Shown here one piece after another: positions 1-64,000 of a stretch of 64,000 nt of DNA (position 1 is its first letter; every line of letters begins with the position of its first letter). Position numbers and translations under genes: made by a program. The stretch is taken from assembly GCA_016214785.1 (NCBI GenBank), contig JACRNV010000056.1:6843-70842 (forward strand), written 5' to 3'. Source of the DNA: Methanobacteriota archaeon. Lineage in GTDB: Archaea > Thermoplasmatota > Thermoplasmata > SG8-5 > JACRNV01. The notes under the pieces are model-generated. The model was not told the DNA's origin. It did not search any database and saw only the letters and a program-made list of their open reading frames with translations.

Positions 1-486
1 TTGCTACATGATGATACAAGATAGACACCTGCCCAATCCCCTGTCAACTCGTTATTTTCGATCCGACAGTTTTGGACGCTTTCCAACCATATTCCGGAAT
101 CAATTGGTGTGCTGTAAGTGCCTGTGACTGTGAACCCGCTGATATTCACCCAATTTGCAGTTACATAAATCACGTGAGGAGAACCGCTGGGGTTAATGGT
201 GGTATTTTGCCATCCTTGACCATATATGGATAATGACTTGTTGACAATTACCTCTTCGTTATATAGCCCAGCACTGACTTCGATGGTTTGACCGTCAGTT
301 GTGTTTGAAGCATCGATGGCTGCTTGGATTGTTGTAAAATATTCATTTGTCTGTAAGTTATGGACAGAATTAGCCGTTTGTAGGTTAGTTCCGAATCTAG
401 CAGTACCATCTTCAGTCGTGGAAATGATCCCCATGGTACTGCATGCAATTATAGAGCACATGCATATTACGAACGCACGTTTCATA
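1..486 (-). CDS. Secreted right-handed parallel beta-helix repeat protein, N-terminal part (start ATG at 486, runs off the window start); low-GC gene
   Basis: Reverse-strand translation from 486 gives MKRAFVICMCSIIACSTMG... (signal peptide), then beta-helix-like repeats (GxYNEEVIVNKSLSIYG, NISGFTVTG, ENNELTGDW). It is absent from the ORF track because it has no stop inside the window. GC is ~40% against ~63% in the flanks. Confidence 0.55.
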
Positions 487-597
487 TGTCCCTCAATATA
501 ATAGATAGAGAACAGGTCGTATATCTCTTTTTGGTTCCGCGCCCACGTCGAGCATACATTAATATCTCACCTCGCTCATGCGCCGCGCGGTGAGCCA

Positions 598-738
598 AAT
601 GGTCCAGGGTTATTGTGTGAAGTGCAAGGCCAAGACGGAGATCGCGGACGCGAAGAAGATAACGATGAAGAACGGCAAGCCGGCGACGCAGGGCAAGTGC
701 CCGAAGTGCGGCACGAAGGTCTTCAAGATAGGCGCCTA
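598..738 (+). CDS. Small CxxC...CxxC zinc-ribbon protein (46 aa; DUF5679-like)
   Basis: ATG at 598; [46 protein letters not shown]. Two Cys pairs, Lys-rich. Too short for the ORF track. Confidence 0.45.
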
Positions 739-764
739 AAACCATTCTTTTCGCGAGGGCGGGC

Positions 765-1904
765 ATGGAATTCGAACTGACGAAGGAGCACCTGATGCTC
801 GGGGACACCGTGCGCGAGTTCGCAGAGAAAGAGGTCGCTCCCCTGGCCCAGAAGATCGATGATTCCGGGGAGTTCCCATGGCAGACGCTGAAGAAGATGT
901 GGAGGCTCGGGCTCATGGGCATGACGCTGCCCAAGGAGTACGGCGGCCCGGGGAGCGACACCATCGCCTACGTCATCGCGCTCGAAGAGATCTCGAGGGC
1001 GTGCGCGTCCACGGGCGTCATCATGGCCGTGCACAACTCGGTCTGCGCCTACCCCATCTGGAAGTACGGCAGCGAGGACCAGAAGCGCCAGTACCTCAGG
1101 CGCATGGCTGAGGGCGGGGCGCTGGGCGCGTTCGCGCTGACGGAGCCGGGCGCGGGCTCGGACGCCGCGGGCGTGAGAACGACTGCCATAAAAGAAGGCG
1201 ACGAGTACGTCCTCAACGGCTCGAAAATATTCATCACGTCCGGCTCGGAGGCGCACATTCTACTGGTCGTGGCGTCGACCAATCCCGCTGCGGGCGGCAA
1301 GGGGCTGAGCGCCTTCGTCGTGGAAAAAGGGACGCCCGGCTTCGAGTACGGCTCCATCGAGGACAAGATGGGCGTGCGCGCGTCCGCGACCACAGAATTG
1401 GTCTTCGATGAATGCTACCTGCCTGGGACTAGCCTCCTTGGCAACGAGGGGGACGGGCTGAAGATAGCGCTCTCGACGCTGGACAGCGGGCGAACGGGCA
1501 TAGGCGCGCAGGCTCTCGGCATCGCCAGGGGCGCGTTCGAGGAGGCGGTGAAGTATGCGAAGGAGCGCGAGCAGTTCGGCAGGCCCATCGCGAGCCTGCA
1601 GGCAGTACAATGGAAGATCGCTGACATGGCAGTCAAGATCGAGGCGGCCAGGAACCTCGTCCACCGCGCGGCATGGCTAAAGGACAGGGGCCAGCCGTTC
1701 GGCAAAGAGGCGGCGATGGCGAAGCTGTACGCTTCAACCATCGCGAGGGAAGTCACGAACGACGCGGTGCAGATCCACGGCGGTTACGGATACACCAAGG
1801 ACTATCCCGTCGAGCGCTACTACCGGGACGCGAAGGTCACAGAGATTTACGAAGGCACGAGCGAGATCCAGCGCCTGGTAATCGCCAACAGCCTGCTGAG
1901 GTGA
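765..1904 (+). CDS. Acyl-CoA dehydrogenase (short/butyryl-chain type)
   Basis: 379 aa with classic acyl-CoA dehydrogenase motifs (TEPGAGSD, GxKx[18 protein letters not shown]) and a full-length alignable architecture. Confidence 0.93.
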
Positions 1905-1906
1905 TG

Positions 1907-2350
1907 GGCATCGACGCCGCTGGCTTCAGGCACGACCTCCGCGACAGCGAGAGATTTTTGCAGGACCTGAGAAAGGTATCCCCCGAGCTGCAGGCATTCG
2001 ACGCCGACGCGGTCATTGGTAAGCTCCATCTCATCTCCGCATGGGAAAGGGCGCAGCGCGCTTTCAAGGAAGGGCGGGCCTCGTGCTCGCGCATCGAGCT
2101 CGAGACGCTCTGCTACGCGGCTGGAGAAAGGCAAATCTCGGTGGCGATAGGGCTAGTAGGGGTGAATGATTCGACGAAGCGAATCGCCTTGCTTGGCCCT
2201 GCCGAGGCGATTAAGAGAGCGGAAAAGGAATTGAGCCTCCAGCGCGACGATTCGGCGCTGGAGCCGAGCGCGGAGAAGCTGAAGAGGCTCGGAATCGAGA
2301 GCGAGGACATGGTCTTCGAGCTGATGTCGATGCGAGAGGTGGACGGGTGA
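1907..2350 (+). CDS. Conserved hypothetical protein (~147 aa)
   Basis: ATG at 1907 directly follows the acyl-CoA dehydrogenase stop (GTG ATG). High GC3 coding signature. Its stop overlaps the downstream gene start at 2347. No family confidently recognised. Confidence 0.5.
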   Translation, partial: GIDAAGFRHDLRDSERFLQDLRKVSPELQAFDADAVIGKLHLISAWERAQRAFKEGRASCSRIELETLCYAAGERQISVAIGLVGVNDSTKRIALLGPAEAIKRAEKELSLQRDDSALEPSAEKLKRLGIESEDMVFELMSMREVDG

Positions 2351-2757
2351 GCGCAGAGATAAAACTCCGGACCAAGGGCGAAGGGGACGTGCGTGACATC
2401 ACCGCGGATGCGGCAAAGGCAGTCTCCGATTCCAAGGTAAAGGATGGAATCGCCACTATCTTCGTCGTAGGTTCCACCGCGGCCATCACGACGCTCGAGT
2501 TCGAGCCAGGCCTCGTGGCGGACATGCGCGGCGCCGCCGAGCGCCTCTTCCCGAAGGGCATCGAGTACGAGCACCACAGGCGCTGGGACGACGGCAACGG
2601 CCGCTCGCACGTGCGCGCGGCGTTCGTCGGGCCGAGCGTCACGATTCCAATAGTCAAAGGCAGGCTCGCCCTCGGCACGTGGCAGCAAATCATCCTCCTG
2701 GAATACGACGTCAGGCCCAGGGAGAGGACGGTAGTAGTCCAGGTCGTTGGCCGCTAG
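2347..2757 (+). CDS. YjbQ/UPF0047-family protein (secondary thiamine-phosphate synthase enzyme family)
   Basis: 136 aa; the characteristic ...GIATIFVVGSTAAITTLEFEPGL...HVRAAFVGPSVTIPI...GTWQQIILLEYD pattern. Confidence 0.85.
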   Translation: MSAEIKLRTKGEGDVRDITADAAKAVSDSKVKDGIATIFVVGSTAAITTLEFEPGLVADMRGAAERLFPKGIEYEHHRRWDDGNGRSHVRAAFVGPSVTIPIVKGRLALGTWQQIILLEYDVRPRERTVVVQVVGR

Positions 2758-2804
2758 CCAGCCCCGGACAATTGATATATCTGGCCGGCGCTATCCGCAG
2801 GCGC

Positions 2805-4151
2805 ATGGGACTATTCGAGCCCGGCGACGGCAAGCTCAGGGGGCAGATCCTCCGCTTCACGTGGCCGGTCATACTCACGAACCTGCTTCAGACTCTCACG
2901 GTCACGGTGAACCTCGTGATGGTCGGCAGGCTCGGGCCCGAGGAGGTCGCGGGAGTGGGGCTCGCGAGCCAGATAGTGTTCTTCGCCTACTCGGTCATGA
3001 TTGCCGTGAGCGCGGGGACCATCGCGCTCATAGCGCGGTACACCGGCGCGAAGCAGTTCGACAAGTCCGGCGGCGTGCTGCGCCAGTCGCTCATCCTCGC
3101 AGTGCTGCTGTCGATACCCATCATGCTCATGGGATGGTTCATGTCCGAGCAGATGATGTGGGTCTTCGGCGCGGAACCGGCCGTCCAATCCGTGGGCGCC
3201 GTCTACGTGAAATACATCTTCATGTTCGCCCCGTTCAGCTTCATGGAGTTCATATTCTCGGCCGCCCTGCGCGGGGCCGGGGACATGAAGACGCCGCTGT
3301 ACGTGGCGGTCCTCAACAACGTCGTGAACGTCGTCGTGGGGCAGCTCCTCATCTTCGGGCACTTCGGCTTCCCGGAGATGGGGGTCATGGGCGCGTCCCT
3401 GGCCAACGTCGCCGCGTTCACGGCGGGCACGTGCTCGTTCTTCGTGCTGCTGGCTCGGAAGAAGTTCCCCTTCAAGATGCCAAGGGGCAAGGGGCTCTTC
3501 GACCGCGAGGCCACGCGCAGGGTGCTCAGGATAGGATGGCCGTCCGCGCTCGAGCAGTTCGTCATACAGGCAGGTTTCCTTGTCTTCACGGCGATCATCG
3601 TCTACTTCGGGACGACCGCCCTCGCGGCGCACAACATAGGCCAGAGGGTGCAGAGCCTCGCTTTCATGCCCGGGATGGGGCTCTCCGTGGCCGCCACGGC
3701 TTTAGTGGGCTATAATCTCGGGACGGGGGAGCCGAAGAAGGCGGAGGAGTGCGGGTGGGAATCGACGAAGCTGGCGATATTGATGATGTGCGCCGTCGCC
3801 GCGTTCATGTTCGTCTTCGCCGAGCAGATGGCGTGGATATTCATAGACGACCAGCCCACTGTGCAACTTGCCAGCATATGGATAAGGCTGCAGGCCATAA
3901 GCATGCCAGCGGTCGGCATACACTTCACGCTCTCCGGCGCGCTCAGGGGTGCGGGGGACACGAGATGGCCGCTCGTCGCCTCGGCGATAGGCATCTACGC
4001 CGTGCGCCTGCCGCTCTCCGTATTCATCGGCATCTACCTCGGCATAGGCATCATGGGCGCGTGGCTGGCGTTCATCATCGAGTACTACGTGCGCTCCGTC
4101 GTCATCCTCTGGCGCTTCCGGCGGGGGAGCTGGAAGACGATAAAAGTCTGA
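2805..4151 (+). CDS. MATE-family multidrug/oligosaccharide efflux transporter
   Basis: Twelve predicted TM helices. MATE signatures (WPVILTNLLQ, two GAGD-containing halves). Start trimmed to ATG 2805 to avoid overlap with the YjbQ-family gene. Confidence 0.88.
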   Translation: MGLFEPGDGKLRGQILRFTWPVILTNLLQTLTVTVNLVMVGRLGPEEVAGVGLASQIVFFAYSVMIAVSAGTIALIARYTGAKQFDKSGGVLRQSLILAVLLSIPIMLMGWFMSEQMMWVFGAEPAVQSVGAVYVKYIFMFAPFSFMEFIFSAALRGAGDMKTPLYVAVLNNVVNVVVGQLLIFGHFGFPEMGVMGASLANVAAFTAGTCSFFVLLARKKFPFKMPRGKGLFDREATRRVLRIGWPSALEQFVIQAGFLVFTAIIVYFGTTALAAHNIGQRVQSLAFMPGMGLSVAATALVGYNLGTGEPKKAEECGWESTKLAILMMCAVAAFMFVFAEQMAWIFIDDQPTVQLASIWIRLQAISMPAVGIHFTLSGALRGAGDTRWPLVASAIGIYAVRLPLSVFIGIYLGIGIMGAWLAFIIEYYVRSVVILWRFRRGSWKTIKV

Positions 4152-4253
4152 TAACGTATTTTAGAGAAGACAAGGGACGCGAGCGCGCGTTCTGGGAAAG
4201 AAACTTTTATTTACCCCCCAATGCCTTCTGTTGCCTGTTTAAGGAGGGGCCCG

Positions 4254-7200
4254 ATGCGGTCCGTTTGGGGAACGCTCGCAGTTTGTCTGGCGGCACTAGT
4301 CGTGCTCTCGACGCTCTCGCTCCAGCCCGGCGCCAGGGCCGAGGACTCGGGCGCGACGGCCGTTGAGCCTGTCGTCCCCCCTCAGTTCGCCAACCTCGAG
4401 GTGCGCGACATCGCGTGGAGCGCGAACAACACGCTGTGCGTCGTCGTCGGAATCGATTGGTCGGCGACGGGGAACTGCGCGTTCTACAACGACACCAACA
4501 CAGCGAACGGCTGGCAGCCGCTCCCCTTCATCGTCGGGGCGAATGATAGATTGCTGGGCGTAGATTACGACCCAATCTCCAACTACTTCGTCATGGTAGG
4601 GGTGAATACAGGGACTTTCAACCAGCTCGTCTACCTCTGGTACCCGGGGAGCACCTGGTTCACCATCGCCACGCCCGGAGGCGCTTATGGCGCCTTCATG
4701 GACGTGGCCTGCATCCCCGCGACGAGGTTCATGGCCATCACCGACCAGGGGTTCGCCTTCTACTACCACTACCTCTCGCCGACGTGGTATTACAACGAGA
4801 CGAAAGGCGCCCTGCCTACCGGGGCTGTTTCGCTGAATAACGTCATGTACGACCCTAACGACGGCATCGTCCTCATGTCCGGCGGCTCAACACTGACCAA
4901 CGGGTGCGCGTACGGCGCTTGGACCCAGGACCTCTTCGCGGAGCGCTTCTACGCCTTCAACGTCGGCCCCAACTCATCGTTCCCGATGTTCAGGGGCGGC
5001 GACTGGTGCCAGCAGTACGACTACGGCGTCCTGGCAGGGAATAGGAACATCACGAAGATTACCGTCGATACCGACCCCTACAACTGGTTCGAGGACGATA
5101 TATACAGCGCCACATCTCCGTCGGCCAGGCGGGAGAGCACGATAGCATACTGCGGTGGGTCTGGCAAGATCGTCCTATTCGGAGGCTGGAACGGCACGTA
5201 CATGAGCGACACATGGGAATACAACGTCTTCAAGAAGACATGGACGAAGATGAACCCGGCGTCGTACCCAGAGGGCAGATACGGCCACGCCATGGCATAC
5301 GACAAGAACAGGATGGAGGTCATCCTATACGGCGGGCAGACCTCCGGCGGTCTGCAGCAGGACACGTGGACGTACAACATCACCAGCGGGATTTGGTTAA
5401 ACAGGGCTTCCAGCTCCCCCCTTGGCATCCTGAGAGACCATGCGATGACGTTCTGCGATTCGCTCGGGAGGGTCGTCTGCTACGGAGGCTACAACGCTGG
5501 GGCGAAGAATGACATGGCCAGCTGGGGAGGCGCGGCCTGGGCGACGATGAGCGTCGGCTCCCCAGGACCCCTGACCTACGAGCATGCCATGGCCTACGAC
5601 CCGTATTACAACCTCATCGTCATGTTCGGCGGCGTGGGCTTCGAGGGCTCGACCTACGTCTACAATTTCACAACCGGCTGGGCGGCAATATCACCACCGA
5701 CTATACCGCCATCGCGCAGCGGTCATACCGCCGCATACTCGTCCTATCTGGCCGGAGTCGCGATATACGGCGGCCAGTATTCGGGATATCTAGACGATGT
5801 CTGGTACTACAATTGCTCCGCGAATCGATGGTACAGCTACGTCCCGTGCAACTTGCCCGCCCAGCTGGCGACCCACGCGATGACCGCCGGATACAATGGT
5901 ATGCTCTACGTTTTCGGCGGATACAACTCTTCCGGGGCCGACCATTACCAGACCTACGTCCTGGGCAGGCAGCTGGACGTCAACGGTACCGTCCTCAGCG
6001 ATAATGCTACCAAGACCTGGTACGCCGTCTGCTGGTATCCATACACGGCAACGGCGGACACCGAGGCCCTGATAGTCGGCAACGACGGCAACATCAGCAG
6101 GCTCGACCCCAACGTCACGTACATACAGCCGATGGAGAACCCGTACGCCCAGCTAGGAAGGCACCTCTACGCCGTAGGCTGCAAGGCGCCCACGAGCCCG
6201 GGATACGCCTTCGCGCTCGGCTCGCCCGGCGGCGGAGTGAAGATAAACCAGGTCTCTGCGGGCAGCCAGGTCACGGTCGGGGCGGACGTCCCGCACGTCG
6301 TGTGGCTCAACCTGAACAACAGCGCGGGTTCACCGATTAACAACGGTAAAATAAACGTGGACAGCGGCTCGTACAGCAGCTATGTCGTAATGGACGCCGA
6401 GATTTACAGCAAATGGGGGACTGCCAACTTCACGCAGATAGACCTCTACGGCTGGCACGATGGCGGAAGTACCGGCGTAGACCAGCCGGTCACCATGGGA
6501 AACGGGTTCGATGCTCCAGGCGCCGAGAACCTCCGGCTCCACTACCGGTACACCGTCGCGGGTGGCATCCTGGCGCAGGTGTACCCGAACCATCCCGGCG
6601 ACCTCGAGTCCGTCCTCTGGAACGGGAACAGCTTCTACAATCCCTTCAATTTCACGAGTGCGTGGGTCAGGTTCTCGTTCTGGCCAATGAAGCAATTCAG
6701 GCACGCCCCCGGGCCGCCGGTATGGACCGAGCCCGCAGGCAGCAGGTACAGCTATGCCGTGAACGGCCAGGAGAACGCGAGCGCCCTCAACGACCCGTAT
6801 TCCTGGGACTTCAAGCTCAAGGTCACACTCGCGGACGGCATGAACTCCTCCGCATACGAGGAACTGGGCGTCTACAAGTACACGTACATCGGCGCAGGCA
6901 ACCTGCCCGGGGACCAATCGGGCAGCGGGCCGCCGGGCGGCACGGTCTACCTCGCCCCGACGGGGAACGTCTCATTCGTTTCCAACTGCAACTATTCCCT
7001 GAAAGTGTACATGGACGGCCTGCTCAGGGGCGTGAACGACGCGAACCGCACGATGCCCGCCTCGGCGCTGGGGGTGATGGGCGGCGACCTGCAGAACTGG
7101 TCCGTCCCCGGCACGCAGGCGCACTTCAACGGCACCGGCTCGGCGAACGCCCTATACCTCTTCGCCTGGAGCGGGGGATACCTGTCCCCGAGGGCGGCCG

Positions 7201-7322
7201 ACGTGCTCACCCATACGGGCCAAGGCGCCGTAGGGACGGTGGGATGGCGCTGCATCGTACCAATGGGTACGGCCGAGGACAGATACTCGACGACCGTGAC
7301 ATTCGTCCTGGAGCATGATTGA
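4254..7322 (+). CDS. Secreted Kelch-repeat (galactose-oxidase-like beta-propeller) glycoprotein, paralog 1
   Basis: GGAGG Shine-Dalgarno 7 nt before ATG 4254. Signal peptide MRSVWGTLAVCLAALVVLS. Kelch motifs (GGxxxxxxxDTWxYN..W, YGHAMAYD). Dozens of N-x-S/T sequons. Confidence 0.8.
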   Translation: MRSVWGTLAVCLAALVVLSTLSLQPGARAEDSGATAVEPVVPPQFANLEVRDIAWSANNTLCVVVGIDWSATGNCAFYNDTNTANGWQPLPFIVGANDRLLGVDYDPISNYFVMVGVNTGTFNQLVYLWYPGSTWFTIATPGGAYGAFMDVACIPATRFMAITDQGFAFYYHYLSPTWYYNETKGALPTGAVSLNNVMYDPNDGIVLMSGGSTLTNGCAYGAWTQDLFAERFYAFNVGPNSSFPMFRGGDWCQQYDYGVLAGNRNITKITVDTDPYNWFEDDIYSATSPSARRESTIAYCGGSGKIVLFGGWNGTYMSDTWEYNVFKKTWTKMNPASYPEGRYGHAMAYDKNRMEVILYGGQTSGGLQQDTWTYNITSGIWLNRASSSPLGILRDHAMTFCDSLGRVVCYGGYNAGAKNDMASWGGAAWATMSVGSPGPLTYEHAMAYDPYYNLIVMFGGVGFEGSTYVYNFTTGWAAISPPTIPPSRSGHTAAYSSYLAGVAIYGGQYSGYLDDVWYYNCSANRWYSYVPCNLPAQLATHAMTAGYNGMLYVFGGYNSSGADHYQTYVLGRQLDVNGTVLSDNATKTWYAVCWYPYTATADTEALIVGNDGNISRLDPNVTYIQPMENPYAQLGRHLYAVGCKAPTSPGYAFALGSPGGGVKINQVSAGSQVTVGADVPHVVWLNLNNSAGSPINNGKINVDSGSYSSYVVMDAEIYSKWGTANFTQIDLYGWHDGGSTGVDQPVTMGNGFDAPGAENLRLHYRYTVAGGILAQVYPNHPGDLESVLWNGNSFYNPFNFTSAWVRFSFWPMKQFRHAPGPPVWTEPAGSRYSYAVNGQENASALNDPYSWDFKLKVTLADGMNSSAYEELGVYKYTYIGAGNLPGDQSGSGPPGGTVYLAPTGNVSFVSNCNYSLKVYMDGLLRGVNDANRTMPASALGVMGGDLQNWSVPGTQAHFNGTGSANALYLFAWSGGYLSPRAADVLTHTGQGAVGTVGWRCIVPMGTAEDRYSTTVTFVLEHD
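7011..7150. repeat. ~140 nt near-identical tract shared by the two Kelch paralogs (copy A)
   Basis: …atggacggcctgctcaggggcgtgaacgacgcgaaccgcacgatgcc…cacttcaacggcaccggctcggcgaa… matches 10101..10240 almost base-for-base, while the rest of the two genes has diverged. Confidence 0.8.
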
Positions 7323-7377
7323 GGTGACAAGATGACATCCATATCATTTCTCAGCAAGGTTGGACGGGGGTGCAACG

Positions 7378-10300
7378 ATGGCGTCTAGGAAAATGTGCGT
7401 GCTGGTGGCCCTGATGCTGCTGGCGTCGTCGATGGCTCTGCTATGCACGAGGGCCGAGGACACCGGCACGAAGGGCGTGCAGCTCCTGTCCGGCCAGCCG
7501 TCCGACCTGGACACCTTCGACATCGCCTGGAACTCCAATTTCAGCTATGCCGTCGCCGTTGGCGAGAACATCCTGGGCGCCGACAACATCGCGTACTCAT
7601 ACAGCGCAAAAAGCGGCGCCTGGACCCCGCACGTTGATTGGGGGAGCACCGGAATATTATATGGCGTCGATTACGACCCGTACTCCGGATACTTCTACGC
7701 CGCTGGAGAGGACGGCATCTCAGGCATCATCGTCTACATAGACGCCTATGGGACCTACTGGAACACAATCAGCGCGCCGGCCGGAGTCAGCGTATTGAAA
7801 GACATACTCTTCATAGACAGCAACAGGTTCCTCGTCATCTCCGACACGAGGGCATTCATCTACGGTTTTTCCGGGTCCTGGGGCTACACCGAAGTGGCTG
7901 GCGCCCTTCCGCTGTCCGTTGGAAACCTACGCTCTGTCTTCGCCGACGATTCAGCGGGCGTCTTCTGGATCGTCGGCTCCGATGGGCTCGGGGGCGCAGA
8001 GTCCCTCGTGCTGTTCATGGGGGACATCAACAACGGCATATACGCCGCCTACGACTACACCCCGCAGGGGTACGCCCCGATGAACAGCGGCGACCACAGC
8101 CCGTCCGCGGACTATTCCCTCGTAGTCGGGGACGGGCAGGTGACGAAGCTCGCCGAGAGGCAGTACAGCTGGAACTTCACCCAGCTCCATCCGCGCGGGG
8201 GTCCGCCCGGCGTGAGGACGTCCCCGGCCATGGTCTACTGCCAGAACGACTTCAAGCTCGTGACCTTCGGCGGGTACGAAGGCGCGGGCATCTATCCTGA
8301 CGAGACGTGGGAATACAACCTTTTCACGAACAGATGGACCTCGTACTCGCCGACGCCCAGGCCCCCCGGCAGGCGCTACCATTCGATGGCGTACAACCCA
8401 GTATTGAACGAGATAATCCTATTTGGCGGCTTCGGCGCCAGCGGAGCCTTGCAAGACACGTGGAAGTACTTCCCGGCCAACCACACATGGTGGCAGGTCG
8501 CATCGACCACGCCCTTCGGCGCACGCTACGGGCACCAGCTCGTTTTCAACGATTGGACGCTCCGCATCGTAACCTACGGAGGCTACAACGGCAGCCCGAC
8601 GAATACGATGGCCGAATGGAACGGCGCAGCATGGGCCGTCCTATCACCGGGCGGGACGCCGCCGCCGGTCTATAATCATGCCATGGCCTACGACAAGGCG
8701 AGCCAGCACATCGTCCTCTTCGGCGGCGTCGGTAACCCAGGGCAGGACTCCGCGACATACGCCTACGACCCTTCGACAAACACTTGGGCTCAACTCTTTC
8801 CGGCAGTGTCCGCGCCCAAAAGGTCCTTCGGTTCGATGTCATGGAACTACGGCATACAGGGCGTATGCATGTACGGGGGCTTCGACACGGCTTGCCTGGA
8901 CCAGATATGGTACTACCGGTACCTGGACAACACATGGTACCTATGGCAGAACACGGGCGTGGCCCTGAGCCAGTCAAGCATAGCGGTCGACTACTATAAC
9001 GGCATCTACATCTTCGGGGGGGTGAACGATGGCGGCCAGTACACCAGGGACCTCTTCAAGTACGGCAGGATCCTCGACATGAGCGGCACCGGCCTCATCT
9101 TCAATAGGACTGGGTATATCTGGAGGGACGTCGACTGGTACACGGGCGGCACCGGGTCGCCTGACGCAATCATCGTCGGGAACAACGGCAACCTCAGCCA
9201 CCACTCGGTGGGGATGGAAGGCATCTCTTTCATCGAGAACACCATCACCGCGAACCAGTTCTTCGCCGTCGCCTGCAGGCCGCCGCAGAGCCCCGGCTAC
9301 GCCATCGCCATGGGCAACGCCGGATCCGGCGTCCGCATCAACCAGGTGTTCACCAGCTCGACGGTATCGGTCGATTCGGAGCTGCCGCACATCGCCTACA
9401 TGTATATCAACGACAGCGCCAACCAGCCGATGAACAACGCCAAAATCAACGTCGACGTTGGGACATACACCACCTGGTACAAGGTCGAGGCCGAGCTCTA
9501 CTACCTGCAGGGGCAGGCGAACTTCACGACCATCGACCTCTGGGGCTGGCGCGACAACGGCTCCCTGTACGGGGACGTACCGGCCATCCTGGGATCGGGC
9601 TTCGACAACGCCGGTTACGAGAATGTCCGGTTCCACTACACATACACTGTGCTTGGAAATGTATGGAGCCAGGTCTACCCCAACCACGCGGGGGAGATGG
9701 AATCGCAGATGTGGTTCGGCAACTGCTTCTACAACGTACTCAACTCGACGAGCACACGCATCACCTTCTGCTTCTACCCGCTGAAGCAGTTCAGGACCGC
9801 CAGCGGGCCGACCATCTGGTCCGAGCCTGCGGGCACCCGGTACGCCAGCGGCGTCCTTAACGGCCAGGAGAACGTCAGCGCCCTCAACGACCCCTTCACG
9901 TGGAACCTTAAAATGACGGCGAACACCAACGACGGGACGAACAACAGCGCGTACGACGAGTTCGGCGTCTACAAGTATACGTACATAGGGGCGGCGGACG
10001 TGCCCGCGACCATCTCTGGCAGCGGGCCACCGGGCGGCACGGTCTACCTGGCGCCGGAGCAGAACGTCACCTTCATCTCGAACTGCAACTACACGTTCAA
10101 AGTGTATATGGACGGCCTGCTGAGGGGCGTGAACGACGCGAACCGCACGATGCCTGCCTCGGCGCTGGGCGTCATGGGCGGCGACCTGCAGAACTGGTCC
10201 GTCCCCGGCACGCAGGCGCACTTCAACGGCACCGGCTCGGCGAATGCGCTCTATCTCTTCGGGGCGAACGCCACGTACAGGCTCCCCGAATTCACGGGGC

Positions 10301-10419
10301 CATCCACCTCCACGGGAATCGGGTCCGTCGGCACGGTGCGGTGGCGGTGCATCATCCCGATGGCCACGCCCGAGGACAGGTACACGACGACCGTCACCTT
10401 CTTGCTCGAGCACGATTGA
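7378..10419 (+). CDS. Secreted Kelch-repeat glycoprotein, paralog 2 (tandem to the 4254..7322 gene)
   Basis: Signal peptide MASRKMCVLVALMLLASSMALL. Same domain order as paralog 1 and a near-identical C-terminus (…YMDGLLRGVNDANRTMPASALGVMGGDLQNWSVPGTQAHFNGTGSANALYLF…LEHD). Alternative start ATG 7360. Confidence 0.8.
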   Translation: MASRKMCVLVALMLLASSMALLCTRAEDTGTKGVQLLSGQPSDLDTFDIAWNSNFSYAVAVGENILGADNIAYSYSAKSGAWTPHVDWGSTGILYGVDYDPYSGYFYAAGEDGISGIIVYIDAYGTYWNTISAPAGVSVLKDILFIDSNRFLVISDTRAFIYGFSGSWGYTEVAGALPLSVGNLRSVFADDSAGVFWIVGSDGLGGAESLVLFMGDINNGIYAAYDYTPQGYAPMNSGDHSPSADYSLVVGDGQVTKLAERQYSWNFTQLHPRGGPPGVRTSPAMVYCQNDFKLVTFGGYEGAGIYPDETWEYNLFTNRWTSYSPTPRPPGRRYHSMAYNPVLNEIILFGGFGASGALQDTWKYFPANHTWWQVASTTPFGARYGHQLVFNDWTLRIVTYGGYNGSPTNTMAEWNGAAWAVLSPGGTPPPVYNHAMAYDKASQHIVLFGGVGNPGQDSATYAYDPSTNTWAQLFPAVSAPKRSFGSMSWNYGIQGVCMYGGFDTACLDQIWYYRYLDNTWYLWQNTGVALSQSSIAVDYYNGIYIFGGVNDGGQYTRDLFKYGRILDMSGTGLIFNRTGYIWRDVDWYTGGTGSPDAIIVGNNGNLSHHSVGMEGISFIENTITANQFFAVACRPPQSPGYAIAMGNAGSGVRINQVFTSSTVSVDSELPHIAYMYINDSANQPMNNAKINVDVGTYTTWYKVEAELYYLQGQANFTTIDLWGWRDNGSLYGDVPAILGSGFDNAGYENVRFHYTYTVLGNVWSQVYPNHAGEMESQMWFGNCFYNVLNSTSTRITFCFYPLKQFRTASGPTIWSEPAGTRYASGVLNGQENVSALNDPFTWNLKMTANTNDGTNNSAYDEFGVYKYTYIGAADVPATISGSGPPGGTVYLAPEQNVTFISNCNYTFKVYMDGLLRGVNDANRTMPASALGVMGGDLQNWSVPGTQAHFNGTGSANALYLFGANATYRLPEFTGPSTSTGIGSVGTVRWRCIIPMATPEDRYTTTVTFLLEHD
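10101..10240. repeat. Near-identical tract, copy B (in paralog 2)
   Basis: See copy A; a few synonymous or near-synonymous differences only. Confidence 0.8.
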
Positions 10420-10463
10420 CGTACTTCAGAGCCGGCAAACCTCCACCGGGAAGGCCTCCGACG

Positions 10464-11102
10464 GCTGCCTTAGTGGCGTCCATCGCAGTCGCATTGTTTT
10501 TATCGTCCGGCTTCGGCTCCGCTGCGGAGCAGAGCATCGGCTACGGGGCGCGCGACGCCGGCGCCGCCCTGCAACCGGGCGAATACGAGGCCTGGATCTT
10601 CCCGACTGGCCCCGGGGATCTCGTGAGCGTGACGCTCCATTCGACCGCGCTGGCGGACTTCTACCTGACCAATTACAGCGGTTACTTAGCGTACAAGCTG
10701 GGGCAGTTCGGAACTGCCAACGATTTCTACTTTATCGGAGGCGAGTGCTCGAAGGTCAACGCCACAGGGATCTCCTACCTGTACAACCCTGCCGTGGACG
10801 ACATGCTGGTCGTCATCGCCGACAACCAGAACCGGACCGTCGAGGGGGCCGCCCCCGCCGGACCGGTGCAGATAACGGGCAAGATTGACGTGCGGCAGAG
10901 GTTCTGGAGCCTGAACAACATCCTGATCATCGGCGCCGTGGTTGCCGCGGCGGTCGTGCTGATGGCCTGGGCGGCATCGAGGTGGGCGCGCGCGCCCCCC
11001 GAGCACCGGCCGAAGATGGTCAGGATCGTTCGCCGGGCACGCGTTCAGAAGCCGCCCGAAAGAAAAGGGTTATCACGGAAGAAGGGGATGAGGGGGCGGT
11101 GA
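10464..11102 (+). CDS. Hypothetical type-I membrane-anchored protein (signal peptide plus C-terminal TM and basic tail)
   Basis: In-frame TTG/GTG start at 10464/10467 after the Kelch-2 stop. LVASIAVALFLSSGFGSAAE signal-like segment. C-terminal ILIIGAVVAAAVVLMAWAA TM followed by an R/K-rich tail. Confidence 0.4.
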   Translation, partial: AALVASIAVALFLSSGFGSAAEQSIGYGARDAGAALQPGEYEAWIFPTGPGDLVSVTLHSTALADFYLTNYSGYLAYKLGQFGTANDFYFIGGECSKVNATGISYLYNPAVDDMLVVIADNQNRTVEGAAPAGPVQITGKIDVRQRFWSLNNILIIGAVVAAAVVLMAWAASRWARAPPEHRPKMVRIVRRARVQKPPERKGLSRKKGMRGR

Positions 11103-11106
11103 GCAC

Positions 11107-11703
11107 GTGTACACAGACGAGGAAGGCGAGGCCGCCGTTAGGCTCGCGCGCGGCACGATCGACGCCGTGGTCGTAGGGAAGATGCCGGCGATGCCCCATC
11201 TCGGGGGGAGGTTCGACGCCAAGTCCGGGGCGTTCGTGACCATCGAAACATATCCGGCGCTGAAGCTCCGCGGCTGCATCGGCTACCCGGAGCCCATCTT
11301 CGCGCTCAAGGAGGCGCTCGCCCGCGCCGCGGCAGGGGCCACGGAGGACCCGCGCTTCCCGAGGCTCGCCGAGACGGAGCTGGACAAGGTCGTCGTCGAC
11401 GTCAGCCTTCTGACGCCTCCTGAGCTGATAAGGATCGACAAGCTGCGCAACCTGCCGAGGGAGGTGAAGGTCGGCAGGGACGGCCTCATCGCCGAGCGCC
11501 ACGGCCTCAGGGGGCTCCTGCTCCCGCAGGTCGCCACCGACTACAACCTTTCTCCCGAGGAGTTCCTCTCTGAGACATGCATGAAGGCCGGGCTGGACGC
11601 CGACGCCTGGCTCGTGGAGGGCACGCGCATGTTCAGGTTCGGCGCCGAGGTCTTTTGTGAGAAAGAGCCCCGCGGCAAGGTGGAAAGGAAGGTGCTTGGG
11701 TAG
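11107..11703 (+). CDS. AMMECR1-domain protein
   Basis: GTG start; 198 aa with conserved AMMECR1 core (…LRGCIGYPEP…GLLLPQVA…). Confidence 0.88.
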   Translation: MYTDEEGEAAVRLARGTIDAVVVGKMPAMPHLGGRFDAKSGAFVTIETYPALKLRGCIGYPEPIFALKEALARAAAGATEDPRFPRLAETELDKVVVDVSLLTPPELIRIDKLRNLPREVKVGRDGLIAERHGLRGLLLPQVATDYNLSPEEFLSETCMKAGLDADAWLVEGTRMFRFGAEVFCEKEPRGKVERKVLG

Positions 11704-12929
11704 TGGCCTACGACCTCGTCGTCTACGGCAGGATACCGCAGGGCTACACGACCGTGAAGGGATGCGTGGCCGTGAAGGACGGGAAAATAATCAAGCTCGG
11801 GCGCTCGCTGACCGGCGACAGGGTCATGGACATGGGGGGCATGCTCGTGCTCCCGGCGGCGGTGGATATGCACGTCCATATGCGCGAGCCCGGCTTCGCG
11901 CACAAGGAGGACTTCGGCTCTGGCACGATGTCGGCCGCCTTTGGCGGGGTGACTTGCGTGGCCGACATGCCGAACACGAATCCCCTGACAAAGAGCAAGG
12001 AAGGGCTCGAAGAAAAGCTCGATGCCATGAAGAAGGCCAACGTCGACTGCGCCGCCTACGGGCTGCTCTCCCCCGATTCGGATTTGCGCGCGCTGGCGAA
12101 GGGCACGCTCGGCCTGAAGCTCTACATGTACGAACACCCGCCCGAGACTTGGCCCGAGCTGCTTGCGATGGCCGGCGAGAGGTTCCTCTCCGTGCATGCC
12201 GAGCACCCCGCTTATCTCGATAACATCAAGGTCACCACGCTCGAAGAGCATCTGAGGGCACGGCCGCACGAAGCCGAGGTCGAGGCCGTGCGGGCGCTCG
12301 CCGAGTCCGGCAGGGGCGTGCACGTAGCTCACGTCAGCACCGTCGATTCGTGGCTCCTCCTCGCCAACACCAAGTGCACGTGCGAGGCCACGCCCCACCA
12401 CCTTTACCTGACATGCAGGTCGCGCCTGGGGCCGCTGGGCAAGATGAACCCGCCGCTCAGGACGAGGCACGACCGCGACTCCCTCTGGGACGCGCTGCGC
12501 GTGGGGGAGATTGACGTCGTCGCCAGCGACCATGCCCCCCACACCCTGGAAGAGAAGAGGGAGTTCTCGACCGCGCCATCGGGCGTGCCGGGCGTCGAGA
12601 CTATCTTCCCCCTCATGCTCAAGGCCGTGCGCGACGGGGAGCTGGAAATGCGCCGCTGCCTGGAGGCGTGCTGCGAGCGCCCGGCGCAGCTGCTCGGGCT
12701 GAAGAAGGGGAAGCTCGCAGAGGGCTACGACGCCGACATCATCGCCATAGACCTGAAGGCCTCGCGCAAGGTCAGGGGGGACGAGCTGCACTCGAAGTGC
12801 GGCTGGACGCCGTTCGAGGGGTTCGAGCTGCCCTTCCCGAAGCTCGTCATGCTGCGCGGGACGCCGATAATCGCCGACGGCGAGCTGGCGGAGGAGCGCA
12901 AGGGCAAGATTATCCTGCCTATCGCCTGA
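11703..12929 (+). CDS. pyrC: Dihydroorotase / cyclic amidohydrolase
   Basis: 408 aa. Metal-binding HxH (DMHVHMREPG) and the conserved …VASDHAPH… Asp/His motif of the amidohydrolase superfamily, with dihydroorotase-type length and layout. Confidence 0.88.
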   Translation: MAYDLVVYGRIPQGYTTVKGCVAVKDGKIIKLGRSLTGDRVMDMGGMLVLPAAVDMHVHMREPGFAHKEDFGSGTMSAAFGGVTCVADMPNTNPLTKSKEGLEEKLDAMKKANVDCAAYGLLSPDSDLRALAKGTLGLKLYMYEHPPETWPELLAMAGERFLSVHAEHPAYLDNIKVTTLEEHLRARPHEAEVEAVRALAESGRGVHVAHVSTVDSWLLLANTKCTCEATPHHLYLTCRSRLGPLGKMNPPLRTRHDRDSLWDALRVGEIDVVASDHAPHTLEEKREFSTAPSGVPGVETIFPLMLKAVRDGELEMRRCLEACCERPAQLLGLKKGKLAEGYDADIIAIDLKASRKVRGDELHSKCGWTPFEGFELPFPKLVMLRGTPIIADGELAEERKGKIILPIA

Positions 12930-13197
12930 TGTCGAACCCGGCGAACTCGCCCGTCGGCCTCTCCCATCTCCCCTCGTGGCGCTCGACCCTGGCGTTCGGC
13001 TGCGAGGTGGCGCACCATTCTATGAGGGCTTTGACCGATTCCTCCTCCCCTTCGAAGACCGCCTCGACAGAGCCGTCCGGCACGTTGCGCACCCAGCCCG
13101 TGACGCCCGTCTCCTCTGCTTTCTTACACGTGTTGTCCCTGAAGAACACGCCCTGCACCCTGCCGAAGAAGAGGACGTGGGCGCGCGCTTGGGCCAT
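12919..13197 (-). CDS. acyP: Acylphosphatase
   Basis: Start MAQARAHVLFFGRVQGVFFR; acylphosphatase signatures (VQGVFFR, GWVRNxxDGSVE). 92 aa. Confidence 0.85.
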   Translation of the reverse strand: MAQARAHVLFFGRVQGVFFRDNTCKKAEETGVTGWVRNVPDGSVEAVFEGEEESVKALIEWCATSQPNARVERHEGRWERPTGEFAGFDIRR

Positions 13198-13264
13198 GAA
13201 TGAAGGTAATGCGAGCGCGCCCAAAAACGTTGCGGGTGTGACGGAATGCCTTTTCGCAAATCCC

Positions 13265-14187
13265 TTACAGAACCCAATCCTTCTCCCGCGGCTGCGGCGC
13301 GCTCGCCTCTGCGGCGTACTGGCCGCAGTTGCTCCCTATCCGGTTCTCATCGAGCGCGCCGATGCTCAGTATCGTCTCGAACCCGAGGCGCTCGAAGCTT
13401 GCAACTAGTGCGGAGGCCGTCTCGGGCCTCTCCGCGTCGAAGCCCGGCTCCAAACCGCTCCACTGCGCCCTCCGCGTCGGGTTCAGGGGCGTTATCTTGA
13501 CGAGGAAATCGTCGGCGCCGAAGGCCTTGGCCACCGCTGCGGCATCGATGGGCACTCCCTTGATGGCCATGAAGTTCAGCGTCACCTTCTTGTCCCCCTC
13601 GGAGCGGAAGGACCGCCCCTGCGCGGCTATCTCCTCGAGGGAGAGCGCGCCCGCCGGCATGAGGGCGCGCCTCGCGCTCTCATCGGTGGAATGTATGGAG
13701 AACTGCAGCTGGAACCGACCGCGGAAATGCCTGTCCTTGACAATTTTCAAATCGTCGAGGAACCGCGCCGAGCCCGACGGCGCGATGGTCGAGACGCTCA
13801 CCGTGAGGTTGCCGTGTCCTTCACTGCCCAGGCCGTCGAGGAAGCCTACGACCGAGGGGTTGAGCGCCGGTTCCCCCATCCTCGCCAATTGGAGCTTCCA
13901 TTTCTTTGTTTCTGGCTTTCCGCCATCGAACCTCGCGCGCGCGAGGTGCTCGACCTGCGCGCGCATCTCTTCTTCGGTAAGTGGTCGCCTGTAACCCCCG
14001 CCGGCGTCGCACATCGCGCACTCCATCGGGCAGCCGGCCAGCGTCGAGATGATGTTCACCCACTTCTCCGCGCGCGGCCTCGGCGGCTGGAGCGATTCGA
14101 CGAACTCGATCCTGCTGCCGTCCTTTAGCTCGGCGACGTAGACCTTAGCCAAGTCGTCGCGCCCGTGCTCGGCGATGACCCTCATGC
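13265..14187 (-). CDS. RlmN/Cfr-family radical SAM enzyme (N-terminally short form)
   Basis: Start MRVIAEHG (ATG 14185-14187), with a 4-nt ATGA overlap to the upstream gene. CxxxCxxC as CPMECAMC, then MGEPALNP, …FSIHSTDES…, …ITPLNP… and the C-terminal …SNCGQYA… Cys typical of RlmN/Cfr. The long N-terminal extension in the raw ORF is GC-frame noise. Confidence 0.78.
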
Positions 14188-15030
14188 CCCGCCCCCGATC
14201 TCCCTGTCGAGGGCGAGCGCAGCCTCGACGCCATCGCCGACGGCCATCGCGACCTGCCCGAGCCTCCCGCGCCGGGCGTCGCCGGCGGTTTTGAATCGCC
14301 GTGTCTTTGGCCCGATGCCATCCATCTCCGGGAGAGCGGGTTCGCGCCCGACGGCTACTAAAAGCGCATCGAACGTCCCCTTGCCGCCATGCCATTCGAT
14401 GCCTATTTTCGAGCCCGCCTTACGCGCCCCTTTCATCTCTGACCCGATGAAAGCTATTCTCTCTTCGTTTTTCGCCTCATCGAGCAGAGCCTTGATGGCG
14501 CAAAGTGGCGAGCGGTGCAGAACCGTTGCCGCGATACCCTTGTCCGATAAATTGAGCGCGTAGTCCAGCGCAGCCTCGCCGCCGCCGAGGACGCAGATCT
14601 TCGAGCCTTTCCTGAGCTCCTTCATCTTGGAAATCTCGTAGAAGATGAGGCGTGCATTCTCCAGCCCTTTCTCCCCCCCGAAGCCCGCCCTCTTCGGCGA
14701 TGTTCCCGTGCAAACTATAACTCCATCGAACCGCTCCCGCGAATCGGTTGTATGGATTTCGAATGTCCCTTTGATCAATTTCACGCTCTCGACGTTCTCT
14801 CTGAGAATCTCAATGTCCCATCGCCGTGCCTGCCTCACCATCAGGCTTGCCAATTCATCGCCCTTGATTCCCTTCCCGAACCCGGGATAGTTCTCGACGA
14901 GCCGGGCGTTCCGCAGCGCGCCGCCTGGTTTACCGTCCTCATAAATCGTGACGGCGTGCCCGCATCGCGCCAGCTGTACAGCGGCCGCGAGCCCGGCCGG
15001 GCCCGCTCCCACGACGGCCACGCTAGCCAT
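14182..15030 (-). CDS. FAD/NAD(P)-dependent pyridine-nucleotide-disulfide oxidoreductase (thioredoxin-reductase-like)
   Basis: N-terminal VAVVGAGPAGLAAA dinucleotide fold; second GxGxxA (VLGGGEAALDYA); C-terminal GD motif (…TAGDARRG…). Confidence 0.85.
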   Translation of the reverse strand: MASVAVVGAGPAGLAAAVQLARCGHAVTIYEDGKPGGALRNARLVENYPGFGKGIKGDELASLMVRQARRWDIEILRENVESVKLIKGTFEIHTTDSRERFDGVIVCTGTSPKRAGFGGEKGLENARLIFYEISKMKELRKGSKICVLGGGEAALDYALNLSDKGIAATVLHRSPLCAIKALLDEAKNEERIAFIGSEMKGARKAGSKIGIEWHGGKGTFDALLVAVGREPALPEMDGIGPKTRRFKTAGDARRGRLGQVAMAVGDGVEAALALDREIGGGA

Positions 15031-15700
15031 CGGCGGCGCTCACCATCCCGACCGTTTCATCTGCTGTGACGATGAACGCGAAGCCGTGCGCCAGAGTCGC
15101 CAGCGCCGACACCTGCAGGCGCTCGTTGATCGTCGCGGTCCCGTCGGCTATTACATGGACTCGAAAGCCGCGCTGGAACGCCTCGCGCGCGGTGGTCTCG
15201 CAACAGAGGTCGGTCATCACGCCGCAGACGAAGACCGAGTCGGCGCCCAGCTCCTTCAGCCTCGCGCCTATATCGGTGGACTCGAACGCCCCGTAGAGGT
15301 GCTTGTCGAGTATGACTGTGTCCTTGGGCAATCGCACGCGCGGGTCGATGGCCGTCAACTCACTCGTCGGGTCGAGGCGTACGCCCCACCACTCGACCGT
15401 GGGGTCGACGTCGTCGCGCGACGACTTGTACCTCGTGGCGAATATCGGCCGTCTTGCCTTTGAAAACGCATCTATCACGCGCTGCACGCGCCCGAGGACA
15501 TGCCTGGAAGCGGGCAGGTAGGCGGGCGCGCCTTTCTCGAGAAAGTAGCGCTGCATGTCGACAACGATAAGCGAGGGCGCGTACGGCCTCGGCGGCGCGT
15601 TAATTCCCAAAAGGCCTGACATCGACTGGCGCCACCGCTCGACGCTCTTATCCAAATCGTGGCCGTAGTCCTCATGCTCGCCCGCGCCTTTCCACTCCAT
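15023..15700 (-). CDS. Isochorismatase-family cysteine hydrolase
   Basis: …LIVVDMQRYF…; catalytic Cys context VFVCGVMTDLCCETTAREA; 225 aa. Overlaps the downstream oxidoreductase by 8 nt (operon). Confidence 0.85.
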   Translation of the reverse strand: MEWKGAGEHEDYGHDLDKSVERWRQSMSGLLGINAPPRPYAPSLIVVDMQRYFLEKGAPAYLPASRHVLGRVQRVIDAFSKARRPIFATRYKSSRDDVDPTVEWWGVRLDPTSELTAIDPRVRLPKDTVILDKHLYGAFESTDIGARLKELGADSVFVCGVMTDLCCETTAREAFQRGFRVHVIADGTATINERLQVSALATLAHGFAFIVTADETVGMVSAADG

Positions 15701-15734
15701 GCCTCACCTGGGGCGCTTCCTGGTTTACCGAGCT

Positions 15735-15832
15735 GGGGGCGCAAACAGTGCTCCTACTCTGTATCTGTATGGCGGATAAGAATATTGCGCTCCTACATTG
15801 ACGGAGATGTTTGCGGGCGCAAACAGTGCTCC
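15735..15832. promoter_or_regulatory. Divergent promoter region with an 18-nt direct repeat (GGGCGCAAACAGTGCTCC at 15735-15752 and 15815-15832) and a TATA-like box (tataaatag ~15912)
   Basis: Two exact copies 80 nt apart between the minus-strand isochorismatase operon and the plus-strand gene at 15948. TATA-like box ~30 nt upstream of ATG 15948. Confidence 0.4.
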
Positions 15833-15947
15833 AACGCGGAACACCGGGGACGAAAATTTTTACCCCTTCTTCGGAAAATAAGGGAGTCTGATTGGCGGCC
15901 CTCACTAGCTATAAATAGTCTATTGCAGATACCCGGACGGTGGAGAT

Positions 15948-16511
15948 ATGCAATATCGCAACATAGTGGGGTTGGCAGTGGTATTTTGCGTCCTTGCGGC
16001 GGGAATGGTGTCTGCGAATTCGTACACAGTGCCGGCAACGGGCTACGATTCCACGGACACCCTCGGAGCATTGGACCTCTGGAACGACTATCACGTGAGC
16101 GCGGCCTCGGGAAAGAAGATATCGTACTCGTTCGCCGTGCAGGGGAGCGGGACGATCAAGGTGCTGTTCGTGAAAGGGTCGACGTTCACCCTCAACAGCC
16201 AGTATCTTGTCGTGTATAGCCGAGACACGCCGACCACATCCTACTCCGGCACTTTCTCCGTAGGCTCGGACGATGGTACGCAATTCACTATCGTTGTCAC
16301 CAGCGACCTTACGCAGAACGTGACCTACACCGCGAAGATTACAGTCGCCGACACCCCAGTGACGGACTATCTTCTCGGTGCGGGCATTCTGGTCGGCATA
16401 ATCGTTGTCGTCGTGATTATCGGCGCATTCCTCCGCGGCAGAAAGAAGAAAGCGAGCCAGGCGCCGTCCCATGCTCCCCAGCAGCATATCCCCCCTCCGC
16501 CTGCACGCTAG
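15948..16511 (+). CDS. Small secreted/membrane-anchored Thr/Ser-rich protein (signal peptide, C-terminal TM, Pro-rich tail)
   Basis: MQYRNIVGLAVVFCVLAAGMVSANS signal. …LLGAGILVGIIVVVVIIGAFLRGRKKK TM plus basic anchor. 187 aa. Confidence 0.6.
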   Translation: MQYRNIVGLAVVFCVLAAGMVSANSYTVPATGYDSTDTLGALDLWNDYHVSAASGKKISYSFAVQGSGTIKVLFVKGSTFTLNSQYLVVYSRDTPTTSYSGTFSVGSDDGTQFTIVVTSDLTQNVTYTAKITVADTPVTDYLLGAGILVGIIVVVVIIGAFLRGRKKKASQAPSHAPQQHIPPPPAR

Positions 16512-16602
16512 GGAAACTCGGATAGCCAGCCCATCGAAACATAAACGATAGAAGCAGGGCAGCATACCTGCCGTACGCAAGTTACAACGCCGTGATTCCC
16601 GT

Positions 16603-17718
16603 CTAGAATAGCCCGAAGTATTTCGCCGCTACTATCCCGCCAATGACGATGGCTACGACCGCTATTGTAGTCCCTATCTTCAGCCAGCTGTACGGCGCCT
16701 CTCCCTGGACTTTCCCGGTTTGGCCGTTGACCATGAACCTGAAGACCTTCGCACCGTACTGGTAGGACGCCACGTACGCCGGCAGCAGCAGGTGCTTCCA
16801 CTTGATGTCGCTGAAGTCCGTGCTCACGTTCAGGTCGCGCTGCGTGTCCCCGTCCAGCAGCCGCGAGCACTCGCCCCGCTCGCTCTGCTGCATCTCGCCC
16901 CTTGCACTCTGCCAGCAGTCCCTGGGGTCGATGCTGTAGGCCTCGGCCTTGTACCCCGAGAGGTAGTCGTGCTTGTAAGGGACGAGCCCGCCCTTGAGGT
17001 TGTACGGGTAGATGCTCTGCAGGATCTCTCTCGGCAGGCCCTTCGAGGCGTTTATCAGGGCGTCGTCGTAGAAGGCGCTGTGCGTGCCCGAGCGGTACTC
17101 CCAGCGTATCTTGCGCACCTGGCGCGACCGGCGCACCTGCCTCCCGTTCTCGTACGCGGTGTAGTGCTCCGTCTCATAGTAATAGTGCCCAGCATAGCCG
17201 CTCCAGCGCGAGAATGCATTGGCGTCGAAGGTGAAATGGGGCGCGTACAGGCCGTCGATCTGCGCCAGCGCCGCCCGCCTCTTGAGGTCGCTCGGGCGGA
17301 ACCACAGGCCGCGCAGCCAGCCCTGGAAGAGCTGGATGGCCTTGTCCTTTCCGACCACGAAAGGCACGAGGCTCTCGGGCATGACCATCCCCGGCACCGG
17401 CGGCGCCTCGACCACCACCGGGGAGTCGCAGAACGCGCACTTCGTCGCCATCTCCCCCTTCGCCAGGGACGTGACGGCCCCGCACCTGTCGCACTTGAAG
17501 TGGCGGCTCTCTGCCCCGAAGCCCTGCGCTGCCGTGTATGGCACCGGCTCGAGCTCGGCTATGTCATGCTCGACGATGGGCTTGGCAACGGGGGCGATGG
17601 CCTGCTCGGTGCCACAGTGGGGGCACTTCAGATTTGTGGTACCGGGCTCGTAGTTGAGCGTCGAGCCGCAGCTGCCGCATTTGAATGCCAGCTCCCTGAC
17701 CTCGCCCTGCTCAGGCAT
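16603..17718 (-). CDS. Double zinc-ribbon protein with C-terminal transmembrane anchor (last gene of a 4-gene operon)
   Basis: N-terminal FKCGSCGS…KCPHCGT and FKCDRCGA…KCAFCDS ribbons. C-terminal LKIGTTIAVVAIVIGGIVAA TM. Start is 3 nt after the upstream stop. Confidence 0.7.
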   Translation of the reverse strand: MPEQGEVRELAFKCGSCGSTLNYEPGTTNLKCPHCGTEQAIAPVAKPIVEHDIAELEPVPYTAAQGFGAESRHFKCDRCGAVTSLAKGEMATKCAFCDSPVVVEAPPVPGMVMPESLVPFVVGKDKAIQLFQGWLRGLWFRPSDLKRRAALAQIDGLYAPHFTFDANAFSRWSGYAGHYYYETEHYTAYENGRQVRRSRQVRKIRWEYRSGTHSAFYDDALINASKGLPREILQSIYPYNLKGGLVPYKHDYLSGYKAEAYSIDPRDCWQSARGEMQQSERGECSRLLDGDTQRDLNVSTDFSDIKWKHLLLPAYVASYQYGAKVFRFMVNGQTGKVQGEAPYSWLKIGTTIAVVAIVIGGIVAAKYFGLF

Positions 17719-17721
17719 GGC

Positions 17722-18750
17722 TCACTGCACCGCTGTGCCGCACTGGCCGCAGAATTTGACGCCTGGCTGCAGTGCCGTGCCGCACTTGGCGCACGCCGCC
17801 GCGGCCTGCTTCGTCCCGCAGGAGCCGCAGAAGGCCTGGCCCATAGGTATCGGCGCCTGGCATTTGACGCACGGCCTCGTCGCCGCTGCCGCGGCTACCT
17901 GCGGCTGCGCCTGCCCCGGCTGCTGCATCGCCTGGCTCATCTGCCATCCCATGCCTATGCCCGCGCCCACGCCCACGCCCGCGGCGGCCGCGCCGCCGGA
18001 CGGGTTGTTGGCCGCGTCGCGCATCGCCTCCCCGGTCTGGTACTGCATGTACGTCGTCCCGGTGATGTTCATCGATGCGCGCTTGTCCACTGCCTTCTGC
18101 ACTTCCTCGGGCATGGTTATGTAAATGCCCGAGAGCTTCTGGACCTCAATTCCAAATGGGGCGAAATGCGGCTTGGACTTCTCGAGGACTATCTGCTCGA
18201 TCTCGTTCAGGTTCGCCGGCAGGTCGACGATGCTCATGCCCCTGTCCTTGAGCTCGCCCAGCGCGTCGAAAATCTGCAGGACTATCTGCTCCTTGATGCG
18301 CTCCTCGACCTGCGGGCCGGAGATGAGGCCCTCGGTGCCCACGAACTGGCTGATGAAGTTCGCCGGCTCCTTTATCCTCCACCTGGCCTCGCCGAAGAGC
18401 CTCAGGTTCACGATGCCGAAGTCCTTGTCCCTGAAGACGTACGGCTGCTTGCTCCCGTACTTGAAGTCGAAGGGCCTCTTCTGGAGATAGTACACCTCGG
18501 CCTGCTGTTCCACCCCACTTAGAGCCTTGAGCAGCCACCCGTAGATGGGCGCGTTCTGCGAGGTGAGCGCGTACCTGTCCGGCCGGTCGATGTAAGACAG
18601 CGCCTTGCCGTCCCTGTAGAATACGGCGAATTCGTCCTCGCGCACGACGATGTTGTCGTTCCAGCGGATGTTGCGCGGGACCTTCCACATGATGTTCCCG
18701 CGCTTGAACCCCTCGTCCCAGATTATCGTCGTCGAACCGAGCAGCGACAT
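17722..18750 (-). CDS. SPFH/band-7 (stomatin/prohibitin-like) domain protein with C-terminal double zinc ribbon (COG4260-like)
   Basis: 342 aa. SPFH core (…RDKDFGIVNLRLFGEARWRI…). Gly/Ala/Gln-rich linker. C-terminal …CVKCQAPIPMGQAFCGSCGT…CAKCGTALQPGVKFCGQCGT. Confidence 0.75.
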   Translation of the reverse strand: MSLLGSTTIIWDEGFKRGNIMWKVPRNIRWNDNIVVREDEFAVFYRDGKALSYIDRPDRYALTSQNAPIYGWLLKALSGVEQQAEVYYLQKRPFDFKYGSKQPYVFRDKDFGIVNLRLFGEARWRIKEPANFISQFVGTEGLISGPQVEERIKEQIVLQIFDALGELKDRGMSIVDLPANLNEIEQIVLEKSKPHFAPFGIEVQKLSGIYITMPEEVQKAVDKRASMNITGTTYMQYQTGEAMRDAANNPSGGAAAAGVGVGAGIGMGWQMSQAMQQPGQAQPQVAAAAATRPCVKCQAPIPMGQAFCGSCGTKQAAAACAKCGTALQPGVKFCGQCGTAVQ

Positions 18751-19271
18751 CAGGGCGCCTCCGTGTTGGTGATGTACGCCATCCTGCGCTTGAAGGCCGT
18801 CCTCAGAGCCTGCAGCGACGTCGAGAGGTTCCTAGCGAGGGGCATGGCCTGGTCCGTCGCCCCCGCGAGCTGCTCGACCTGCCCGCCGAGCGCGCCTATG
18901 CCGTCCAGGAGCTGCAAATCGTAGTTGTAGAGGATGTTGAGCTCCGACTCCTCGACCCTTATCGCAGGCGAGAAACCAGAGTACCCCTGCTCGGCGTGCC
19001 TTATCATACCCTCGAGCTCCTGCGCCTCGAAGATGGCGCGCCCGAGCGGCTCAAGGGCCTTGACCTGGTAGTTGTCCGTGAGCGCCTGCCGCACCTCCTC
19101 CATGCGGCTGCGCGCGAGCTTGAGCCTGTCCGCGACCTGGATGCGCAGGATGCTGTCCGCCTGGCGCAGGTCCTCGCGCTTCCTGTAGCCCGAGAAGCCC
19201 GGTATCAGAAGCTGTATCCGCTTCAGCAGTCCCCTGTCCTCCTCGACCCTCTGCCTTATGTCGACCATCTT
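18750..19271 (-). CDS. Hypothetical soluble coiled-coil protein (operon gene 2)
   Basis: Start MVDIRQRVEED (ATG 19269-19271), 173 aa. Its stop overlaps the SPFH gene start (ATGA). No family recognised. Confidence 0.5.
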   Translation of the reverse strand, partial: KMVDIRQRVEEDRGLLKRIQLLIPGFSGYRKREDLRQADSILRIQVADRLKLARSRMEEVRQALTDNYQVKALEPLGRAIFEAQELEGMIRHAEQGYSGFSPAIRVEESELNILYNYDLQLLDGIGALGGQVEQLAGATDQAMPLARNLSTSLQALRTAFKRRMAYITNTEAP

Positions 19272-19618
19272 TTCACCCCTCTGAAACGCGTGAACAGCAG
19301 CCAAATTCCAATGATGATTATGACAATCGGGATTATGAGCCCCCAGGTGACGGGGATGTAGCCCATCGCGGCGACGAGCATGATGGTGCCGACGAAGACG
19401 AGCACCGTCCCCCAAAAGAACCTCCGCGCGATGAGGAGCCATATGCCCAGCAGGAGCAGCAGAAGCGGCAGTATCACCGTTATTGGCACGACCAGAATTC
19501 CCACCTCGTTCAGGAGCCAGAGCGCGCCGACTATCAGCAGCGCTATCCCCCAGAAGACGCCGCCCCTGTGGGTCAGCACGTCGCTCGGGCCTTTGTACCC
19601 CGTTTCGTCATCAGCCAT
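19256..19618 (-). CDS. Small 4-TM membrane protein (operon gene 1)
   Basis: Start MADDETGYKGPS (ATG 19616-19618). Four hydrophobic helices (GIALLIVGALWLL, LPLLLLLLGIWLLIA, VLVFVGTIMLVAAMG, IIPIVIIIIGIWLLF). Overlaps the downstream gene by 16 nt. Confidence 0.55.
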   Translation of the reverse strand: MADDETGYKGPSDVLTHRGGVFWGIALLIVGALWLLNEVGILVVPITVILPLLLLLLGIWLLIARRFFWGTVLVFVGTIMLVAAMGYIPVTWGLIIPIVIIIIGIWLLFTRFRGVKRWST

Positions 19619-19802
19619 TGAAGATGGTAGCGCCATTCCGAATAAAAATCTATCGATGGGATTCCCTGGGTATTCCCCATTCACCGCACATTTATTATAG
19701 TAGGAGCGCTGATAGGCAGTTTGGACAAAAGGAACAACGAGACGGCCTGGCATTTGGCCATGATCCTCTTCGTTAGTTGCATGTCAAAAGAGAGATGATA
19801 GG

Positions 19803-20933
19803 ATGCGTTTCGAGGAAGCGAGACTCTCTCCCGAGGTCCTGAGAGCTGTGGGGGAGCTGAAGTACGAACAGATGACGGAGATACAGGAGCTCGTGATACC
19901 CCGCGCCATGAAGGGCGAGGACGTCATCGGGCACTCCGCGACCGGGTCCGGCAAGACCGCGGCCTTCGCCATTCCCATTCTCGAGAAGATAGACCGCAAG
20001 GGCGGGTTGCAGGCGCTGGTCATATCCCCTACGAGGGAGCTGGCGCTGCAGATAACGGAGATGACCGAGCAGCTCGGCAAGTACACCGGCGTCCGCGTGG
20101 CCACGCTCTACGGTGGCGTGTCCCTGAACCCGCAGTTCGACGCCGTGCGCATATCGCAGATTGCCGTCGGCACGCCCGGGCGGCTCCTGGACCACCTCCA
20201 GCGCAGGACGCTCGACCTCCGGAACCTCAAGATACTCGTCATCGACGAGGGCGACCGCCTCCTGGACATGGGCTTTTTACCTGACGTTGGCCGCATACTC
20301 AGGCAGTGCCCGAAGCAGCGCCAGACGCTGCTCTTCAGCGCGACCGTCCCCGAGGAGGTCAAGCGAATCATCAACAGCTTCATGGTCAACCCCGTTTATC
20401 TTTCCTCGGTGAAGAAGACCGAAGAGCCGAAGATACAGCAGTTCTACATGGAAGTAGACAGGCGCAAGAAGATATACGCCATCGAGCACATCCTCATGAA
20501 GGAGAGGCCCCCATCCGCAATCATATTCTGCAACACCCAGCACATGGTCCACAGGCTCGCCCAGCAGCTCCAGAGGATGCGCTTCCCGGCGGCGGGCATC
20601 CACGGCGGCCTGACGCAGGCCGAGCGCACGCGCGTGATGGACAGGTTCAAGTCCGGGGACGTGCGGGTGCTCGTGGCCACCGACGTGGCCGCAAGAGGGC
20701 TGGACATCAGCGGCATCAGCCACATCATCAACTACGACATCCCCAATTCCGCCGACGATTACACGCACAGGATAGGCCGGACGGCCCGCGCGGGCAAGAC
20801 CGGCAAGGCCTACTCCCTCATAGACCAGGAGGACAGGCAGAACATGTCTGTCATCATGCAGGAGAGGGAGGAGCTTATAAGGGTGGACGCGGGAAGGGCT
20901 GCGCCGCCAAGGATACAGGGCGACTACACATAG
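19803..20933 (+). CDS. DEAD-box ATP-dependent RNA helicase (motif II reads DEGD)
   Basis: Q-motif (…F.E..L…EIQ), motif I (ATGSGKT), Ia (PTRELA), II (VIDEGDRLL), III (SAT), VI (HRIGRTARAG). Confidence 0.93.
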   Translation: MRFEEARLSPEVLRAVGELKYEQMTEIQELVIPRAMKGEDVIGHSATGSGKTAAFAIPILEKIDRKGGLQALVISPTRELALQITEMTEQLGKYTGVRVATLYGGVSLNPQFDAVRISQIAVGTPGRLLDHLQRRTLDLRNLKILVIDEGDRLLDMGFLPDVGRILRQCPKQRQTLLFSATVPEEVKRIINSFMVNPVYLSSVKKTEEPKIQQFYMEVDRRKKIYAIEHILMKERPPSAIIFCNTQHMVHRLAQQLQRMRFPAAGIHGGLTQAERTRVMDRFKSGDVRVLVATDVAARGLDISGISHIINYDIPNSADDYTHRIGRTARAGKTGKAYSLIDQEDRQNMSVIMQEREELIRVDAGRAAPPRIQGDYT

Positions 20934-20954
20934 GGGCATTCTCCCGCCGGTACT

Positions 20955-21180
20955 TGCTGGGAATCGAATTCCCCTATCACCCCGGACGAAAATTGTTCTT
21001 CAGGGCATGCTTCGTCGATAATTTTGACAATCGATGCCCTTATGTAAATCCTTTTGGGGGTCAAGGGGGATTTCCGAAGAAATCCCCTTGGTCGAAAGGA
21101 TTCTCACCGTCGCCGCATGCTATCGAGTGCTCACTACCATACCGCATGCGGCTGGGTTCGAATCCTTGGCTGGGAATCAA
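20955..21180. repeat. Palindrome- and repeat-dense intergenic block carrying a ~50-nt copy of the tRNA-Ala intron hairpin (21047-21095)
   Basis: Flanked by the direct repeats cttgctgggaatcga (20955) and cttggctgggaatcaa (21167). Contains the GGGAATCGAATTCCC palindrome, the hairpin gggggtcaagggggatttccgaagaaatccccttg (~85% identical to 61741-61790), two copies of the self-complementary CCGCATGCGG (21112-21121, 21142-21151), and a T-arm-like GGGTTCGAATCC (21154-21165). Confidence 0.55.
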
Positions 21181-21199
21181 CTGTTAAAATAAATGGGTG

Positions 21200-21272
21200 C
21201 GCCGTCGACAGGATTCGAACCTGTGACCTGCTGATTAACAGTCAGCCGCTCCACCGACTGAGCTACGACGGC
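21200..21272 (-). tRNA. tRNA-Asn (anticodon GTT)
   Basis: Reverse complement folds as GCCGTCG-TA-GCTC-AGTCGGTG-GAGC-G-GCTGA-CTGTTAA-TCAGC-AGGTC-ACAGG-TTCGAAT-CCTGT-CGACGGC-G, a 73-nt cloverleaf. CCA is not encoded. Confidence 0.85.
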
Positions 21273-21367
21273 AGTTCATGGCGAGTGATAAGGGGTTTGT
21301 CAGCCGCGCCCGAGGTGGTCGAGCCACCGAGGCGCGGGCCCTCGTCGATGGCACAGGGGGCCTAGCG

Positions 21368-21388
21368 CACCGACTGAGCTACGACGGC
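21368..21388 (-). repeat. Exact 21-nt duplicate of the tRNA-Asn 5' end (acceptor stem through D-loop)
   Basis: caccgactgagctacgacggc occurs at 21252-21272 (within the tRNA) and again at 21368-21388, 95 nt upstream of the gene in tRNA orientation. The sequences diverge immediately after D-loop position 21. Confidence 0.7.
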
Positions 21389-21482
21389 ACAGTGTCAAAT
21401 GGCCTATAATCCAAAGGGGGATTTAAGTTTATGCCAGTCTGCAACTGTATAAGGGGTAGTTATCGACCTTCAATTAGATCGC

Positions 21483-21737
21483 TTACCGTGTCCACTTCAG
21501 CTCTTTCACCGGTATGGCCAGCGCCGTGCTGACTTCCGCCACAGAGCCGAACTGCGACACGAACTCGGCCGCCAGCGACTCCGACCTGGCGTCGAATACC
21601 ACGACCGCGTCCGGCTTGCCGAACAGGCCCAGGAACTCCTTTATCTCCACCCCGTCGGGTATCTTCGAGTGCTTGAGCATGCGCACGGTCTCGTCAAACT
21701 TCCCCGGCATCGCCCTTATCGTCGAAACAAAGAGCAT
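21483..21737 (-). CDS. Small alpha+beta protein, GYD-domain / stand-alone Lrp-AsnC ligand-binding (RAM)-like
   Basis: 84 aa; MLFVSTIRAMPGKFDE…GKPDAVVVFDARSESLAAEFVSQFGSVAEVSTALAIPV pattern. Upstream aaatatatg TATA-like box. Confidence 0.5.
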   Translation of the reverse strand: MLFVSTIRAMPGKFDETVRMLKHSKIPDGVEIKEFLGLFGKPDAVVVFDARSESLAAEFVSQFGSVAEVSTALAIPVKELKWTR

Positions 21738-21795
21738 CTAGTCCACCTATGACAAATATATGCAGGGGGGAGTATATTAACCTATTGAAGGGGCG

Positions 21796-24700
21796 CTACT
21801 CCAAACGTGCCCTGCGCCTGCGGCTGAAGGCTATGCCAACCGAGACCATGATGAAAAGCATCGGCGCCGCCACGCCGGAGAACTCGGGGGCGTAGTAGAC
21901 GTAGGGGCCAGCCTCAGCAGCAGCGCCATTTCCTGGCGGCACTGTTTCGCTTGGAGCTTGGGCGATCCACCAGTAAGTGCCGCTCGCTGGAAGCGGAGTG
22001 GATGGTGTCCAAGTACCATCTACTGTAGAGTCAGTTCCCCAGTAAGTCCATGTAGCGCCATTATCGTTTGAACGATAGATATAGACTTGTCCAGGATATC
22101 CTGTCCATTGGTACGTGATGTCAGGATAAGCATTAGTAGAGCCACCCGAATTATTTGTGCCGGTGGCAAGCGCGGTGTCGTCCGCAAGCAAGTAGATACA
22201 CTTTGAGTAACCATATGTGTAGAACTTTTGCGCAGGGTTCGCGGAGCCATTCCAACACCATTTCTGTCTCAATGCATAATACCCACTACCCGGAAATGTT
22301 GTATCGTTGTATTGCCACGTAGCGTTCGCATTCTTGGTCATATCGCCTAGATATGTCCCTAAATTCGTTGGGTCAATCGGATTGGCGCTGTACCATACGC
22401 CATAGCCATAGTCCATCCATGATTGCTCGATGCCATGGTAGGGAGCAGAGACATTGCCCACTCCGATAAGGGCCCATGTCTTGTTGCACCCCCAATTGAT
22501 TGGGGTGTGTATCATCTCGAGGACAACGCTACCCATGAAATCAGAGGCTGCGTTCGACATTGCCTGTTCTGTCATTGCGCTGTAGTTGTAGCCATCGCTC
22601 GAGTTCGTGTAGAATACCTCGGTGCACTGCACTACGTAGTCGCCCGGGTTCCAGACAGCCCAGCGATTACCAATGTCTGCCGAAACCCTTGAACGGTACG
22701 GCGGTGTGCCTGCCACGTCGCTCCTGTTCCTCCATGTCTGCGGGAAGTTGTCATTTGGAGGGACGCCTGGGACTGATGAGTACCCCATGAAACAAACGGT
22801 TTCGGTGAAGGGATTGCCTGTTGACCATGCACCTTTTGTAACATCCCATGTGTATGTTATTCCGTTCGCAACGTCGTCGGCCGTGTTTGGCAATGCGTCT
22901 GGTCCAACCAGGACGTATCTTGTTCCGATGCCATTAGTACCGTTCATCGAATCGTATATCTGATTCGAAATCGTGTGTGCAGGAGCATTTACCACCGGCG
23001 GGTTGTCCTGCCTCGTCCCCGTCGCCCTCGCCACCGCCCCTATCGCCGCCGCATCGTCCCTTATCCCCGCCCAGTCCGTGGTCTCGATGTAGAGCTGGAT
23101 GCCCGCGCCGCTGCTGCCTATCTGCGCGAACGGCACGCCGGCCTCGAGCTGGTTGCCCCCCTTCTCGGCCTGGATGTCTGCGATGAAGCTCATCCCTGGG
23201 TATGAGAGGAGCTGGCGGGACGTGACCTTTCCTCCGTAGCCCTTTATCTGGATGCAGCAGTCGGCGTTTATCCCGCCGATGGGAGCGCCCTGGTTGGCCG
23301 CGCTGTCTATGTAGATGCGCGTGACGTCCTCGCCAGTTAACCTTGGAGAGTAAACCGTAGTCACATTGGTTGTCACATTGGTCGTGCCGTTCGTGGTCGC
23401 GTTCGTCGTAGCGTTGGACGGCGGCGCTGGCACCGACCTCACTCTCATGACCGGCGAGAAGCCGCCCTCGAGCGCCCTGCCCGCGGAGTTGAAGCGCACG
23501 TACGCATAGAGGCTCCCCGAGTCCGTCGTCCCCGCGCGCTCGACGACGTCGACGTTCGGGTCGGCGGCGTCGGCCGGGTCCGAGGCCTTGGTGACGCCGT
23601 TCCAATCGGCGAAGGCGCCGTCTATGGATATGCCTGCCGGTGCAGCGCGCACGTACGCCGCCAGGGGCTCGCCTTCGATCGAGCTTGGCCCGCTGGCGCT
23701 CACCGACGCGACGCCGGCCTTCACCAGCGTGCCGTCGTTGAGGTTCGCTATCTGCCCTATGACCGTGAGGTTGTTTCCCGTCCCCGCGCGCAGCGTCATG
23801 CCGGTGCCGAGGCCCGACACCGTCGTCGATGGGACCCCCGCGCTGCTCATCTGGATGCTGTTGACCGTCACATCCCTGCCGACGGCCATCAGGCTCAGCG
23901 TCGCGAGGTTGTCCGAGCTCAGGACGCCGTTCGTCCCCAGCGGGCTTTGCGTCACCACGAGGGCGCCGTTCGCGCCGTCGGCTATCGGCGCGCACATCTC
24001 GCCTGTGTTGTTGTCGCCCGCGCTGGCGAACCTCGCCCTGTAGCTGCCCGGCGTCAGGGTCGTCCCGAGGAAGGAGCCGAACTCCATTCTCGTACCGGAC
24101 GCCTTGGCCTTGCTCGACGATACGTGCGAGAGGGCGCTCCAGTTCAGCTGGTCTGCGCCCGTGAAGCGGCCGGCCTCGACGCTGAGCGTCCCGCCCCTCC
24201 AGCCCCAGACCTCGATGGCGTAGTTGGCCCCGATGCCGCCGATGGAGTATCCTGTGTTCGCGTTCGAATCGGAATCTATGAAGACCAGGAACCTGTCGGC
24301 CTGGAGCCGGTCGAAGATGTCCCCGCGCGTGCTGACGTAGCCGTAGACGGTATCTCCCTCCGAGGCTATGGAGAAGTCCCTGATGTCCAGCGCCGCGTCC
24401 TGCGCCGTCCTGATGTCCTGGTAGACGAGCTTCGTCGCCCAGTCGTCGAACCCGCCGTCCACGTCGACGAACTTCGGCGCGGCCGGAGGCGGGACCATGA
24501 GGACGTAAATCCCTGGCAGTATGACGATGAATGCGACTATCAACAGGACCCACAGGACCTTCGGCGGCAGCGTCCTTCGCCTCTGCTGGAGCCTCCTGCC
24601 GGACGGCGATATTGCATCGCCGTTCGTCAGGCCGTTGGTCAGGCCGTTCGTGAGGCCGTTGACCCACCCGTTGGTGCGCCCGGCGCCGTTGGTGACGCCG

Positions 24701-25272
24701 TTCGTCCTCCCATTGGTCTGGCCCCTGCCGTTCGTGAGCCCGCTGGCCATGCCGTTCGTCCGGCCGCCGCGGCCGTTCGTCAGGCCGTTGGTGCGCCCTA
24801 GCCCGTTCGTCCTGCCGCGGTCGCGCTTCCCCGTCTCCTTCTTCTGCTCCTCGATTGGCGCGCCGCTCGTGAGTCCCTCGCTTTTCTCGTCCCCCTCCAC
24901 CTCCTCTATCAGGCTGTAGAGGTCCTCGATTGCCATGGCCGCCTTCTCCTCGGAGGACATGGCTTCGAGCTTCTCCGGGGGCATGTCCCGGGCCGGCGCG
25001 CGGGGCCTCATGCCCTTCGATTCGCCTTCTATGTCCGGGTAAACGCTCTTGATCTCGTCTATTAATGAATCGACGTCGGCCTCCGTAGGCTCCGACGTGT
25101 CAATGAAGGTGGTGAGCTGGTCAAGCTGTGCTTCCGCCTCCTCGGCCTCGGACCTGGGCCTCGGCGGCACTTCCGGCGTGGCCCGCTCGGCCCCTAGCCC
25201 GGGCTCGGGCGCCTCCCCCTGCAATAGGGCTTCCTCTACCTCCTGCCGCTTTCTCCTGCTACGCTTGCTCAT
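21796..25272 (-). CDS. Giant (1,159 aa) membrane-anchored surface glycoprotein with N-terminal acidic/'TNG'-repeat region, internal TM, large sequon-rich ectodomain and PEF-CTERM-like C-terminal anchor
   Basis: Start MSKRSRRKRQ at ATG 25270-25272, downstream of an AT-rich promoter. (L/R)TNG repeats. TM VLWVLLIVAFIVILPGIYVLMV. >40 N-x-S/T sequons. C-terminus …YYAPEFSGVAAPMLFIMVSVGIAFSRRRRARLE is a PEF/PGF-CTERM-like tripartite signal. The 577-aa ORF in another frame is GC noise. Confidence 0.75.
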   Translation of the reverse strand: MSKRSRRKRQEVEEALLQGEAPEPGLGAERATPEVPPRPRSEAEEAEAQLDQLTTFIDTSEPTEADVDSLIDEIKSVYPDIEGESKGMRPRAPARDMPPEKLEAMSSEEKAAMAIEDLYSLIEEVEGDEKSEGLTSGAPIEEQKKETGKRDRGRTNGLGRTNGLTNGRGGRTNGMASGLTNGRGQTNGRTNGVTNGAGRTNGWVNGLTNGLTNGLTNGDAISPSGRRLQQRRRTLPPKVLWVLLIVAFIVILPGIYVLMVPPPAAPKFVDVDGGFDDWATKLVYQDIRTAQDAALDIRDFSIASEGDTVYGYVSTRGDIFDRLQADRFLVFIDSDSNANTGYSIGGIGANYAIEVWGWRGGTLSVEAGRFTGADQLNWSALSHVSSSKAKASGTRMEFGSFLGTTLTPGSYRARFASAGDNNTGEMCAPIADGANGALVVTQSPLGTNGVLSSDNLATLSLMAVGRDVTVNSIQMSSAGVPSTTVSGLGTGMTLRAGTGNNLTVIGQIANLNDGTLVKAGVASVSASGPSSIEGEPLAAYVRAAPAGISIDGAFADWNGVTKASDPADAADPNVDVVERAGTTDSGSLYAYVRFNSAGRALEGGFSPVMRVRSVPAPPSNATTNATTNGTTNVTTNVTTVYSPRLTGEDVTRIYIDSAANQGAPIGGINADCCIQIKGYGGKVTSRQLLSYPGMSFIADIQAEKGGNQLEAGVPFAQIGSSGAGIQLYIETTDWAGIRDDAAAIGAVARATGTRQDNPPVVNAPAHTISNQIYDSMNGTNGIGTRYVLVGPDALPNTADDVANGITYTWDVTKGAWSTGNPFTETVCFMGYSSVPGVPPNDNFPQTWRNRSDVAGTPPYRSRVSADIGNRWAVWNPGDYVVQCTEVFYTNSSDGYNYSAMTEQAMSNAASDFMGSVVLEMIHTPINWGCNKTWALIGVGNVSAPYHGIEQSWMDYGYGVWYSANPIDPTNLGTYLGDMTKNANATWQYNDTTFPGSGYYALRQKWCWNGSANPAQKFYTYGYSKCIYLLADDTALATGTNNSGGSTNAYPDITYQWTGYPGQVYIYRSNDNGATWTYWGTDSTVDGTWTPSTPLPASGTYWWIAQAPSETVPPGNGAAAEAGPYVYYAPEFSGVAAPMLFIMVSVGIAFSRRRRARLE
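24594..24849. repeat. Tandem 12/15-nt repeats (ccgttcgt/ccgttggt + cagg/gagg…) encoding the (G/R/L)TNG peptide repeats
   Basis: …ccgttcgtcaggccgttggtcaggccgttcgtgaggccgttgacccacccgttggtgcgccc… gives ~18 units, read on the minus strand as NG(L/R)TNG. Confidence 0.7.
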
Positions 25273-25299
25273 TTTGCAAAGTCCTCTCTGATAGAAAGA

Positions 25300-25345
25300 G
25301 TAGTAGAACGCTCCCTTTATAATATTATTTCTGTACCATATATAT
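25300..25345 (-). promoter_or_regulatory. AT-rich promoter (TATA/BRE-like) for the giant surface protein gene
   Basis: ttataatattatttctgtaccatatatatattatc lies 30-70 nt upstream of ATG 25272 on the minus strand, in an otherwise 63% GC context. Confidence 0.4.
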
Positions 25346-25346
25346 A

Positions 25347-25748
25347 TTATCTGACTATGAGCACCGGCCTGTCGGAGTGCCTGGCCACGCGCTCGGCCAC
25401 GCTGCCGATGGTGAAGCGCCCTATCTTGCTCGTGCCCGTGGAGCCTATGACGACGTAGCTGCACTTCATCTCCGACGCGAACTTCAGGATTTCTTCCACT
25501 ACGTTCCCTTCCCTGAGCACGCCCATGGCCGTCACGCCGCGCTGCTTCATGAGGTTGATGGCGTCGTTCACGACCTCCTGGGCCTTGGCCTTCGTCACGT
25601 CCGGCGGCAGGCCGGCTATCTCCCCGGGCAGGGCCGCCGGTATCACGTAGAGGACCATGATGTCCTCGTTCTCCGCGCAGACGGCGATGGCGCGCTGCAG
25701 AGCCTTTTTAGCGTCCTCGGAGCCGTCGTAAGCGACTAGAACTGTCAT
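25347..25748 (-). CDS. Universal stress protein (UspA family)
   Basis: Start MTVLVAYDGSEDAKKAL. C-terminal ATP-binding motif …VVIGSTGTSKIGRFTIGSVAERV. 133 aa. Confidence 0.85.
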   Translation of the reverse strand: MTVLVAYDGSEDAKKALQRAIAVCAENEDIMVLYVIPAALPGEIAGLPPDVTKAKAQEVVNDAINLMKQRGVTAMGVLREGNVVEEILKFASEMKCSYVVIGSTGTSKIGRFTIGSVAERVARHSDRPVLIVR

Positions 25749-26284
25749 TGCCCCTCTCCCTTCCTCTCTTCCTTCTCCCTCCTCTCCATGCGTTCCAGGC
25801 TCCTCTGCATCTTTCGCGCGAGGTAGACGAAATAGATGACGAACGGCACGAAGATGAAGACGGAGAACATCACGTCCAGGTGCGTGAGCTGGAGCAATGG
25901 CGTCTCCTTCACCAGAATCATCTTCGGCGCGGTCGCGTTCGTCCCTCCGTCCGCGTCCGAGCAAGCGAAGGAGTAGGTGTTCATCCCGCCCTTCAGGCGC
26001 GTGGAGTAGAAGTAGGCCTTGCCGTCCGAGAAGTTGGAGTCCGCGGCGTCGAACTCCTGCATGTCGTGGGAGTTGCCGTTTATCATGACCCTGACGCTCT
26101 GCGCCGACGCGTTCCCCTGGTAGGTGACCATGAAGACGTAGACGGCGCTGTCGTCCGAGGAGGTCGATGAGACGCCGCCGTTCAGCAGGCGCGGGTCGTC
26201 GGCGCGCGCGGCCGGCGGCATCAAGAGTGCGACCGCGACCAATGCCAGGGTGAATAGCGCCAACATCCTTGCGAGTTTCATCAA
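25745..26284 (-). CDS. Secreted/membrane protein (signal peptide, C-terminal TM, charged tail), co-transcribed with the UspA-family gene
   Basis: MMKLARMLALFTLALVAVALLMPPAARA signal; …VMFSVFIFVPFVIYFVYLARK TM. Its stop overlaps the UspA-family start (ATGA). Confidence 0.6.
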   Translation of the reverse strand: MMKLARMLALFTLALVAVALLMPPAARADDPRLLNGGVSSTSSDDSAVYVFMVTYQGNASAQSVRVMINGNSHDMQEFDAADSNFSDGKAYFYSTRLKGGMNTYSFACSDADGGTNATAPKMILVKETPLLQLTHLDVMFSVFIFVPFVIYFVYLARKMQRSLERMERREKEERKGEGQ

Positions 26285-26394
26285 CGAGCCAATGCCGGGA
26301 GGGAATAAAAGGGTTTGGGGCGGGGTGGATTCATTGGCTGTCTAATCTGGCACTTCCGCAGGTTTATATACCCGAATTAGACTATCCAAATACG

Positions 26395-26691
26395 ATGAAG
26401 GCAAGGGGATTCCAAGCAATTAAATCCACGATAGCGAGGCGCAAGCCGATGCTGGCCAAGAGGTATAAGGTGCGGCGGATCGGCGTTTTCGGCTCATGGG
26501 CGAACAGTAGGGCGAGGCAAAACAGCGACGTCGACGTTCTCGTCGAGCTGTCGGAGCCCATCGGCCTGGAACTGATGGCACTGAAGGAGTACCTCGAAAA
26601 GGCGTTGGGGCGCGAGGTCGACCTTGTCACCGTGAAGGCGCTCAAGCCCGCAATGCGCAAGGGGATTCTGGCGGAGGTCGTTTACGTTTGA
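26395..26691 (+). CDS. Minimal nucleotidyltransferase (MNT) antitoxin of an MNT/HepT pair
   Basis: GS-X9-DxD: …IGVFGSWANSRARQNSDVDVLVEL. TATA-like tttatata ~30 nt upstream. Its stop overlaps the HepT-like start. Confidence 0.85.
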   Translation: MKARGFQAIKSTIARRKPMLAKRYKVRRIGVFGSWANSRARQNSDVDVLVELSEPIGLELMALKEYLEKALGREVDLVTVKALKPAMRKGILAEVVYV

Positions 26692-27035
26692 TAAGGCGCA
26701 CGTCCCAGTACCTGGCGGATATGCTCGACGCCATCGACAAATGCGCATCCTATACTGACGGGCTCGCGTTCGCGCGCTTTTGCAAGGAAGACATGGCTGT
26801 GGACGCGGTGCTCAGGAACCTGGAAATCCTGGGCGAGGCGGCGCGGAACGTGCCCGCTTCCGCCAGGAGGAGGCATCCCGGCGTTCCGTGGTCCCTTCTC
26901 GTAGGCCTGAGGGACGTCGTAATCCACCAATACCACGGCGTCGACCTGGAGAATATCTGGAAGATAGTCAGGGAGGACCTCCCCGCCATACGAAGGCCGC
27001 TGCGTAAGGCTCTCGAAGAGGCCAAGGGGAATTAG
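26688..27035 (+). CDS. HepT-like (DUF86) RNase toxin
   Basis: R-x4-HxY motif (RDVVIHQY); 115 aa; TTG/ATG start overlapping the MNT-type stop. Confidence 0.85.
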   Translation: MIRRTSQYLADMLDAIDKCASYTDGLAFARFCKEDMAVDAVLRNLEILGEAARNVPASARRRHPGVPWSLLVGLRDVVIHQYHGVDLENIWKIVREDLPAIRRPLRKALEEAKGN

Positions 27036-27160
27036 GGGGCTGCATCATTTGGGCAAGGACGACACGGTCACGATCATCGACTACGGCATGGGCAACATCG
27101 GCTCCGGGAACATATAGTTAAAGAAATGCGGTTCCATCGAGAACATGGTCGAGCGCATGG

Positions 27161-27252
27161 GCGGCGCGCCGGGGGCTTCCGCAAGGCCATAGCGGGCGGC
27201 GGGCGCGTCCTTCGTCTTCCACGGGCCGCGCAGGGCGGTGCTGATAACCTAT
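27161..27252. repeat. ~90-nt structured intergenic repeat, copy 1
   Basis: ggcgcgccgggggcttccgcaaggccatagcgggcggcgggcgcgtccttcgtcttccacggg…ctgataacctat. An outer imperfect inverted repeat GCGCGCCCG…CGGGCGCG encloses an inner CCGC…GCGG stem. Confidence 0.7.
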
Positions 27253-27456
27253 CCTGCTAAGACAGAGCTGGAGGGCGCAATTCACGAATTGCGCTAGCGG
27301 AACATGCGGTTCCGCCGGGCGCTGGAGAAGTGAATGTTGCGTTGCATCTCCCAAAATTCATTATATCGTATCGTAAAGCATTCTAGTGGGGCATTGACAT
27401 ACCCCTTTTGTCATGCAAAACGCTTAAGTAGTCCAAAAACATACCTATAACGGACT

Positions 27457-28698
27457 ATGAAAGATATTTATGGTTCGTTGTTCGCCGAATGGAAGGGGAG
27501 GCGCAGGGAGGGCCTGCTGCCCAGGGACAACCCGCTGTCCAAGTACGTGGGGTTCAAACCGAGGAAGATAATCGCCGCCACTGGGCTCAGGCGCGTGGGA
27601 AAGACGTGCATGCTCTACCAGCTCGCCGGGCCGGAGCGGGAGAAGATACTTTACATCAACTTCGACGACGAGCGGGTCCCGGCCCGGACCGAGTTCCTCA
27701 CGGGCTTGGTGCCAGCCATCAAGGACATGCTGGACGTGAGGCCGGGGACGCTCTACCTCGATGAGGTCCACCGCCTGCCGGACTGGAGCCGCTGGCTCAG
27801 GCGAGCATACGACGAGGGCGAGTTCGATATCTTCGTGACGGGCTCGGGGGCGCAGCTGTCCAGCGAGGAGATACCCTACGAGCTGAGGGGCCGGTGCCTG
27901 GAAGTGCGAGTCCGCCCGCTGGCTTACGCCGAGTTCCTCGGTTTCAAGGGCGTCGGCGCGACGACCGCGCTCCTTGAGGAGTACCTGCTGTATGGCGGGA
28001 TGCCCGAGGTCGTCCTGGCCAGCGGGGACGTGAAGCTCGACTTGCTGCGGCAGTACTACGCCACGGTGATAAGGCGGGACATCATCGAGCGGTTCAGGAT
28101 CAGGAACCCCGAGGCGCTGAAGGCCATGCTGAAGCTGCTGGCGAACTCGACGCAGTTCTCGTTCACCAAGCTCTACAACACTATACGTAGCATGCAGATG
28201 AGGGTCGGCAAGGCGGCGGTCATCAGGTACATGTCCCATATCGAGTCATCGTACCTGCTGCGCTCCGTCCCGATCCTGTCGCCGAAGGTCAAGGACCAGA
28301 TGCGCCACCCGAGGAAGGTCTACTTCGAGGACACGGGGTTTGTTTCCGCGCTGTCTACACGCTTTTCCAAGAACTACGGAAGGCTTTGCGAGAACGCGGT
28401 GGCGAACCGGCTCTCGGCGCGGGGCTATACGCTCCACTACTGGAAGTCCACGGATGGGCGCGAGGTCGACTTCGCCGTACGAACCGACGGCGGCGTGGAG
28501 GCCCTGGTCCAGGCGTGCTGGGAGCCCTGGGAGGACTCGACCCTGAAACGGGAGATGTCGGCGCTCGTCACCGCGTCATCGGAGCTGTCTTGCGATGAGC
28601 TGATGGTGGTCACCCGGGACCGCGCCGGGGTCGAGGAGCACCGGGGGAAGAGGATAAGGCTCTTGCGTCTCGGCGACTGGCTGCTCGGCGAGGCCTGA
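27457..28698 (+). CDS. AAA+ ATPase of the COG1373 / DUF4143 family
   Basis: Walker A (TGLRRVGKT), Walker B (LYLDEVH), C-terminal DUF4143-like region. AT-rich promoter upstream. Confidence 0.85.
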   Translation: MKDIYGSLFAEWKGRRREGLLPRDNPLSKYVGFKPRKIIAATGLRRVGKTCMLYQLAGPEREKILYINFDDERVPARTEFLTGLVPAIKDMLDVRPGTLYLDEVHRLPDWSRWLRRAYDEGEFDIFVTGSGAQLSSEEIPYELRGRCLEVRVRPLAYAEFLGFKGVGATTALLEEYLLYGGMPEVVLASGDVKLDLLRQYYATVIRRDIIERFRIRNPEALKAMLKLLANSTQFSFTKLYNTIRSMQMRVGKAAVIRYMSHIESSYLLRSVPILSPKVKDQMRHPRKVYFEDTGFVSALSTRFSKNYGRLCENAVANRLSARGYTLHYWKSTDGREVDFAVRTDGGVEALVQACWEPWEDSTLKREMSALVTASSELSCDELMVVTRDRAGVEEHRGKRIRLLRLGDWLLGEA

Positions 28699-28718
28699 GG
28701 CGGTCGTGACTGCGATCG

Positions 28719-28800
28719 CGGGGCGCGCCCGGGGGGGCTTCCGCAAGGCCATAGCGGGCGGCGGGCGCGTCCTTCCCGTTCAACGGGGCGGCGCCGATGA
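28719..28800. repeat. ~90-nt structured intergenic repeat, copy 2
   Basis: ggggcgcgcccgggggggcttccgcaaggccatagcgggcggcgggcgcgtccttcccgttcaacggggcggcgcc…; 5' 55 nt are ~95% identical to copies 1 and 3. Confidence 0.7.
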
Positions 28801-28812
28801 CGTATCTTGTGA

Positions 28813-29037
28813 ATGACCGGGGCGCAACCGTTTTATGCCCATGGATGGATAGGCCATGCGATGGCAGGAGACGACCTGTTCGGCAAGACCGTGACGAAGC
28901 GCTACCTCTCCGCATACGAAGACGTGGTGCGGGAGATAGAGAGATCGACAGGGAAGAGACCGGAGCCCTGCAAGGACCTGGAAGAGAGTGTGCTGGTCTC
29001 TTTGTTCAGGGGCCTGCGGGCCAAGAGAGAGAGATGA
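28813..29037 (+). CDS. Small hypothetical protein (start uncertain; possibly internal ATG 28861)
   Basis: 74-aa ORF ending in TGA that overlaps the next ATG (ATGA at 29034-29037). Weak support. Confidence 0.3.
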   Translation: MTGAQPFYAHGWIGHAMAGDDLFGKTVTKRYLSAYEDVVREIERSTGKRPEPCKDLEESVLVSLFRGLRAKRER

Positions 29038-29408
29038 ACGGTTTCGACTTCATCGCGGAGATGCTATCTTCCCTGATAGTCGACCAAGCGCTCCCAAACG
29101 CCAACCACAGGACTGCGCTGTACTTCATCGGCACGATGCTGAAGCAGCGCGGCCTTGATATCGATGCCGTGCGCCACGCCCATGCGATCCGCGAATATTT
29201 CAGGGACTCGAAGCACACGCTGGAAAAGGCAAGGAAGGACTACAAGTCCCAGCATCTCGAATTGACCAGAAGATTCTTGGCTGAAGTTCTAGGCAGCGCT
29301 CAATCTGGAAGGCTCGGGAGGATCTTGGCGTACTCCCTCATGAACTCCTTCGCGGCCTCCTCGAAGGACATCTCTTTCTTGACAGGCCCTGCCATGGAAG
29401 ATGAATAG
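29034..29408 (+). CDS. Hypothetical protein (124 aa)
   Basis: ATG 29034 overlaps the upstream stop. Codon third-position GC bias is consistent with coding. No recognisable family. Confidence 0.4.
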   Translation: MNGFDFIAEMLSSLIVDQALPNANHRTALYFIGTMLKQRGLDIDAVRHAHAIREYFRDSKHTLEKARKDYKSQHLELTRRFLAEVLGSAQSGRLGRILAYSLMNSFAASSKDISFLTGPAMEDE

Positions 29409-29440
29409 GCTATGGCGAGTATAAATAGTTGGCGCCGCTG

Positions 29441-29527
29441 GGGAGCGCGCCCGGGGGGCTCCCGCAAGGCCACAGCGGGCGGCGGGCGCGTCCTTCGTCT
29501 TCCACGGGGCGGCACTGATAACTTATA
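29441..29527. repeat. ~90-nt structured intergenic repeat, copy 3 (preceded by tataaatag TATA-like box)
   Basis: ggggagcgcgcccggggggctcccgcaaggccacagcgggcggcgggcgcgtccttcgtcttccacggggcggcactgataacttat. Confidence 0.7.
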
Positions 29528-29595
29528 CGCCGAAAGGAGAGCTGAAGAGGGCGCTCGGCAGGTAGCTCCTGAAATGGGTCAATCCGAGGGCGCGT

Positions 29596-31383
29596 TCACC
29601 TCAGCATCCTCACCATGTCCTTGTACTTGGTTACTTCCGCGCCCTTGTCCAGCTTTTTAACGACCCTGGCGCCCTTCCACGAGAAGATCCCGTCCTCGGA
29701 CAGGACGACCTCCTCGAACCTGACCTCTATGACGTCCCCCTTCTCGGCGACGATGTCCGTGTATGCCGTCGCGCCGATCTTCTCCCCGTTTGCATCCTCG
29801 CACGTGTAGAGGCGCGCCCTCTCGCCGTTCGGGCGCTCTATCTCCTTCACCTTGGTTACGCGCACGCGCACCCTGTTCCTGCGCCGGAAGACGGCGAGGA
29901 CGATGACGAAGAGGACGACGATGCCGGCCACGAAGGGGAGGATTGTCATCGGGTCGAATGTCAATGTAATGGGGCCCGCGCCCCCTCCCTGCGCGGACGG
30001 CGGCGGGGCGGGGTTCACAATGGCCTGCAGCGAGGCGTAGTTGTTGTCCTCGTTCGGCTCAGCCAGCGCATTCGAGCTGTCCGCAACCACCGAGAGGGTG
30101 TATCCCCCCTGGTCGGGCCTCCATACGAAGTCGACGTTCGTGTGGTTCCCTGCGCCAAGGGACGGTATGGAATTGTTCCTGTATGCCTCTCCGTTGATGC
30201 TCAGCGAGACGAAGAAGCCGCCTGCCGGGCCGCGCCCGACGTTATGGACCGTTGCCCTGACGGTTATCGTGACGTTGGCGGTCAGGTTGGCCGGGTTCGG
30301 GGCGAGGACGTAAATCTCGCTCGGCCTGACCTCCAGGTCGGGGGCCATGTTCGAGAAGACTGTGAAGGACTTCGCCGCCGATGCGTTTGAGTACTGGCCG
30401 TTGGTCGATGTGGCCCAGTACGTGACTATGTCCCCCTGCCCGTAGCTTGCGTTGTCGAGGAAGTGCGAGAAGCGGCCGTTGGCCTGGTCGTACGCCATCG
30501 CGAACGACTGCGCCGCCCCGCCCGAGACGCTGTAGTGTATGTCGCACTGCGCGCCCGCCGCCGTCTGGACTGTGGCGTAGAGCATCGCGTCGTCGTCGGC
30601 GTATACTACCGTTGGCTCGTGCCAGACGTCCACGATGTCCGCGGGCGTCGGGAGGCGGAACGATGAATGTTTCAGGTCCACGGGGGCGCCCGCCGCGTCC
30701 GTGAGGTTGAAGGCGACTGTGTAAGTCGTTCCCAGCTGGAGGGTGCCCGACCACGGGACCGCGAGCGGGAGGGACTGGCCCGCGGCCAGGGAGGTGGCGT
30801 TCGCCGCCCGCGTCTCTATCCAGGCGCCGCCCTGCGTGAGGTTGAAGGTCAGGTTGCCGTCGAAGGTGGCGTTCGCGAAGTTGGAGACTGTGGCTCTGGC
30901 GCCCGAGCCGTCGGCCGAGTACTGGCTGAGGTAGACGAGCGCGGGGACGCTGACGGCCGCGCCCAGGGCGGCGCTCACGGCGCCGGGCGCGCTCGCGCCG
31001 CCGCCCCCGCCCCCGGACGGGGGCTGGCCGGAGGCCGATATCTGGCCCGTGTACGAGCCCGGCGCCTTCGCGGGGAACGAGACGTTGAACTCCATCGTGC
31101 GCCTTTCTCCAGGCTGGAGCCTGAAGCTGGTGGCTCCCTTCCACGAGAGCCACTGGGCGATGTCGCCCGAGGCCACGACGCTGATGTCCAGGAAGCTCTG
31201 GGACGTGTTCGACAGGCCGACGACCACGCTGCCGTCGAAGACCTGCGCCGCCCACGGCTGGGCCTGGAACTTGGTGTCGCCGGCGAGGGAGACCGAATAG
31301 GAGGCGCCGGCCCCCGGCACGAGAAGTACGACGCTGGAGGCGACCAGGAGAAGGGCGAGTGCGAGCGCGGAGGCCTTCGTCAT
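29596..31383 (-). CDS. Surface glycoprotein with CARDB-like domain, single C-terminal TM and ~90-aa cytoplasmic tail domain
   Basis: Signal peptide MTKASALALALLLVASSVVLLVPGAGA. Gly-rich linker. CARDB-like …VTITVRATVHNVGRGPAGGFFVSLSINGEA…. TM ILPFVAGIVVLFVIVLAVF, then RRRNRVRVRV and a folded-looking tail. Confidence 0.7.
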   Translation of the reverse strand: MTKASALALALLLVASSVVLLVPGAGASYSVSLAGDTKFQAQPWAAQVFDGSVVVGLSNTSQSFLDISVVASGDIAQWLSWKGATSFRLQPGERRTMEFNVSFPAKAPGSYTGQISASGQPPSGGGGGGASAPGAVSAALGAAVSVPALVYLSQYSADGSGARATVSNFANATFDGNLTFNLTQGGAWIETRAANATSLAAGQSLPLAVPWSGTLQLGTTYTVAFNLTDAAGAPVDLKHSSFRLPTPADIVDVWHEPTVVYADDDAMLYATVQTAAGAQCDIHYSVSGGAAQSFAMAYDQANGRFSHFLDNASYGQGDIVTYWATSTNGQYSNASAAKSFTVFSNMAPDLEVRPSEIYVLAPNPANLTANVTITVRATVHNVGRGPAGGFFVSLSINGEAYRNNSIPSLGAGNHTNVDFVWRPDQGGYTLSVVADSSNALAEPNEDNNYASLQAIVNPAPPPSAQGGGAGPITLTFDPMTILPFVAGIVVLFVIVLAVFRRRNRVRVRVTKVKEIERPNGERARLYTCEDANGEKIGATAYTDIVAEKGDVIEVRFEEVVLSEDGIFSWKGARVVKKLDKGAEVTKYKDMVRMLR

Positions 31384-31444
31384 ATAATCAACTGCAAGAG
31401 GGATGTGAATAAAATGGTTTTGGAAAAGGTTTTGAATTGCGCGT

Positions 31445-32413
31445 CTAGACGTTCTTGGCTTGTATCCAGATGGTCACGCCGGTATAAACGACGTTCTTAG
31501 CGAGGCCCGCGGGTAGAACAAGGTTCATGTAGTGTGTTTGATTTAGCATATATCCGGTAGTGCTTGAATACCAAGTCGCGTTATTTCCAGGGCTCGCACT
31601 GGCATTTAACAACTGTGTAGCTGTGCTTTGACCGGCATTTTTTACCCAAATAGTTGGATCAACTGTTGGCACTCCCCACGCTTCGCCAGAACCGCCTAAG
31701 AAAAAGCCAGTATAACTTGCATTGAGTTGATAAGCATCGTTTGAGGTAACAACCGTATAGAATGTAGATGACACATTAGATTCTGGCGCGCCGGTCCATG
31801 CAAAGTTTGTTGTCCCTGTAGAAATCGTTGCGTACGTAATTTCTACAAAGGATGCCATGCCTAAATAGCTTATTGACGTGGTTCCGATTCCACCAGATAA
31901 ATCCTCTGAGGTCCCATTTATTATCCAAATTAGCACACCATTTGAATCGATTGCAGTCTTATTTAAAATAATATTAAATGACAAGACCTTCGTTGTGGTG
32001 CTAACATCAACTTCTGTAACACCATTTAAATAAACACCTGATGTCGGTGCGAACTGGCTTGGAATATCATTTACAGAATCATATCCAAATTTATACGAAC
32101 CACTTGGGTTGTTGGTCGCATAGCCAGATGCAGGGAATCTCAATGTAAAATTAGATTGAAAAACATCATCCGTCCCATCAGCATCATTAACACTGATATT
32201 GACGTAGAAATTTGTATTCGGAATAATAGTACTGATCAGAGTCCAACCACTATTCAACACTGTAATGTTCGCCGTCGGTGTCGCGTTTTGAACTGTCACC
32301 GATGCTGTCCCCTCGGCTCGTACCGACCCCATCGCTGCAAAGGCAAGTAACCCCACAAGGAGTATTACCCCTATTTTTCCTTTCATATAGAACCTCAGCT
32401 TATTAGAAAGCAA
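31445..32413 (-). CDS. Secreted Thr/Ser/Asn-rich protein (signal peptide), first gene of the low-GC island
   Basis: MKGKIGVILLVGLLAFAAMGSVRA signal; many N-x-S/T sequons; GC ~42%. Confidence 0.6.
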   Translation of the reverse strand: MLSNKLRFYMKGKIGVILLVGLLAFAAMGSVRAEGTASVTVQNATPTANITVLNSGWTLISTIIPNTNFYVNISVNDADGTDDVFQSNFTLRFPASGYATNNPSGSYKFGYDSVNDIPSQFAPTSGVYLNGVTEVDVSTTTKVLSFNIILNKTAIDSNGVLIWIINGTSEDLSGGIGTTSISYLGMASFVEITYATISTGTTNFAWTGAPESNVSSTFYTVVTSNDAYQLNASYTGFFLGGSGEAWGVPTVDPTIWVKNAGQSTATQLLNASASPGNNATWYSSTTGYMLNQTHYMNLVLPAGLAKNVVYTGVTIWIQAKNV

Positions 32414-32449
32414 TATCTTCTATAATAATTTATGTGATTTGAGATATTG

Positions 32450-33064
32450 TCAACTATTCGGGACTTTTTGGGCAACATATCTGATCAGGTTCAACAGTTT
32501 TCTTCTCCCTAACCGTATGTCAATCTCGGCCTTTTCCGCAGGGGTCCTCCCGTCCAATCTCATATGGGGGTTCACGAAGTTATGAATGATGGGTCGGAGG
32601 TCGAGAAATGCCTCTGCTCCTTCATCGCTGCCAAAACCCCGCATAGTTTTTGTCCGGTCATTGATGTCACCATTGTAACGCTCGATAGGATTGTTGTTGT
32701 GTTCCAGGCCGTATTTTTTGCATGCGATAGGCACACCGAATTGCAACTTCGCAACTCGAAAGAACAGTTTGTTGAATGCAGCCTTATATAGCCCGAATTT
32801 ATCACTTACGAACGTGACGCGTTTTCTTTTCTTTACTGGCTTACATTTTTCTTTGCGATAGATTTCGAGTATTTGATCGTAGCATGTTCTCTTTATCTGC
32901 ATCAGGAATTCCACGCAGTTCTCGAAGGTACGTGCTTGGACGTACAGATGCGCCAAAATGTACTTTGTTTTGGAATCTATCGCATTCAGGTCATATCTGC
33001 CTTCTTTCCCCACCTTCACGTATTTTTCGCCATAGTGGATTTGTCCCTTGATGATGGGGTTCAC
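32450..33064 (-). CDS. IS6-family transposase, DDE catalytic fragment (OrfB), +1 frame relative to OrfA
   Basis: GTG start 14 nt after the OrfA stop; alignable to IS26 transposase residues ~70-230, including the C-terminal …RGFGSDEGAEAFLDLRPIIHNF…. The frame break sits at the T6A4 homopolymer (33081-33090). Confidence 0.7.
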   Translation of the reverse strand: MNPIIKGQIHYGEKYVKVGKEGRYDLNAIDSKTKYILAHLYVQARTFENCVEFLMQIKRTCYDQILEIYRKEKCKPVKKRKRVTFVSDKFGLYKAAFNKLFFRVAKLQFGVPIACKKYGLEHNNNPIERYNGDINDRTKTMRGFGSDEGAEAFLDLRPIIHNFVNPHMRLDGRTPAEKAEIDIRLGRRKLLNLIRYVAQKVPNS

Positions 33065-33077
33065 ATTGGCCGAGAGC

Positions 33078-33377
33078 CTATTTTAAAAAATCGGAGTACT
33101 TCCGAACCCATTTTGCAATCGCCCACCGAGAAACCCGAACTCCATCGTGTTGCCACAGGTGATTCTTCACCTTTGATAAAGAGAGGCCATCGTTGTGCAT
33201 GTGTATGGCCCGCACAATGATGGCTGGCTTATTTCTCATGCGCTCAAACCCGTCAGATTTGATAAAGCGTCTCTGGCACCTTTTGCACATGCATCTTTGT
33301 TTCGAGCCAGACGTGTTCTTTCTCCTTCCTCGCTTTATCACCTCTTTCGATCCGCAGTATGGGCATGCCAAACGCAT
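33078..33377 (-). CDS. IS6-family transposase, N-terminal zinc-finger/HTH fragment (OrfA)
   Basis: CPYCGS…C…CKRC zinc finger plus HTH resembling the IS26 transposase N-terminus. Ends in TTTTTTAAAATAG. Confidence 0.7.
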   Translation of the reverse strand: MRLACPYCGSKEVIKRGRRKNTSGSKQRCMCKRCQRRFIKSDGFERMRNKPAIIVRAIHMHNDGLSLSKVKNHLWQHDGVRVSRWAIAKWVRKYSDFLK

Positions 33378-33484
33378 TTTATCGCCACGGGTGCATTATC
33401 GCAAGAGGTATTTATAAGTCCCGTTAAGTGGACAATATTCACATACACCAAAATATTTATCTTAATATGCTGTCTGGTTTTTAG

Positions 33485-35002
33485 ATGCCTGGCATAAAAC
33501 GAAAGCTTGTTCGTAATACAATCGCAAATGCAATAATGAAATTTTGGGGTTATATTATTGGATTTTTGATGTTCCCTTTCATAGTCGGATATGTGGGTGT
33601 AGAGGATTACGGATTATACCTTCTAGTGGGTGCTTTCGTAGGCTATTTTGGGTTGCTTGACTTTGGCGTCAGCGGAGCACTAGTGAAATATGTCGCAGAA
33701 TATAACGCGAAAAATGAAAAAGAAACCATTAATAAAGTAATCAATTCAACTTTTGTTTTTTATACAATAATTGGTGTAGTAATTTGTGCCTTCGTATTAT
33801 TACTTGGAACTTATTATGTAGATTTTTTTAAGATCGAGAGTGGAGACCTCTGGAAAGCAAGACTGATTGCTTATCTAATGGCAATAGGAGCATTGACTAG
33901 TTGGCCAATGAGAAGCTTTAGTACTTCTTTAGATGGCTTGCAACGATATGATCTGAGCGCCATTATCAATTTTATAACGGTAAACATTAACGCCATTGTT
34001 ACTGTAACGCTACTTCTACGTGGTTTCGGAATCGTAGAAATTATTTTTTCAGGGATTGTAATTGGGGCTCTCAGCCAAATAATAATAGTTCTAATAATGA
34101 AAAAGCTATTACCTTACGTTGAGTTGAAAAAGTCGTATATTGAATTTAGTACCCTAAAAAAGGTTTTTACATTTAGTAGTGTTTTATTTATCTCACAGCT
34201 CATCGGAATTCTAATGTTTGGGTTTGATCGTCTTTTATTAGGCATATTCGTATCTGTAGCTGCGATTACTTATTACGCTGTAGCTAGGAAGTTATTTGAT
34301 ATCGTCGCTACTGTAACGTATATTCCTCAGAGCGCGTTACTTCCTGCGGCTACAGAGCTTGAAGCTTTGAATAAAAAAGAGTCGTCAACAAAATTGTTGA
34401 TTAAAACCAGTAAATATTATAGTGCTGTCTGTCTTTCTACGACTGTATTGATTTTTTTTCTAGCCGAGCCAATTATTCTTTTTTGGATGGGAAGTGAATT
34501 TATTGGCATGGCCATTATGACTCAGGTCTTTATATCCTATGGTTTTTTTACCTCGTTTGGAGGTGTTGCAAATAGCTTTCTGTTAGTTAAAGAAAAGTAC
34601 AAGGTGATTCTTTTAATCCTTTTAATTATTTCCATCGCAAACCTTATTCTAAGCATTATCTTAGTTCAATACATAGGAATTATGGGTGTTGTCCTTGGAA
34701 CAACAATTCCAAATATCGTTACAGCACCTATTTTGATACCATATATGCTTAAGCAGCTTGATATAGATATTAAAAGATACCTAAAGAGTATTGTCCCGCA
34801 AACGTACATCCCTGCATTAATCATGTCTGTTTCCATTTATCTCATAATGAATTTTATTACTATTTCATCGATAGTGATTTTAGGTTCAGTTGCGATAATT
34901 AGCTTACTAATCTATTACCTAATATTTTACTTTATAGGACTTGACAAAGAAGAAAAAAATGATTTATTTCGGTTAATAACCTTTAAAAAGAATGTTGTTT
35001 AA
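33485..35002 (+). CDS. Wzx-like polysaccharide/oligosaccharide flippase (MOP superfamily, Polysacc_synt)
   Basis: 505 aa, ~14 TM helices, typical N-terminal …NTIANAIMKFWGYIIGFLMFPFIVGYVG…YGLY… motif region. GC ~33%. Confidence 0.85.
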   Translation: MPGIKRKLVRNTIANAIMKFWGYIIGFLMFPFIVGYVGVEDYGLYLLVGAFVGYFGLLDFGVSGALVKYVAEYNAKNEKETINKVINSTFVFYTIIGVVICAFVLLLGTYYVDFFKIESGDLWKARLIAYLMAIGALTSWPMRSFSTSLDGLQRYDLSAIINFITVNINAIVTVTLLLRGFGIVEIIFSGIVIGALSQIIIVLIMKKLLPYVELKKSYIEFSTLKKVFTFSSVLFISQLIGILMFGFDRLLLGIFVSVAAITYYAVARKLFDIVATVTYIPQSALLPAATELEALNKKESSTKLLIKTSKYYSAVCLSTTVLIFFLAEPIILFWMGSEFIGMAIMTQVFISYGFFTSFGGVANSFLLVKEKYKVILLILLIISIANLILSIILVQYIGIMGVVLGTTIPNIVTAPILIPYMLKQLDIDIKRYLKSIVPQTYIPALIMSVSIYLIMNFITISSIVILGSVAIISLLIYYLIFYFIGLDKEEKNDLFRLITFKKNVV

Positions 35003-35014
35003 TATTTTTTTAGG

Positions 35015-36226
35015 TTAAGAGTATTTTCGTATTAACTCATTATATTTTACGGTGAAATCCTCCATATTTTTATACCAATTACCTATTTCAAGTGCGCGTT
35101 CACGACATCTCATTCCAAACAACAGTCTTTCATCTTTTTTATTAAGAAGGAATGTAATTTTTTCTGCAAGATCATTAGGATCAGAAGGCCGAAAGGTATA
35201 ACCATTATACTTATTTTCGACTGCAAGTAATAAGGCACCTGGTCTATTCGCGGCCACTATGGAAACACCGCAACTCATTGCCTCAAGCAATGATACGCCG
35301 ATCCCTCCACCGCCTACTTGAATCGGCATAGGATCCACATAGATATCTGAGCTAGCGAAATATTTTGGTATATCTTGATGCGCAAGGTGTCCAATAAAAA
35401 TAACTCGATTTTTCATACCTAGCGATTCGCTCAATCTGATTAAATTATCCTTTTCAGGGCCATCTCCTATAATTAATAATGTAATATAATCATGTTTTGA
35501 AATTATTTTAGCAAAAGCCTTGAGTAATGTCTCAGTGTCATAGGCCTTCTTTAATGCATTCGCTGAAGTTATTATTATTCGATTAGGATTTTTACAAATC
35601 TCCATTCGTAATTCTTCGGAACATTGGGAAGGGTTAAAAAAATCCGTTTCAACACCCCAAATCTGTATGAATATTTTACTTGTTGGACAACCAAGTTCGA
35701 TAAGTCGGTCGCGTCCGGGGATGTCTCCAGTATGTACTAAATCTGCTTTTTTAAACATCTCAATATATTCTTTGTGTTGTTTTGAACCGATAATAGTTGA
35801 GGCTATATCCCCGCCCCATGCACTCAATATTAGTGGATGACGATTCACTTTACATGCCCAATATCCGAATTTACGTAAATAATGACCATGTACAATATCT
35901 GGTTTTATCCTATGTACTAAATATGTAATTTTAACAAATGTGAATAATATATCAAGAGCCGTTATAATTTTCCGAAATAACTTTTTTCTACATTTTTCCC
36001 AATAAAAATTTAATGTGTGTATATCGTGAAGAATGATATTATTGGGATACACGTATGCACCTGGAAAAACACTTTTAGTAATAACTGGGGATTTGAAACC
36101 TGTTGTAAAAAAAAATAGATGAATTATATGTCCCTTACTAGCAAAATAGTCGCACCACCGTTGAGTGTGAATACTATAGATATCACTAAAGATGCATAAT
36201 GTGAGCCGCACGGGCTTTTTATCCAT
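35015..36226 (-). CDS. GT4-family glycosyltransferase
   Basis: C-terminal E..S.G..EAMSCGVSIVA…NGYTF motif set. Start trimmed to MDKKPVRLTLC. Confidence 0.8.
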   Translation of the reverse strand: MDKKPVRLTLCIFSDIYSIHTQRWCDYFASKGHIIHLFFFTTGFKSPVITKSVFPGAYVYPNNIILHDIHTLNFYWEKCRKKLFRKIITALDILFTFVKITYLVHRIKPDIVHGHYLRKFGYWACKVNRHPLILSAWGGDIASTIIGSKQHKEYIEMFKKADLVHTGDIPGRDRLIELGCPTSKIFIQIWGVETDFFNPSQCSEELRMEICKNPNRIIITSANALKKAYDTETLLKAFAKIISKHDYITLLIIGDGPEKDNLIRLSESLGMKNRVIFIGHLAHQDIPKYFASSDIYVDPMPIQVGGGGIGVSLLEAMSCGVSIVAANRPGALLLAVENKYNGYTFRPSDPNDLAEKITFLLNKKDERLLFGMRCRERALEIGNWYKNMEDFTVKYNELIRKYS

Positions 36227-36354
36227 CTCTGATTTTGAATCGTTGTTTTTTATGATCATATAGCAACTAGAAAACGTTATAAAGTGGGGATTAATAGACT
36301 TTGCCATAGGTTTAATATATGGACATCCTCTCATTTCAATCATCGGACAAGAAA

Positions 36355-37398
36355 ATGACTGGTGGTCATAGACCATACAATATAGATAAAGCGCTGGAAT
36401 CGCTTGGCGATAAAGTTACGAGGGTTGTGAATTGGCGCGATTGGGGAATAGACCGTAAGTTGGTGAAGAGACTTACACCAACTCAAATTAATAATAGGTT
36501 AAAACTAAAAAAGTTTCTTGATTTACAAATAAAAAATAAAATCATCCTTTTCCATGGAATCCAAAATGAAAAACTATTGGGCAAGTTTTCCAACTACAGA
36601 TTTCCAATAGTTCTTGATTATAGAGATGACCCCATTCTTCAAGCAGAAATGAATGGCATTCCGATTAATGTAGATAAGGCTAAAAAATTAATTGAATACA
36701 ATTTCAAATCATCTGACATAATCCTCTTTCCTTCAAAGACTCTTATGGATTATTACAGCGAATATAAAGAAAAAGCAATCGTCGTTATGAACGCTTCTGA
36801 CCCTAGTCATTTTAAGTATTCGAAAAATCCACTGAATGATAAAGCAATTTGTCTCTATCCACCAATGCCATGCTTTTTTTATCCGGACGTGCTGGATGCT
36901 AGTACCCTAGTTAGAAACCATATAAAGAATTTCGAAATATCTATCATGAACCTCCAAGCAAAGTATCGAAAATTTTATGGTGATTTTGATAAGACAATAC
37001 ACGTAAAGTATGAGCATCCTTGGATATCGTCCTTCAACTCGATGCCATATAGCGAAATAGGTAAGTTCATTAGTCAATTCACCATTGGTATTATCGCATA
37101 TAAGAAATTCACCTACGCGAACCTGGGTACACCTTTAAAACTCTTTGATTTAATGGCATGTGGACGACCAATCGTCGCCATGCGATGCAAAGAAATTGAA
37201 AAAATCGTTAGCGATGCAAACTGCGGGTTACTTTGTGATTTTACTAAAGAAGATTTAGCAGAAAAAATGATAAATTTACTAGAAAATTCTGATCTGATAA
37301 TAAAAATGGGAGAAAACGGAAGGAGAGCCGTCGAAAAGAAGCATAGCTGGATTCATCGCGCAAAAGTAATTCAAGATGAGATATTGAAATTAACTTGA
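36355..37398 (+). CDS. Glycosyltransferase (GT1/GT4-like C-terminal domain)
   Basis: …KLFDLMACGRPIVA…CGLLCD… C-terminal domain; low GC. Start uncertain (36319/36355). Confidence 0.6.
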   Translation: MTGGHRPYNIDKALESLGDKVTRVVNWRDWGIDRKLVKRLTPTQINNRLKLKKFLDLQIKNKIILFHGIQNEKLLGKFSNYRFPIVLDYRDDPILQAEMNGIPINVDKAKKLIEYNFKSSDIILFPSKTLMDYYSEYKEKAIVVMNASDPSHFKYSKNPLNDKAICLYPPMPCFFYPDVLDASTLVRNHIKNFEISIMNLQAKYRKFYGDFDKTIHVKYEHPWISSFNSMPYSEIGKFISQFTIGIIAYKKFTYANLGTPLKLFDLMACGRPIVAMRCKEIEKIVSDANCGLLCDFTKEDLAEKMINLLENSDLIIKMGENGRRAVEKKHSWIHRAKVIQDEILKLT

Positions 37399-38466
37399 TA
37401 AAATCAATTCATTATATATATCAGAAACTTTTTTCAATACCACTGTACTGTTATACTCGGCATCTATCACTGCACGGGCAGTCTTACTCATTTCAATAAG
37501 CTGATCCTTTGAGACATGTATCTCATCTAGTACTTTTAAGAGATCTTGAATATCGTCTTGTATCAAGAAACCAGTTTTTCTGTCTATCACGGGGTATCTA
37601 TCACCTTTTTCAATCATCATCACAGGACGGCCACATGACATTGCCTCAAGTGTGGCTCGAGATATACCTTCAATCGAAACAGGATTAAAGAGTATATCAA
37701 ACGATTTATACATCTCTGGCATTTTATTATTTGGAACATTTTGTATAAATTTGACTTGATTGATCTTATTATGAGCCCTAAATTTATTTATTGCAATTTG
37801 ATTCCCTGCACCCACAACCGTTAATTCAACATATTGTGGAAGGTTTTCAATAAATTGAGATAGAAGAGGCAATCCCCTAGATAATTCAAGCCTGCCAACA
37901 AACCCAATTTTTAATCTATCGTTCGTTATAAGCTGGGAAAATGAAAAAAGGTCAGTATCCACAGCATTGGGAACAAACCAAACTTTGTTACCCGCATTTT
38001 GATTTAATTTAAGAATGTAATTGTAGATGTTTTTATCAACACAAATAATGTTATCGAACTGGGAGATTACATTGTTTTCATACCATTTGATTATCATATC
38101 AATTTTAGGCATATTATGTAGAGTGCTTAATCCATGTACGGTAGCAATCTTTGGTTTTTTAATGTTAGTAAAATTTATTAATTTAGTAAAAAATGGCCTT
38201 TTTAACCACCTATCAAATCGTAATAAATTTTGTTCTAGAAGGTGGAAATGAACGTGGAGAAGGTCGTAATCGATATTCTCTAATTTACTTATTTTCCTTT
38301 TGTATCTGATTAAATCGCCAATTAACCTAAATGGAAAACTTACTTTACTAATTGTATGATTTTGATAGGGTATAGATGAGCGATCGTTTGGACCAATCCG
38401 ATAAATTGTATTATGCGGCGATATTATTGTATGTTGTTTAGGTGTATTAGGAAGCGCGTTTGTCAC
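37390..38466 (-). CDS. GT4-family glycosyltransferase
   Basis: …ISRATLEAMSCGRPVMM…; N-terminal GT-B Rossmann half. Confidence 0.85.
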   Translation of the reverse strand: MTNALPNTPKQHTIISPHNTIYRIGPNDRSSIPYQNHTISKVSFPFRLIGDLIRYKRKISKLENIDYDLLHVHFHLLEQNLLRFDRWLKRPFFTKLINFTNIKKPKIATVHGLSTLHNMPKIDMIIKWYENNVISQFDNIICVDKNIYNYILKLNQNAGNKVWFVPNAVDTDLFSFSQLITNDRLKIGFVGRLELSRGLPLLSQFIENLPQYVELTVVGAGNQIAINKFRAHNKINQVKFIQNVPNNKMPEMYKSFDILFNPVSIEGISRATLEAMSCGRPVMMIEKGDRYPVIDRKTGFLIQDDIQDLLKVLDEIHVSKDQLIEMSKTARAVIDAEYNSTVVLKKVSDIYNELILSS

Positions 38467-38578
38467 CAGAGAAAAATTATATTGACCGGAGAGACCGGCT
38501 ATTATATTCTCAATGTGCGTTTCAACGCCACCGATTAGTGGTTTAAATTTATCATAGTATAAACAAACCCGTTTAATT

Positions 38579-39687
38579 TTACTCCCCCCCTTCGTTCATA
38601 GTTATTTCATTAATTAAATTTAAGTACTTATCCGCAACACGTTTCCAAGTATAGTTATTTTCAATCGTAAGGATGCCATTTCGAGAAATAGAATCGAATA
38701 GCTGTTTATTTTCTTTAATCTTTCGAATTGCATTTACTATTTGTTCGACCTCCAAATCCACGATTATTCCATTATAACCATCGGTAATAACATCTTTCAT
38801 GCCTCCAATACTACTCACAATAACAGGTTTCCCAATCGACATTGCTTCGAGAGCTCCAAGACCTAATGATTCACCGATTGTAATCTGAGCATAGATATCA
38901 CAAGAGTGTAAAGCGACCCATGAATTGGGTATTGTGCCTGTAAAAACCACATAATCTGTCAATCCTACTTTTTTTACATAGGATCTTAACTCCTCAAGAT
39001 GTGGCCCATCTCGAGTTAAAACCAATCTAATCCCGGGATATATTGCTTTTAATTTAGATATCGCTGTGATGAGTAATTTAGCGCCTTCGGCTTTGTTCTT
39101 TAGAAATGTCAACCCTAATCCCAATACAATGGGATTTGCATTTGATAAGTTAAATTCTTTTTTAAATTGAATTATTTCCTGTTCAGTTACTTCTTCCTTA
39201 TCTGCGCCAGAAACTATTACGGCGGTCTTTACCTTAAATTTAATTTTCCCTACATTTTTAATATTATTAAGATGATACTGAGATACGAAACAAATCACAT
39301 CGCATCGATTTAATAAAAAGTTGTATGCCATTCGTTTATACCATGGAATTGAGGAGGTAAATGACGTGTGAAATAGGTATAAAATGGGGACATGATTAAA
39401 ATATTTAAATAAAATCGCCGGCAACAGGGTAAACCACCCTCCTTGAACGTGCATTACATTTGGTTGTTCTTTGCGTAAGATATTATAGGCTTTAAATGCA
39501 AAAGCAATTTTATTGTTATTCAAACCATAATTTTGTTCGTCCTTACCAATTCTGTAAATCACTTTAACATCATTCTGTTGGTGTCTTGAAAAATAATGTG
39601 CAATTTTTATAACAGTCTTATCAACTCCGCCGCCGCAGCCTTTCCAGTAATTTGTAAGAAAGACTACTTTAGTTTTTTTCATGGTCA
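38579..39687 (-). CDS. GT4-family glycosyltransferase
   Basis: Start MTMKKTKVVFL (ATG 39685-39687); …GLGALEAMSIGKPVIVSSIGGMKDVITDGYNG…. Confidence 0.85.
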
Positions 39688-40001
39688 TTGAAAACCCAAT
39701 GTCTATTATATATATATCTTTTTTGTATTTGTTTAGCTGGCAGCCATACGTCGCAGACAACCCTACATCCCCGCTGGGTCTTTCAAACCTTTCCGATGAA
39801 GGATGCACAAACGCATCTGCTCTCGAAACCCCCTGTTCTAGGTCGGTCAGACGTGAGCTAAACAAATACTCTTTTTTATGGTTTGGGGGAAAAAGATGAC
39901 ATGTAATAATTCATGTAAAACCTTAAATGCTATTTCAATATAAGGATTTACGATGCACAACATTCAACAGCCATCAAATAGACAGGTGATGATAGTATTT
40001 C

Positions 40002-40811
40002 ATGGAGGAAAAAATGAGCCTTAAAAAAATTTTTGGATTATTACCCGAAAGAAGTATAAAGCATAAAATTAGATGTATTTACTACAATAATTTTAAGGAT
40101 ATCGATTTTCAACTATCGTATAAAAAGGGACATTATACTGTTACATTCAAAGATGGAATTGTAATTAAATTTTATAATAATCCCTGTGGAATTCTTACAG
40201 AAATTGTTAAAGAATATTTTCTTAAATATAAGTTGAAAAAAGGAGATATTGTGATTGATGCGGGGGCGTGGTTCGGCCCATTTGCCATATACGCGGCTTC
40301 ACAGATAGGCCCCACTGGCAAAGTTATTGTTTTTGAGCCGGATCCTTTAAATTACATCGATTTGAAAAATAACATTTTGTTAAATAATCTAAATAACATT
40401 GTAGCTATCAACAAAGGGCTTTGGAATACTAAATCGACCCTTCGATTTTTTTCAATAGGAAAATATTCTGGAGGATCACATATATTATTCGACGATTCTT
40501 TAAAAGAAAATAAAGGATACGTCGAAATTTCAGTTGTAAGTCTTGATGAAGAGTTGAAATTACAGGGAATTAGTCAAGTAGATTTTATAAAAATGGACAT
40601 TGAAGGGGCTGAAATAGAAGCTATTGAAGGGAGTAAAAATATACTGCAAAATAGAAATACTAATCTAGCAATCGCTACTTATCATATTCGAAATGGAGAG
40701 ATGACATGTAAAAAAGTAGAGCATTTGTTAAAATCATATGGATATTATGTGGAATCATTGAACCCGCACCATCTGACAACATATGCGACGCCCATTGATA
40801 GTCGAAATTAA
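40002..40811 (+). CDS. FkbM-family SAM-dependent methyltransferase
   Basis: VIDAGAWFGPFAIYAA (SAM-binding Gly-rich motif), FEPDPLNY, …FIKMDIEGAEIEAI…. Confidence 0.85.
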   Translation: MEEKMSLKKIFGLLPERSIKHKIRCIYYNNFKDIDFQLSYKKGHYTVTFKDGIVIKFYNNPCGILTEIVKEYFLKYKLKKGDIVIDAGAWFGPFAIYAASQIGPTGKVIVFEPDPLNYIDLKNNILLNNLNNIVAINKGLWNTKSTLRFFSIGKYSGGSHILFDDSLKENKGYVEISVVSLDEELKLQGISQVDFIKMDIEGAEIEAIEGSKNILQNRNTNLAIATYHIRNGEMTCKKVEHLLKSYGYYVESLNPHHLTTYATPIDSRN

Positions 40812-40834
40812 TTAGAGAATAAAAATGTAATATT

Positions 40835-42586
40835 TTATATGGCCCATATTGAACAATAACTTCTAATGTATATCAGTGATGCGGAATTACCAGATATAGT
40901 CTTACGTAGATGCCACTGTGGAGGGGGTAATTCAACACCTGAAAATCCGTTATTTTTTAAGGTTACAACTAGCTCGTAATGATTATTAATAATGAGAAGA
41001 GGATATTGAACTGTAAAATCAATTTGACCTATGCCCCTACCCTGTACTGCGCCCATGTACGTTGTAGCCATGGGGCCGTGAATGCTGTTGGTTGTCGATT
41101 CCCAGTAAATGCCTTCAATATTATCAGGCATTTCCCTATCGATATTATATTGTATTGAATAAAATGATAGGGCAATAGAGGCCACAACTAAAATGATTAC
41201 TATCTTTTTTATTTGATGCTTTTCTCGAAGTAAATTTATTGTTCCCCAGCCCACTAATATAGAAATAAATGGAGCTAGGTAAATATACGTTCTCTGTAGT
41301 TTTACGTCAACATAATATTCGCCTACTATTAGAAAGATCAGAAACATTGAAAGGCTCAATACTGCAGATAGCATTAGATAATTCCTGCGTACTTTCGAAA
41401 TCACAAGATATACGGATGGAACAATTATTACTAAAGGTAGAAGATTGATATGCCAAGCATACATTATCTGCTTTAATAAAGTAATAAAGGAAGTTTCTTT
41501 TGCTTCAGAACTAATGACTTCCCAGAGAGTCACGAAGCCTGACGGAGAAGTCGGTATGTCAACTCCAATTGTAAAAATTGTGACTAATAATAGAACGCCT
41601 AGTATCATCGGAATTCCTAACATTAGCAGGACCCACTGATGACTTTTTATTTTTTTACTCGGTAATGGTCCCAATTCTTTACTCTGAAAAATTGGTTTCT
41701 TCCGAACAAGATATAATATTGTAAGAAGCATAAAAATCGCTATTATCAGCCCGAGTATTTGTTCTTTAGTCATTTCTATACCAAATATCATTACGTCGAA
41801 ACGCTTTGAAATTATTCCCCCAAGGCGCATTATTGTTTCGACAGGTGCATTGTACCAGAAAAAGAATGACATAAGACCTCCAATTAGAGTGGAGAAAATT
41901 AGTGGTGTTTGGAAAGTATGAAAAAAATTTTGCTTGTTTTTAACAAAGGGTAACATAATAACAGAAATAATTACTACAATAGTAAGCCATATAACAGCAG
42001 TCGGTCTATGTGTTATAAAAATAGAAAAAACGAAAATTGTGCAAAAGATAAACTTAATTAGATCATCATTTACCACAGCCAATGTAAGGAAAATTAATAG
42101 TATAAGTATATTCCCATATGAGGAAGGTAATATATTCATCGGCCCATGCATATTTGTTCCAGAAATAAAAAGTGATCCACAAAAGCTGGCAATAAAACCG
42201 ATATAGCTATTATTTGTAATTTTTTTTGCCAGTAAATAAATTAAAATGCAAAAAAATACCCAGAATATAATTGATAAATATGATACATCCATAAAATTGA
42301 TTCCAGTTAATTCCCTTGCATTATTTAGGATTAATGTGAAGCCCGGTGGATAAAACTCATATGTTCCATTCAGCCGAAAGATATTGCTCCATGATGTGTC
42401 AAAATTCAATCTCTGCTCAAAATCAATTTGACGCATTTGAATGACCTGGCTCCAAAAATCTGGATTCGTTATGCCATTATAAGAATGATTTATATAATAC
42501 ACAGAATATTCTAGGGTACATACGAAAAATATTATTGTAAGTAGAAATAATAATTCGATTTTTCGCTTCATTTCGGCCTCCCACAT
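40835..42586 (-). CDS. Polytopic integral membrane protein (≥12 TM) with ~100-aa C-terminal soluble domain; possible polysaccharide polymerase or GT-C-like enzyme
   Basis: 583 aa, very hydrophobic, in the glycosylation island between glycosyltransferase genes. No family confidently recognised. Confidence 0.55.
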   Translation of the reverse strand: MWEAEMKRKIELLFLLTIIFFVCTLEYSVYYINHSYNGITNPDFWSQVIQMRQIDFEQRLNFDTSWSNIFRLNGTYEFYPPGFTLILNNARELTGINFMDVSYLSIIFWVFFCILIYLLAKKITNNSYIGFIASFCGSLFISGTNMHGPMNILPSSYGNILILLIFLTLAVVNDDLIKFIFCTIFVFSIFITHRPTAVIWLTIVVIISVIMLPFVKNKQNFFHTFQTPLIFSTLIGGLMSFFFWYNAPVETIMRLGGIISKRFDVMIFGIEMTKEQILGLIIAIFMLLTILYLVRKKPIFQSKELGPLPSKKIKSHQWVLLMLGIPMILGVLLLVTIFTIGVDIPTSPSGFVTLWEVISSEAKETSFITLLKQIMYAWHINLLPLVIIVPSVYLVISKVRRNYLMLSAVLSLSMFLIFLIVGEYYVDVKLQRTYIYLAPFISILVGWGTINLLREKHQIKKIVIILVVASIALSFYSIQYNIDREMPDNIEGIYWESTTNSIHGPMATTYMGAVQGRGIGQIDFTVQYPLLIINNHYELVVTLKNNGFSGVELPPPQWHLRKTISGNSASLIYIRSYCSIWAI

Positions 42587-43839
42587 ATTTTTTTCTTTGA
42601 TTCAATAGTAGAGTAATATAGTGCGAAAATTTTTTCAGCAATATTTTCCCACGAATATTGATGAGCATCTCTAGCTATTCGATCCCTATCCCATTCTCTT
42701 TCGATTGCTCTAATAACAATCTCGGATATATCTTCAGGCTTTTCTACAACAATTCCAGATTCTTTCGTCAATATTTCCTTAACTCCTCCGACATTGGTCG
42801 TGATTACTGGCAAACCGCATGATAGTGCCTCAAACATTACAGTAGGATTACCCTCCGCAGTGCTGGTTAAAATGAATAAATCCGCGGAATTATACCAATA
42901 GTTCAATTCTTCAATCGTTTTTTCTGTACTAACAATTGATACACATTTTGATAGCTGATAATCACCAACTAATTTTTTCAAGAATTTCTCTTCTGGACCT
43001 GTGCCAATAATAGTCAAAATGGAATTCGGATATTTCTCGTAGATTTTTCTATAGCTCTTAATTAAAGAATCATAAGCCTTTCTTTTTGTTAGAGACCCGA
43101 TTGATAAAAGTAAAAATTTATCCGTCGGAATATTTAGATATTTACGTGCTAATGTTTTATTCATAATATAGAAATGCTTTGATGGAAAACCATTGGGAAT
43201 AATATTAATTTTACTAGAAACTAAATCAGTTTCATATAGATTTTTATCTACTGAAGTAACTCGAATAATATTGGTAAATTTTTGGAGTAAATTCTGTATT
43301 TTGCTATCTTTCATTAAATCTGCGAATATGTTTTGATTTTCATGATTTGTCAGAACGATTGGAATATCGAAAAATTTTGTAAGTTCATATGCGACTATTC
43401 CCGAAGAAATGACGAAATGAGCATGAATTATATCTGGTCGATTATTTCTAAAAAGATTTTTTACTATCCATTTCGCAATTCGTTTAGAAGCCATTTGTTT
43501 AGAATAAAAAGAATGAAAATAAATAGGTTTAGGAAAATAAATTTCGATATTCTGATATACATAATTCTGTGCAATTATATCTCGTTGATGAGCGGGTGTG
43601 AGAAAACGCTTAAATATTGGTATATTTGGAACATATGGAGTCATAGCGATCACAGTGACTTTATTGAATTTTACACTTAATGCATCGACCTGTCCCTTGA
43701 CGAAGGCTCCACTAATAGGATCTCCAACATGGGGATACCTATTGCAAATGATTAATAACCAATTTAAATGAGTGGGGCTTTTTATGTTGTTCATCATTAG
43801 ACCTCTTGAATCAACATTATTCGAATATGATATAGCCAT
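42568..43839 (-). CDS. GT4-family glycosyltransferase
   Basis: …STAEGNPTVMFEALSCGLPVITTNVGGVKEIL…. Confidence 0.85.
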   Translation of the reverse strand: MAISYSNNVDSRGLMMNNIKSPTHLNWLLIICNRYPHVGDPISGAFVKGQVDALSVKFNKVTVIAMTPYVPNIPIFKRFLTPAHQRDIIAQNYVYQNIEIYFPKPIYFHSFYSKQMASKRIAKWIVKNLFRNNRPDIIHAHFVISSGIVAYELTKFFDIPIVLTNHENQNIFADLMKDSKIQNLLQKFTNIIRVTSVDKNLYETDLVSSKINIIPNGFPSKHFYIMNKTLARKYLNIPTDKFLLLSIGSLTKRKAYDSLIKSYRKIYEKYPNSILTIIGTGPEEKFLKKLVGDYQLSKCVSIVSTEKTIEELNYWYNSADLFILTSTAEGNPTVMFEALSCGLPVITTNVGGVKEILTKESGIVVEKPEDISEIVIRAIEREWDRDRIARDAHQYSWENIAEKIFALYYSTIESKKKICGRPK

Positions 43840-43852
43840 GTTTTTTTCGCAA

Positions 43853-44911
43853 TCATACAGACACCGATGATTTTTTTATATTTGAATTTTCTATAAGCTG
43901 TACCACGTATTCCGTTACATCTATTTTATCATTTAACATTTTTGCTTGCTTTTGTTTCCATACGCTCTTTAGATTGTGAACATTAAGCAATGAAGAAATC
44001 TCCTCGATTATCTTTTGAATATTTTTATCATTTCTGAGATGATAGTAGAGGAGACCATATTTTACTTGTTCAGAAATTGTCCCGGGCTTTAAATTATTAA
44101 CATATATAGCAGGAGTTCCTAATATCGCTGCCTCGGATGCCATTGTTGCTCCTTCACCAATGTATATCGTTGCGTAATAAAGTAAATCATGCATTTTTTC
44201 GGGAGGTATCTTCATCATATAATGCTTGTATTTACATTCAATTGGGGCTTCCGATGTAATAATTATCTTAACTTTTTTTTCAATTTCGGATATTAAGTTG
44301 TTGAAAGTAACCTCTTTCTCTTTATTATTACCGATATCGTGTGCTGCGTCCCATGATACAAATCTAATTATTACAAACTTCTCTCCTGGAGTGATGCCCG
44401 CTTCCTTTAATGTATCTGGGTTCGGTTTAAAATATTTAGGATGAAGGTAAGCTAATTCTTTGAAACCATTATATCTTACTTGCTTCTTTCCCAGGTTCTT
44501 CGTGTAGCAAACAGGCGTACATATCACTGTAATGAACGTATCCATCAGGAAATGCTCGAACTTCGAGTGCTCCGTATCATCGAAAACTATGGATGGCTTG
44601 CCGATTATCTTTCCTACATGCGCGACGTACACGTTCCCTACGCCACCCACGAGTACGTCTGGTTTGAACTTCTTTGCTATTCTTAATATCTTCCAATCCT
44701 TCTTTATCAATTCGACGGCCTTTTGGATTAGCGTGGATGGCGACTTTCCGATTACTTCGTATTCGAAACCGTAAGCTTTTAACAATTGTATTGCTACGTC
44801 CTTATCAGAGGTCGTTATCTTGCATACATGCCCACGCTTTTGTAACTCCCAGATAGTGTTCTTGAAGAAGTGCACCTGCGCCGGATGCCCGATGTTGAAA
44901 AGTATCCTCAT
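43853..44911 (-). CDS. DUF354-family protein (predicted glycosyltransferase/epimerase-like)
   Basis: Start MRILFNIGHPAQVHFFKNTIWELQKRGH, the hallmark N-terminus of DUF354. Overlaps the deacetylase-like stop (ATGA). Confidence 0.7.
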   Translation of the reverse strand: MRILFNIGHPAQVHFFKNTIWELQKRGHVCKITTSDKDVAIQLLKAYGFEYEVIGKSPSTLIQKAVELIKKDWKILRIAKKFKPDVLVGGVGNVYVAHVGKIIGKPSIVFDDTEHSKFEHFLMDTFITVICTPVCYTKNLGKKQVRYNGFKELAYLHPKYFKPNPDTLKEAGITPGEKFVIIRFVSWDAAHDIGNNKEKEVTFNNLISEIEKKVKIIITSEAPIECKYKHYMMKIPPEKMHDLLYYATIYIGEGATMASEAAILGTPAIYVNNLKPGTISEQVKYGLLYYHLRNDKNIQKIIEEISSLLNVHNLKSVWKQKQAKMLNDKIDVTEYVVQLIENSNIKKSSVSV

Positions 44912-45690
44912 TGCCTCGACCTCAAAAACATCTTCCCCACGTTCCTCACGTTCTGCCCCACCAACTCTGAGAGCCACTCCACCTTTCCTCTAGCCCATCT
45001 CTGGGGATGGGTATTGACCATCACGCGCTTGTACCGCTGTGAGTTCATCACCTCGACAAGGTGCTCCGTGCCCTTTATCCTTTCGCCGAGGGGCCGGCCC
45101 AGCCTGTCCCTCACGCTGGCCTCGCCGCTGCTCCACTTCCTTCCGGTGTCCGTTATGTACGCCACGTCCTCGAACTTCCCGGAGATGTGCGGGTCGCCGA
45201 GGAGGCCGTGCTTGTTCAGGTCCACCCCTCTCAGGAGGTCGGCGTTGTCCACCCTCGAGAGCGGGGAGCCGTGCATGGCCACGGTCCGGACGGGCGCGAG
45301 CTCCCTCAGGATGGCGAGCTTGGACCCGAAGTCCTCCAGCGCCTTGTCCTTGTCCCCTATCTCTGAGAGGTTCTCGTAGTGGTACCCGACCTCGTGGCCG
45401 AAGAGCTTGCACTCGAGCACCTCCTTCTCCGGGAAGCCCGGTACTCCAGGGAAATCGGGCGTGGCCTCGGGCATCCAGCGGAAGTAGTACGTGGCCCGCA
45501 CGCCCCGCGCCTTCTCCATCCTGGCCATCCGGGACGCGCGGGACGGAAAGCGATCAACATCGTGCCGGAGGACGCAGAACGGCTCGGAAGCTTTGCCGGA
45601 GAGGAAATCCTCGACTGTGGCGACGCCGTACCCCGCGAGGGCGTCAAGCAGCCTGGAGTAGGCGTCGAGGGTGAAGTCCATCGGCCTCAA
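44908..45690 (-). CDS. Polysaccharide deacetylase-like (CE4-related) protein; first high-GC gene after the island
   Basis: …VLRHDVDRFPS…RATYYFRW…HEVGYHYE… (Asp/His metal-site pattern of CE4-like deacetylases). GC ~64%. Confidence 0.65.
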   Translation of the reverse strand: MRPMDFTLDAYSRLLDALAGYGVATVEDFLSGKASEPFCVLRHDVDRFPSRASRMARMEKARGVRATYYFRWMPEATPDFPGVPGFPEKEVLECKLFGHEVGYHYENLSEIGDKDKALEDFGSKLAILRELAPVRTVAMHGSPLSRVDNADLLRGVDLNKHGLLGDPHISGKFEDVAYITDTGRKWSSGEASVRDRLGRPLGERIKGTEHLVEVMNSQRYKRVMVNTHPQRWARGKVEWLSELVGQNVRNVGKMFLRSRQ

Positions 45691-45759
45691 TACATCCCAA
45701 CTGGTAGAATTAGGTTTCGACCGAGCAGTTTATATACCGATAAGGAGTTGATACAACCG

Positions 45760-46047
45760 ATGAAGCGCGAGTCTATATTCAAGGAGGTCGCTGCGTTCCT
45801 CGCAGAACGGGGCGCGAAGCGCATCGGCGTCTTTGGCTCATACGCCAGGGGCGAGCAGCGTAGCGGCAGCGACCTCGACCTCGTCGTCGAGTTCCGCGAC
45901 CCGAAGAGCCTCCTCGACCTCGTGGGCATGGAACAGGACCTCTCAGAGGCATTGGGAATCAAGGTCGATCTCCTGACCGAGAAGTCCATCAGCCCGCATC
46001 TGATAGAGAGGGTGCGCGAGGAAACGGTGGAGATATACGCATCATGA
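45760..46047 (+). CDS. MNT nucleotidyltransferase antitoxin (second MNT/HepT pair)
   Basis: …IGVFGSYARGEQRSGSDLDLVVEF… GS-X9-DxD; 95 aa. Confidence 0.85.
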   Translation: MKRESIFKEVAAFLAERGAKRIGVFGSYARGEQRSGSDLDLVVEFRDPKSLLDLVGMEQDLSEALGIKVDLLTEKSISPHLIERVREETVEIYAS

Positions 46048-46367
46048 AGGACGACTCAGTATACCTGTTGCACATCGCCGACGCTATCCGGAGGATAGAG
46101 GAATTCACATCTGGCCTTGACGGGAAGGGATTCATGGCGAGCAGGCTCGTCCAATCTGCCGTGATAAGGGAGTTCGAGGTCATAGGCGAAGCGTCCAAGC
46201 AAGTCTCGGAGAAATTCAAGAAAAGCGCCCCTGGAATACCATGGAAGCGCATATCGGGGATGAGGGACAAGCTGATACACGGCTATTTCGGAGTGGACCT
46301 CGACGCGGTGTGGGAGACCATCTCAAAGGACCTGCCCGAACTGAAGAGAAGGCTCGGAGAGTTGTAG
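46044..46367 (+). CDS. HepT-like (DUF86) RNase toxin
   Basis: R-x4-HxY (RDKLIHGY); start overlaps the MNT-type stop (ATGA). Confidence 0.85.
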   Translation: MKDDSVYLLHIADAIRRIEEFTSGLDGKGFMASRLVQSAVIREFEVIGEASKQVSEKFKKSAPGIPWKRISGMRDKLIHGYFGVDLDAVWETISKDLPELKRRLGEL

Positions 46368-46390
46368 GCAGTAAGTAAGGGGCACACGCG

Positions 46391-46503
46391 CCGGAGGACT
46401 CAGAACGGCTCGGAGGCCTTGCCGGAGAGGAAATCCTCCACGGCGGCGACGCTGTACCCCGCGAGGGCGTCCTGGAGCAGGCGCCGAGGGTGAAGCCCAT
46501 CGT
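46391..46503 (-). pseudogene. Degenerate fragment (N-terminal ~38 codons including ATG) of a polysaccharide deacetylase paralog
   Basis: ~88% identical to 45565-45689 (5' end of the deacetylase-like gene at 44908..45690), then homology stops. Confidence 0.6.
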
Positions 46504-46528
46504 CAAATGTACATCAGTACCTGTAGAT

Positions 46529-47794
46529 TTACTTTTCCGCCTCCAGCAGCCACTTCCAGAGCGGCACGGACCGTACGCCCGCCTCCCCCGCTTCCTCGTC
46601 CCGCGTTATCACCAGGCCATCGCCTATCCCGAGATCGCCCATGCAGCGCGACAGGCCGCGGAACTCCCTCTTGCGGGCGTCCGGGTCCGCGAGGTCGAAG
46701 CACACCTGCACCGCCAGCGTCTTCCTGCCGCGGCCCAGGACGAAGTCCACCTCGTAGCCGGCCCTGTCCTTCCAGTAATGGAAGGTCGCGCCGCGCCGAG
46801 CGAGCTCGGCTGCGACAACTGTCTCGTAAAGATGCCCCTCCCCGACATTGCCGATCACGCTCGCCAGGCCCGCGTCATAGCAGTAGACCTTGCGGGGGTA
46901 CTGGAGCCGGTCCCTGATGCGGGTCGAAAATATCGTGACGTCGAACAGCAGGAACGCGTCCCTGAGGTGGCCGAAGTACCGAATCAGCGTCGGGACCGAG
47001 ATCGGCGCCCCGATGCTCTTGAAATATCTGGACATCTTGCCGAAGGATAGGAGGTTCCCGGAGTTCGAGACGAGGTAGTCCGAGAGCTCCGAGAGCGTGG
47101 CCGCCCCCCGCACTTTCGCCAGGACGTCCCGGGCGACCGAGTCCGCGTAGAGATGGGCCAGCATCTCCTCCTTCAGTTCGGACAGCACGACCTCCGGGTA
47201 GCCGCCGTGCCTGAGGTATTGCTCCAGCGCGCCCTTCACGAGCGCCCTGGCCCGCTCGGTCTTTGGGGACTTTTCGATTCCCACGAACCCGAGGTACTCG
47301 CGGAACGACAGCGGCAGGACGACCGTCGTCAGATGCCGCCCGGCCAGCAGCTTGGCGACGTCGGGCCTCATGAGCCGGGCGGTGGACCCGGACACGGTGG
47401 TCTTGACCCGCCCCTTGAACTCGTCCTGGATGCTCCGAACATAGCGTTCCCAATCCGGAACTCTCTGCACCTCATCCAGGAACAGGTAAACCCTGCCGTG
47501 CCTCTCCAGCAGGCGTTCTGCATGGATGACCTCGACGAGGTCGTTGAACATTGAGCCTTGGACCGGCGCGAGCTTCCTGTTCTCGAAGTTCAGATAGATG
47601 GTCGCTTCCTTCGGGACATGTTCCAGCAACTGGCTTATCGCATGAAACATCAGGTAAGTCTTCCCCGCTCTCCTCGGGCCCACGATGTCATTAATCAGGT
47701 CGCTATCAAGCTGCGTCTCGACCTCCCGCGCCCTGACTTCGGGAAGCTGGCTTTCCCAGTATTCCCTGACCGCGCTGTCGATCTTTGAATTCAT
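46529..47794 (-). CDS. AAA+ ATPase of the COG1373 / DUF4143 family (paralog 2)
   Basis: Walker A (GPRRAGKT), Walker B (LFLDEVQ). Collinear with 27457..28698. Confidence 0.85.
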   Translation of the reverse strand: MNSKIDSAVREYWESQLPEVRAREVETQLDSDLINDIVGPRRAGKTYLMFHAISQLLEHVPKEATIYLNFENRKLAPVQGSMFNDLVEVIHAERLLERHGRVYLFLDEVQRVPDWERYVRSIQDEFKGRVKTTVSGSTARLMRPDVAKLLAGRHLTTVVLPLSFREYLGFVGIEKSPKTERARALVKGALEQYLRHGGYPEVVLSELKEEMLAHLYADSVARDVLAKVRGAATLSELSDYLVSNSGNLLSFGKMSRYFKSIGAPISVPTLIRYFGHLRDAFLLFDVTIFSTRIRDRLQYPRKVYCYDAGLASVIGNVGEGHLYETVVAAELARRGATFHYWKDRAGYEVDFVLGRGRKTLAVQVCFDLADPDARKREFRGLSRCMGDLGIGDGLVITRDEEAGEAGVRSVPLWKWLLEAEK

Positions 47795-47894
47795 ATTACA
47801 GGGATATCGTTAAACGTATTTAATGATTTGCGTGCATATCGTTATATTTACATTACGATGTGATGCTATCGATTGCTGGCAAATGCGCCCCATG

Positions 47895-47932
47895 TCGGGC
47901 GTGGCCTCGGGCATCCAGCGGAAGTAGTACGT
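47895..47932 (-). pseudogene. 38-nt exact internal fragment of the deacetylase-like gene
   Basis: tcgggcgtggcctcgggcatccagcggaagtagtacgt is identical to 45455-45492. Confidence 0.55.
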
Positions 47933-48047
47933 AACCTTTATCCTCGTGTTGCGATCGAGCCGGGCCTTGGCCGATTCGTTGGATATCCTCCACCCCGAAA
48001 CATTTATTTAGGTTGGCCCCGTTCCAAAGGCACCGACTCGCTCGGCG

Positions 48048-49625
48048 GTGCAACAGATGCCGGATTTTCTCAAGGAGATGACGGACGACGCGCTCAAGGC
48101 CATGGCCGCGAGGGCCGGGGCGAGGCCCGAGGACGTTCCCTCCCGCGAAGCCGCGCTCGCGGTCATAGCGGAGTCGGTCAAAAAGAGGCTCGAATCGCTC
48201 AGCGCGGCCGAACTGAGGGAGAAGCTCGCGGAGTGCGACGTCCAGGCCCCGAAGGGCAAGAAGAGGAAGGACCTGATAGACGCTCTCGTCTCGGACGAGG
48301 CGGGCTTCTGCATGGCCGTGGGCGAGTACTTCCCCGCAGACGATCTCGTGGGCATCGAGGCCGACCTCAAGGACATTGGCAAGGACATCCAGAGGACCGT
48401 CGTGGATGTCAGGGCGGCGGGCCTGCTGTTCGATGAGGAGCTCGCCGCGATAAGGAGCGCCCTGGCCCAGCGCGCGGGCCAGCCGGCGAGCCTCAGGGCC
48501 GCCGACGAGGCAGCGAACATGGCCATGACGCAGCTCAACCAGGGGGACATGGACGGCGGGATGGCGTCGCTGTCGCAGGCCATGGCGCTCGCGGACCGCT
48601 CCGTCGCCGACTTCCAGGGCGCGATGCTCGCCCGGGCGCTGCTGGCGGCCATGGACACCGTGGCCTTCTGCAAGATGGCGGAATCGAACTCGGGGGAGAC
48701 CGAGAAGGAGCTCCACGACGCGCTGCGCGCCCACAGGGGCGGGCTCCCGGCGGCGAGGGACAGGGCCGTTGCGCTTTTAGATAAATGCGTTAAGATTTAC
48801 AGGGAGGAGCTCGTGGCCCTCCAATCGGTTTTGCAGACGAAGCAGATATTTGTCCAGAACATGAAGGCCCAGGGGGTCGACGTGTTCAACGCCGAGCGGT
48901 TCCTGAGGCGCGCCTCGGACGCCCTTGGCCAGAAGTCGTGCAGGGACGCCACGGAATACCTGGCGAGGGCCGAGCGCTCGGCCGTGGAGAGCAGGCAGGG
49001 GTGGCTCGAGCAGGTGCGCGGCCGGCTCCCGCAGGTCGAGGCCACGGTGCAGGAGGCGAAGGGCCTCGGCGCCGACGTCGGCGAGGCCGAGCGCCTGATA
49101 GAGCAGGCCAAGGTCGCGCTGGAGAGCAGCGACTATTCGCTCTGCGCCGAGCTCGTCAAGCGCGGCGAGCAGAGGGCCATCGAGGCCCAGCGCATGCAGG
49201 TCCAGAAGGCCGAGGAGCTGCGCAGGAGGCAGCTGCAGGCCGCGCAGGAGAGCCTCGTCACCTCGACCCAGTCGGTGACGGAGGCGAGGGCCTTCAACAT
49301 AGAGGGCTGGCAGGCATTGGACATGAAGGTAAGGGAGGCGCAGGAGGCGCTGATGCGCAGCGACGCCTTCGGCGCCACCACGGCCGCGAAGGAGGCCGGC
49401 GACCTCGCCCGCCAGATGCAGCAGGCCATAGAAGAGGGCAGGAAGGGCGCGGACGCATTGCAAGTCCAGTACACGGGCCCGTGCCCGAGGTGCAACCAGA
49501 TGGCCGTGAAGGCGCTGCAGACGGGCTTCGGCCGGTGCGCGTCGTGCGGGTTCGTCTACCCGTTCCAGTTCCAGCAGCAGCCGCAGAGGCAGGAGAAGCG
49601 CGGCTTCGGCATATTCAAGAGGTGA
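48048..49625 (+). CDS. Coiled-coil protein with C-terminal zinc ribbon (525 aa)
   Basis: Long Ala/Glu/Arg/Gln-rich heptad regions; C-terminal …CPRCNQMAV…CASCGF…; TATA-like acatttattta upstream. Confidence 0.7.
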   Translation: MQQMPDFLKEMTDDALKAMAARAGARPEDVPSREAALAVIAESVKKRLESLSAAELREKLAECDVQAPKGKKRKDLIDALVSDEAGFCMAVGEYFPADDLVGIEADLKDIGKDIQRTVVDVRAAGLLFDEELAAIRSALAQRAGQPASLRAADEAANMAMTQLNQGDMDGGMASLSQAMALADRSVADFQGAMLARALLAAMDTVAFCKMAESNSGETEKELHDALRAHRGGLPAARDRAVALLDKCVKIYREELVALQSVLQTKQIFVQNMKAQGVDVFNAERFLRRASDALGQKSCRDATEYLARAERSAVESRQGWLEQVRGRLPQVEATVQEAKGLGADVGEAERLIEQAKVALESSDYSLCAELVKRGEQRAIEAQRMQVQKAEELRRRQLQAAQESLVTSTQSVTEARAFNIEGWQALDMKVREAQEALMRSDAFGATTAAKEAGDLARQMQQAIEEGRKGADALQVQYTGPCPRCNQMAVKALQTGFGRCASCGFVYPFQFQQQPQRQEKRGFGIFKR

Positions 49626-49628
49626 GGG

Positions 49629-50549
49629 ATGAGACAGCGTCCTGTCAGGGACATCGATATCAAGGGCGGCATGACCGTCGCGGCCCTCGTCGGCCAGTTC
49701 GCGGAGGCGGGAGGCTTCACGGCGACGAAGTTCGCCGACGCAGTGGACATCACGAAGAAAATGCTCAAGGACAAGGATTGCGTTAAATTCCTCTCGTTCC
49801 CCGCGTGCATCAACGCCACGGGAACGCGCGGCGTCATAGCCAAGATGCTCAGGGAGCGCATGGCCGACGTCGTAATAACGACCTGCGGCACGGTAGACCA
49901 CGACCTCGCGCGCTCCTGGAAGGACTACTACCACGGCTCGTTCGAGATGGACGACGCCGGCCTCAGGGACAGGGGCGTCAACAGGCTCGGGAACGTCCTC
50001 GTGCCGAACGACAGCTACGGCACTATAATCGAGCAGAAGGTCCAGCCCTTCCTGCAGCAGATGTGGGACTCTGGCAAGAAGCGCATCGGGACGAAGGAGC
50101 TGCTCTGGAAGGTCGGCGAGATGTGCAAGGAGGACTCCATCCTCTACTGGGCGCAGAGGAACAAGATTCCCGTCTACGTGCCCGGCATAACCGACGGCTC
50201 GTTCGGCGCGCAGCTGTGGCTCTTCTCGCAGGAGCACAGGGAGCTGTGCATCGACCTCATGCAGGACGAGCGCGAGCTTGCGGACATAGTATTCCCGGCG
50301 CGGAAGACGGGCGCGCTCATCATCGGCGGCGGCATCTCCAAGCACCACACCATCTGGTGGAACCAGTTCAAGGAGGGGCTGGACTACGCCGTATACATAT
50401 CGACCGCCGCCGAGCACGACGGCTCTCTTTCAGGCGCCAGGACAAGGGAGGCGGTCTCGTGGGGGAAGATAGGCCGGAGGGCCAGGCACGTCACCGTGGA
50501 CGGCGACGCCACGATACTCCTTCCGCTGCTCGTGGCAGCCCTGAAGTGA
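49629..50549 (+). CDS. dys: Deoxyhypusine synthase
   Basis: …GGGISKHHTIWWNQF…DYAVYISTAAEHDGSLSGARTREAVSWGKI… (NAD/spermidine-site motifs of deoxyhypusine synthase). Confidence 0.92.
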   Translation: MRQRPVRDIDIKGGMTVAALVGQFAEAGGFTATKFADAVDITKKMLKDKDCVKFLSFPACINATGTRGVIAKMLRERMADVVITTCGTVDHDLARSWKDYYHGSFEMDDAGLRDRGVNRLGNVLVPNDSYGTIIEQKVQPFLQQMWDSGKKRIGTKELLWKVGEMCKEDSILYWAQRNKIPVYVPGITDGSFGAQLWLFSQEHRELCIDLMQDERELADIVFPARKTGALIIGGGISKHHTIWWNQFKEGLDYAVYISTAAEHDGSLSGARTREAVSWGKIGRRARHVTVDGDATILLPLLVAALK

Positions 50550-50609
50550 GCAATTTCACAATCTTCCGCCGCAACGTATTTAACCCCTCCCGCCAATCAA
50601 TCCGGCAAG

Positions 50610-51137
50610 GTGGGCATAGTGGGCGATCGTTCTTGCACCTGCGCCAGATGCGGCAAGGAAGTCGAGGGGGAAGGCCTGTGCGGCGAGTGCGCCGCACAGC
50701 CTGAGGCCAGCCCGCAGAAGAAGATATCCGACCTCATCGAGTGCGCGAAGAAGGAGATTGAGCGCGGGAAGAGGAAGGGCGTGGCCCTTGGGAACGCCGA
50801 GGAGCTTCTTGAGGGCGTGATGCTGATGCTCGAGGCCGAGAACGCCGACGACGCCCTCAGGCTCCTGAACGAGTGCCTGGAGTTCGCCTCGGAGCGCATC
50901 ATGCAGCACGAGATGCTCGTGGCGGGCATCAAGCGCGCGGAGATGAGGATAAAGGAGGCGGAGGAGCGCGGGCTGGACACGACGGAGGCCGCCACGCTCC
51001 TTAAGATGGCGCAGGGCGCGCTCGACAGCGCCGAGTACAGGGAGGGCATAGACTACGCGCGGAAGGGCGCGGAGGCGGCCCAGAAGGGGAGGAAGAAGGA
51101 CGTTCGGGTAGAGGTCGCGGCCTGGCAGAGGGAGTGA
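50610..51137 (+). CDS. Small zinc-ribbon + coiled-coil protein (175 aa, GTG start)
   Basis: N-terminal CTCARCGKEVEGEGLCGEC ribbon, then a charged helical region. Confidence 0.55.
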   Translation: MGIVGDRSCTCARCGKEVEGEGLCGECAAQPEASPQKKISDLIECAKKEIERGKRKGVALGNAEELLEGVMLMLEAENADDALRLLNECLEFASERIMQHEMLVAGIKRAEMRIKEAEERGLDTTEAATLLKMAQGALDSAEYREGIDYARKGAEAAQKGRKKDVRVEVAAWQRE

Positions 51138-51200
51138 GCGCCCGGGGCCAGCGTCGATACGGCATGATTAGATTTTTATGCTATGGCGTTTATGTAGCGG

Positions 51201-54200
51201 ATGGTGCCATTGTTGGAATGCCTCTCATGCGGCAAGGCCACTCCCCCGCGCGTTTTGCTGTGCCCCGATTGCTGCGACTCCAGGGCCGCCAGCGACGCCC
51301 TCTGGTTCGCCGACCCCGACCTCCCGGGCGCCGGGGGGATTTCAAGGGCGTCGGGATGCAACACGCTCGTCCTCAGGGACGGCGCCGCCGCGCCGGAGAT
51401 TCTCGTAGCCGATAGCTCGGGGCGCTTCGAGGCGCCGAGGGACCTGAACTCAAGAGATCTCGAATCGGGGAAGTGGCAGAGCACGGCCCGGGCGGCCGTG
51501 TCCCTGGCCGCGATACCGGCAGTCATCCCGGACAAGGGCGCGGTCCATGTGGAGGCCGGCGACCACGCATGGCTGGAGCGCAGCCTGGGCTCGGCCATCA
51601 GGGATGGCCCGGGCGACGCCGAGAGGATAGACCCGCTCCTCGCGTGCAGGCTGGCCGCGCTCACGTGGCATTCCAGGGTCTCGCAGACCATAGTCCCCGC
51701 CCTGGGCGATGACTGGGTGGCGAGGTTCGACTCGGCCGCCGCGCGGCGCACGCTCGCGTGGCTCGACCTCGCGCTGAAGGCCAAGCCGTCGTGCCGCGAG
51801 GCCCTCAGGAGCAAGGGCGCTGTCCTGGGGATGCTCGGCAGGGAGGCCGCGGCCGCGGCGGTGTTCGAGCTGCTGTCGAAGGTCGAGGAGGACAGCGCCG
51901 ACGTCTGGCAGAAGCGCGGCAGGGCGCTGGCCAGCACCGGCGGCCAGGTCGACGCCCTGAGGTGCTTCGAGCGCGCCCTGGCGATGAGCAGGGACGACCC
52001 ATCGCTGTGGGGCGACAAGGGCGACTCGCTGGCCGCGCTCGGCAGGCACCGCGAGGCCGTGCGCTGCTACGACCGCGCGCTGGAGCTCTCGCCCGGCGAC
52101 CGCGCGCTCTCCGAAAAGAAGGCCGACGCCCTCACCCGCCTGGGGGACATAGAGCAGGCCGTCTCAATCTACGACAGCGTCAAGAGGCCATCGGTGCCGA
52201 GGAAGGCGCCGGATGCCCAGCCACAGAGGCCGGCCTGGCCCGCAGCGCCTAAGGAAGGCCCGCCGCGGGAGAAGATGGGCCGCGCCGAAATGCCCGCTCC
52301 GGCTCCAGAGCCCGCGAGGCCCGCAACGGAGGCGCGCCCCGGGCCATCATTCCCCGTCCCACAAGAAGTGCCGAAGCCCGCCGCGCCATTGATGGCCGAG
52401 GCGCCCGCGCCAGCTCCCATCGAGCAGCCAAAGCCGGCTGCGCCGGAGAGGAGGGCTCCGCCGCCATCGTTCTTCAGCCAGATGAAGGAAGCGGCTGGCA
52501 AGATAGAGCCCGAGAGAGAAGAGAGGGACGTCACCCCCGTTCCAATTTACCAGGCGCCGTTCATGGACCAACCGGCCCCGCCGCCGAGGAAGGAGCCGGC
52601 CGCGATACCGGAGGAAGAGGCGCTCCCCGGGTCGGACATGGCAGAGCCCCCGAGAAAGGACTCGCCCCTCGCGAAGGAGCAAGCCCTGGAGCGCAGGCTC
52701 GAGGCCGAGAAGGCCCTCCCGCCGGACAGGGAGAAAGCCCTGCCACCGATGAAGGAGGATCTCGACCGCCTCGACCGGGAGATAGACGAGCTCCTGCCCG
52801 AGGAGGCCGAGCCCAGGGAGAAGCCGCTGCCCGGGAAGCCGCTGGACGAGACCTTCCCCGAGGAGGCCGAGCCCGCGGCATCGAAGATAGAGAGGGAGCT
52901 GGACGGCTTCCTGCCGCAAGGGCCCGGCAAGCGAGCGGCCAAACGACCAACAAGGGACGCCGAGGCCGAGAGGATAGAGGACGACATCGACAACGTCATG
53001 CTCCCCTCGCAGGAGGTGGAGGATCTCTTCGACAAGGCCGAGGGCCTGCTCGACGAAGGCGAGTACGAGGCCGCGCTCTTCGCCTACGAGGCCGTGCTGC
53101 ACAAGGAGCCGAGGAACAACGACGCAATCGCGGGCAGGGCCGACTCCTTGGCCGGCATGGGCCGGACCGGCGAGGCCTTGAAGCTTCTCAACGAGGCGCT
53201 GTCCGGCGGCCCGGACAACATCGTACTCCTGGAAGCGAGGGGCGATGTCGAGATGCGCGCGGGCAATTACCGGGAAGCGCTCGATGACTACAACGCCTGC
53301 ATATCCACTGACCGCACGGACGAGATAATATGGGTGAAGAGGGGCGAGGCGGCGCTGAGGCTCAAGTCCTTCGACGACGCCCTCGCGTCGTTCAATCGGG
53401 CCGTGGAACTCGACCCCCAGGACCACATAGCGTGGATAGGCGTCGGCGACGCGCTCGTCGCGCTCGGCAAGGCGGACGAGGGGTACAAGTGCTACGACAA
53501 GGCCGTGGAGCTCGACGCGAACAGCGCCATCGCCTGGTACAAGAAGGGGCTCGTCCTCGACGATAAGGGGAGGTGGGGCGGCGCGCTCCAGTTCTACGAC
53601 AAGGCCATCGCCATCGACCCGCAGCTCGCCCCCGCGAGGCTCAAGGTCGCCAACATCTACATCTCCAACAACAGGTACGACCTCGCCATCAAGGCCTGCG
53701 ACGCGGCCCTGGCCGCCGACCCGCTGAGCGCGGAGTTCATGGTGCTGAAGGCCCGGGCGCTGAAGCTCATGGGCCGCTGGGGCGCGGCGATACAGGCGCT
53801 GGACGACATGGAGAGCGCCATCAAAGGCAACCCGCAGGCCCAGGTCCTTCGCGGCGAGCTGCTGATGGAGAAGGGGGAGCCCGATGCGGCGATGGAGTGC
53901 TTCGACCGCGCCCTGGCCAAGGACCAGGACAACGTGGACGCGCTCGTGCACAAGGGGCGGCTCCTCTACCAGAACGGCGGCTTCAACGAGTCCATCAAGC
54001 ATTTCAAGCGGGCGTCGCAGGCCGACCCCACTTCGGTCGAGGCGTGGCGCGGCCTCGCCGACTCGTTTAAAGACGTCAATGACGAGCAGAAGGCCCTCGA
54101 CGCCTACGACAAGGCGCTGGGGCTCGCGCCCACCGACGCCAAGCTGTGGCTGGCCAAGGGCATAGCATTGCAGGAGTTCGAGAAGTTCAGGGAAGCGATG

Positions 54201-54302
54201 AAGGCGTACGACAAGGCCCTGGGCCTCGACCCGAGGCTCGAGGAGGCGCGGCGCTGGAGGGAGCGGTGCGCCAAGCGCATAGATGAAGGGGGCGGGGCCT
54301 GA
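51201..54302 (+). CDS. 1,033-aa protein: N-terminal zinc ribbon, Pro/Glu-rich disordered linker, C-terminal array of ≥12 TPR repeats
   Basis: CLSCGK…CPDCC ribbon; ~300-aa PxxP/E-rich linker; TPR consensus (W-LG-Y, A-F-A-P) repeated from ~aa 590 to the end. Its stop overlaps the next ATG (TGATG at 54300-54304). Confidence 0.8.
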   Translation: MVPLLECLSCGKATPPRVLLCPDCCDSRAASDALWFADPDLPGAGGISRASGCNTLVLRDGAAAPEILVADSSGRFEAPRDLNSRDLESGKWQSTARAAVSLAAIPAVIPDKGAVHVEAGDHAWLERSLGSAIRDGPGDAERIDPLLACRLAALTWHSRVSQTIVPALGDDWVARFDSAAARRTLAWLDLALKAKPSCREALRSKGAVLGMLGREAAAAAVFELLSKVEEDSADVWQKRGRALASTGGQVDALRCFERALAMSRDDPSLWGDKGDSLAALGRHREAVRCYDRALELSPGDRALSEKKADALTRLGDIEQAVSIYDSVKRPSVPRKAPDAQPQRPAWPAAPKEGPPREKMGRAEMPAPAPEPARPATEARPGPSFPVPQEVPKPAAPLMAEAPAPAPIEQPKPAAPERRAPPPSFFSQMKEAAGKIEPEREERDVTPVPIYQAPFMDQPAPPPRKEPAAIPEEEALPGSDMAEPPRKDSPLAKEQALERRLEAEKALPPDREKALPPMKEDLDRLDREIDELLPEEAEPREKPLPGKPLDETFPEEAEPAASKIERELDGFLPQGPGKRAAKRPTRDAEAERIEDDIDNVMLPSQEVEDLFDKAEGLLDEGEYEAALFAYEAVLHKEPRNNDAIAGRADSLAGMGRTGEALKLLNEALSGGPDNIVLLEARGDVEMRAGNYREALDDYNACISTDRTDEIIWVKRGEAALRLKSFDDALASFNRAVELDPQDHIAWIGVGDALVALGKADEGYKCYDKAVELDANSAIAWYKKGLVLDDKGRWGGALQFYDKAIAIDPQLAPARLKVANIYISNNRYDLAIKACDAALAADPLSAEFMVLKARALKLMGRWGAAIQALDDMESAIKGNPQAQVLRGELLMEKGEPDAAMECFDRALAKDQDNVDALVHKGRLLYQNGGFNESIKHFKRASQADPTSVEAWRGLADSFKDVNDEQKALDAYDKALGLAPTDAKLWLAKGIALQEFEKFREAMKAYDKALGLDPRLEEARRWRERCAKRIDEGGGA

Positions 54303-57300
54303 TGTCCAGCGCCGAGCGGCTCCTTGGCAGCCTGCGCGACCTGTCCGACCCGGAGTTCCGGGAGGTCCTCACGAAGCTGCTGAAGGGAATGGGGCTGAGC
54401 GCCAGGAACGTCCGCACCGTCGGCCCGGGGCTGGAGATAGAGGCCGTCCTGGACAGCAACTACGATGCGTACTTCGTCCTCGCGAGCCGCGCGCAGTCGC
54501 AGGCCAGGCCCGAGGAGCTGCAGAAGGGCGTCGAGCGCATGCGCTCCATGGGCATCAGGAAGGGCATTTTCTTTTTACCGGGCGGGGCGACGAAGGAAGC
54601 CCAGGAGTACGCCTCGCAGTTCGACGTCTCGGTCGCCGGCATGGACGACATGTCGGCCCTGCTGGACAAGTTCGATCTCTCCGGGGACGTCGAGCGCAAG
54701 GCGTCGAAGCGCTTCCTGGAGCGCGAGGGGGACAGGTACCTCCCGAGCATCGACAAGCTCGAGACCTCGATGAAGTGGGGGAACGACTTCTACGCCTCCG
54801 GCAACTACCGGAAAGCCATAGACTACTTCGAGCAGGCTGCGGCGCTGAAGCCCAGCTACGACCTGGCCTGGCTGATGCTCGGCAACTGCCACCACGCGCT
54901 CGGAGATTACGACAAGGCAGCCGAGGCTTTCGAGGGCGCGCTCGAGCGCAACCCCGAGAGCGAGGAGGCGTGGTTCGACCTCGGAAACACCCTGTACTTC
55001 CTGGGCAGGCACGACGACGAGCTCGCCTGCTACGACAAGGCCATCGCGCTCAACAAGTCCTACGACAGGCCGTGGAACAACAAGGGCGCGACGCTGCTCG
55101 AGCTGGGGAAGTTCGAGGAGGCCGTCCTGTGCTTCGACAAGGGCCTGAAGGTTGACCCGAAGAACGAGAAGGCGCTGAACAACCGCGGCGTGGCGCTGAA
55201 GAAGCTCGGCAGGATGCGCGACGCGATCGAATCGTTCGACCGGGCGCTCGCCATCGCCCCCGACTATCCGGACGCCATGCTGAACAAGGGCCTGGCCCTG
55301 CAGGAGATGGGCGAATACCTCGCGGCGGTCAAAGCGTACGACGAGGTCCTGGCTAGGGCGAAGTCCGCCGAGCTCTACTGCCAGAAGGCGACGGCGCTCA
55401 TGGCCGCCGAGAGGCATCTGGCGGCCATCGAGTCCGTCGATGCCGCGCTCATCCTCAGGCCCGGCTGGGACGTCGCATTGGATTTGAAGAAGAAGGCCAA
55501 GAGGGCGCTCGACAGGCAGTCGAAGCTCCGGAAGGGCGGGGAGCCCGAAGAACCCCCGAAGCCGACTGAAATTGTCAAGCCGGTGCCAATCACAATGCCG
55601 AAGCCCGTGGAAGCCCCCGAGCCTGAGGTCGCCGCGCCCAAGGTCGAAGAGCCGAAGCTTCCACCGCCGCTCGTCCCTCGAACCGAGATAGGCGGGCCGG
55701 CGGTCGTCGGGTCTCCGCAACCTGTGGAAGCGGTAGAGCCCGCCGGAGCGCCCGTTGCGAAGGCCGAGGGCTCCCCGATTGCGCCGAAGCCAGAGGCGCC
55801 ATGCGCGTCCTGCGGCAAGATGGCCCCGGCCGGCTCGAAGTTCTGCCCCCACTGCGGCGAGCCCATGGCCAGGGAGGGGTTCGTGTGCTCGGACTGCGGC
55901 GCGGAGGTGCTGGAGAGCTACAGGCACTGCCCGTCGTGCGGGGCGGCGCTCGATGAGGGCGAGGAAGAGGGGCTGACCGGGGGCGAGAGGGCCTTCGAGA
56001 AGGTCGAGGATGCGATAGCAAAGGAGCGGTTCGAAAGGACCGTCGACCACCTCTTCGCCGAGGGGGAGCTGAGAAGGCGCCTCGGGGACACCGAGGGCGC
56101 GCTCGACATGCTGCAGAAGGCCTCGGTGCAGATGGTCATACCGTTCGTGCAATCCGATGACCCGAAGGTCTACACCCACGTGGGGATGTGCAACATGGCC
56201 CTGGGCAGGCACGAGGACGCGCTCGAGGCATTCGAGCAGGCCCTGAACCGTGAGCCGGACAACATGCTGGCCATGCACGGCAGGATAGAGGCATTGACGT
56301 TGATGGAGCGGCACGCGTCGGCCAGCGACGCGCTCGACGAGCTGCTCGAATCGGGCGAGAGCGCGAGGCTCTGGCTCATGAAGGCCGACCTGATGGCGCG
56401 ATGGGGCAGGCACGCCCAGGAGGTCGAGGCGCTCGATCGCGCGGCCGAGCTCTCGGGAGAGATAGAGGACCTCTGGGACGTGGAGGGCATCGCCCTCGCG
56501 CTGGACGGCAAGGACGAGGACGCCCTCCTGTGCTTCGACCGCTCCGTGCAGGTCAACCCGGACTACTGGGAGGGGTGGAACAACAGGGGCGTGCTCCTAG
56601 TCGAGGCCGGGGACGTGCCGCTGGCGACGAAGTACGTAGACCGCGCCATCGACGTCGAGCCCGCGGCCTTCGAGGCCTGGGCGAACAGAGCGCACATCAT
56701 CGCTTCCGAGGGCCGCTTGGACGAGGCCGTGGAGTGCATGGAGGAGGCGCTGCTCCTGCGGAAGGCGTCGTGGGCGTGGGCGCAGAAGGGCATTTACCTT
56801 TTGAAGGGCGACCTGGTGGAAAAGGCCCTGGATGCGGCCGAGAGCGGCCTGAAGCTCGATGACAGGGACGCGGGCTGCTGGAACGTCTGCGGCCTCGCAT
56901 TGCTGAGGAAGGGGAGGCTCGCGGACGCCCTGGAGGCGTTCGAGAAGGCCGCGGCCATCGCGCCCGGATTCGAGGACGCGAAGCGCAACCTCGCGCTCGT
57001 CCGGGACAGGATTGAGGGGGACGGGCTGAAGTGCCCCAAATGCGGCGAGAGCGCGTCGCCGGGGGACAAGAGGTGCAGGAAGTGCGGCGGGCGGCTTGCG
57101 CGCGACGCCAGGGAGAACGCCCTGGCGAAGGAGATGGAGAGGGCCATCGCCGAGGACGTCGAGCCCGAGCAGAAGAAGGCGCAGAAGCCCAAGCGCAAGG
57201 AGAAGAGGGCGCCGTCGCGCGAGGAGTTCGTGTCCCTGCTGATGACCGTGCCCGGGATAGGCTACGCCAAGGCCAACGACCTGTGGGAGGCGGGCTTCAG

Positions 57301-57400
57301 GAGCGGGGACGACGTCGCGCGCGCGGACATGGCCATGCTGACGAGGGTGAGGGGCATCACGCCGCACCTGGCCAGGAAGATGAAGAAGGGGCTGGGGTAG
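54302..57400 (+). CDS. 1,032-aa multidomain protein: N-terminal Mrr-cat-like restriction-endonuclease-fold domain, TPR block, double zinc ribbon, second TPR block, zinc ribbon, C-terminal helix-hairpin-helix
   Basis: N-terminus …LTKLLKGMGL…VGPGLEIEAV…YFVLASRAQ…KGIFFLPGGATKEAQEYA…VAGMDDMSALL follows the Mrr_cat layout (the catalytic Lys position reads Arg). CASCGK…CPHCGE / CSDCGA…CPSCGA ribbons. CPKCGE…CRKCGG. …LLMTVPGIGYAKANDLWEAGF…LTRVRGITPHLARKM helix-hairpin-helix. Confidence 0.8.
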   Translation: MSSAERLLGSLRDLSDPEFREVLTKLLKGMGLSARNVRTVGPGLEIEAVLDSNYDAYFVLASRAQSQARPEELQKGVERMRSMGIRKGIFFLPGGATKEAQEYASQFDVSVAGMDDMSALLDKFDLSGDVERKASKRFLEREGDRYLPSIDKLETSMKWGNDFYASGNYRKAIDYFEQAAALKPSYDLAWLMLGNCHHALGDYDKAAEAFEGALERNPESEEAWFDLGNTLYFLGRHDDELACYDKAIALNKSYDRPWNNKGATLLELGKFEEAVLCFDKGLKVDPKNEKALNNRGVALKKLGRMRDAIESFDRALAIAPDYPDAMLNKGLALQEMGEYLAAVKAYDEVLARAKSAELYCQKATALMAAERHLAAIESVDAALILRPGWDVALDLKKKAKRALDRQSKLRKGGEPEEPPKPTEIVKPVPITMPKPVEAPEPEVAAPKVEEPKLPPPLVPRTEIGGPAVVGSPQPVEAVEPAGAPVAKAEGSPIAPKPEAPCASCGKMAPAGSKFCPHCGEPMAREGFVCSDCGAEVLESYRHCPSCGAALDEGEEEGLTGGERAFEKVEDAIAKERFERTVDHLFAEGELRRRLGDTEGALDMLQKASVQMVIPFVQSDDPKVYTHVGMCNMALGRHEDALEAFEQALNREPDNMLAMHGRIEALTLMERHASASDALDELLESGESARLWLMKADLMARWGRHAQEVEALDRAAELSGEIEDLWDVEGIALALDGKDEDALLCFDRSVQVNPDYWEGWNNRGVLLVEAGDVPLATKYVDRAIDVEPAAFEAWANRAHIIASEGRLDEAVECMEEALLLRKASWAWAQKGIYLLKGDLVEKALDAAESGLKLDDRDAGCWNVCGLALLRKGRLADALEAFEKAAAIAPGFEDAKRNLALVRDRIEGDGLKCPKCGESASPGDKRCRKCGGRLARDARENALAKEMERAIAEDVEPEQKKAQKPKRKEKRAPSREEFVSLLMTVPGIGYAKANDLWEAGFRSGDDVARADMAMLTRVRGITPHLARKMKKGLG

Positions 57401-57442
57401 CCATTACCGCACCCTTAAATCCTGCCGGTTGATTGTGGTCCG

Positions 57443-59146
57443 ATGCTCGAGCTTGGAGAGAGGCACTGGCTGGCCAAGGCCGCCACATGGGATTTTGGCG
57501 AGGCGAAAATAGAGCTGCCGAACGTCGCTTATTTTACGTCGCCCGGCGTCAAGCCGCCGGAGTATGCGGTGCTGACCTGCGGGCCCGGCGGCGCTCTGTC
57601 GCACTCCGGCTCGACGCTCTCTCCGGACGGACTGTACGAAGGCATGCTGCCGCCCTTCTCCCCCATGCCGCTCCTGCGCGAGGACGGCGCGGCGATAGAT
57701 GCGAAGGGGAGCGTTTGCCTCTTGCAAGGCAAGGGCTGGCCCGACGGCCCGCTGCCCGACGCGGAGCTTTATGTCCTAGTGAATGCCGCCGAGCTCTGGA
57801 AGCGCCCGCGCGAGCTTGCGCGGAGGCTCGCGCGCTTCAGCGACCTCGCGCCCTGCGAATCGGCGCTGTACGCTCCGGGCTGCGCGACGCCGGCGAACCT
57901 CGCGCTCCTTCTGTACTGCGGCGTGGGGCTCGTCGACGACACGCTCGCGCACGTCGCCGCCGCCTCGGGCATCTCGATGGGGCACGAGGGGAGCCTCCCG
58001 TCCGAGGAGAGCATGGACGACCTGCTCGCGCACAACCGGCGCGAGCTGCATTCGGAGTTGAAAAAGGCATTGCGCTACATGAAGATGGGCCGCCTGCGCG
58101 AGTACGCCGAGTACAAGGCCGGCGCCGGCCCGCTGTCGTGCGCGCTCCTGAGGCACGTGGACCTGCGCCACTACGGGAGCGTGGAGGCGCACGTCCCGCT
58201 CGAAGGGCCTAAGTTCAGGGCGAACACCAGGGCGTCGCTCACGAGGCCCGACGTCGTGCGCTGGCACGAGCGCATCATGGAGCGCTACAGGCCGCCCGAG
58301 GCGGCGAAAATACTACTCCTAATCCCGTGCTCGGCGAGGAAGCCCTACTCGCTCTCGCGCACCCACGCGCTCTTCCGCTCGGCAATCCAGAGGAGCGGCG
58401 CTGGTGGCGTCGTGCACGAGGTCATCGTAACGTCGCCGCTCGGGGCCGTGCCCAGGGAGCTGGAGTCGTTCTACCCCGCGCGCCACTACGACATCCCCGT
58501 AACCGGGGACTGGGACAGGGAGGAGCGGCACCGCGCTCTTGCTCTCGTCGAACACATCGTCAAAGTCGGCAGCTATTCTAAAATCGTCATGCACCTCGAC
58601 GTCGAGGCAGAGTTTTTCAGAGCGCTCGATGCCGACGCCTCGACGGGAGGAGAGGATGCCACGAGCGCGAAGTCCCTCGACGCGCTGGCAGCCGCCCTGA
58701 AGGAGGCTGCAAAAGGCCTTGAAAGGATTTCATCAAGGCAGAGAGAGGTCGCGGACCTTGCCGGCCTCGCGCGCTTCCAGTTCGGCGAGGCCGGCGATTC
58801 GCTCATGCGTGACTGCACAACGAGGATGGGCAGGGGGCATGTCCAGATTCTGAAGGGCGGCGAGCAGGTCGCGTCCTACCGCGAGGAGAGGGGGATGCTC
58901 TCCCTCGCGCCCGCCGGCGGGAAGATATTGGCGGAGTCGGGCGGGTACTGCGTTAAGATAGACGACTTCGAGCCAAAGGGGACTGTGTTCGTCGGCGGCG
59001 TCCTGGACGCGGACAAAGACATCAGGGCCGGCGACGACGTGGCCATCATGCATGGTACAGAAGTAAGGGCCGTCGGCGTCGCGCGGATGAGCGGGCCGGA
59101 GATGCTGCGCTGCAAGAGGGGCGAGGCCGTCAAGACGCGCAGGTAG
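57443..59146 (+). CDS. Archaeosine-synthase (ArcS)-like tRNA-modification protein with DUF5591-like middle region and C-terminal PUA domain
   Basis: …ILLLIPCSARKPYS…VIVTSPLGAVPREL… and PUA-like …GGYCVKIDDFEPKGTVFVGGVLDADKDIRAGDDVAIMH…. No obvious tRNA-guanine-transglycosylase zinc site was seen. Confidence 0.6.
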   Translation: MLELGERHWLAKAATWDFGEAKIELPNVAYFTSPGVKPPEYAVLTCGPGGALSHSGSTLSPDGLYEGMLPPFSPMPLLREDGAAIDAKGSVCLLQGKGWPDGPLPDAELYVLVNAAELWKRPRELARRLARFSDLAPCESALYAPGCATPANLALLLYCGVGLVDDTLAHVAAASGISMGHEGSLPSEESMDDLLAHNRRELHSELKKALRYMKMGRLREYAEYKAGAGPLSCALLRHVDLRHYGSVEAHVPLEGPKFRANTRASLTRPDVVRWHERIMERYRPPEAAKILLLIPCSARKPYSLSRTHALFRSAIQRSGAGGVVHEVIVTSPLGAVPRELESFYPARHYDIPVTGDWDREERHRALALVEHIVKVGSYSKIVMHLDVEAEFFRALDADASTGGEDATSAKSLDALAAALKEAAKGLERISSRQREVADLAGLARFQFGEAGDSLMRDCTTRMGRGHVQILKGGEQVASYREERGMLSLAPAGGKILAESGGYCVKIDDFEPKGTVFVGGVLDADKDIRAGDDVAIMHGTEVRAVGVARMSGPEMLRCKRGEAVKTRR

Positions 59147-59181
59147 ATGACGAAGGCGCTGAGAATACGCCGAAAGGATTT

Positions 59182-59227
59182 GAGCTACGCCTTACTTCAG
59201 TTCCTTCTCGAATAACTCCTTCGCGAA
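59182..59227 (-). repeat. Partial tandem duplicate of the last ~12 codons of the Rpo11 gene (…FAKELFEKELK*) located 40 nt downstream of the real stop
   Basis: gagctacgccttacttcagttccttctcgaataactccttcgcgaa matches gagctacttcaactccttctcaaaaagctcgcgcgcc (gene 3' end, 59263-59299). Confidence 0.5.
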
Positions 59228-59265
59228 CGACTTGAATGTTATTCCGTCGGAGTTCGCTTGGTGAG

Positions 59266-59541
59266 CTACTTCAACTCCTTCTCAAAAAGCTCGCGCGCCT
59301 CTTTGAACTGGTTGGACAGCGCCTTCAGGGAGCGCTTGAGCGCCGCCTGGGGCTTGCCGCTCTTGACCTCGATGTATATCCACGGCTTGTCCAGGTCCGG
59401 GTGGCCCAGGGAATACTTGGCCTCGGTCACGACATCGTCGAGCAGTAGCTGCGCGATGAGCGGCCTGAACAGTGTCTCGTCCAGGTCGGTGATTTGGACC
59501 CTGATGGAGTCCTTTTCCTTCTCCAGGAGCGTGAACTTCAA
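59266..59541 (-). CDS. rpoL: DNA-directed RNA polymerase subunit L (Rpo11)
   Basis: 91 aa; …LLEKEKDSIRVQITDLDETLFRPLIAQLL…YSLGHPDLDKPWIYIEV…PQAALKRSL… matches the Rpo11/RpoL dimerisation-domain pattern. Confidence 0.72.
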   Translation of the reverse strand: MKFTLLEKEKDSIRVQITDLDETLFRPLIAQLLLDDVVTEAKYSLGHPDLDKPWIYIEVKSGKPQAALKRSLKALSNQFKEARELFEKELK

Positions 59542-59593
59542 GGTATCGTCCTCGCCGGGTGGAAAGCGTCTCTGTTCATATATCTTGTCCCCT

Positions 59594-61312
59594 CTATGCC
59601 TGGGCCCCCCCGCCCATGGCGCTCTTGAAAGTCTCGATGTCTGCCTTGGCGTCCTTGAGCTTGGGCACCACTTCGGAGAACGCCCCCTTCCTCAGGTCTC
59701 CCTTTGCCTCCTTGAGCAGCTTGGACGCGCGTGCTACGTTCGCGCCTGAGAGCCTGAGCTCCTCGGCGGTGTTCTCGAGCGCCGAGAGCTCCTTGAGCAG
59801 CCTGACCTTCAGCGCGTCTGTCAGGGCCTTCTGGCCTTGCAGGATGTAGGTGACGGCCTTCTTGACCTCCTTCCTCGTGCCGTGCGCCACTGCCTCGGAG
59901 ATGAGCCTCTTGCCTTCCGTGACGTCGAGCTCGAGCTCCTTCGCAAGCCCGAGCATGGGCTTCAGCTCCGAAGCGACCGATGACAGGATTCTGTAAAGCT
60001 CTTTCTCGGAGATGTTGTCGAGGTCCTCTATCCTCACGGCCCCGGACGCCGCCTCCTCCTGCGGCTCGCCCTGCGCCGGCGTTTCCGCGGGCTCGGGCGC
60101 GGCCTCGGCCGGCTGCGCCCGTTCGGGCGTTGGCTGGGAGACCTCTTCCGAAATCGCGGTCTGAGCTGGCGCTTCCTCGGGCTGAGCGGGCGCTATACCC
60201 GGCTGCGCCGTTTCGGCGGGCGCGCCCTCGGCGGGGATCGTGAAATCCTTTCCGCAAACGGTGCACGATTTGCCGTCGGCCGTGAGGGGGCCGTTGCATA
60301 CCGTGCAGGCCCTCTCCTCGCCCAGCAGCTCCCTCTCGAAGGCCTTGACCTCCTCGGCCGACGCGCTCGGCACTATGTCCGGCGCCTCGCCGGTGCCGGT
60401 CTTCGGGAGCAGGTCCGTGACTCCCGCGGCGGATATGACGTGCTTGTAGCATTCGCCCGCGCTCTTGCTGTCCCCCATCCGCGTGAAGAGCCCGGCCATG
60501 GCGATCCATGCCGCGTCGTACTTGGGGTCGATCTCGGTGGCCATCTCGTAGGACTTGATTGCCTCGTCATTGCGTCCCATCTTCGCCAGCATGGAGCCGC
60601 GGGCGTACCAGAGGTCGGTGTTCTTGGTGTCCAGCTCAATCATGCGCTCGTAATGGGCCAGCGCCTTCTCCTCGCTCCCCTCCACTTTCGCGTTCTGGAA
60701 CTCCTTGCCGCACTCGAAGCACGAAGTCTCGAAGATGCTGAGGATCGTGCCGCAAATCGGGCAGGCCTGCTCGGCCTCTATGTCGTCGGCGCTGAGCCGC
60801 GTCTTGCGCAGCCCGTCGATGTCGGAAATCTGGAGCGCGCGCTTGATCGACGCCGCCGACCTCTTGCCGATGCCAGGAACGTTCATGAGCTGCTTCACGG
60901 ACGCGGCCTTGAGCTTGCCCAGGTCGGTGAACCCCGCCTCGTAAAGGGCTTTGGCCTTCAGGTTCCCCACGCCGGGCAGCTTGACGAGCTCCTTTATCTC
61001 CTCTGCCACGAGCTCGTCTATCTTCTGCATCGCGGCCTCCTCGTGGTCGGTCTCGTCGGCCCCTTCCTCCGGAGGGGTGGCCCGGGGCTCGGCCCGCTCG
61101 ATGGCCTCTGCCTGCTCCCCATCCTCCTGGAATTCGGCCCCGCAGCCCGGACACACCTTCGCGTTTGCCTCGACGAGCTTGCCGCACATCGGGCAGCCGA
61201 AGGTCTGGTCCTCGTCGCTTAGGACGGTCTTGCAGATGGGACAGAGCATCGCATCGCTGGGAATGTTGCTGCCGCAAACGGGACAACGCATGCTATTTCC
61301 TAAATACGGCAT
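59594..61312 (-). CDS. ~570-aa protein with multiple zinc ribbons, tandem helix-hairpin-helix motifs, TPR repeats, an Ala/Pro/Glu-rich linker and a C-terminal coiled coil
   Basis: Start MPYLGNSMRCPVCGS (alternative MRCP at 61291). CPVCGS…CPICKT, CPMCGK…CPGCGA, CPICGT…CFECGK, CTVCNG…CTVCGK. …LVKLPGVGNLKAKALYEAGF…LMNVPGIGKRSAASIKRAL helix-hairpin-helix. TPR (…WYARGSMLAKMGRNDEAIKSYEMATEIDPKYDAAW…). ORFs in other frames here are GC noise. Confidence 0.75.
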   Translation of the reverse strand: MPYLGNSMRCPVCGSNIPSDAMLCPICKTVLSDEDQTFGCPMCGKLVEANAKVCPGCGAEFQEDGEQAEAIERAEPRATPPEEGADETDHEEAAMQKIDELVAEEIKELVKLPGVGNLKAKALYEAGFTDLGKLKAASVKQLMNVPGIGKRSAASIKRALQISDIDGLRKTRLSADDIEAEQACPICGTILSIFETSCFECGKEFQNAKVEGSEEKALAHYERMIELDTKNTDLWYARGSMLAKMGRNDEAIKSYEMATEIDPKYDAAWIAMAGLFTRMGDSKSAGECYKHVISAAGVTDLLPKTGTGEAPDIVPSASAEEVKAFERELLGEERACTVCNGPLTADGKSCTVCGKDFTIPAEGAPAETAQPGIAPAQPEEAPAQTAISEEVSQPTPERAQPAEAAPEPAETPAQGEPQEEAASGAVRIEDLDNISEKELYRILSSVASELKPMLGLAKELELDVTEGKRLISEAVAHGTRKEVKKAVTYILQGQKALTDALKVRLLKELSALENTAEELRLSGANVARASKLLKEAKGDLRKGAFSEVVPKLKDAKADIETFKSAMGGGAQA

Positions 61313-61443
61313 ATAAGGTAACCAGCATATATTTTTTCTGTCTGGCCTGCGCCATGCAACAATTTGACAGGGTAACGACGGGGGACTGTGAAAATTGGTG
61401 GTGCGAAACCAATTATCTATGCTATCCACAGGGTATGATCTTC

Positions 61444-61494
61444 TATCGCGACGAGAAGACACCGGCAGAGTGATTCCTCGTCGCGGGCACGGAC
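61444..61494. repeat. Conserved-stem hairpin unit 1 (ATCGCGACGAGA-17 nt-TTCCTCGTCGCGGGCACGGACT)
   Basis: 9-bp GC-rich stem CGCGACGAG/CTCGTCGCG with 22-nt loop. The second unit has identical stem and tail but an unrelated loop. Confidence 0.65.
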
Positions 61495-61532
61495 TTGGTG
61501 CGCAAGTCCTACCTTTGCATCTATTTCACTTA

Positions 61533-61583
61533 TATCGCGACGAGAGGATGCTTATAAAATGTTTCCTCGTCGCGGGCACGGAC
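61533..61583. repeat. Conserved-stem hairpin unit 2
   Basis: atcgcgacgagaggatgcttataaaatgtttcctcgtcgcgggcacggact; stems and 3' tail identical to unit 1, loop divergent. Confidence 0.65.
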
Positions 61584-61652
61584 TAATCCTGTGCACTCTT
61601 TCAGATTAGTCCTACCATTTTACTTTGACCTAATTGCACAGAGAAAGTAAAA

Positions 61653-61815
61653 TGGACCCATCGGGATTTGAACCCGAGGCCTCCTGCTGTTTTGGCTCCC
61701 CAACCCCAGTCCGGCGGAATTGGCGAGTGCCAAATCCTTTCCGTGGGGGTCAAGGGGGATTCCCGAGGGAATCCCCTTGCAAAGCAGGCGATCTTCCGGG
61801 CTGATCTATGGGCCC
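61653..61815 (-). tRNA. tRNA-Ala (anticodon TGC) with an 89-nt intron at the canonical 37/38 position (intron ≈ 61689..61777)
   Basis: Exons fold as GGGCCCA-TA-GATC-AGCCCGGAA-GATC-G-CCTGC-TTTGCA^A-GCAGG-AGGCC-TCGGG-TTCAAAT-CCCGA-TGGGTCC-A. The G3:U70 pair is the tRNA-Ala identity element. The intron contains the hairpin GGGGATTCCCTCGGGAATCCCC. A T-rich stretch (TTTTACTTTCT) follows the 3' end. Confidence 0.8.
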
Positions 61816-61886
61816 AGCTTGCGTGGCTATTGAGCGGCGGGATATAATTGTTTCCCTGCAGCGCAGGGCCGAGGATAATCTTTTCT

Positions 61887-64000
61887 ATGTGTGATGTTTT
61901 CGCGCTAAACGGGGGCATCTTGGAGGCTTTCGAATTCAGGGAGCCGCGGTTCGTTGGCAGGACCGCCGAGCTCGATACCCTGACCAGGCATCTAGGCGAA
62001 GCGCTCAGCGGCCGTGGAAGGACGCTCATCGTGACCGGGGAGCCGGGAATGGGCAAGTCCAGGCTCGTCAGGGAGTTCCTTAGGAAACACGGGGAGGAGG
62101 GCGGCTGCCTCGTCATCAACGGGGCGGCTCTTGCCGATTCTGCGCATCCGTTTCAGCTGTTCTCAAGCGCGCTCCGTGAAACGACAGCCGCCCCGCTTTT
62201 CCAAGAGACCGAGTTTGTCTCTTTTTCCACAGTCCTCGCCCTCGATGGCCAAGGGCGTGTCCTGGCATGCGTGACTTCAAAGACAGGCTCCGATTTCGAA
62301 GCTGGAAGGCTTGCGAAGATGATCTCGGGCGTCCAGGACTTCGTCTGCGACTCGTTCTTTAAGCAAACCCCTGAAAAAAAGGGCGGGCTAGACCGGCTCG
62401 AGTACGGCGATGCCAAGGTGCTGATGGAGCGCGGCGACGGCTTTGTCATCTGCGCCCTGTTCAAAGGGGGTGAGAATCCGGAGATGCGAGAGCATCTCAG
62501 GAGGACCGTTCGGGAGATGGAGGCGCTCGGAGGGGGGGAAGGCGGCAGAACAGTATATTCGCTTCAATCGGCATTGACCCATCTCGTCGACCTCAGAATG
62601 AAGGTTCGCCGGGACCTGGAGCGCGTGAACCTCGATGCCGAGAGGAACAGAATCTCAGGGGAAATATTGAAAGCCCTCTCTAGGATCGCCGATGATAAGC
62701 CCCTCATCCTGGCGCTCGAGGACGTCCATTGGGCCGACGAGTCCTCGGCATTCGTCTTCAACTACCTCTGCAGGAACGCCCGCCGCGAGAAGATGTTAGT
62801 GGTGGCGACATCGCGGCCCAGGGAGAATTCCCCCATCCAGGGAGTCGTCCGCGGCCTGCTCGATGACGGAATGCTCACCGAGATAGAGGTCAGGGAGCTT
62901 GGAGTCGGCCTCGCCGCCGACATCGTGAATGACATCTTCCAGGAAAACTCGATACCCCGGTCGTTCATTGAAGAACTGTCGAAACGCTGCGAGGGCAACC
63001 CACTATTCCTGATCGAGACCCTGAGGCAGATGGCCGCGGACGGGGCGATCGCCTCGGGGGGGGAGGGCCACCATCTTGCAAAGGAGGGGTTCGCGATACC
63101 TGGCACCGCCGGGGAGATGGTCAAACGGAGGCTCGAATCGCTCGATCCCGATGCCATGGCCGTCGCCGAGTACGCTTCCTGCATCGGGAGGGTGTTTGAG
63201 GTCAATGCAGCGCTTTCGATACAGAGCATCCGTGATGGCCCATTGGCTCTCAAGCGGCTGCGCGATTCCGGCCTTCTCGTCAAAAGAGGGGGAAAGATGG
63301 AATTCGCCCACGAGCTCTTCCGAGAGGCGATATACGGCGGAATCGGGGAGAGATGGAGGCTCGCGTACCACAGAGCCCTGGGCGAGTACTACGAAAGAGC
63401 GCACGCGGACGACCTTGACGCCGTGCTCTACGATCTGGCCAGTCATTTCTCGAGGAGCGCCTGCCACGAGAAGGCATACGATTACTGCACCAGGGCGGCG
63501 GAGAAGGCGGAGGGCGCTTACGCCCCTGAGCAGGCGATTGCGTTTTTCGAGGCGTCGCTCCGGTCCTTGGGCACGCTCCGAGAGAAGCCCAAGGGGGCGG
63601 ACCCGGGGCGCATCCGCCTCAGGATTGGGCAGGACCTTCAGCTCATCGGCCAGCTGGACAAGGCCGAAGCCTCGTACAGGGCGGTCATCGAGGCATCCTC
63701 TGCGGATGGGGACAAGGGGCTCCTCGCGGACGCCTACTCGGGGCTCGGGAACGTCCTGTGCCACAAGCCAGAATACGAGACGGCGCTCGACTTCTCGCAG
63801 AAGGCGATTGCCATTTATAAAAAGCGCGATGATAACATCGGTGTTTTCAAGGCCATGGGGAGCATCGGCTACGTGCACTACTACCGCGGCGAATACGACA
63901 AGGCGATGGAATGCTTCGATGCCCAGCTCGCCCTGGCCGAGAAGGACGGGGACAAGCTCCGCGTCGGCAGAGCCCTGAGCGACATGGGGGGCATCTACTG
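61887..64000 (+). CDS. STAND-type P-loop NTPase with a Roadblock/LC7-like domain inserted between Walker A and Walker B, followed by C-terminal TPR repeats (Avs-like architecture); 3'-truncated by the window end
   Basis: ATG 61887. …FVGRTAELDTL…TLIVTGEPGMGKSRLV (Walker A). ~150-aa insertion …VLALDGQGRVLACVTSKTG…DAKVLMERGDGFVICALF… (Roadblock-like). LILALEDVHWADESS (Walker B). Then helical/TPR region. No stop before 64000, so it is absent from the ORF track. Alternative-frame ORFs 63003..63878 and 63076..63978 are noise. Confidence 0.75.
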   Translation, partial: MCDVFALNGGILEAFEFREPRFVGRTAELDTLTRHLGEALSGRGRTLIVTGEPGMGKSRLVREFLRKHGEEGGCLVINGAALADSAHPFQLFSSALRETTAAPLFQETEFVSFSTVLALDGQGRVLACVTSKTGSDFEAGRLAKMISGVQDFVCDSFFKQTPEKKGGLDRLEYGDAKVLMERGDGFVICALFKGGENPEMREHLRRTVREMEALGGGEGGRTVYSLQSALTHLVDLRMKVRRDLERVNLDAERNRISGEILKALSRIADDKPLILALEDVHWADESSAFVFNYLCRNARREKMLVVATSRPRENSPIQGVVRGLLDDGMLTEIEVRELGVGLAADIVNDIFQENSIPRSFIEELSKRCEGNPLFLIETLRQMAADGAIASGGEGHHLAKEGFAIPGTAGEMVKRRLESLDPDAMAVAEYASCIGRVFEVNAALSIQSIRDGPLALKRLRDSGLLVKRGGKMEFAHELFREAIYGGIGERWRLAYHRALGEYYERAHADDLDAVLYDLASHFSRSACHEKAYDYCTRAAEKAEGAYAPEQAIAFFEASLRSLGTLREKPKGADPGRIRLRIGQDLQLIGQLDKAEASYRAVIEASSADGDKGLLADAYSGLGNVLCHKPEYETALDFSQKAIAIYKKRDDNIGVFKAMGSIGYVHYYRGEYDKAMECFDAQLALAEKDGDKLRVGRALSDMGGIY

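Follow-up and report, generated by a model that had tools for sequence, protein, structure and literature searches.

A predicted longin-like domain inserted in the P-loop core of an archaeal STAND NTPase

Introduction

STAND NTPases normally signal via terminal effector domains. Those of the MalT/AfsR/PH0952 type combine an AAA_16 nucleotide switch, recognized by an hhGR arm, a Walker A motif, a Walker B motif of the pattern hhhhEDxHW, a GxP motif and a winged-helix histidine, with a TPR solenoid; in these proteins 93-139 aa separate Walker A from Walker B and a separate effector is present, i.e. an HTH, SARP, cyclase or kinase domain. The antiviral Avs proteins likewise join an NTPase to a C-terminal repeat sensor, together with an N-terminal effector (a nuclease, protease or similar). 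Death-fold and TIR domains are used as adaptors for eukaryotic and bacterial STANDs, and in Apaf-1-type STANDs a helix-loop-helix lines the oligomer hub. A whole domain between Walker A and Walker B is found in RuvBL1/RuvBL2 (Rvb1/2), where this domain, DII, is a client/cofactor-binding module.

The archaeal gene described here lies at the end of the window, i.e. the whole 64,000-nucleotide stretch of DNA that was analysed. Its product shares all of the listed motifs and the TPR solenoid with the MalT/AfsR/PH0952-type proteins, but its family differs from them in a Walker A-Walker B spacing of ~226 aa that accommodates a longin-like insert, and in having no separate effector. RuvBL1/RuvBL2, which are among the Foldseek matches of the modelled core, are a precedent for a domain inserted in an AAA+-type core; however, they belong to another AAA+ clade, carry an OB-like insert and form hexameric rings in chromatin complexes, and there is no evolutionary link to the protein described here.

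The gene and its STAND core

The reading frame at 61887-64000 (+ strand) is open through the window end for 704 codons, and its full-length product is the 1010-aa protein MBI5001503.1 ('Euryarchaeota archaeon'; P0001 below), with 100% identity. An earlier note on this DNA had described the gene as truncated by the window edge, and this proves correct: the window carries the 5' ~70% of a STAND NTPase-TPR gene, as judged from the reading frame, the identity to P0001 and the alignment of homologs, and P0001 supplies the part encoded past 64000, with TPR families matching to its end. The frame has its first ATG at 61887; the record MBI5001503.1 has TTG 61920 as its start codon, which gives an N-terminal length matching that of the homologs.

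In the product, Pfam AAA_16 aligns as two separated segments at 85.6 bits (E 7e-24; cut-off 32.6 bits). Motif conservation was scored in a 56-sequence alignment, with residues numbered from TTG 61920 and all features on the + strand. The N-terminal arm FVGRTAE (hhGRxxE; 61950-61970) has nearly invariant G13, R14 and E17, and no domain precedes it. Walker A, GEPGMGKS, occupies residues 40-47 (62037-62060), with G40, G43, G45 and K46 invariant, and Walker B, LILALEDVHWADESS, occupies residues 262-276 (62703-62747), includes LILALEDVHW in the hhhhEDxHW pattern, and has nearly invariant E267, D268, H270, W271 and D273. These are followed by ATSRP at the sensor-1 position (62805-62819; R299 invariant, at the end of strand beta4), by GNPLF, the GxP motif of the helical domain (62994-63008; G359 and P361 invariant), and by EFAHELF of the winged-helix domain (63300-63320), whose nearly invariant H464 corresponds to the histidine of the STAND 'MHD' motif. 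The predicted model of the nucleotide-binding, helical and winged-helix domains (NBD through winged helix, together the NOD; pLDDT 90.4) has the expected order beta1-alpha-beta2...beta3-beta4-beta5, helical, winged-helix. Foldseek with this model retrieves PH0952, MalT, CED-4, Apaf-1, Avs3 and plant NLRs, with 6mfv and 8bob as best structures and a probability of 1.00 for PH0952, MalT, Apaf-1 and CED-4, at TMq values for the predicted model of up to 0.46.

The C-terminal TPR solenoid starts at 63417 and continues to 64000 (+ strand), with TPR_12 at nt 63612-63824 and TPR_7 at 63852-63956, and in P0001 it extends for ~310 further residues past the window, made up of TPR families to the end. The Pfam families of this part are TPR_12, TPR_7, TPR_10 and, weakly, TPR_MalT, in agreement with the original description of the C-terminal half as TPR-like. 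Family scans of P0001 find no domain that is neither NOD nor TPR besides the insert, and after the NOD only TPR families. PF28559, present in the precomputed lists for archaeal homologs only, was considered as a model of the insert and rejected; it is TPR_SusR.

Thus a P-loop core with Walker A and Walker B, in the STAND sense of Leipe, Koonin & Aravind (2004), is joined to a GxP helical domain and a winged-helix histidine, the NOD being seen on a predicted model, and to a C-terminal repeat (sensor) region. P0001 is a cytoplasmic nucleotide switch of the STAND class and resembles MalT, AfsR and PH0952 in its AAA_16-TPR make-up; the initial assignment to the STAND NTPases is upheld by the AAA_16 and Foldseek matches and by the conserved hhGR, GxP and winged-helix histidine. 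The named members of the family come from Thermoplasmatota/'Euryarchaeota' MAGs, and the best sequence matches outside it are bacterial AAA_16-TPR relatives with cyclase, SARP, LuxR and kinase fusions. HTH and BTAD domains are both present in these bacterial relatives; P0001 and the archaeal homologs show neither, i.e. no LuxR-type HTH or SARP. The family thus far shows no separate effector, and P0001 itself has no N-terminal one.

The domain between Walker A and Walker B

In P0001, 223 aa separate Walker A from Walker B. Of 50 archaeal homologs, 47 had both motif patterns matched, and these have a spacing of 202-231 aa (mode 226); it is 103-139 aa in bacterial AAA_16-TPR relatives where both motifs matched, and ~93 aa (counted by eye) in an insert-less Methanomassiliicoccus relative of the same phylum. 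In the alignment the extra residues follow PFQLFSSAL, the helix after strand beta2, and precede the pre-Walker B helix. From the spacing statistics, the alignment gap and the insert-less relative within the phylum it follows that the insertion is real, and it is conserved across the archaeal family.

In comparison with insert-less relatives the whole extra segment spans approximately residues 88-238 (nt ~62181-62633), and the domain itself, as delimited by alignment, model and structural matches, residues ~92-224 (62193-62591, + strand). Modelled alone (pLDDT 81.8, pTM 0.76) it is predicted to have the order beta-beta-beta, helix, beta-beta-beta, helix, helix, with a sequence signature consisting of M..V..F..DSF in the central helix, L.RLEYG..K.L.E.G and G.E.P.M. 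It is also modelled with high confidence within the NOD, so that the structure prediction recommended in the earlier note yields a discrete domain. By these models the insert is a discrete ~130-aa domain of the Roadblock/longin superfold, set into the NBD after strand beta2 and before the Walker B strand; the structural support here and below comes from predicted models throughout.

The earlier note had proposed a Roadblock/LC7-like insertion in the P-loop domain. The discrete insert of the Roadblock/longin superfold in that position is retained, but the order of elements is that of a longin and the Robl_LC7 threshold is missed. The longin fold has the order beta-beta-alpha-beta-beta-beta-alpha-alpha, in which the sheet is flanked by the central helix on one side and by the C-terminal helices on the other (PMC10933270). 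The insert model shows this element order and sheet placement, with no N-terminal helix and two C-terminal helices, and its best structural matches are longin domains rather than canonical Roadblock/LC7. The Roadblock order alpha1-beta1-beta2-alpha2-beta3-beta4-beta5 begins with a helix, present in MglB, LAMTOR2/3 and DYNLRB (PF03259) and absent from the insert, whose two C-terminal helices set it further apart. Structural matches include MglB, LAMTOR2/3, Mon1-Ccz1, TRAPP and AP sigma/mu, all GTPase-platform domains.

No significant sequence-level homology links the insert to Roadblock or longin proteins; its fold is assigned from the predicted model and its element order, together with a recurrent register of sub-threshold Robl_LC7 matches. 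Profile searches, clear for AAA_16, gave no Roadblock match with Pfam or NCBIfam anywhere in the fragment, and Robl_LC7 has no match at E<=10 in the window's copy, the gathering cut-off being 23 bits. Homologous copies score 13-15 bits with Robl_LC7 (E 0.004-0.08), all below the gathering cut-off, in a consistent and recurrent register. Searching PDB sequences with insert profiles (A1 and the broader A4) gave matches at chance level only, and hhalign of profiles A3 and A4 with human DYNLRB1 (query sequence 1z09_A) was not significant (probability <=3%), though the A4 alignment has the topologically expected register. Identity to the longins (Sec22b, VAMP7, Ykt6, the AP sigma/mu N-terminal domains, Mon1-Ccz1, TRAPP subunits and the Asgard longin 8yqg) is 3-15%. 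Unlike these longins, the domain sits inside another domain or on membrane proteins. Prokaryotic longin-type domains have been discussed for, and placed in, Asgard archaea in the context of eukaryogenesis (PMC10933270), whereas the named carriers of the insert domain are Thermoplasmatota.

Occurrence of the domain in other proteins

A profile of the insert domain matches 4468 protein clusters (50% identity) at E<=1e-3 and 2018 at E<=1e-10, a large family of apparent longin/Roadblock fold with neither a Pfam model nor a curated family. Many of the examined matches are non-STAND proteins, the named ones again from Thermoplasmatota, and these carriers are of the following types: giant single-pass surface proteins of the order ectodomain-TM-domain, with the domain on the cytoplasmic side; polytopic 4-TM membrane proteins with tandem pairs of the domain; and multi-copy giants with 2-3 copies. 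The positions kept in both STAND and non-STAND copies are those of the central helix and the strand motifs; Roadblock proteins dimerise through this helix (PMC10933270). These sequence matches mark the longin-like domain as a mobile module, of which the window has no second copy.

STAND paralogs occur in pairs at 5 of 15 loci, of which four count as independent because L001 and L083 are syntenic. At 6 of the 15 related loci the next gene is either a paralog or one for a surface protein. At one locus (L087) a two-copy giant adjoins two STAND paralogs; membrane-type and STAND carriers are usually not neighbours, L087 being the 1 case among 80 metagenome loci, mostly short contigs.

Possible functions of the insert

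The reading that we favour, and to which we give about an even chance, is that P0001 would be a TPR-gated STAND switch with the inserted longin-like domain as its output or adaptor module. The TPR solenoid would hold the switch off until a ligand or partner binds, and nucleotide exchange would then drive self-association of the NOD. By analogy, the insert may sit at the site that matches the Apaf-1-type helix-loop-helix at the hub, so that oligomerisation would bring insert copies together, and these might pair through the conserved central helix as longin/Roadblock domains generally do. Pairing could be with the counterpart domain of a paralogous STAND, with that in the tail of a surface or membrane protein, or with some other shared partner. 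The tandem copies on 4-TM proteins, the STAND paralog pairs and the L087 arrangement make pairing of insert domains plausible; the rarity of membrane-type and STAND carriers as neighbours and the lack of a conserved operon partner in the homologous loci examined weigh against the output or adaptor role. If this role is correct, the family's only candidate output has been grafted into the ATPase core, an unusual solution that makes a structural study worthwhile.

The presence of the domain both in a STAND core and on surface-protein tails is more suggestive of a signalling module, as yet undescribed, than of an antiviral gene. In a more far-reaching form, which we regard as possible but doubtful, the domain would be a homotypic adaptor of a so far undescribed Thermoplasmatota signalling system, linking the tails of giant adhesin-like receptors and polytopic membrane proteins to cytosolic STANDs with the same domain; it would then play the role that death-fold/TIR domains play elsewhere. 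If so, a large longin-type family would be placed outside Asgard archaea and eukaryotes. The domain's position just inside the membrane on giant surface proteins offers a concrete, testable handle on possible surface-to-cytoplasm information transfer in these little-studied archaea.

Rather than an output, the insert could be a cis-acting regulator of its own P-loop, GAP/GEF-like or autoinhibitory, that controls nucleotide turnover or blocks oligomerisation until the TPR region is engaged. Roadblock/longin platforms regulate the nucleotide states of P-loop GTPases (PMC10933270), and the analogy with MglB, Ragulator and the longin GEFs acting on such GTPases, the embedding of the domain in the NBD between Walker A and Walker B and its confident modelling in the NOD context are consistent with this role. 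However, the same domain with the same motifs is common in proteins that have no P-loop, so its conserved function cannot be specific to a P-loop in cis, and the protein would be left without an output domain; we consider this explanation unlikely, while still deserving of some weight.

Somewhat less probable again is that a Ras-like small GTPase uses the insert as its platform (cf. MglB-MglA, Ragulator-Rag and Mon1-Ccz1-Rab7), with the STAND coupling TPR sensing to the GTPase switch. The structural matches to GTPase-platform domains listed above, and the binding of small GTPases by Roadblock/longin dimers in a conserved orientation (PMC10933270), speak for it, but no small GTPase gene is present in the window or adjoins the gene in six homologous loci, and the only GTPase near homologs in these six loci is a universal one of DRG/Obg type, in two syntenic loci. 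That the insert is a small-molecule sensor, GAF/PAS/profilin-like, with the NOD integrating a metabolite signal, appears improbable.

Genomic context and the antiviral reading

An intron-bearing tRNA-Ala(UGC) gene at 61653-61815 (- strand) was found by Rfam and missed by ARAGORN. A tRNA was thus rightly noted beside the gene, but the integration context proposed along with it is rejected, since no integrase occurs among the eight neighbouring ORFs scanned (46.5 to 61.5 kb) and the GC content around the gene shows no break. The neighbouring cluster, described at first as nuclease-fold/TPR, contains TPR, zinc-ribbon and helix-hairpin-helix domains and no nuclease family. In six sequence-distinct homologous loci (four syntenic contexts) the neighbours are mostly housekeeping genes; here and at those loci they include ArcS-like, deoxyhypusine synthase, PolB, RNR, AspRS and peptidase M3 genes, and synteny is kept between genomes for L001/L083 and for L082/L084. 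At one homolog locus, L169, toxin-antitoxin genes lie nearby.

The weakest of the alternatives, and a very improbable one, is the 'Avs-like' antiviral role of the earlier note, by which a viral protein would be sensed by the TPRs and the insert would act as a novel effector. In its favour are the arrangement of an NTPase followed by C-terminal TPRs, the distant structural match to Avs3, the expansion of the family into paralogs and the genes at L169, but there is no N-terminal nuclease, protease or other effector, since Walker A begins at residue 40, and only TPR lies beyond the NOD; apart from a weak mad8 match (E 1e-4) and a generic TPR model, PADLOC finds no defence family, Avs included; the housekeeping neighbours, kept synteny and even GC content argue against a defence island or mobile element, with neither a conserved partner nor an integration signature found; in sequence the protein stands closest to AAA_16-TPR proteins of the regulator type, with cyclase, SARP or LuxR fusions; and the insert domain is absent from the viral contigs scanned.

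The one neighbour that recurs at the homologous loci belongs to a secreted repeat-protein family, whose members lack the insert domain. A scan of genome contigs with the NOD alignment gave, among the matches listed, mostly bacterial relatives, the useful loci being L002, L003 and L007.

The gene and its STAND core

The frame opening at ATG 61887 contains no stop in its 704 codons up to the window edge, and its product, which the earlier note could follow only to nucleotide 64000, is now complete: a database search recovered MBI5001503.1 (here P0001), a protein of 1010 aa that is 100% identical to the window ORF, comes from a "Euryarchaeota archaeon" MAG and is labelled only "tetratricopeptide repeat protein". 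That record begins at TTG 61920 rather than at ATG 61887, and this putative start leaves a ~10-residue lead ahead of the FVGR motif, as in homologs; upstream of Walker A there is no domain, only a short hhGR arm.

The first assignment of the protein as a STAND NTPase with TPRs is borne out. Pfam AAA_16 matches P0001 at 85.6 bits, split over two separate stretches, and the core carries Walker A (GEPGMGKS, nt 62037-62060, + strand), Walker B (LILALEDVHWADESS, nt 62703-62747, + strand), ATSRP with an invariant Arg at the sensor-1 position, the GxP motif GNPLF, and EFAHELF with its nearly invariant His. An AlphaFold model of the NOD (nucleotide-binding, helical and winged-helix domains; residues 1-500, 56 aligned sequences) reaches pLDDT 90.4 and pTM 0.81 with the three domains in the expected order, and is matched by Foldseek at probability 1.00, with modest TM-scores, to PH0952 (6mfv), MalT (8bob), CED-4 and Apaf-1 as well as to Cdc6/ORC, Avs3 and plant NLRs. 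TPR families occupy the remainder of the protein. P0001 shows every feature of STAND membership that can be assessed in silico, and its overall anatomy is very probably that of a STAND switch with intact motifs, in which TPRs form the sensor, a longin-like domain is inserted and a terminal effector is lacking.

A longin-type domain between Walker A and Walker B

The spacing from Walker A to Walker B is 223 aa in P0001 and 202-231 aa (mode 226) in 47 of 50 archaeal homologs having 33-44% identity across the NOD; it is 103-139 aa in bacterial AAA_16-TPR relatives in which both motifs were matched, and in the sequence of a Methanomassiliicoccus relative a count by eye gives about 93 aa. The extra residues form a single block in the alignment, between the post-beta2 helix (PFQLFSSAL) and the helix leading into Walker B, and the block is present in all paralogs examined from related genomes. 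The insertion is real and conserved. RuvBL1/2, in which a client-binding domain likewise separates the two Walker motifs, set a precedent and are also among the Foldseek matches of the NOD model.

The insert adopts a fold when modelled alone (39 aligned inserts; pLDDT 81.8, pTM 0.76), in which a long helix stands between two sets of three strands and two further helices follow, and the same elements recur at pLDDT around 90 within the NOD model, so that structure prediction upholds a discrete domain. In structural comparison the model scored 10.0-10.7 against the longin domains of Sec22b, VAMP7, AP mu/sigma and Ykt6 (112-116 aligned residues), 9.3 against a lokiarchaeal longin domain (8yqg), 9.2 against MglB, 9.1 against LAMTOR3, and 7.7-8.4 against bacterial and Asgard Roadblock proteins; the Foldseek ranking agrees. 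Longin domains differ from Roadblock domains in lacking the N-terminal helix and having an extra C-terminal helix (PMC10933270). Unlike Roadblock, the modelled insert has no N-terminal helix and has two C-terminal ones, and its predicted topology is longin-type.

The sequence-level signal for either family is faint. A Pfam scan gave no match for the window's own copy, profile searches against PDB sequences found nothing, and hhalign of the insert alignments against DYNLRB1 was not significant; Robl_LC7 matched 7 of the 39 copies from STANDs and 3 of the 10 from other proteins in consistent register, at 13-15 bits (cut-off 23). The earlier description of the insert as Roadblock-like is therefore correct at the level of the superfold, given the structural matches and the longin element order, but not in topology, which is longin-type, and the Robl_LC7 scores fall below the cut-off. 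No curated model covers the family. PF28559, considered as a possible model, is instead TPR_SusR; among the precomputed Pfam lists, those of the archaeal homologs alone contained it.

The domain in other proteins and at homologous loci

Searched against 1.84 billion representative proteins, the insert profile yields 4468 clusters at E<=1e-3, 2018 at E<=1e-10 and 89 at E<=1e-30. The best 150 of the 4468 clusters are mostly STANDs of ~950-1050 aa with the domain at residues ~85-200; other hosts come from the remainder of these 150 and from 80 metagenome loci, the named examples being one Methanomassiliicoccales MAG and one "Candidatus Thermoplasmatota" MAG. Giant single-pass surface proteins (L127:6209-10459, L124:3212-10378, L160:7154-10372, L105:4252-6921 and about 40 metagenome loci of this kind) have a signal/anchor segment near residue 28, a ~1200-aa ectodomain of Ig-like, cadherin-like, PKD and CarboxypepD_reg domains, and a TM segment near residue 1240, followed by the longin-like domain and a ~55-aa tail as the sole cytoplasmic part. 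An NHL-propeller protein likewise ends with a TM segment and then the domain, hosts with 7 and 8 TM segments carry one copy each, 4-TM hosts (L114, L120, L159) carry two in tandem, and hosts of 1100-2400 aa carry two or three about 500 aa apart. The inserted domain is a module that membrane proteins and surface proteins in the same phylum share. Three multi-copy giants (P0121, P0160, P0162; copies ~500 aa apart) also bear CARDB and a C-terminal DUF5915, and a simple hydropathy scan detected no TM segment in them. The domain was absent from the viral contigs scanned.

STAND and non-STAND copies alike conserve the central helix (M..V..F..DSF), the L...G strand, the E in the strand after it and the G ahead of the following helix. 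In Roadblock proteins the corresponding central helix is the dimerisation element (PMC10933270).

The synteny of the homologous loci is maintained between related genomes. At 5 of 15 loci (four independent, L001 and L083 being syntenic) another paralog with the insert is encoded no more than a few kb away, and at L087 a two-copy giant adjoins two STAND paralogs. Secreted repeat proteins of 680-2400 aa, with BNR, InlB B-repeat, CARDB and GLUG repeats, are encoded beside the STAND gene at 6 of 15 loci, directly downstream on the same strand at four (L092:3243-9497, L095:12729-15218, L096:12713-17324, L102:4214-7738); the other two loci are L089:2775-5504 and L087:12877-20031. Seven of the eight share the ending PGEGYW[VI]HVPxDTxWT[IV][ND]W; the L087 protein is similar to the other seven but lacks it. 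This motif matched no family in a Pfam scan of six of the proteins and does not occur in the window, and none of the eight has a longin-like domain.

Proposed function of the insert

As a mechanism, the TPRs would keep the NOD in the off state, ligand binding would let the switch exchange its nucleotide and self-associate, and its output would be the insert. Pairing of like domains could join paralogous STANDs to one another or to receptor tails, or could take place around a partner that both share. Output through like-domain pairing is the best explanation overall, with about an even chance of being right. It is favored because longin and Roadblock domains serve as homo- or heterodimeric platforms, because the conserved surface of the domain is the dimerisation helix, and because copies occur in tandem or on adjacent paralogs. 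The insertion point, beta2-beta3, presumably corresponds to the place of the helix-loop-helix (ISM) segment, which in Apaf-1-type assemblies lines the hub.

That the insert, lying between the Walker motifs, is instead a cis-regulator of the STAND's own P-loop is unlikely, and a role as a small-GTPase platform is somewhat less likely still, there being no small GTPase within the window. A metabolite sensor is improbable. The Avs-like defence gene proposed in the earlier note is slightly more improbable again, since P0001 has no terminal effector, PADLOC found no defence family, and the homologous loci have housekeeping surroundings, including PolB, a DRG-type GTPase, peptidase M3, ribonucleotide reductase and AspRS.

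Neither a longin/Roadblock domain inside a STAND NTPase nor such a domain family in Thermoplasmatota was found described in the full-text literature, of which coverage was incomplete; prokaryotic longins have been treated as an Asgard feature (PMC10933270). P0001 is rated a STAND NTPase whose insertion is unprecedented, and the inserted domain a new family of the longin/Roadblock superfold. Structurally the insertion is a surprise, and it raises a question that can be tested.

Neighbourhood within the window

An intron-bearing tRNA-Ala(UGC) gene (61653-61815, - strand; Rfam 48 bits) is divergent to the STAND gene, 72-105 nt upstream, confirming the tRNA first noticed there. A G3:U70 pair is present and the intron, of 91 nt, sits at position 37/38; this tRNA gene marks the organism as archaeal. 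It was missed by ARAGORN, which reports only tRNA-Asn at 21199-21272. The supposed integration context did not hold up, with no integrase family among the neighbours and GC flat around the gene at ~61%; nor did the "nuclease-fold/TPR cluster", as a family scan of the neighbouring genes gave TPR, zinc ribbon and HhH and no nuclease family. These neighbours are a zinc-ribbon/HhH/TPR protein (59594-61462, - strand), an ArcS-like protein (DUF5591 and PUA), two ~1030-aa TPR/zinc-ribbon/HhH proteins and deoxyhypusine synthase. Three of the neighbours are large, uncharacterised proteins: in those encoded at 54302-57400 (+) and 59594-61462 (-), TPR arrays occur together with double zinc ribbons and helix-hairpin-helix motifs, and the 25 families listed for 51201-54302 (+) are all of TPR type.

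A two-hairpin element occurs twice in tandem (61440-61516 and 61529-61619) between the tRNA-Ala 3' end and the point where the gene at 59594-61462 starts, with conserved stems (CGCGACGAG..CTCGTCGCG; GGACT..AGTCC), variable loops and minus-strand folding z-scores of -4.6 and -4.7; the element has no Rfam match and no further copy in the window or in 168 loci. Farther away, 32500-44500 is a sharp low-GC island (31-35% GC, 41% in the 32-34 kb boundary window, vs ~61% elsewhere) encoding a Polysacc_synt/MurJ-like flippase, five GT4-type glycosyltransferases, an FkbM methyltransferase and a DUF354 protein, and looks like a laterally acquired glycan-biosynthesis island.
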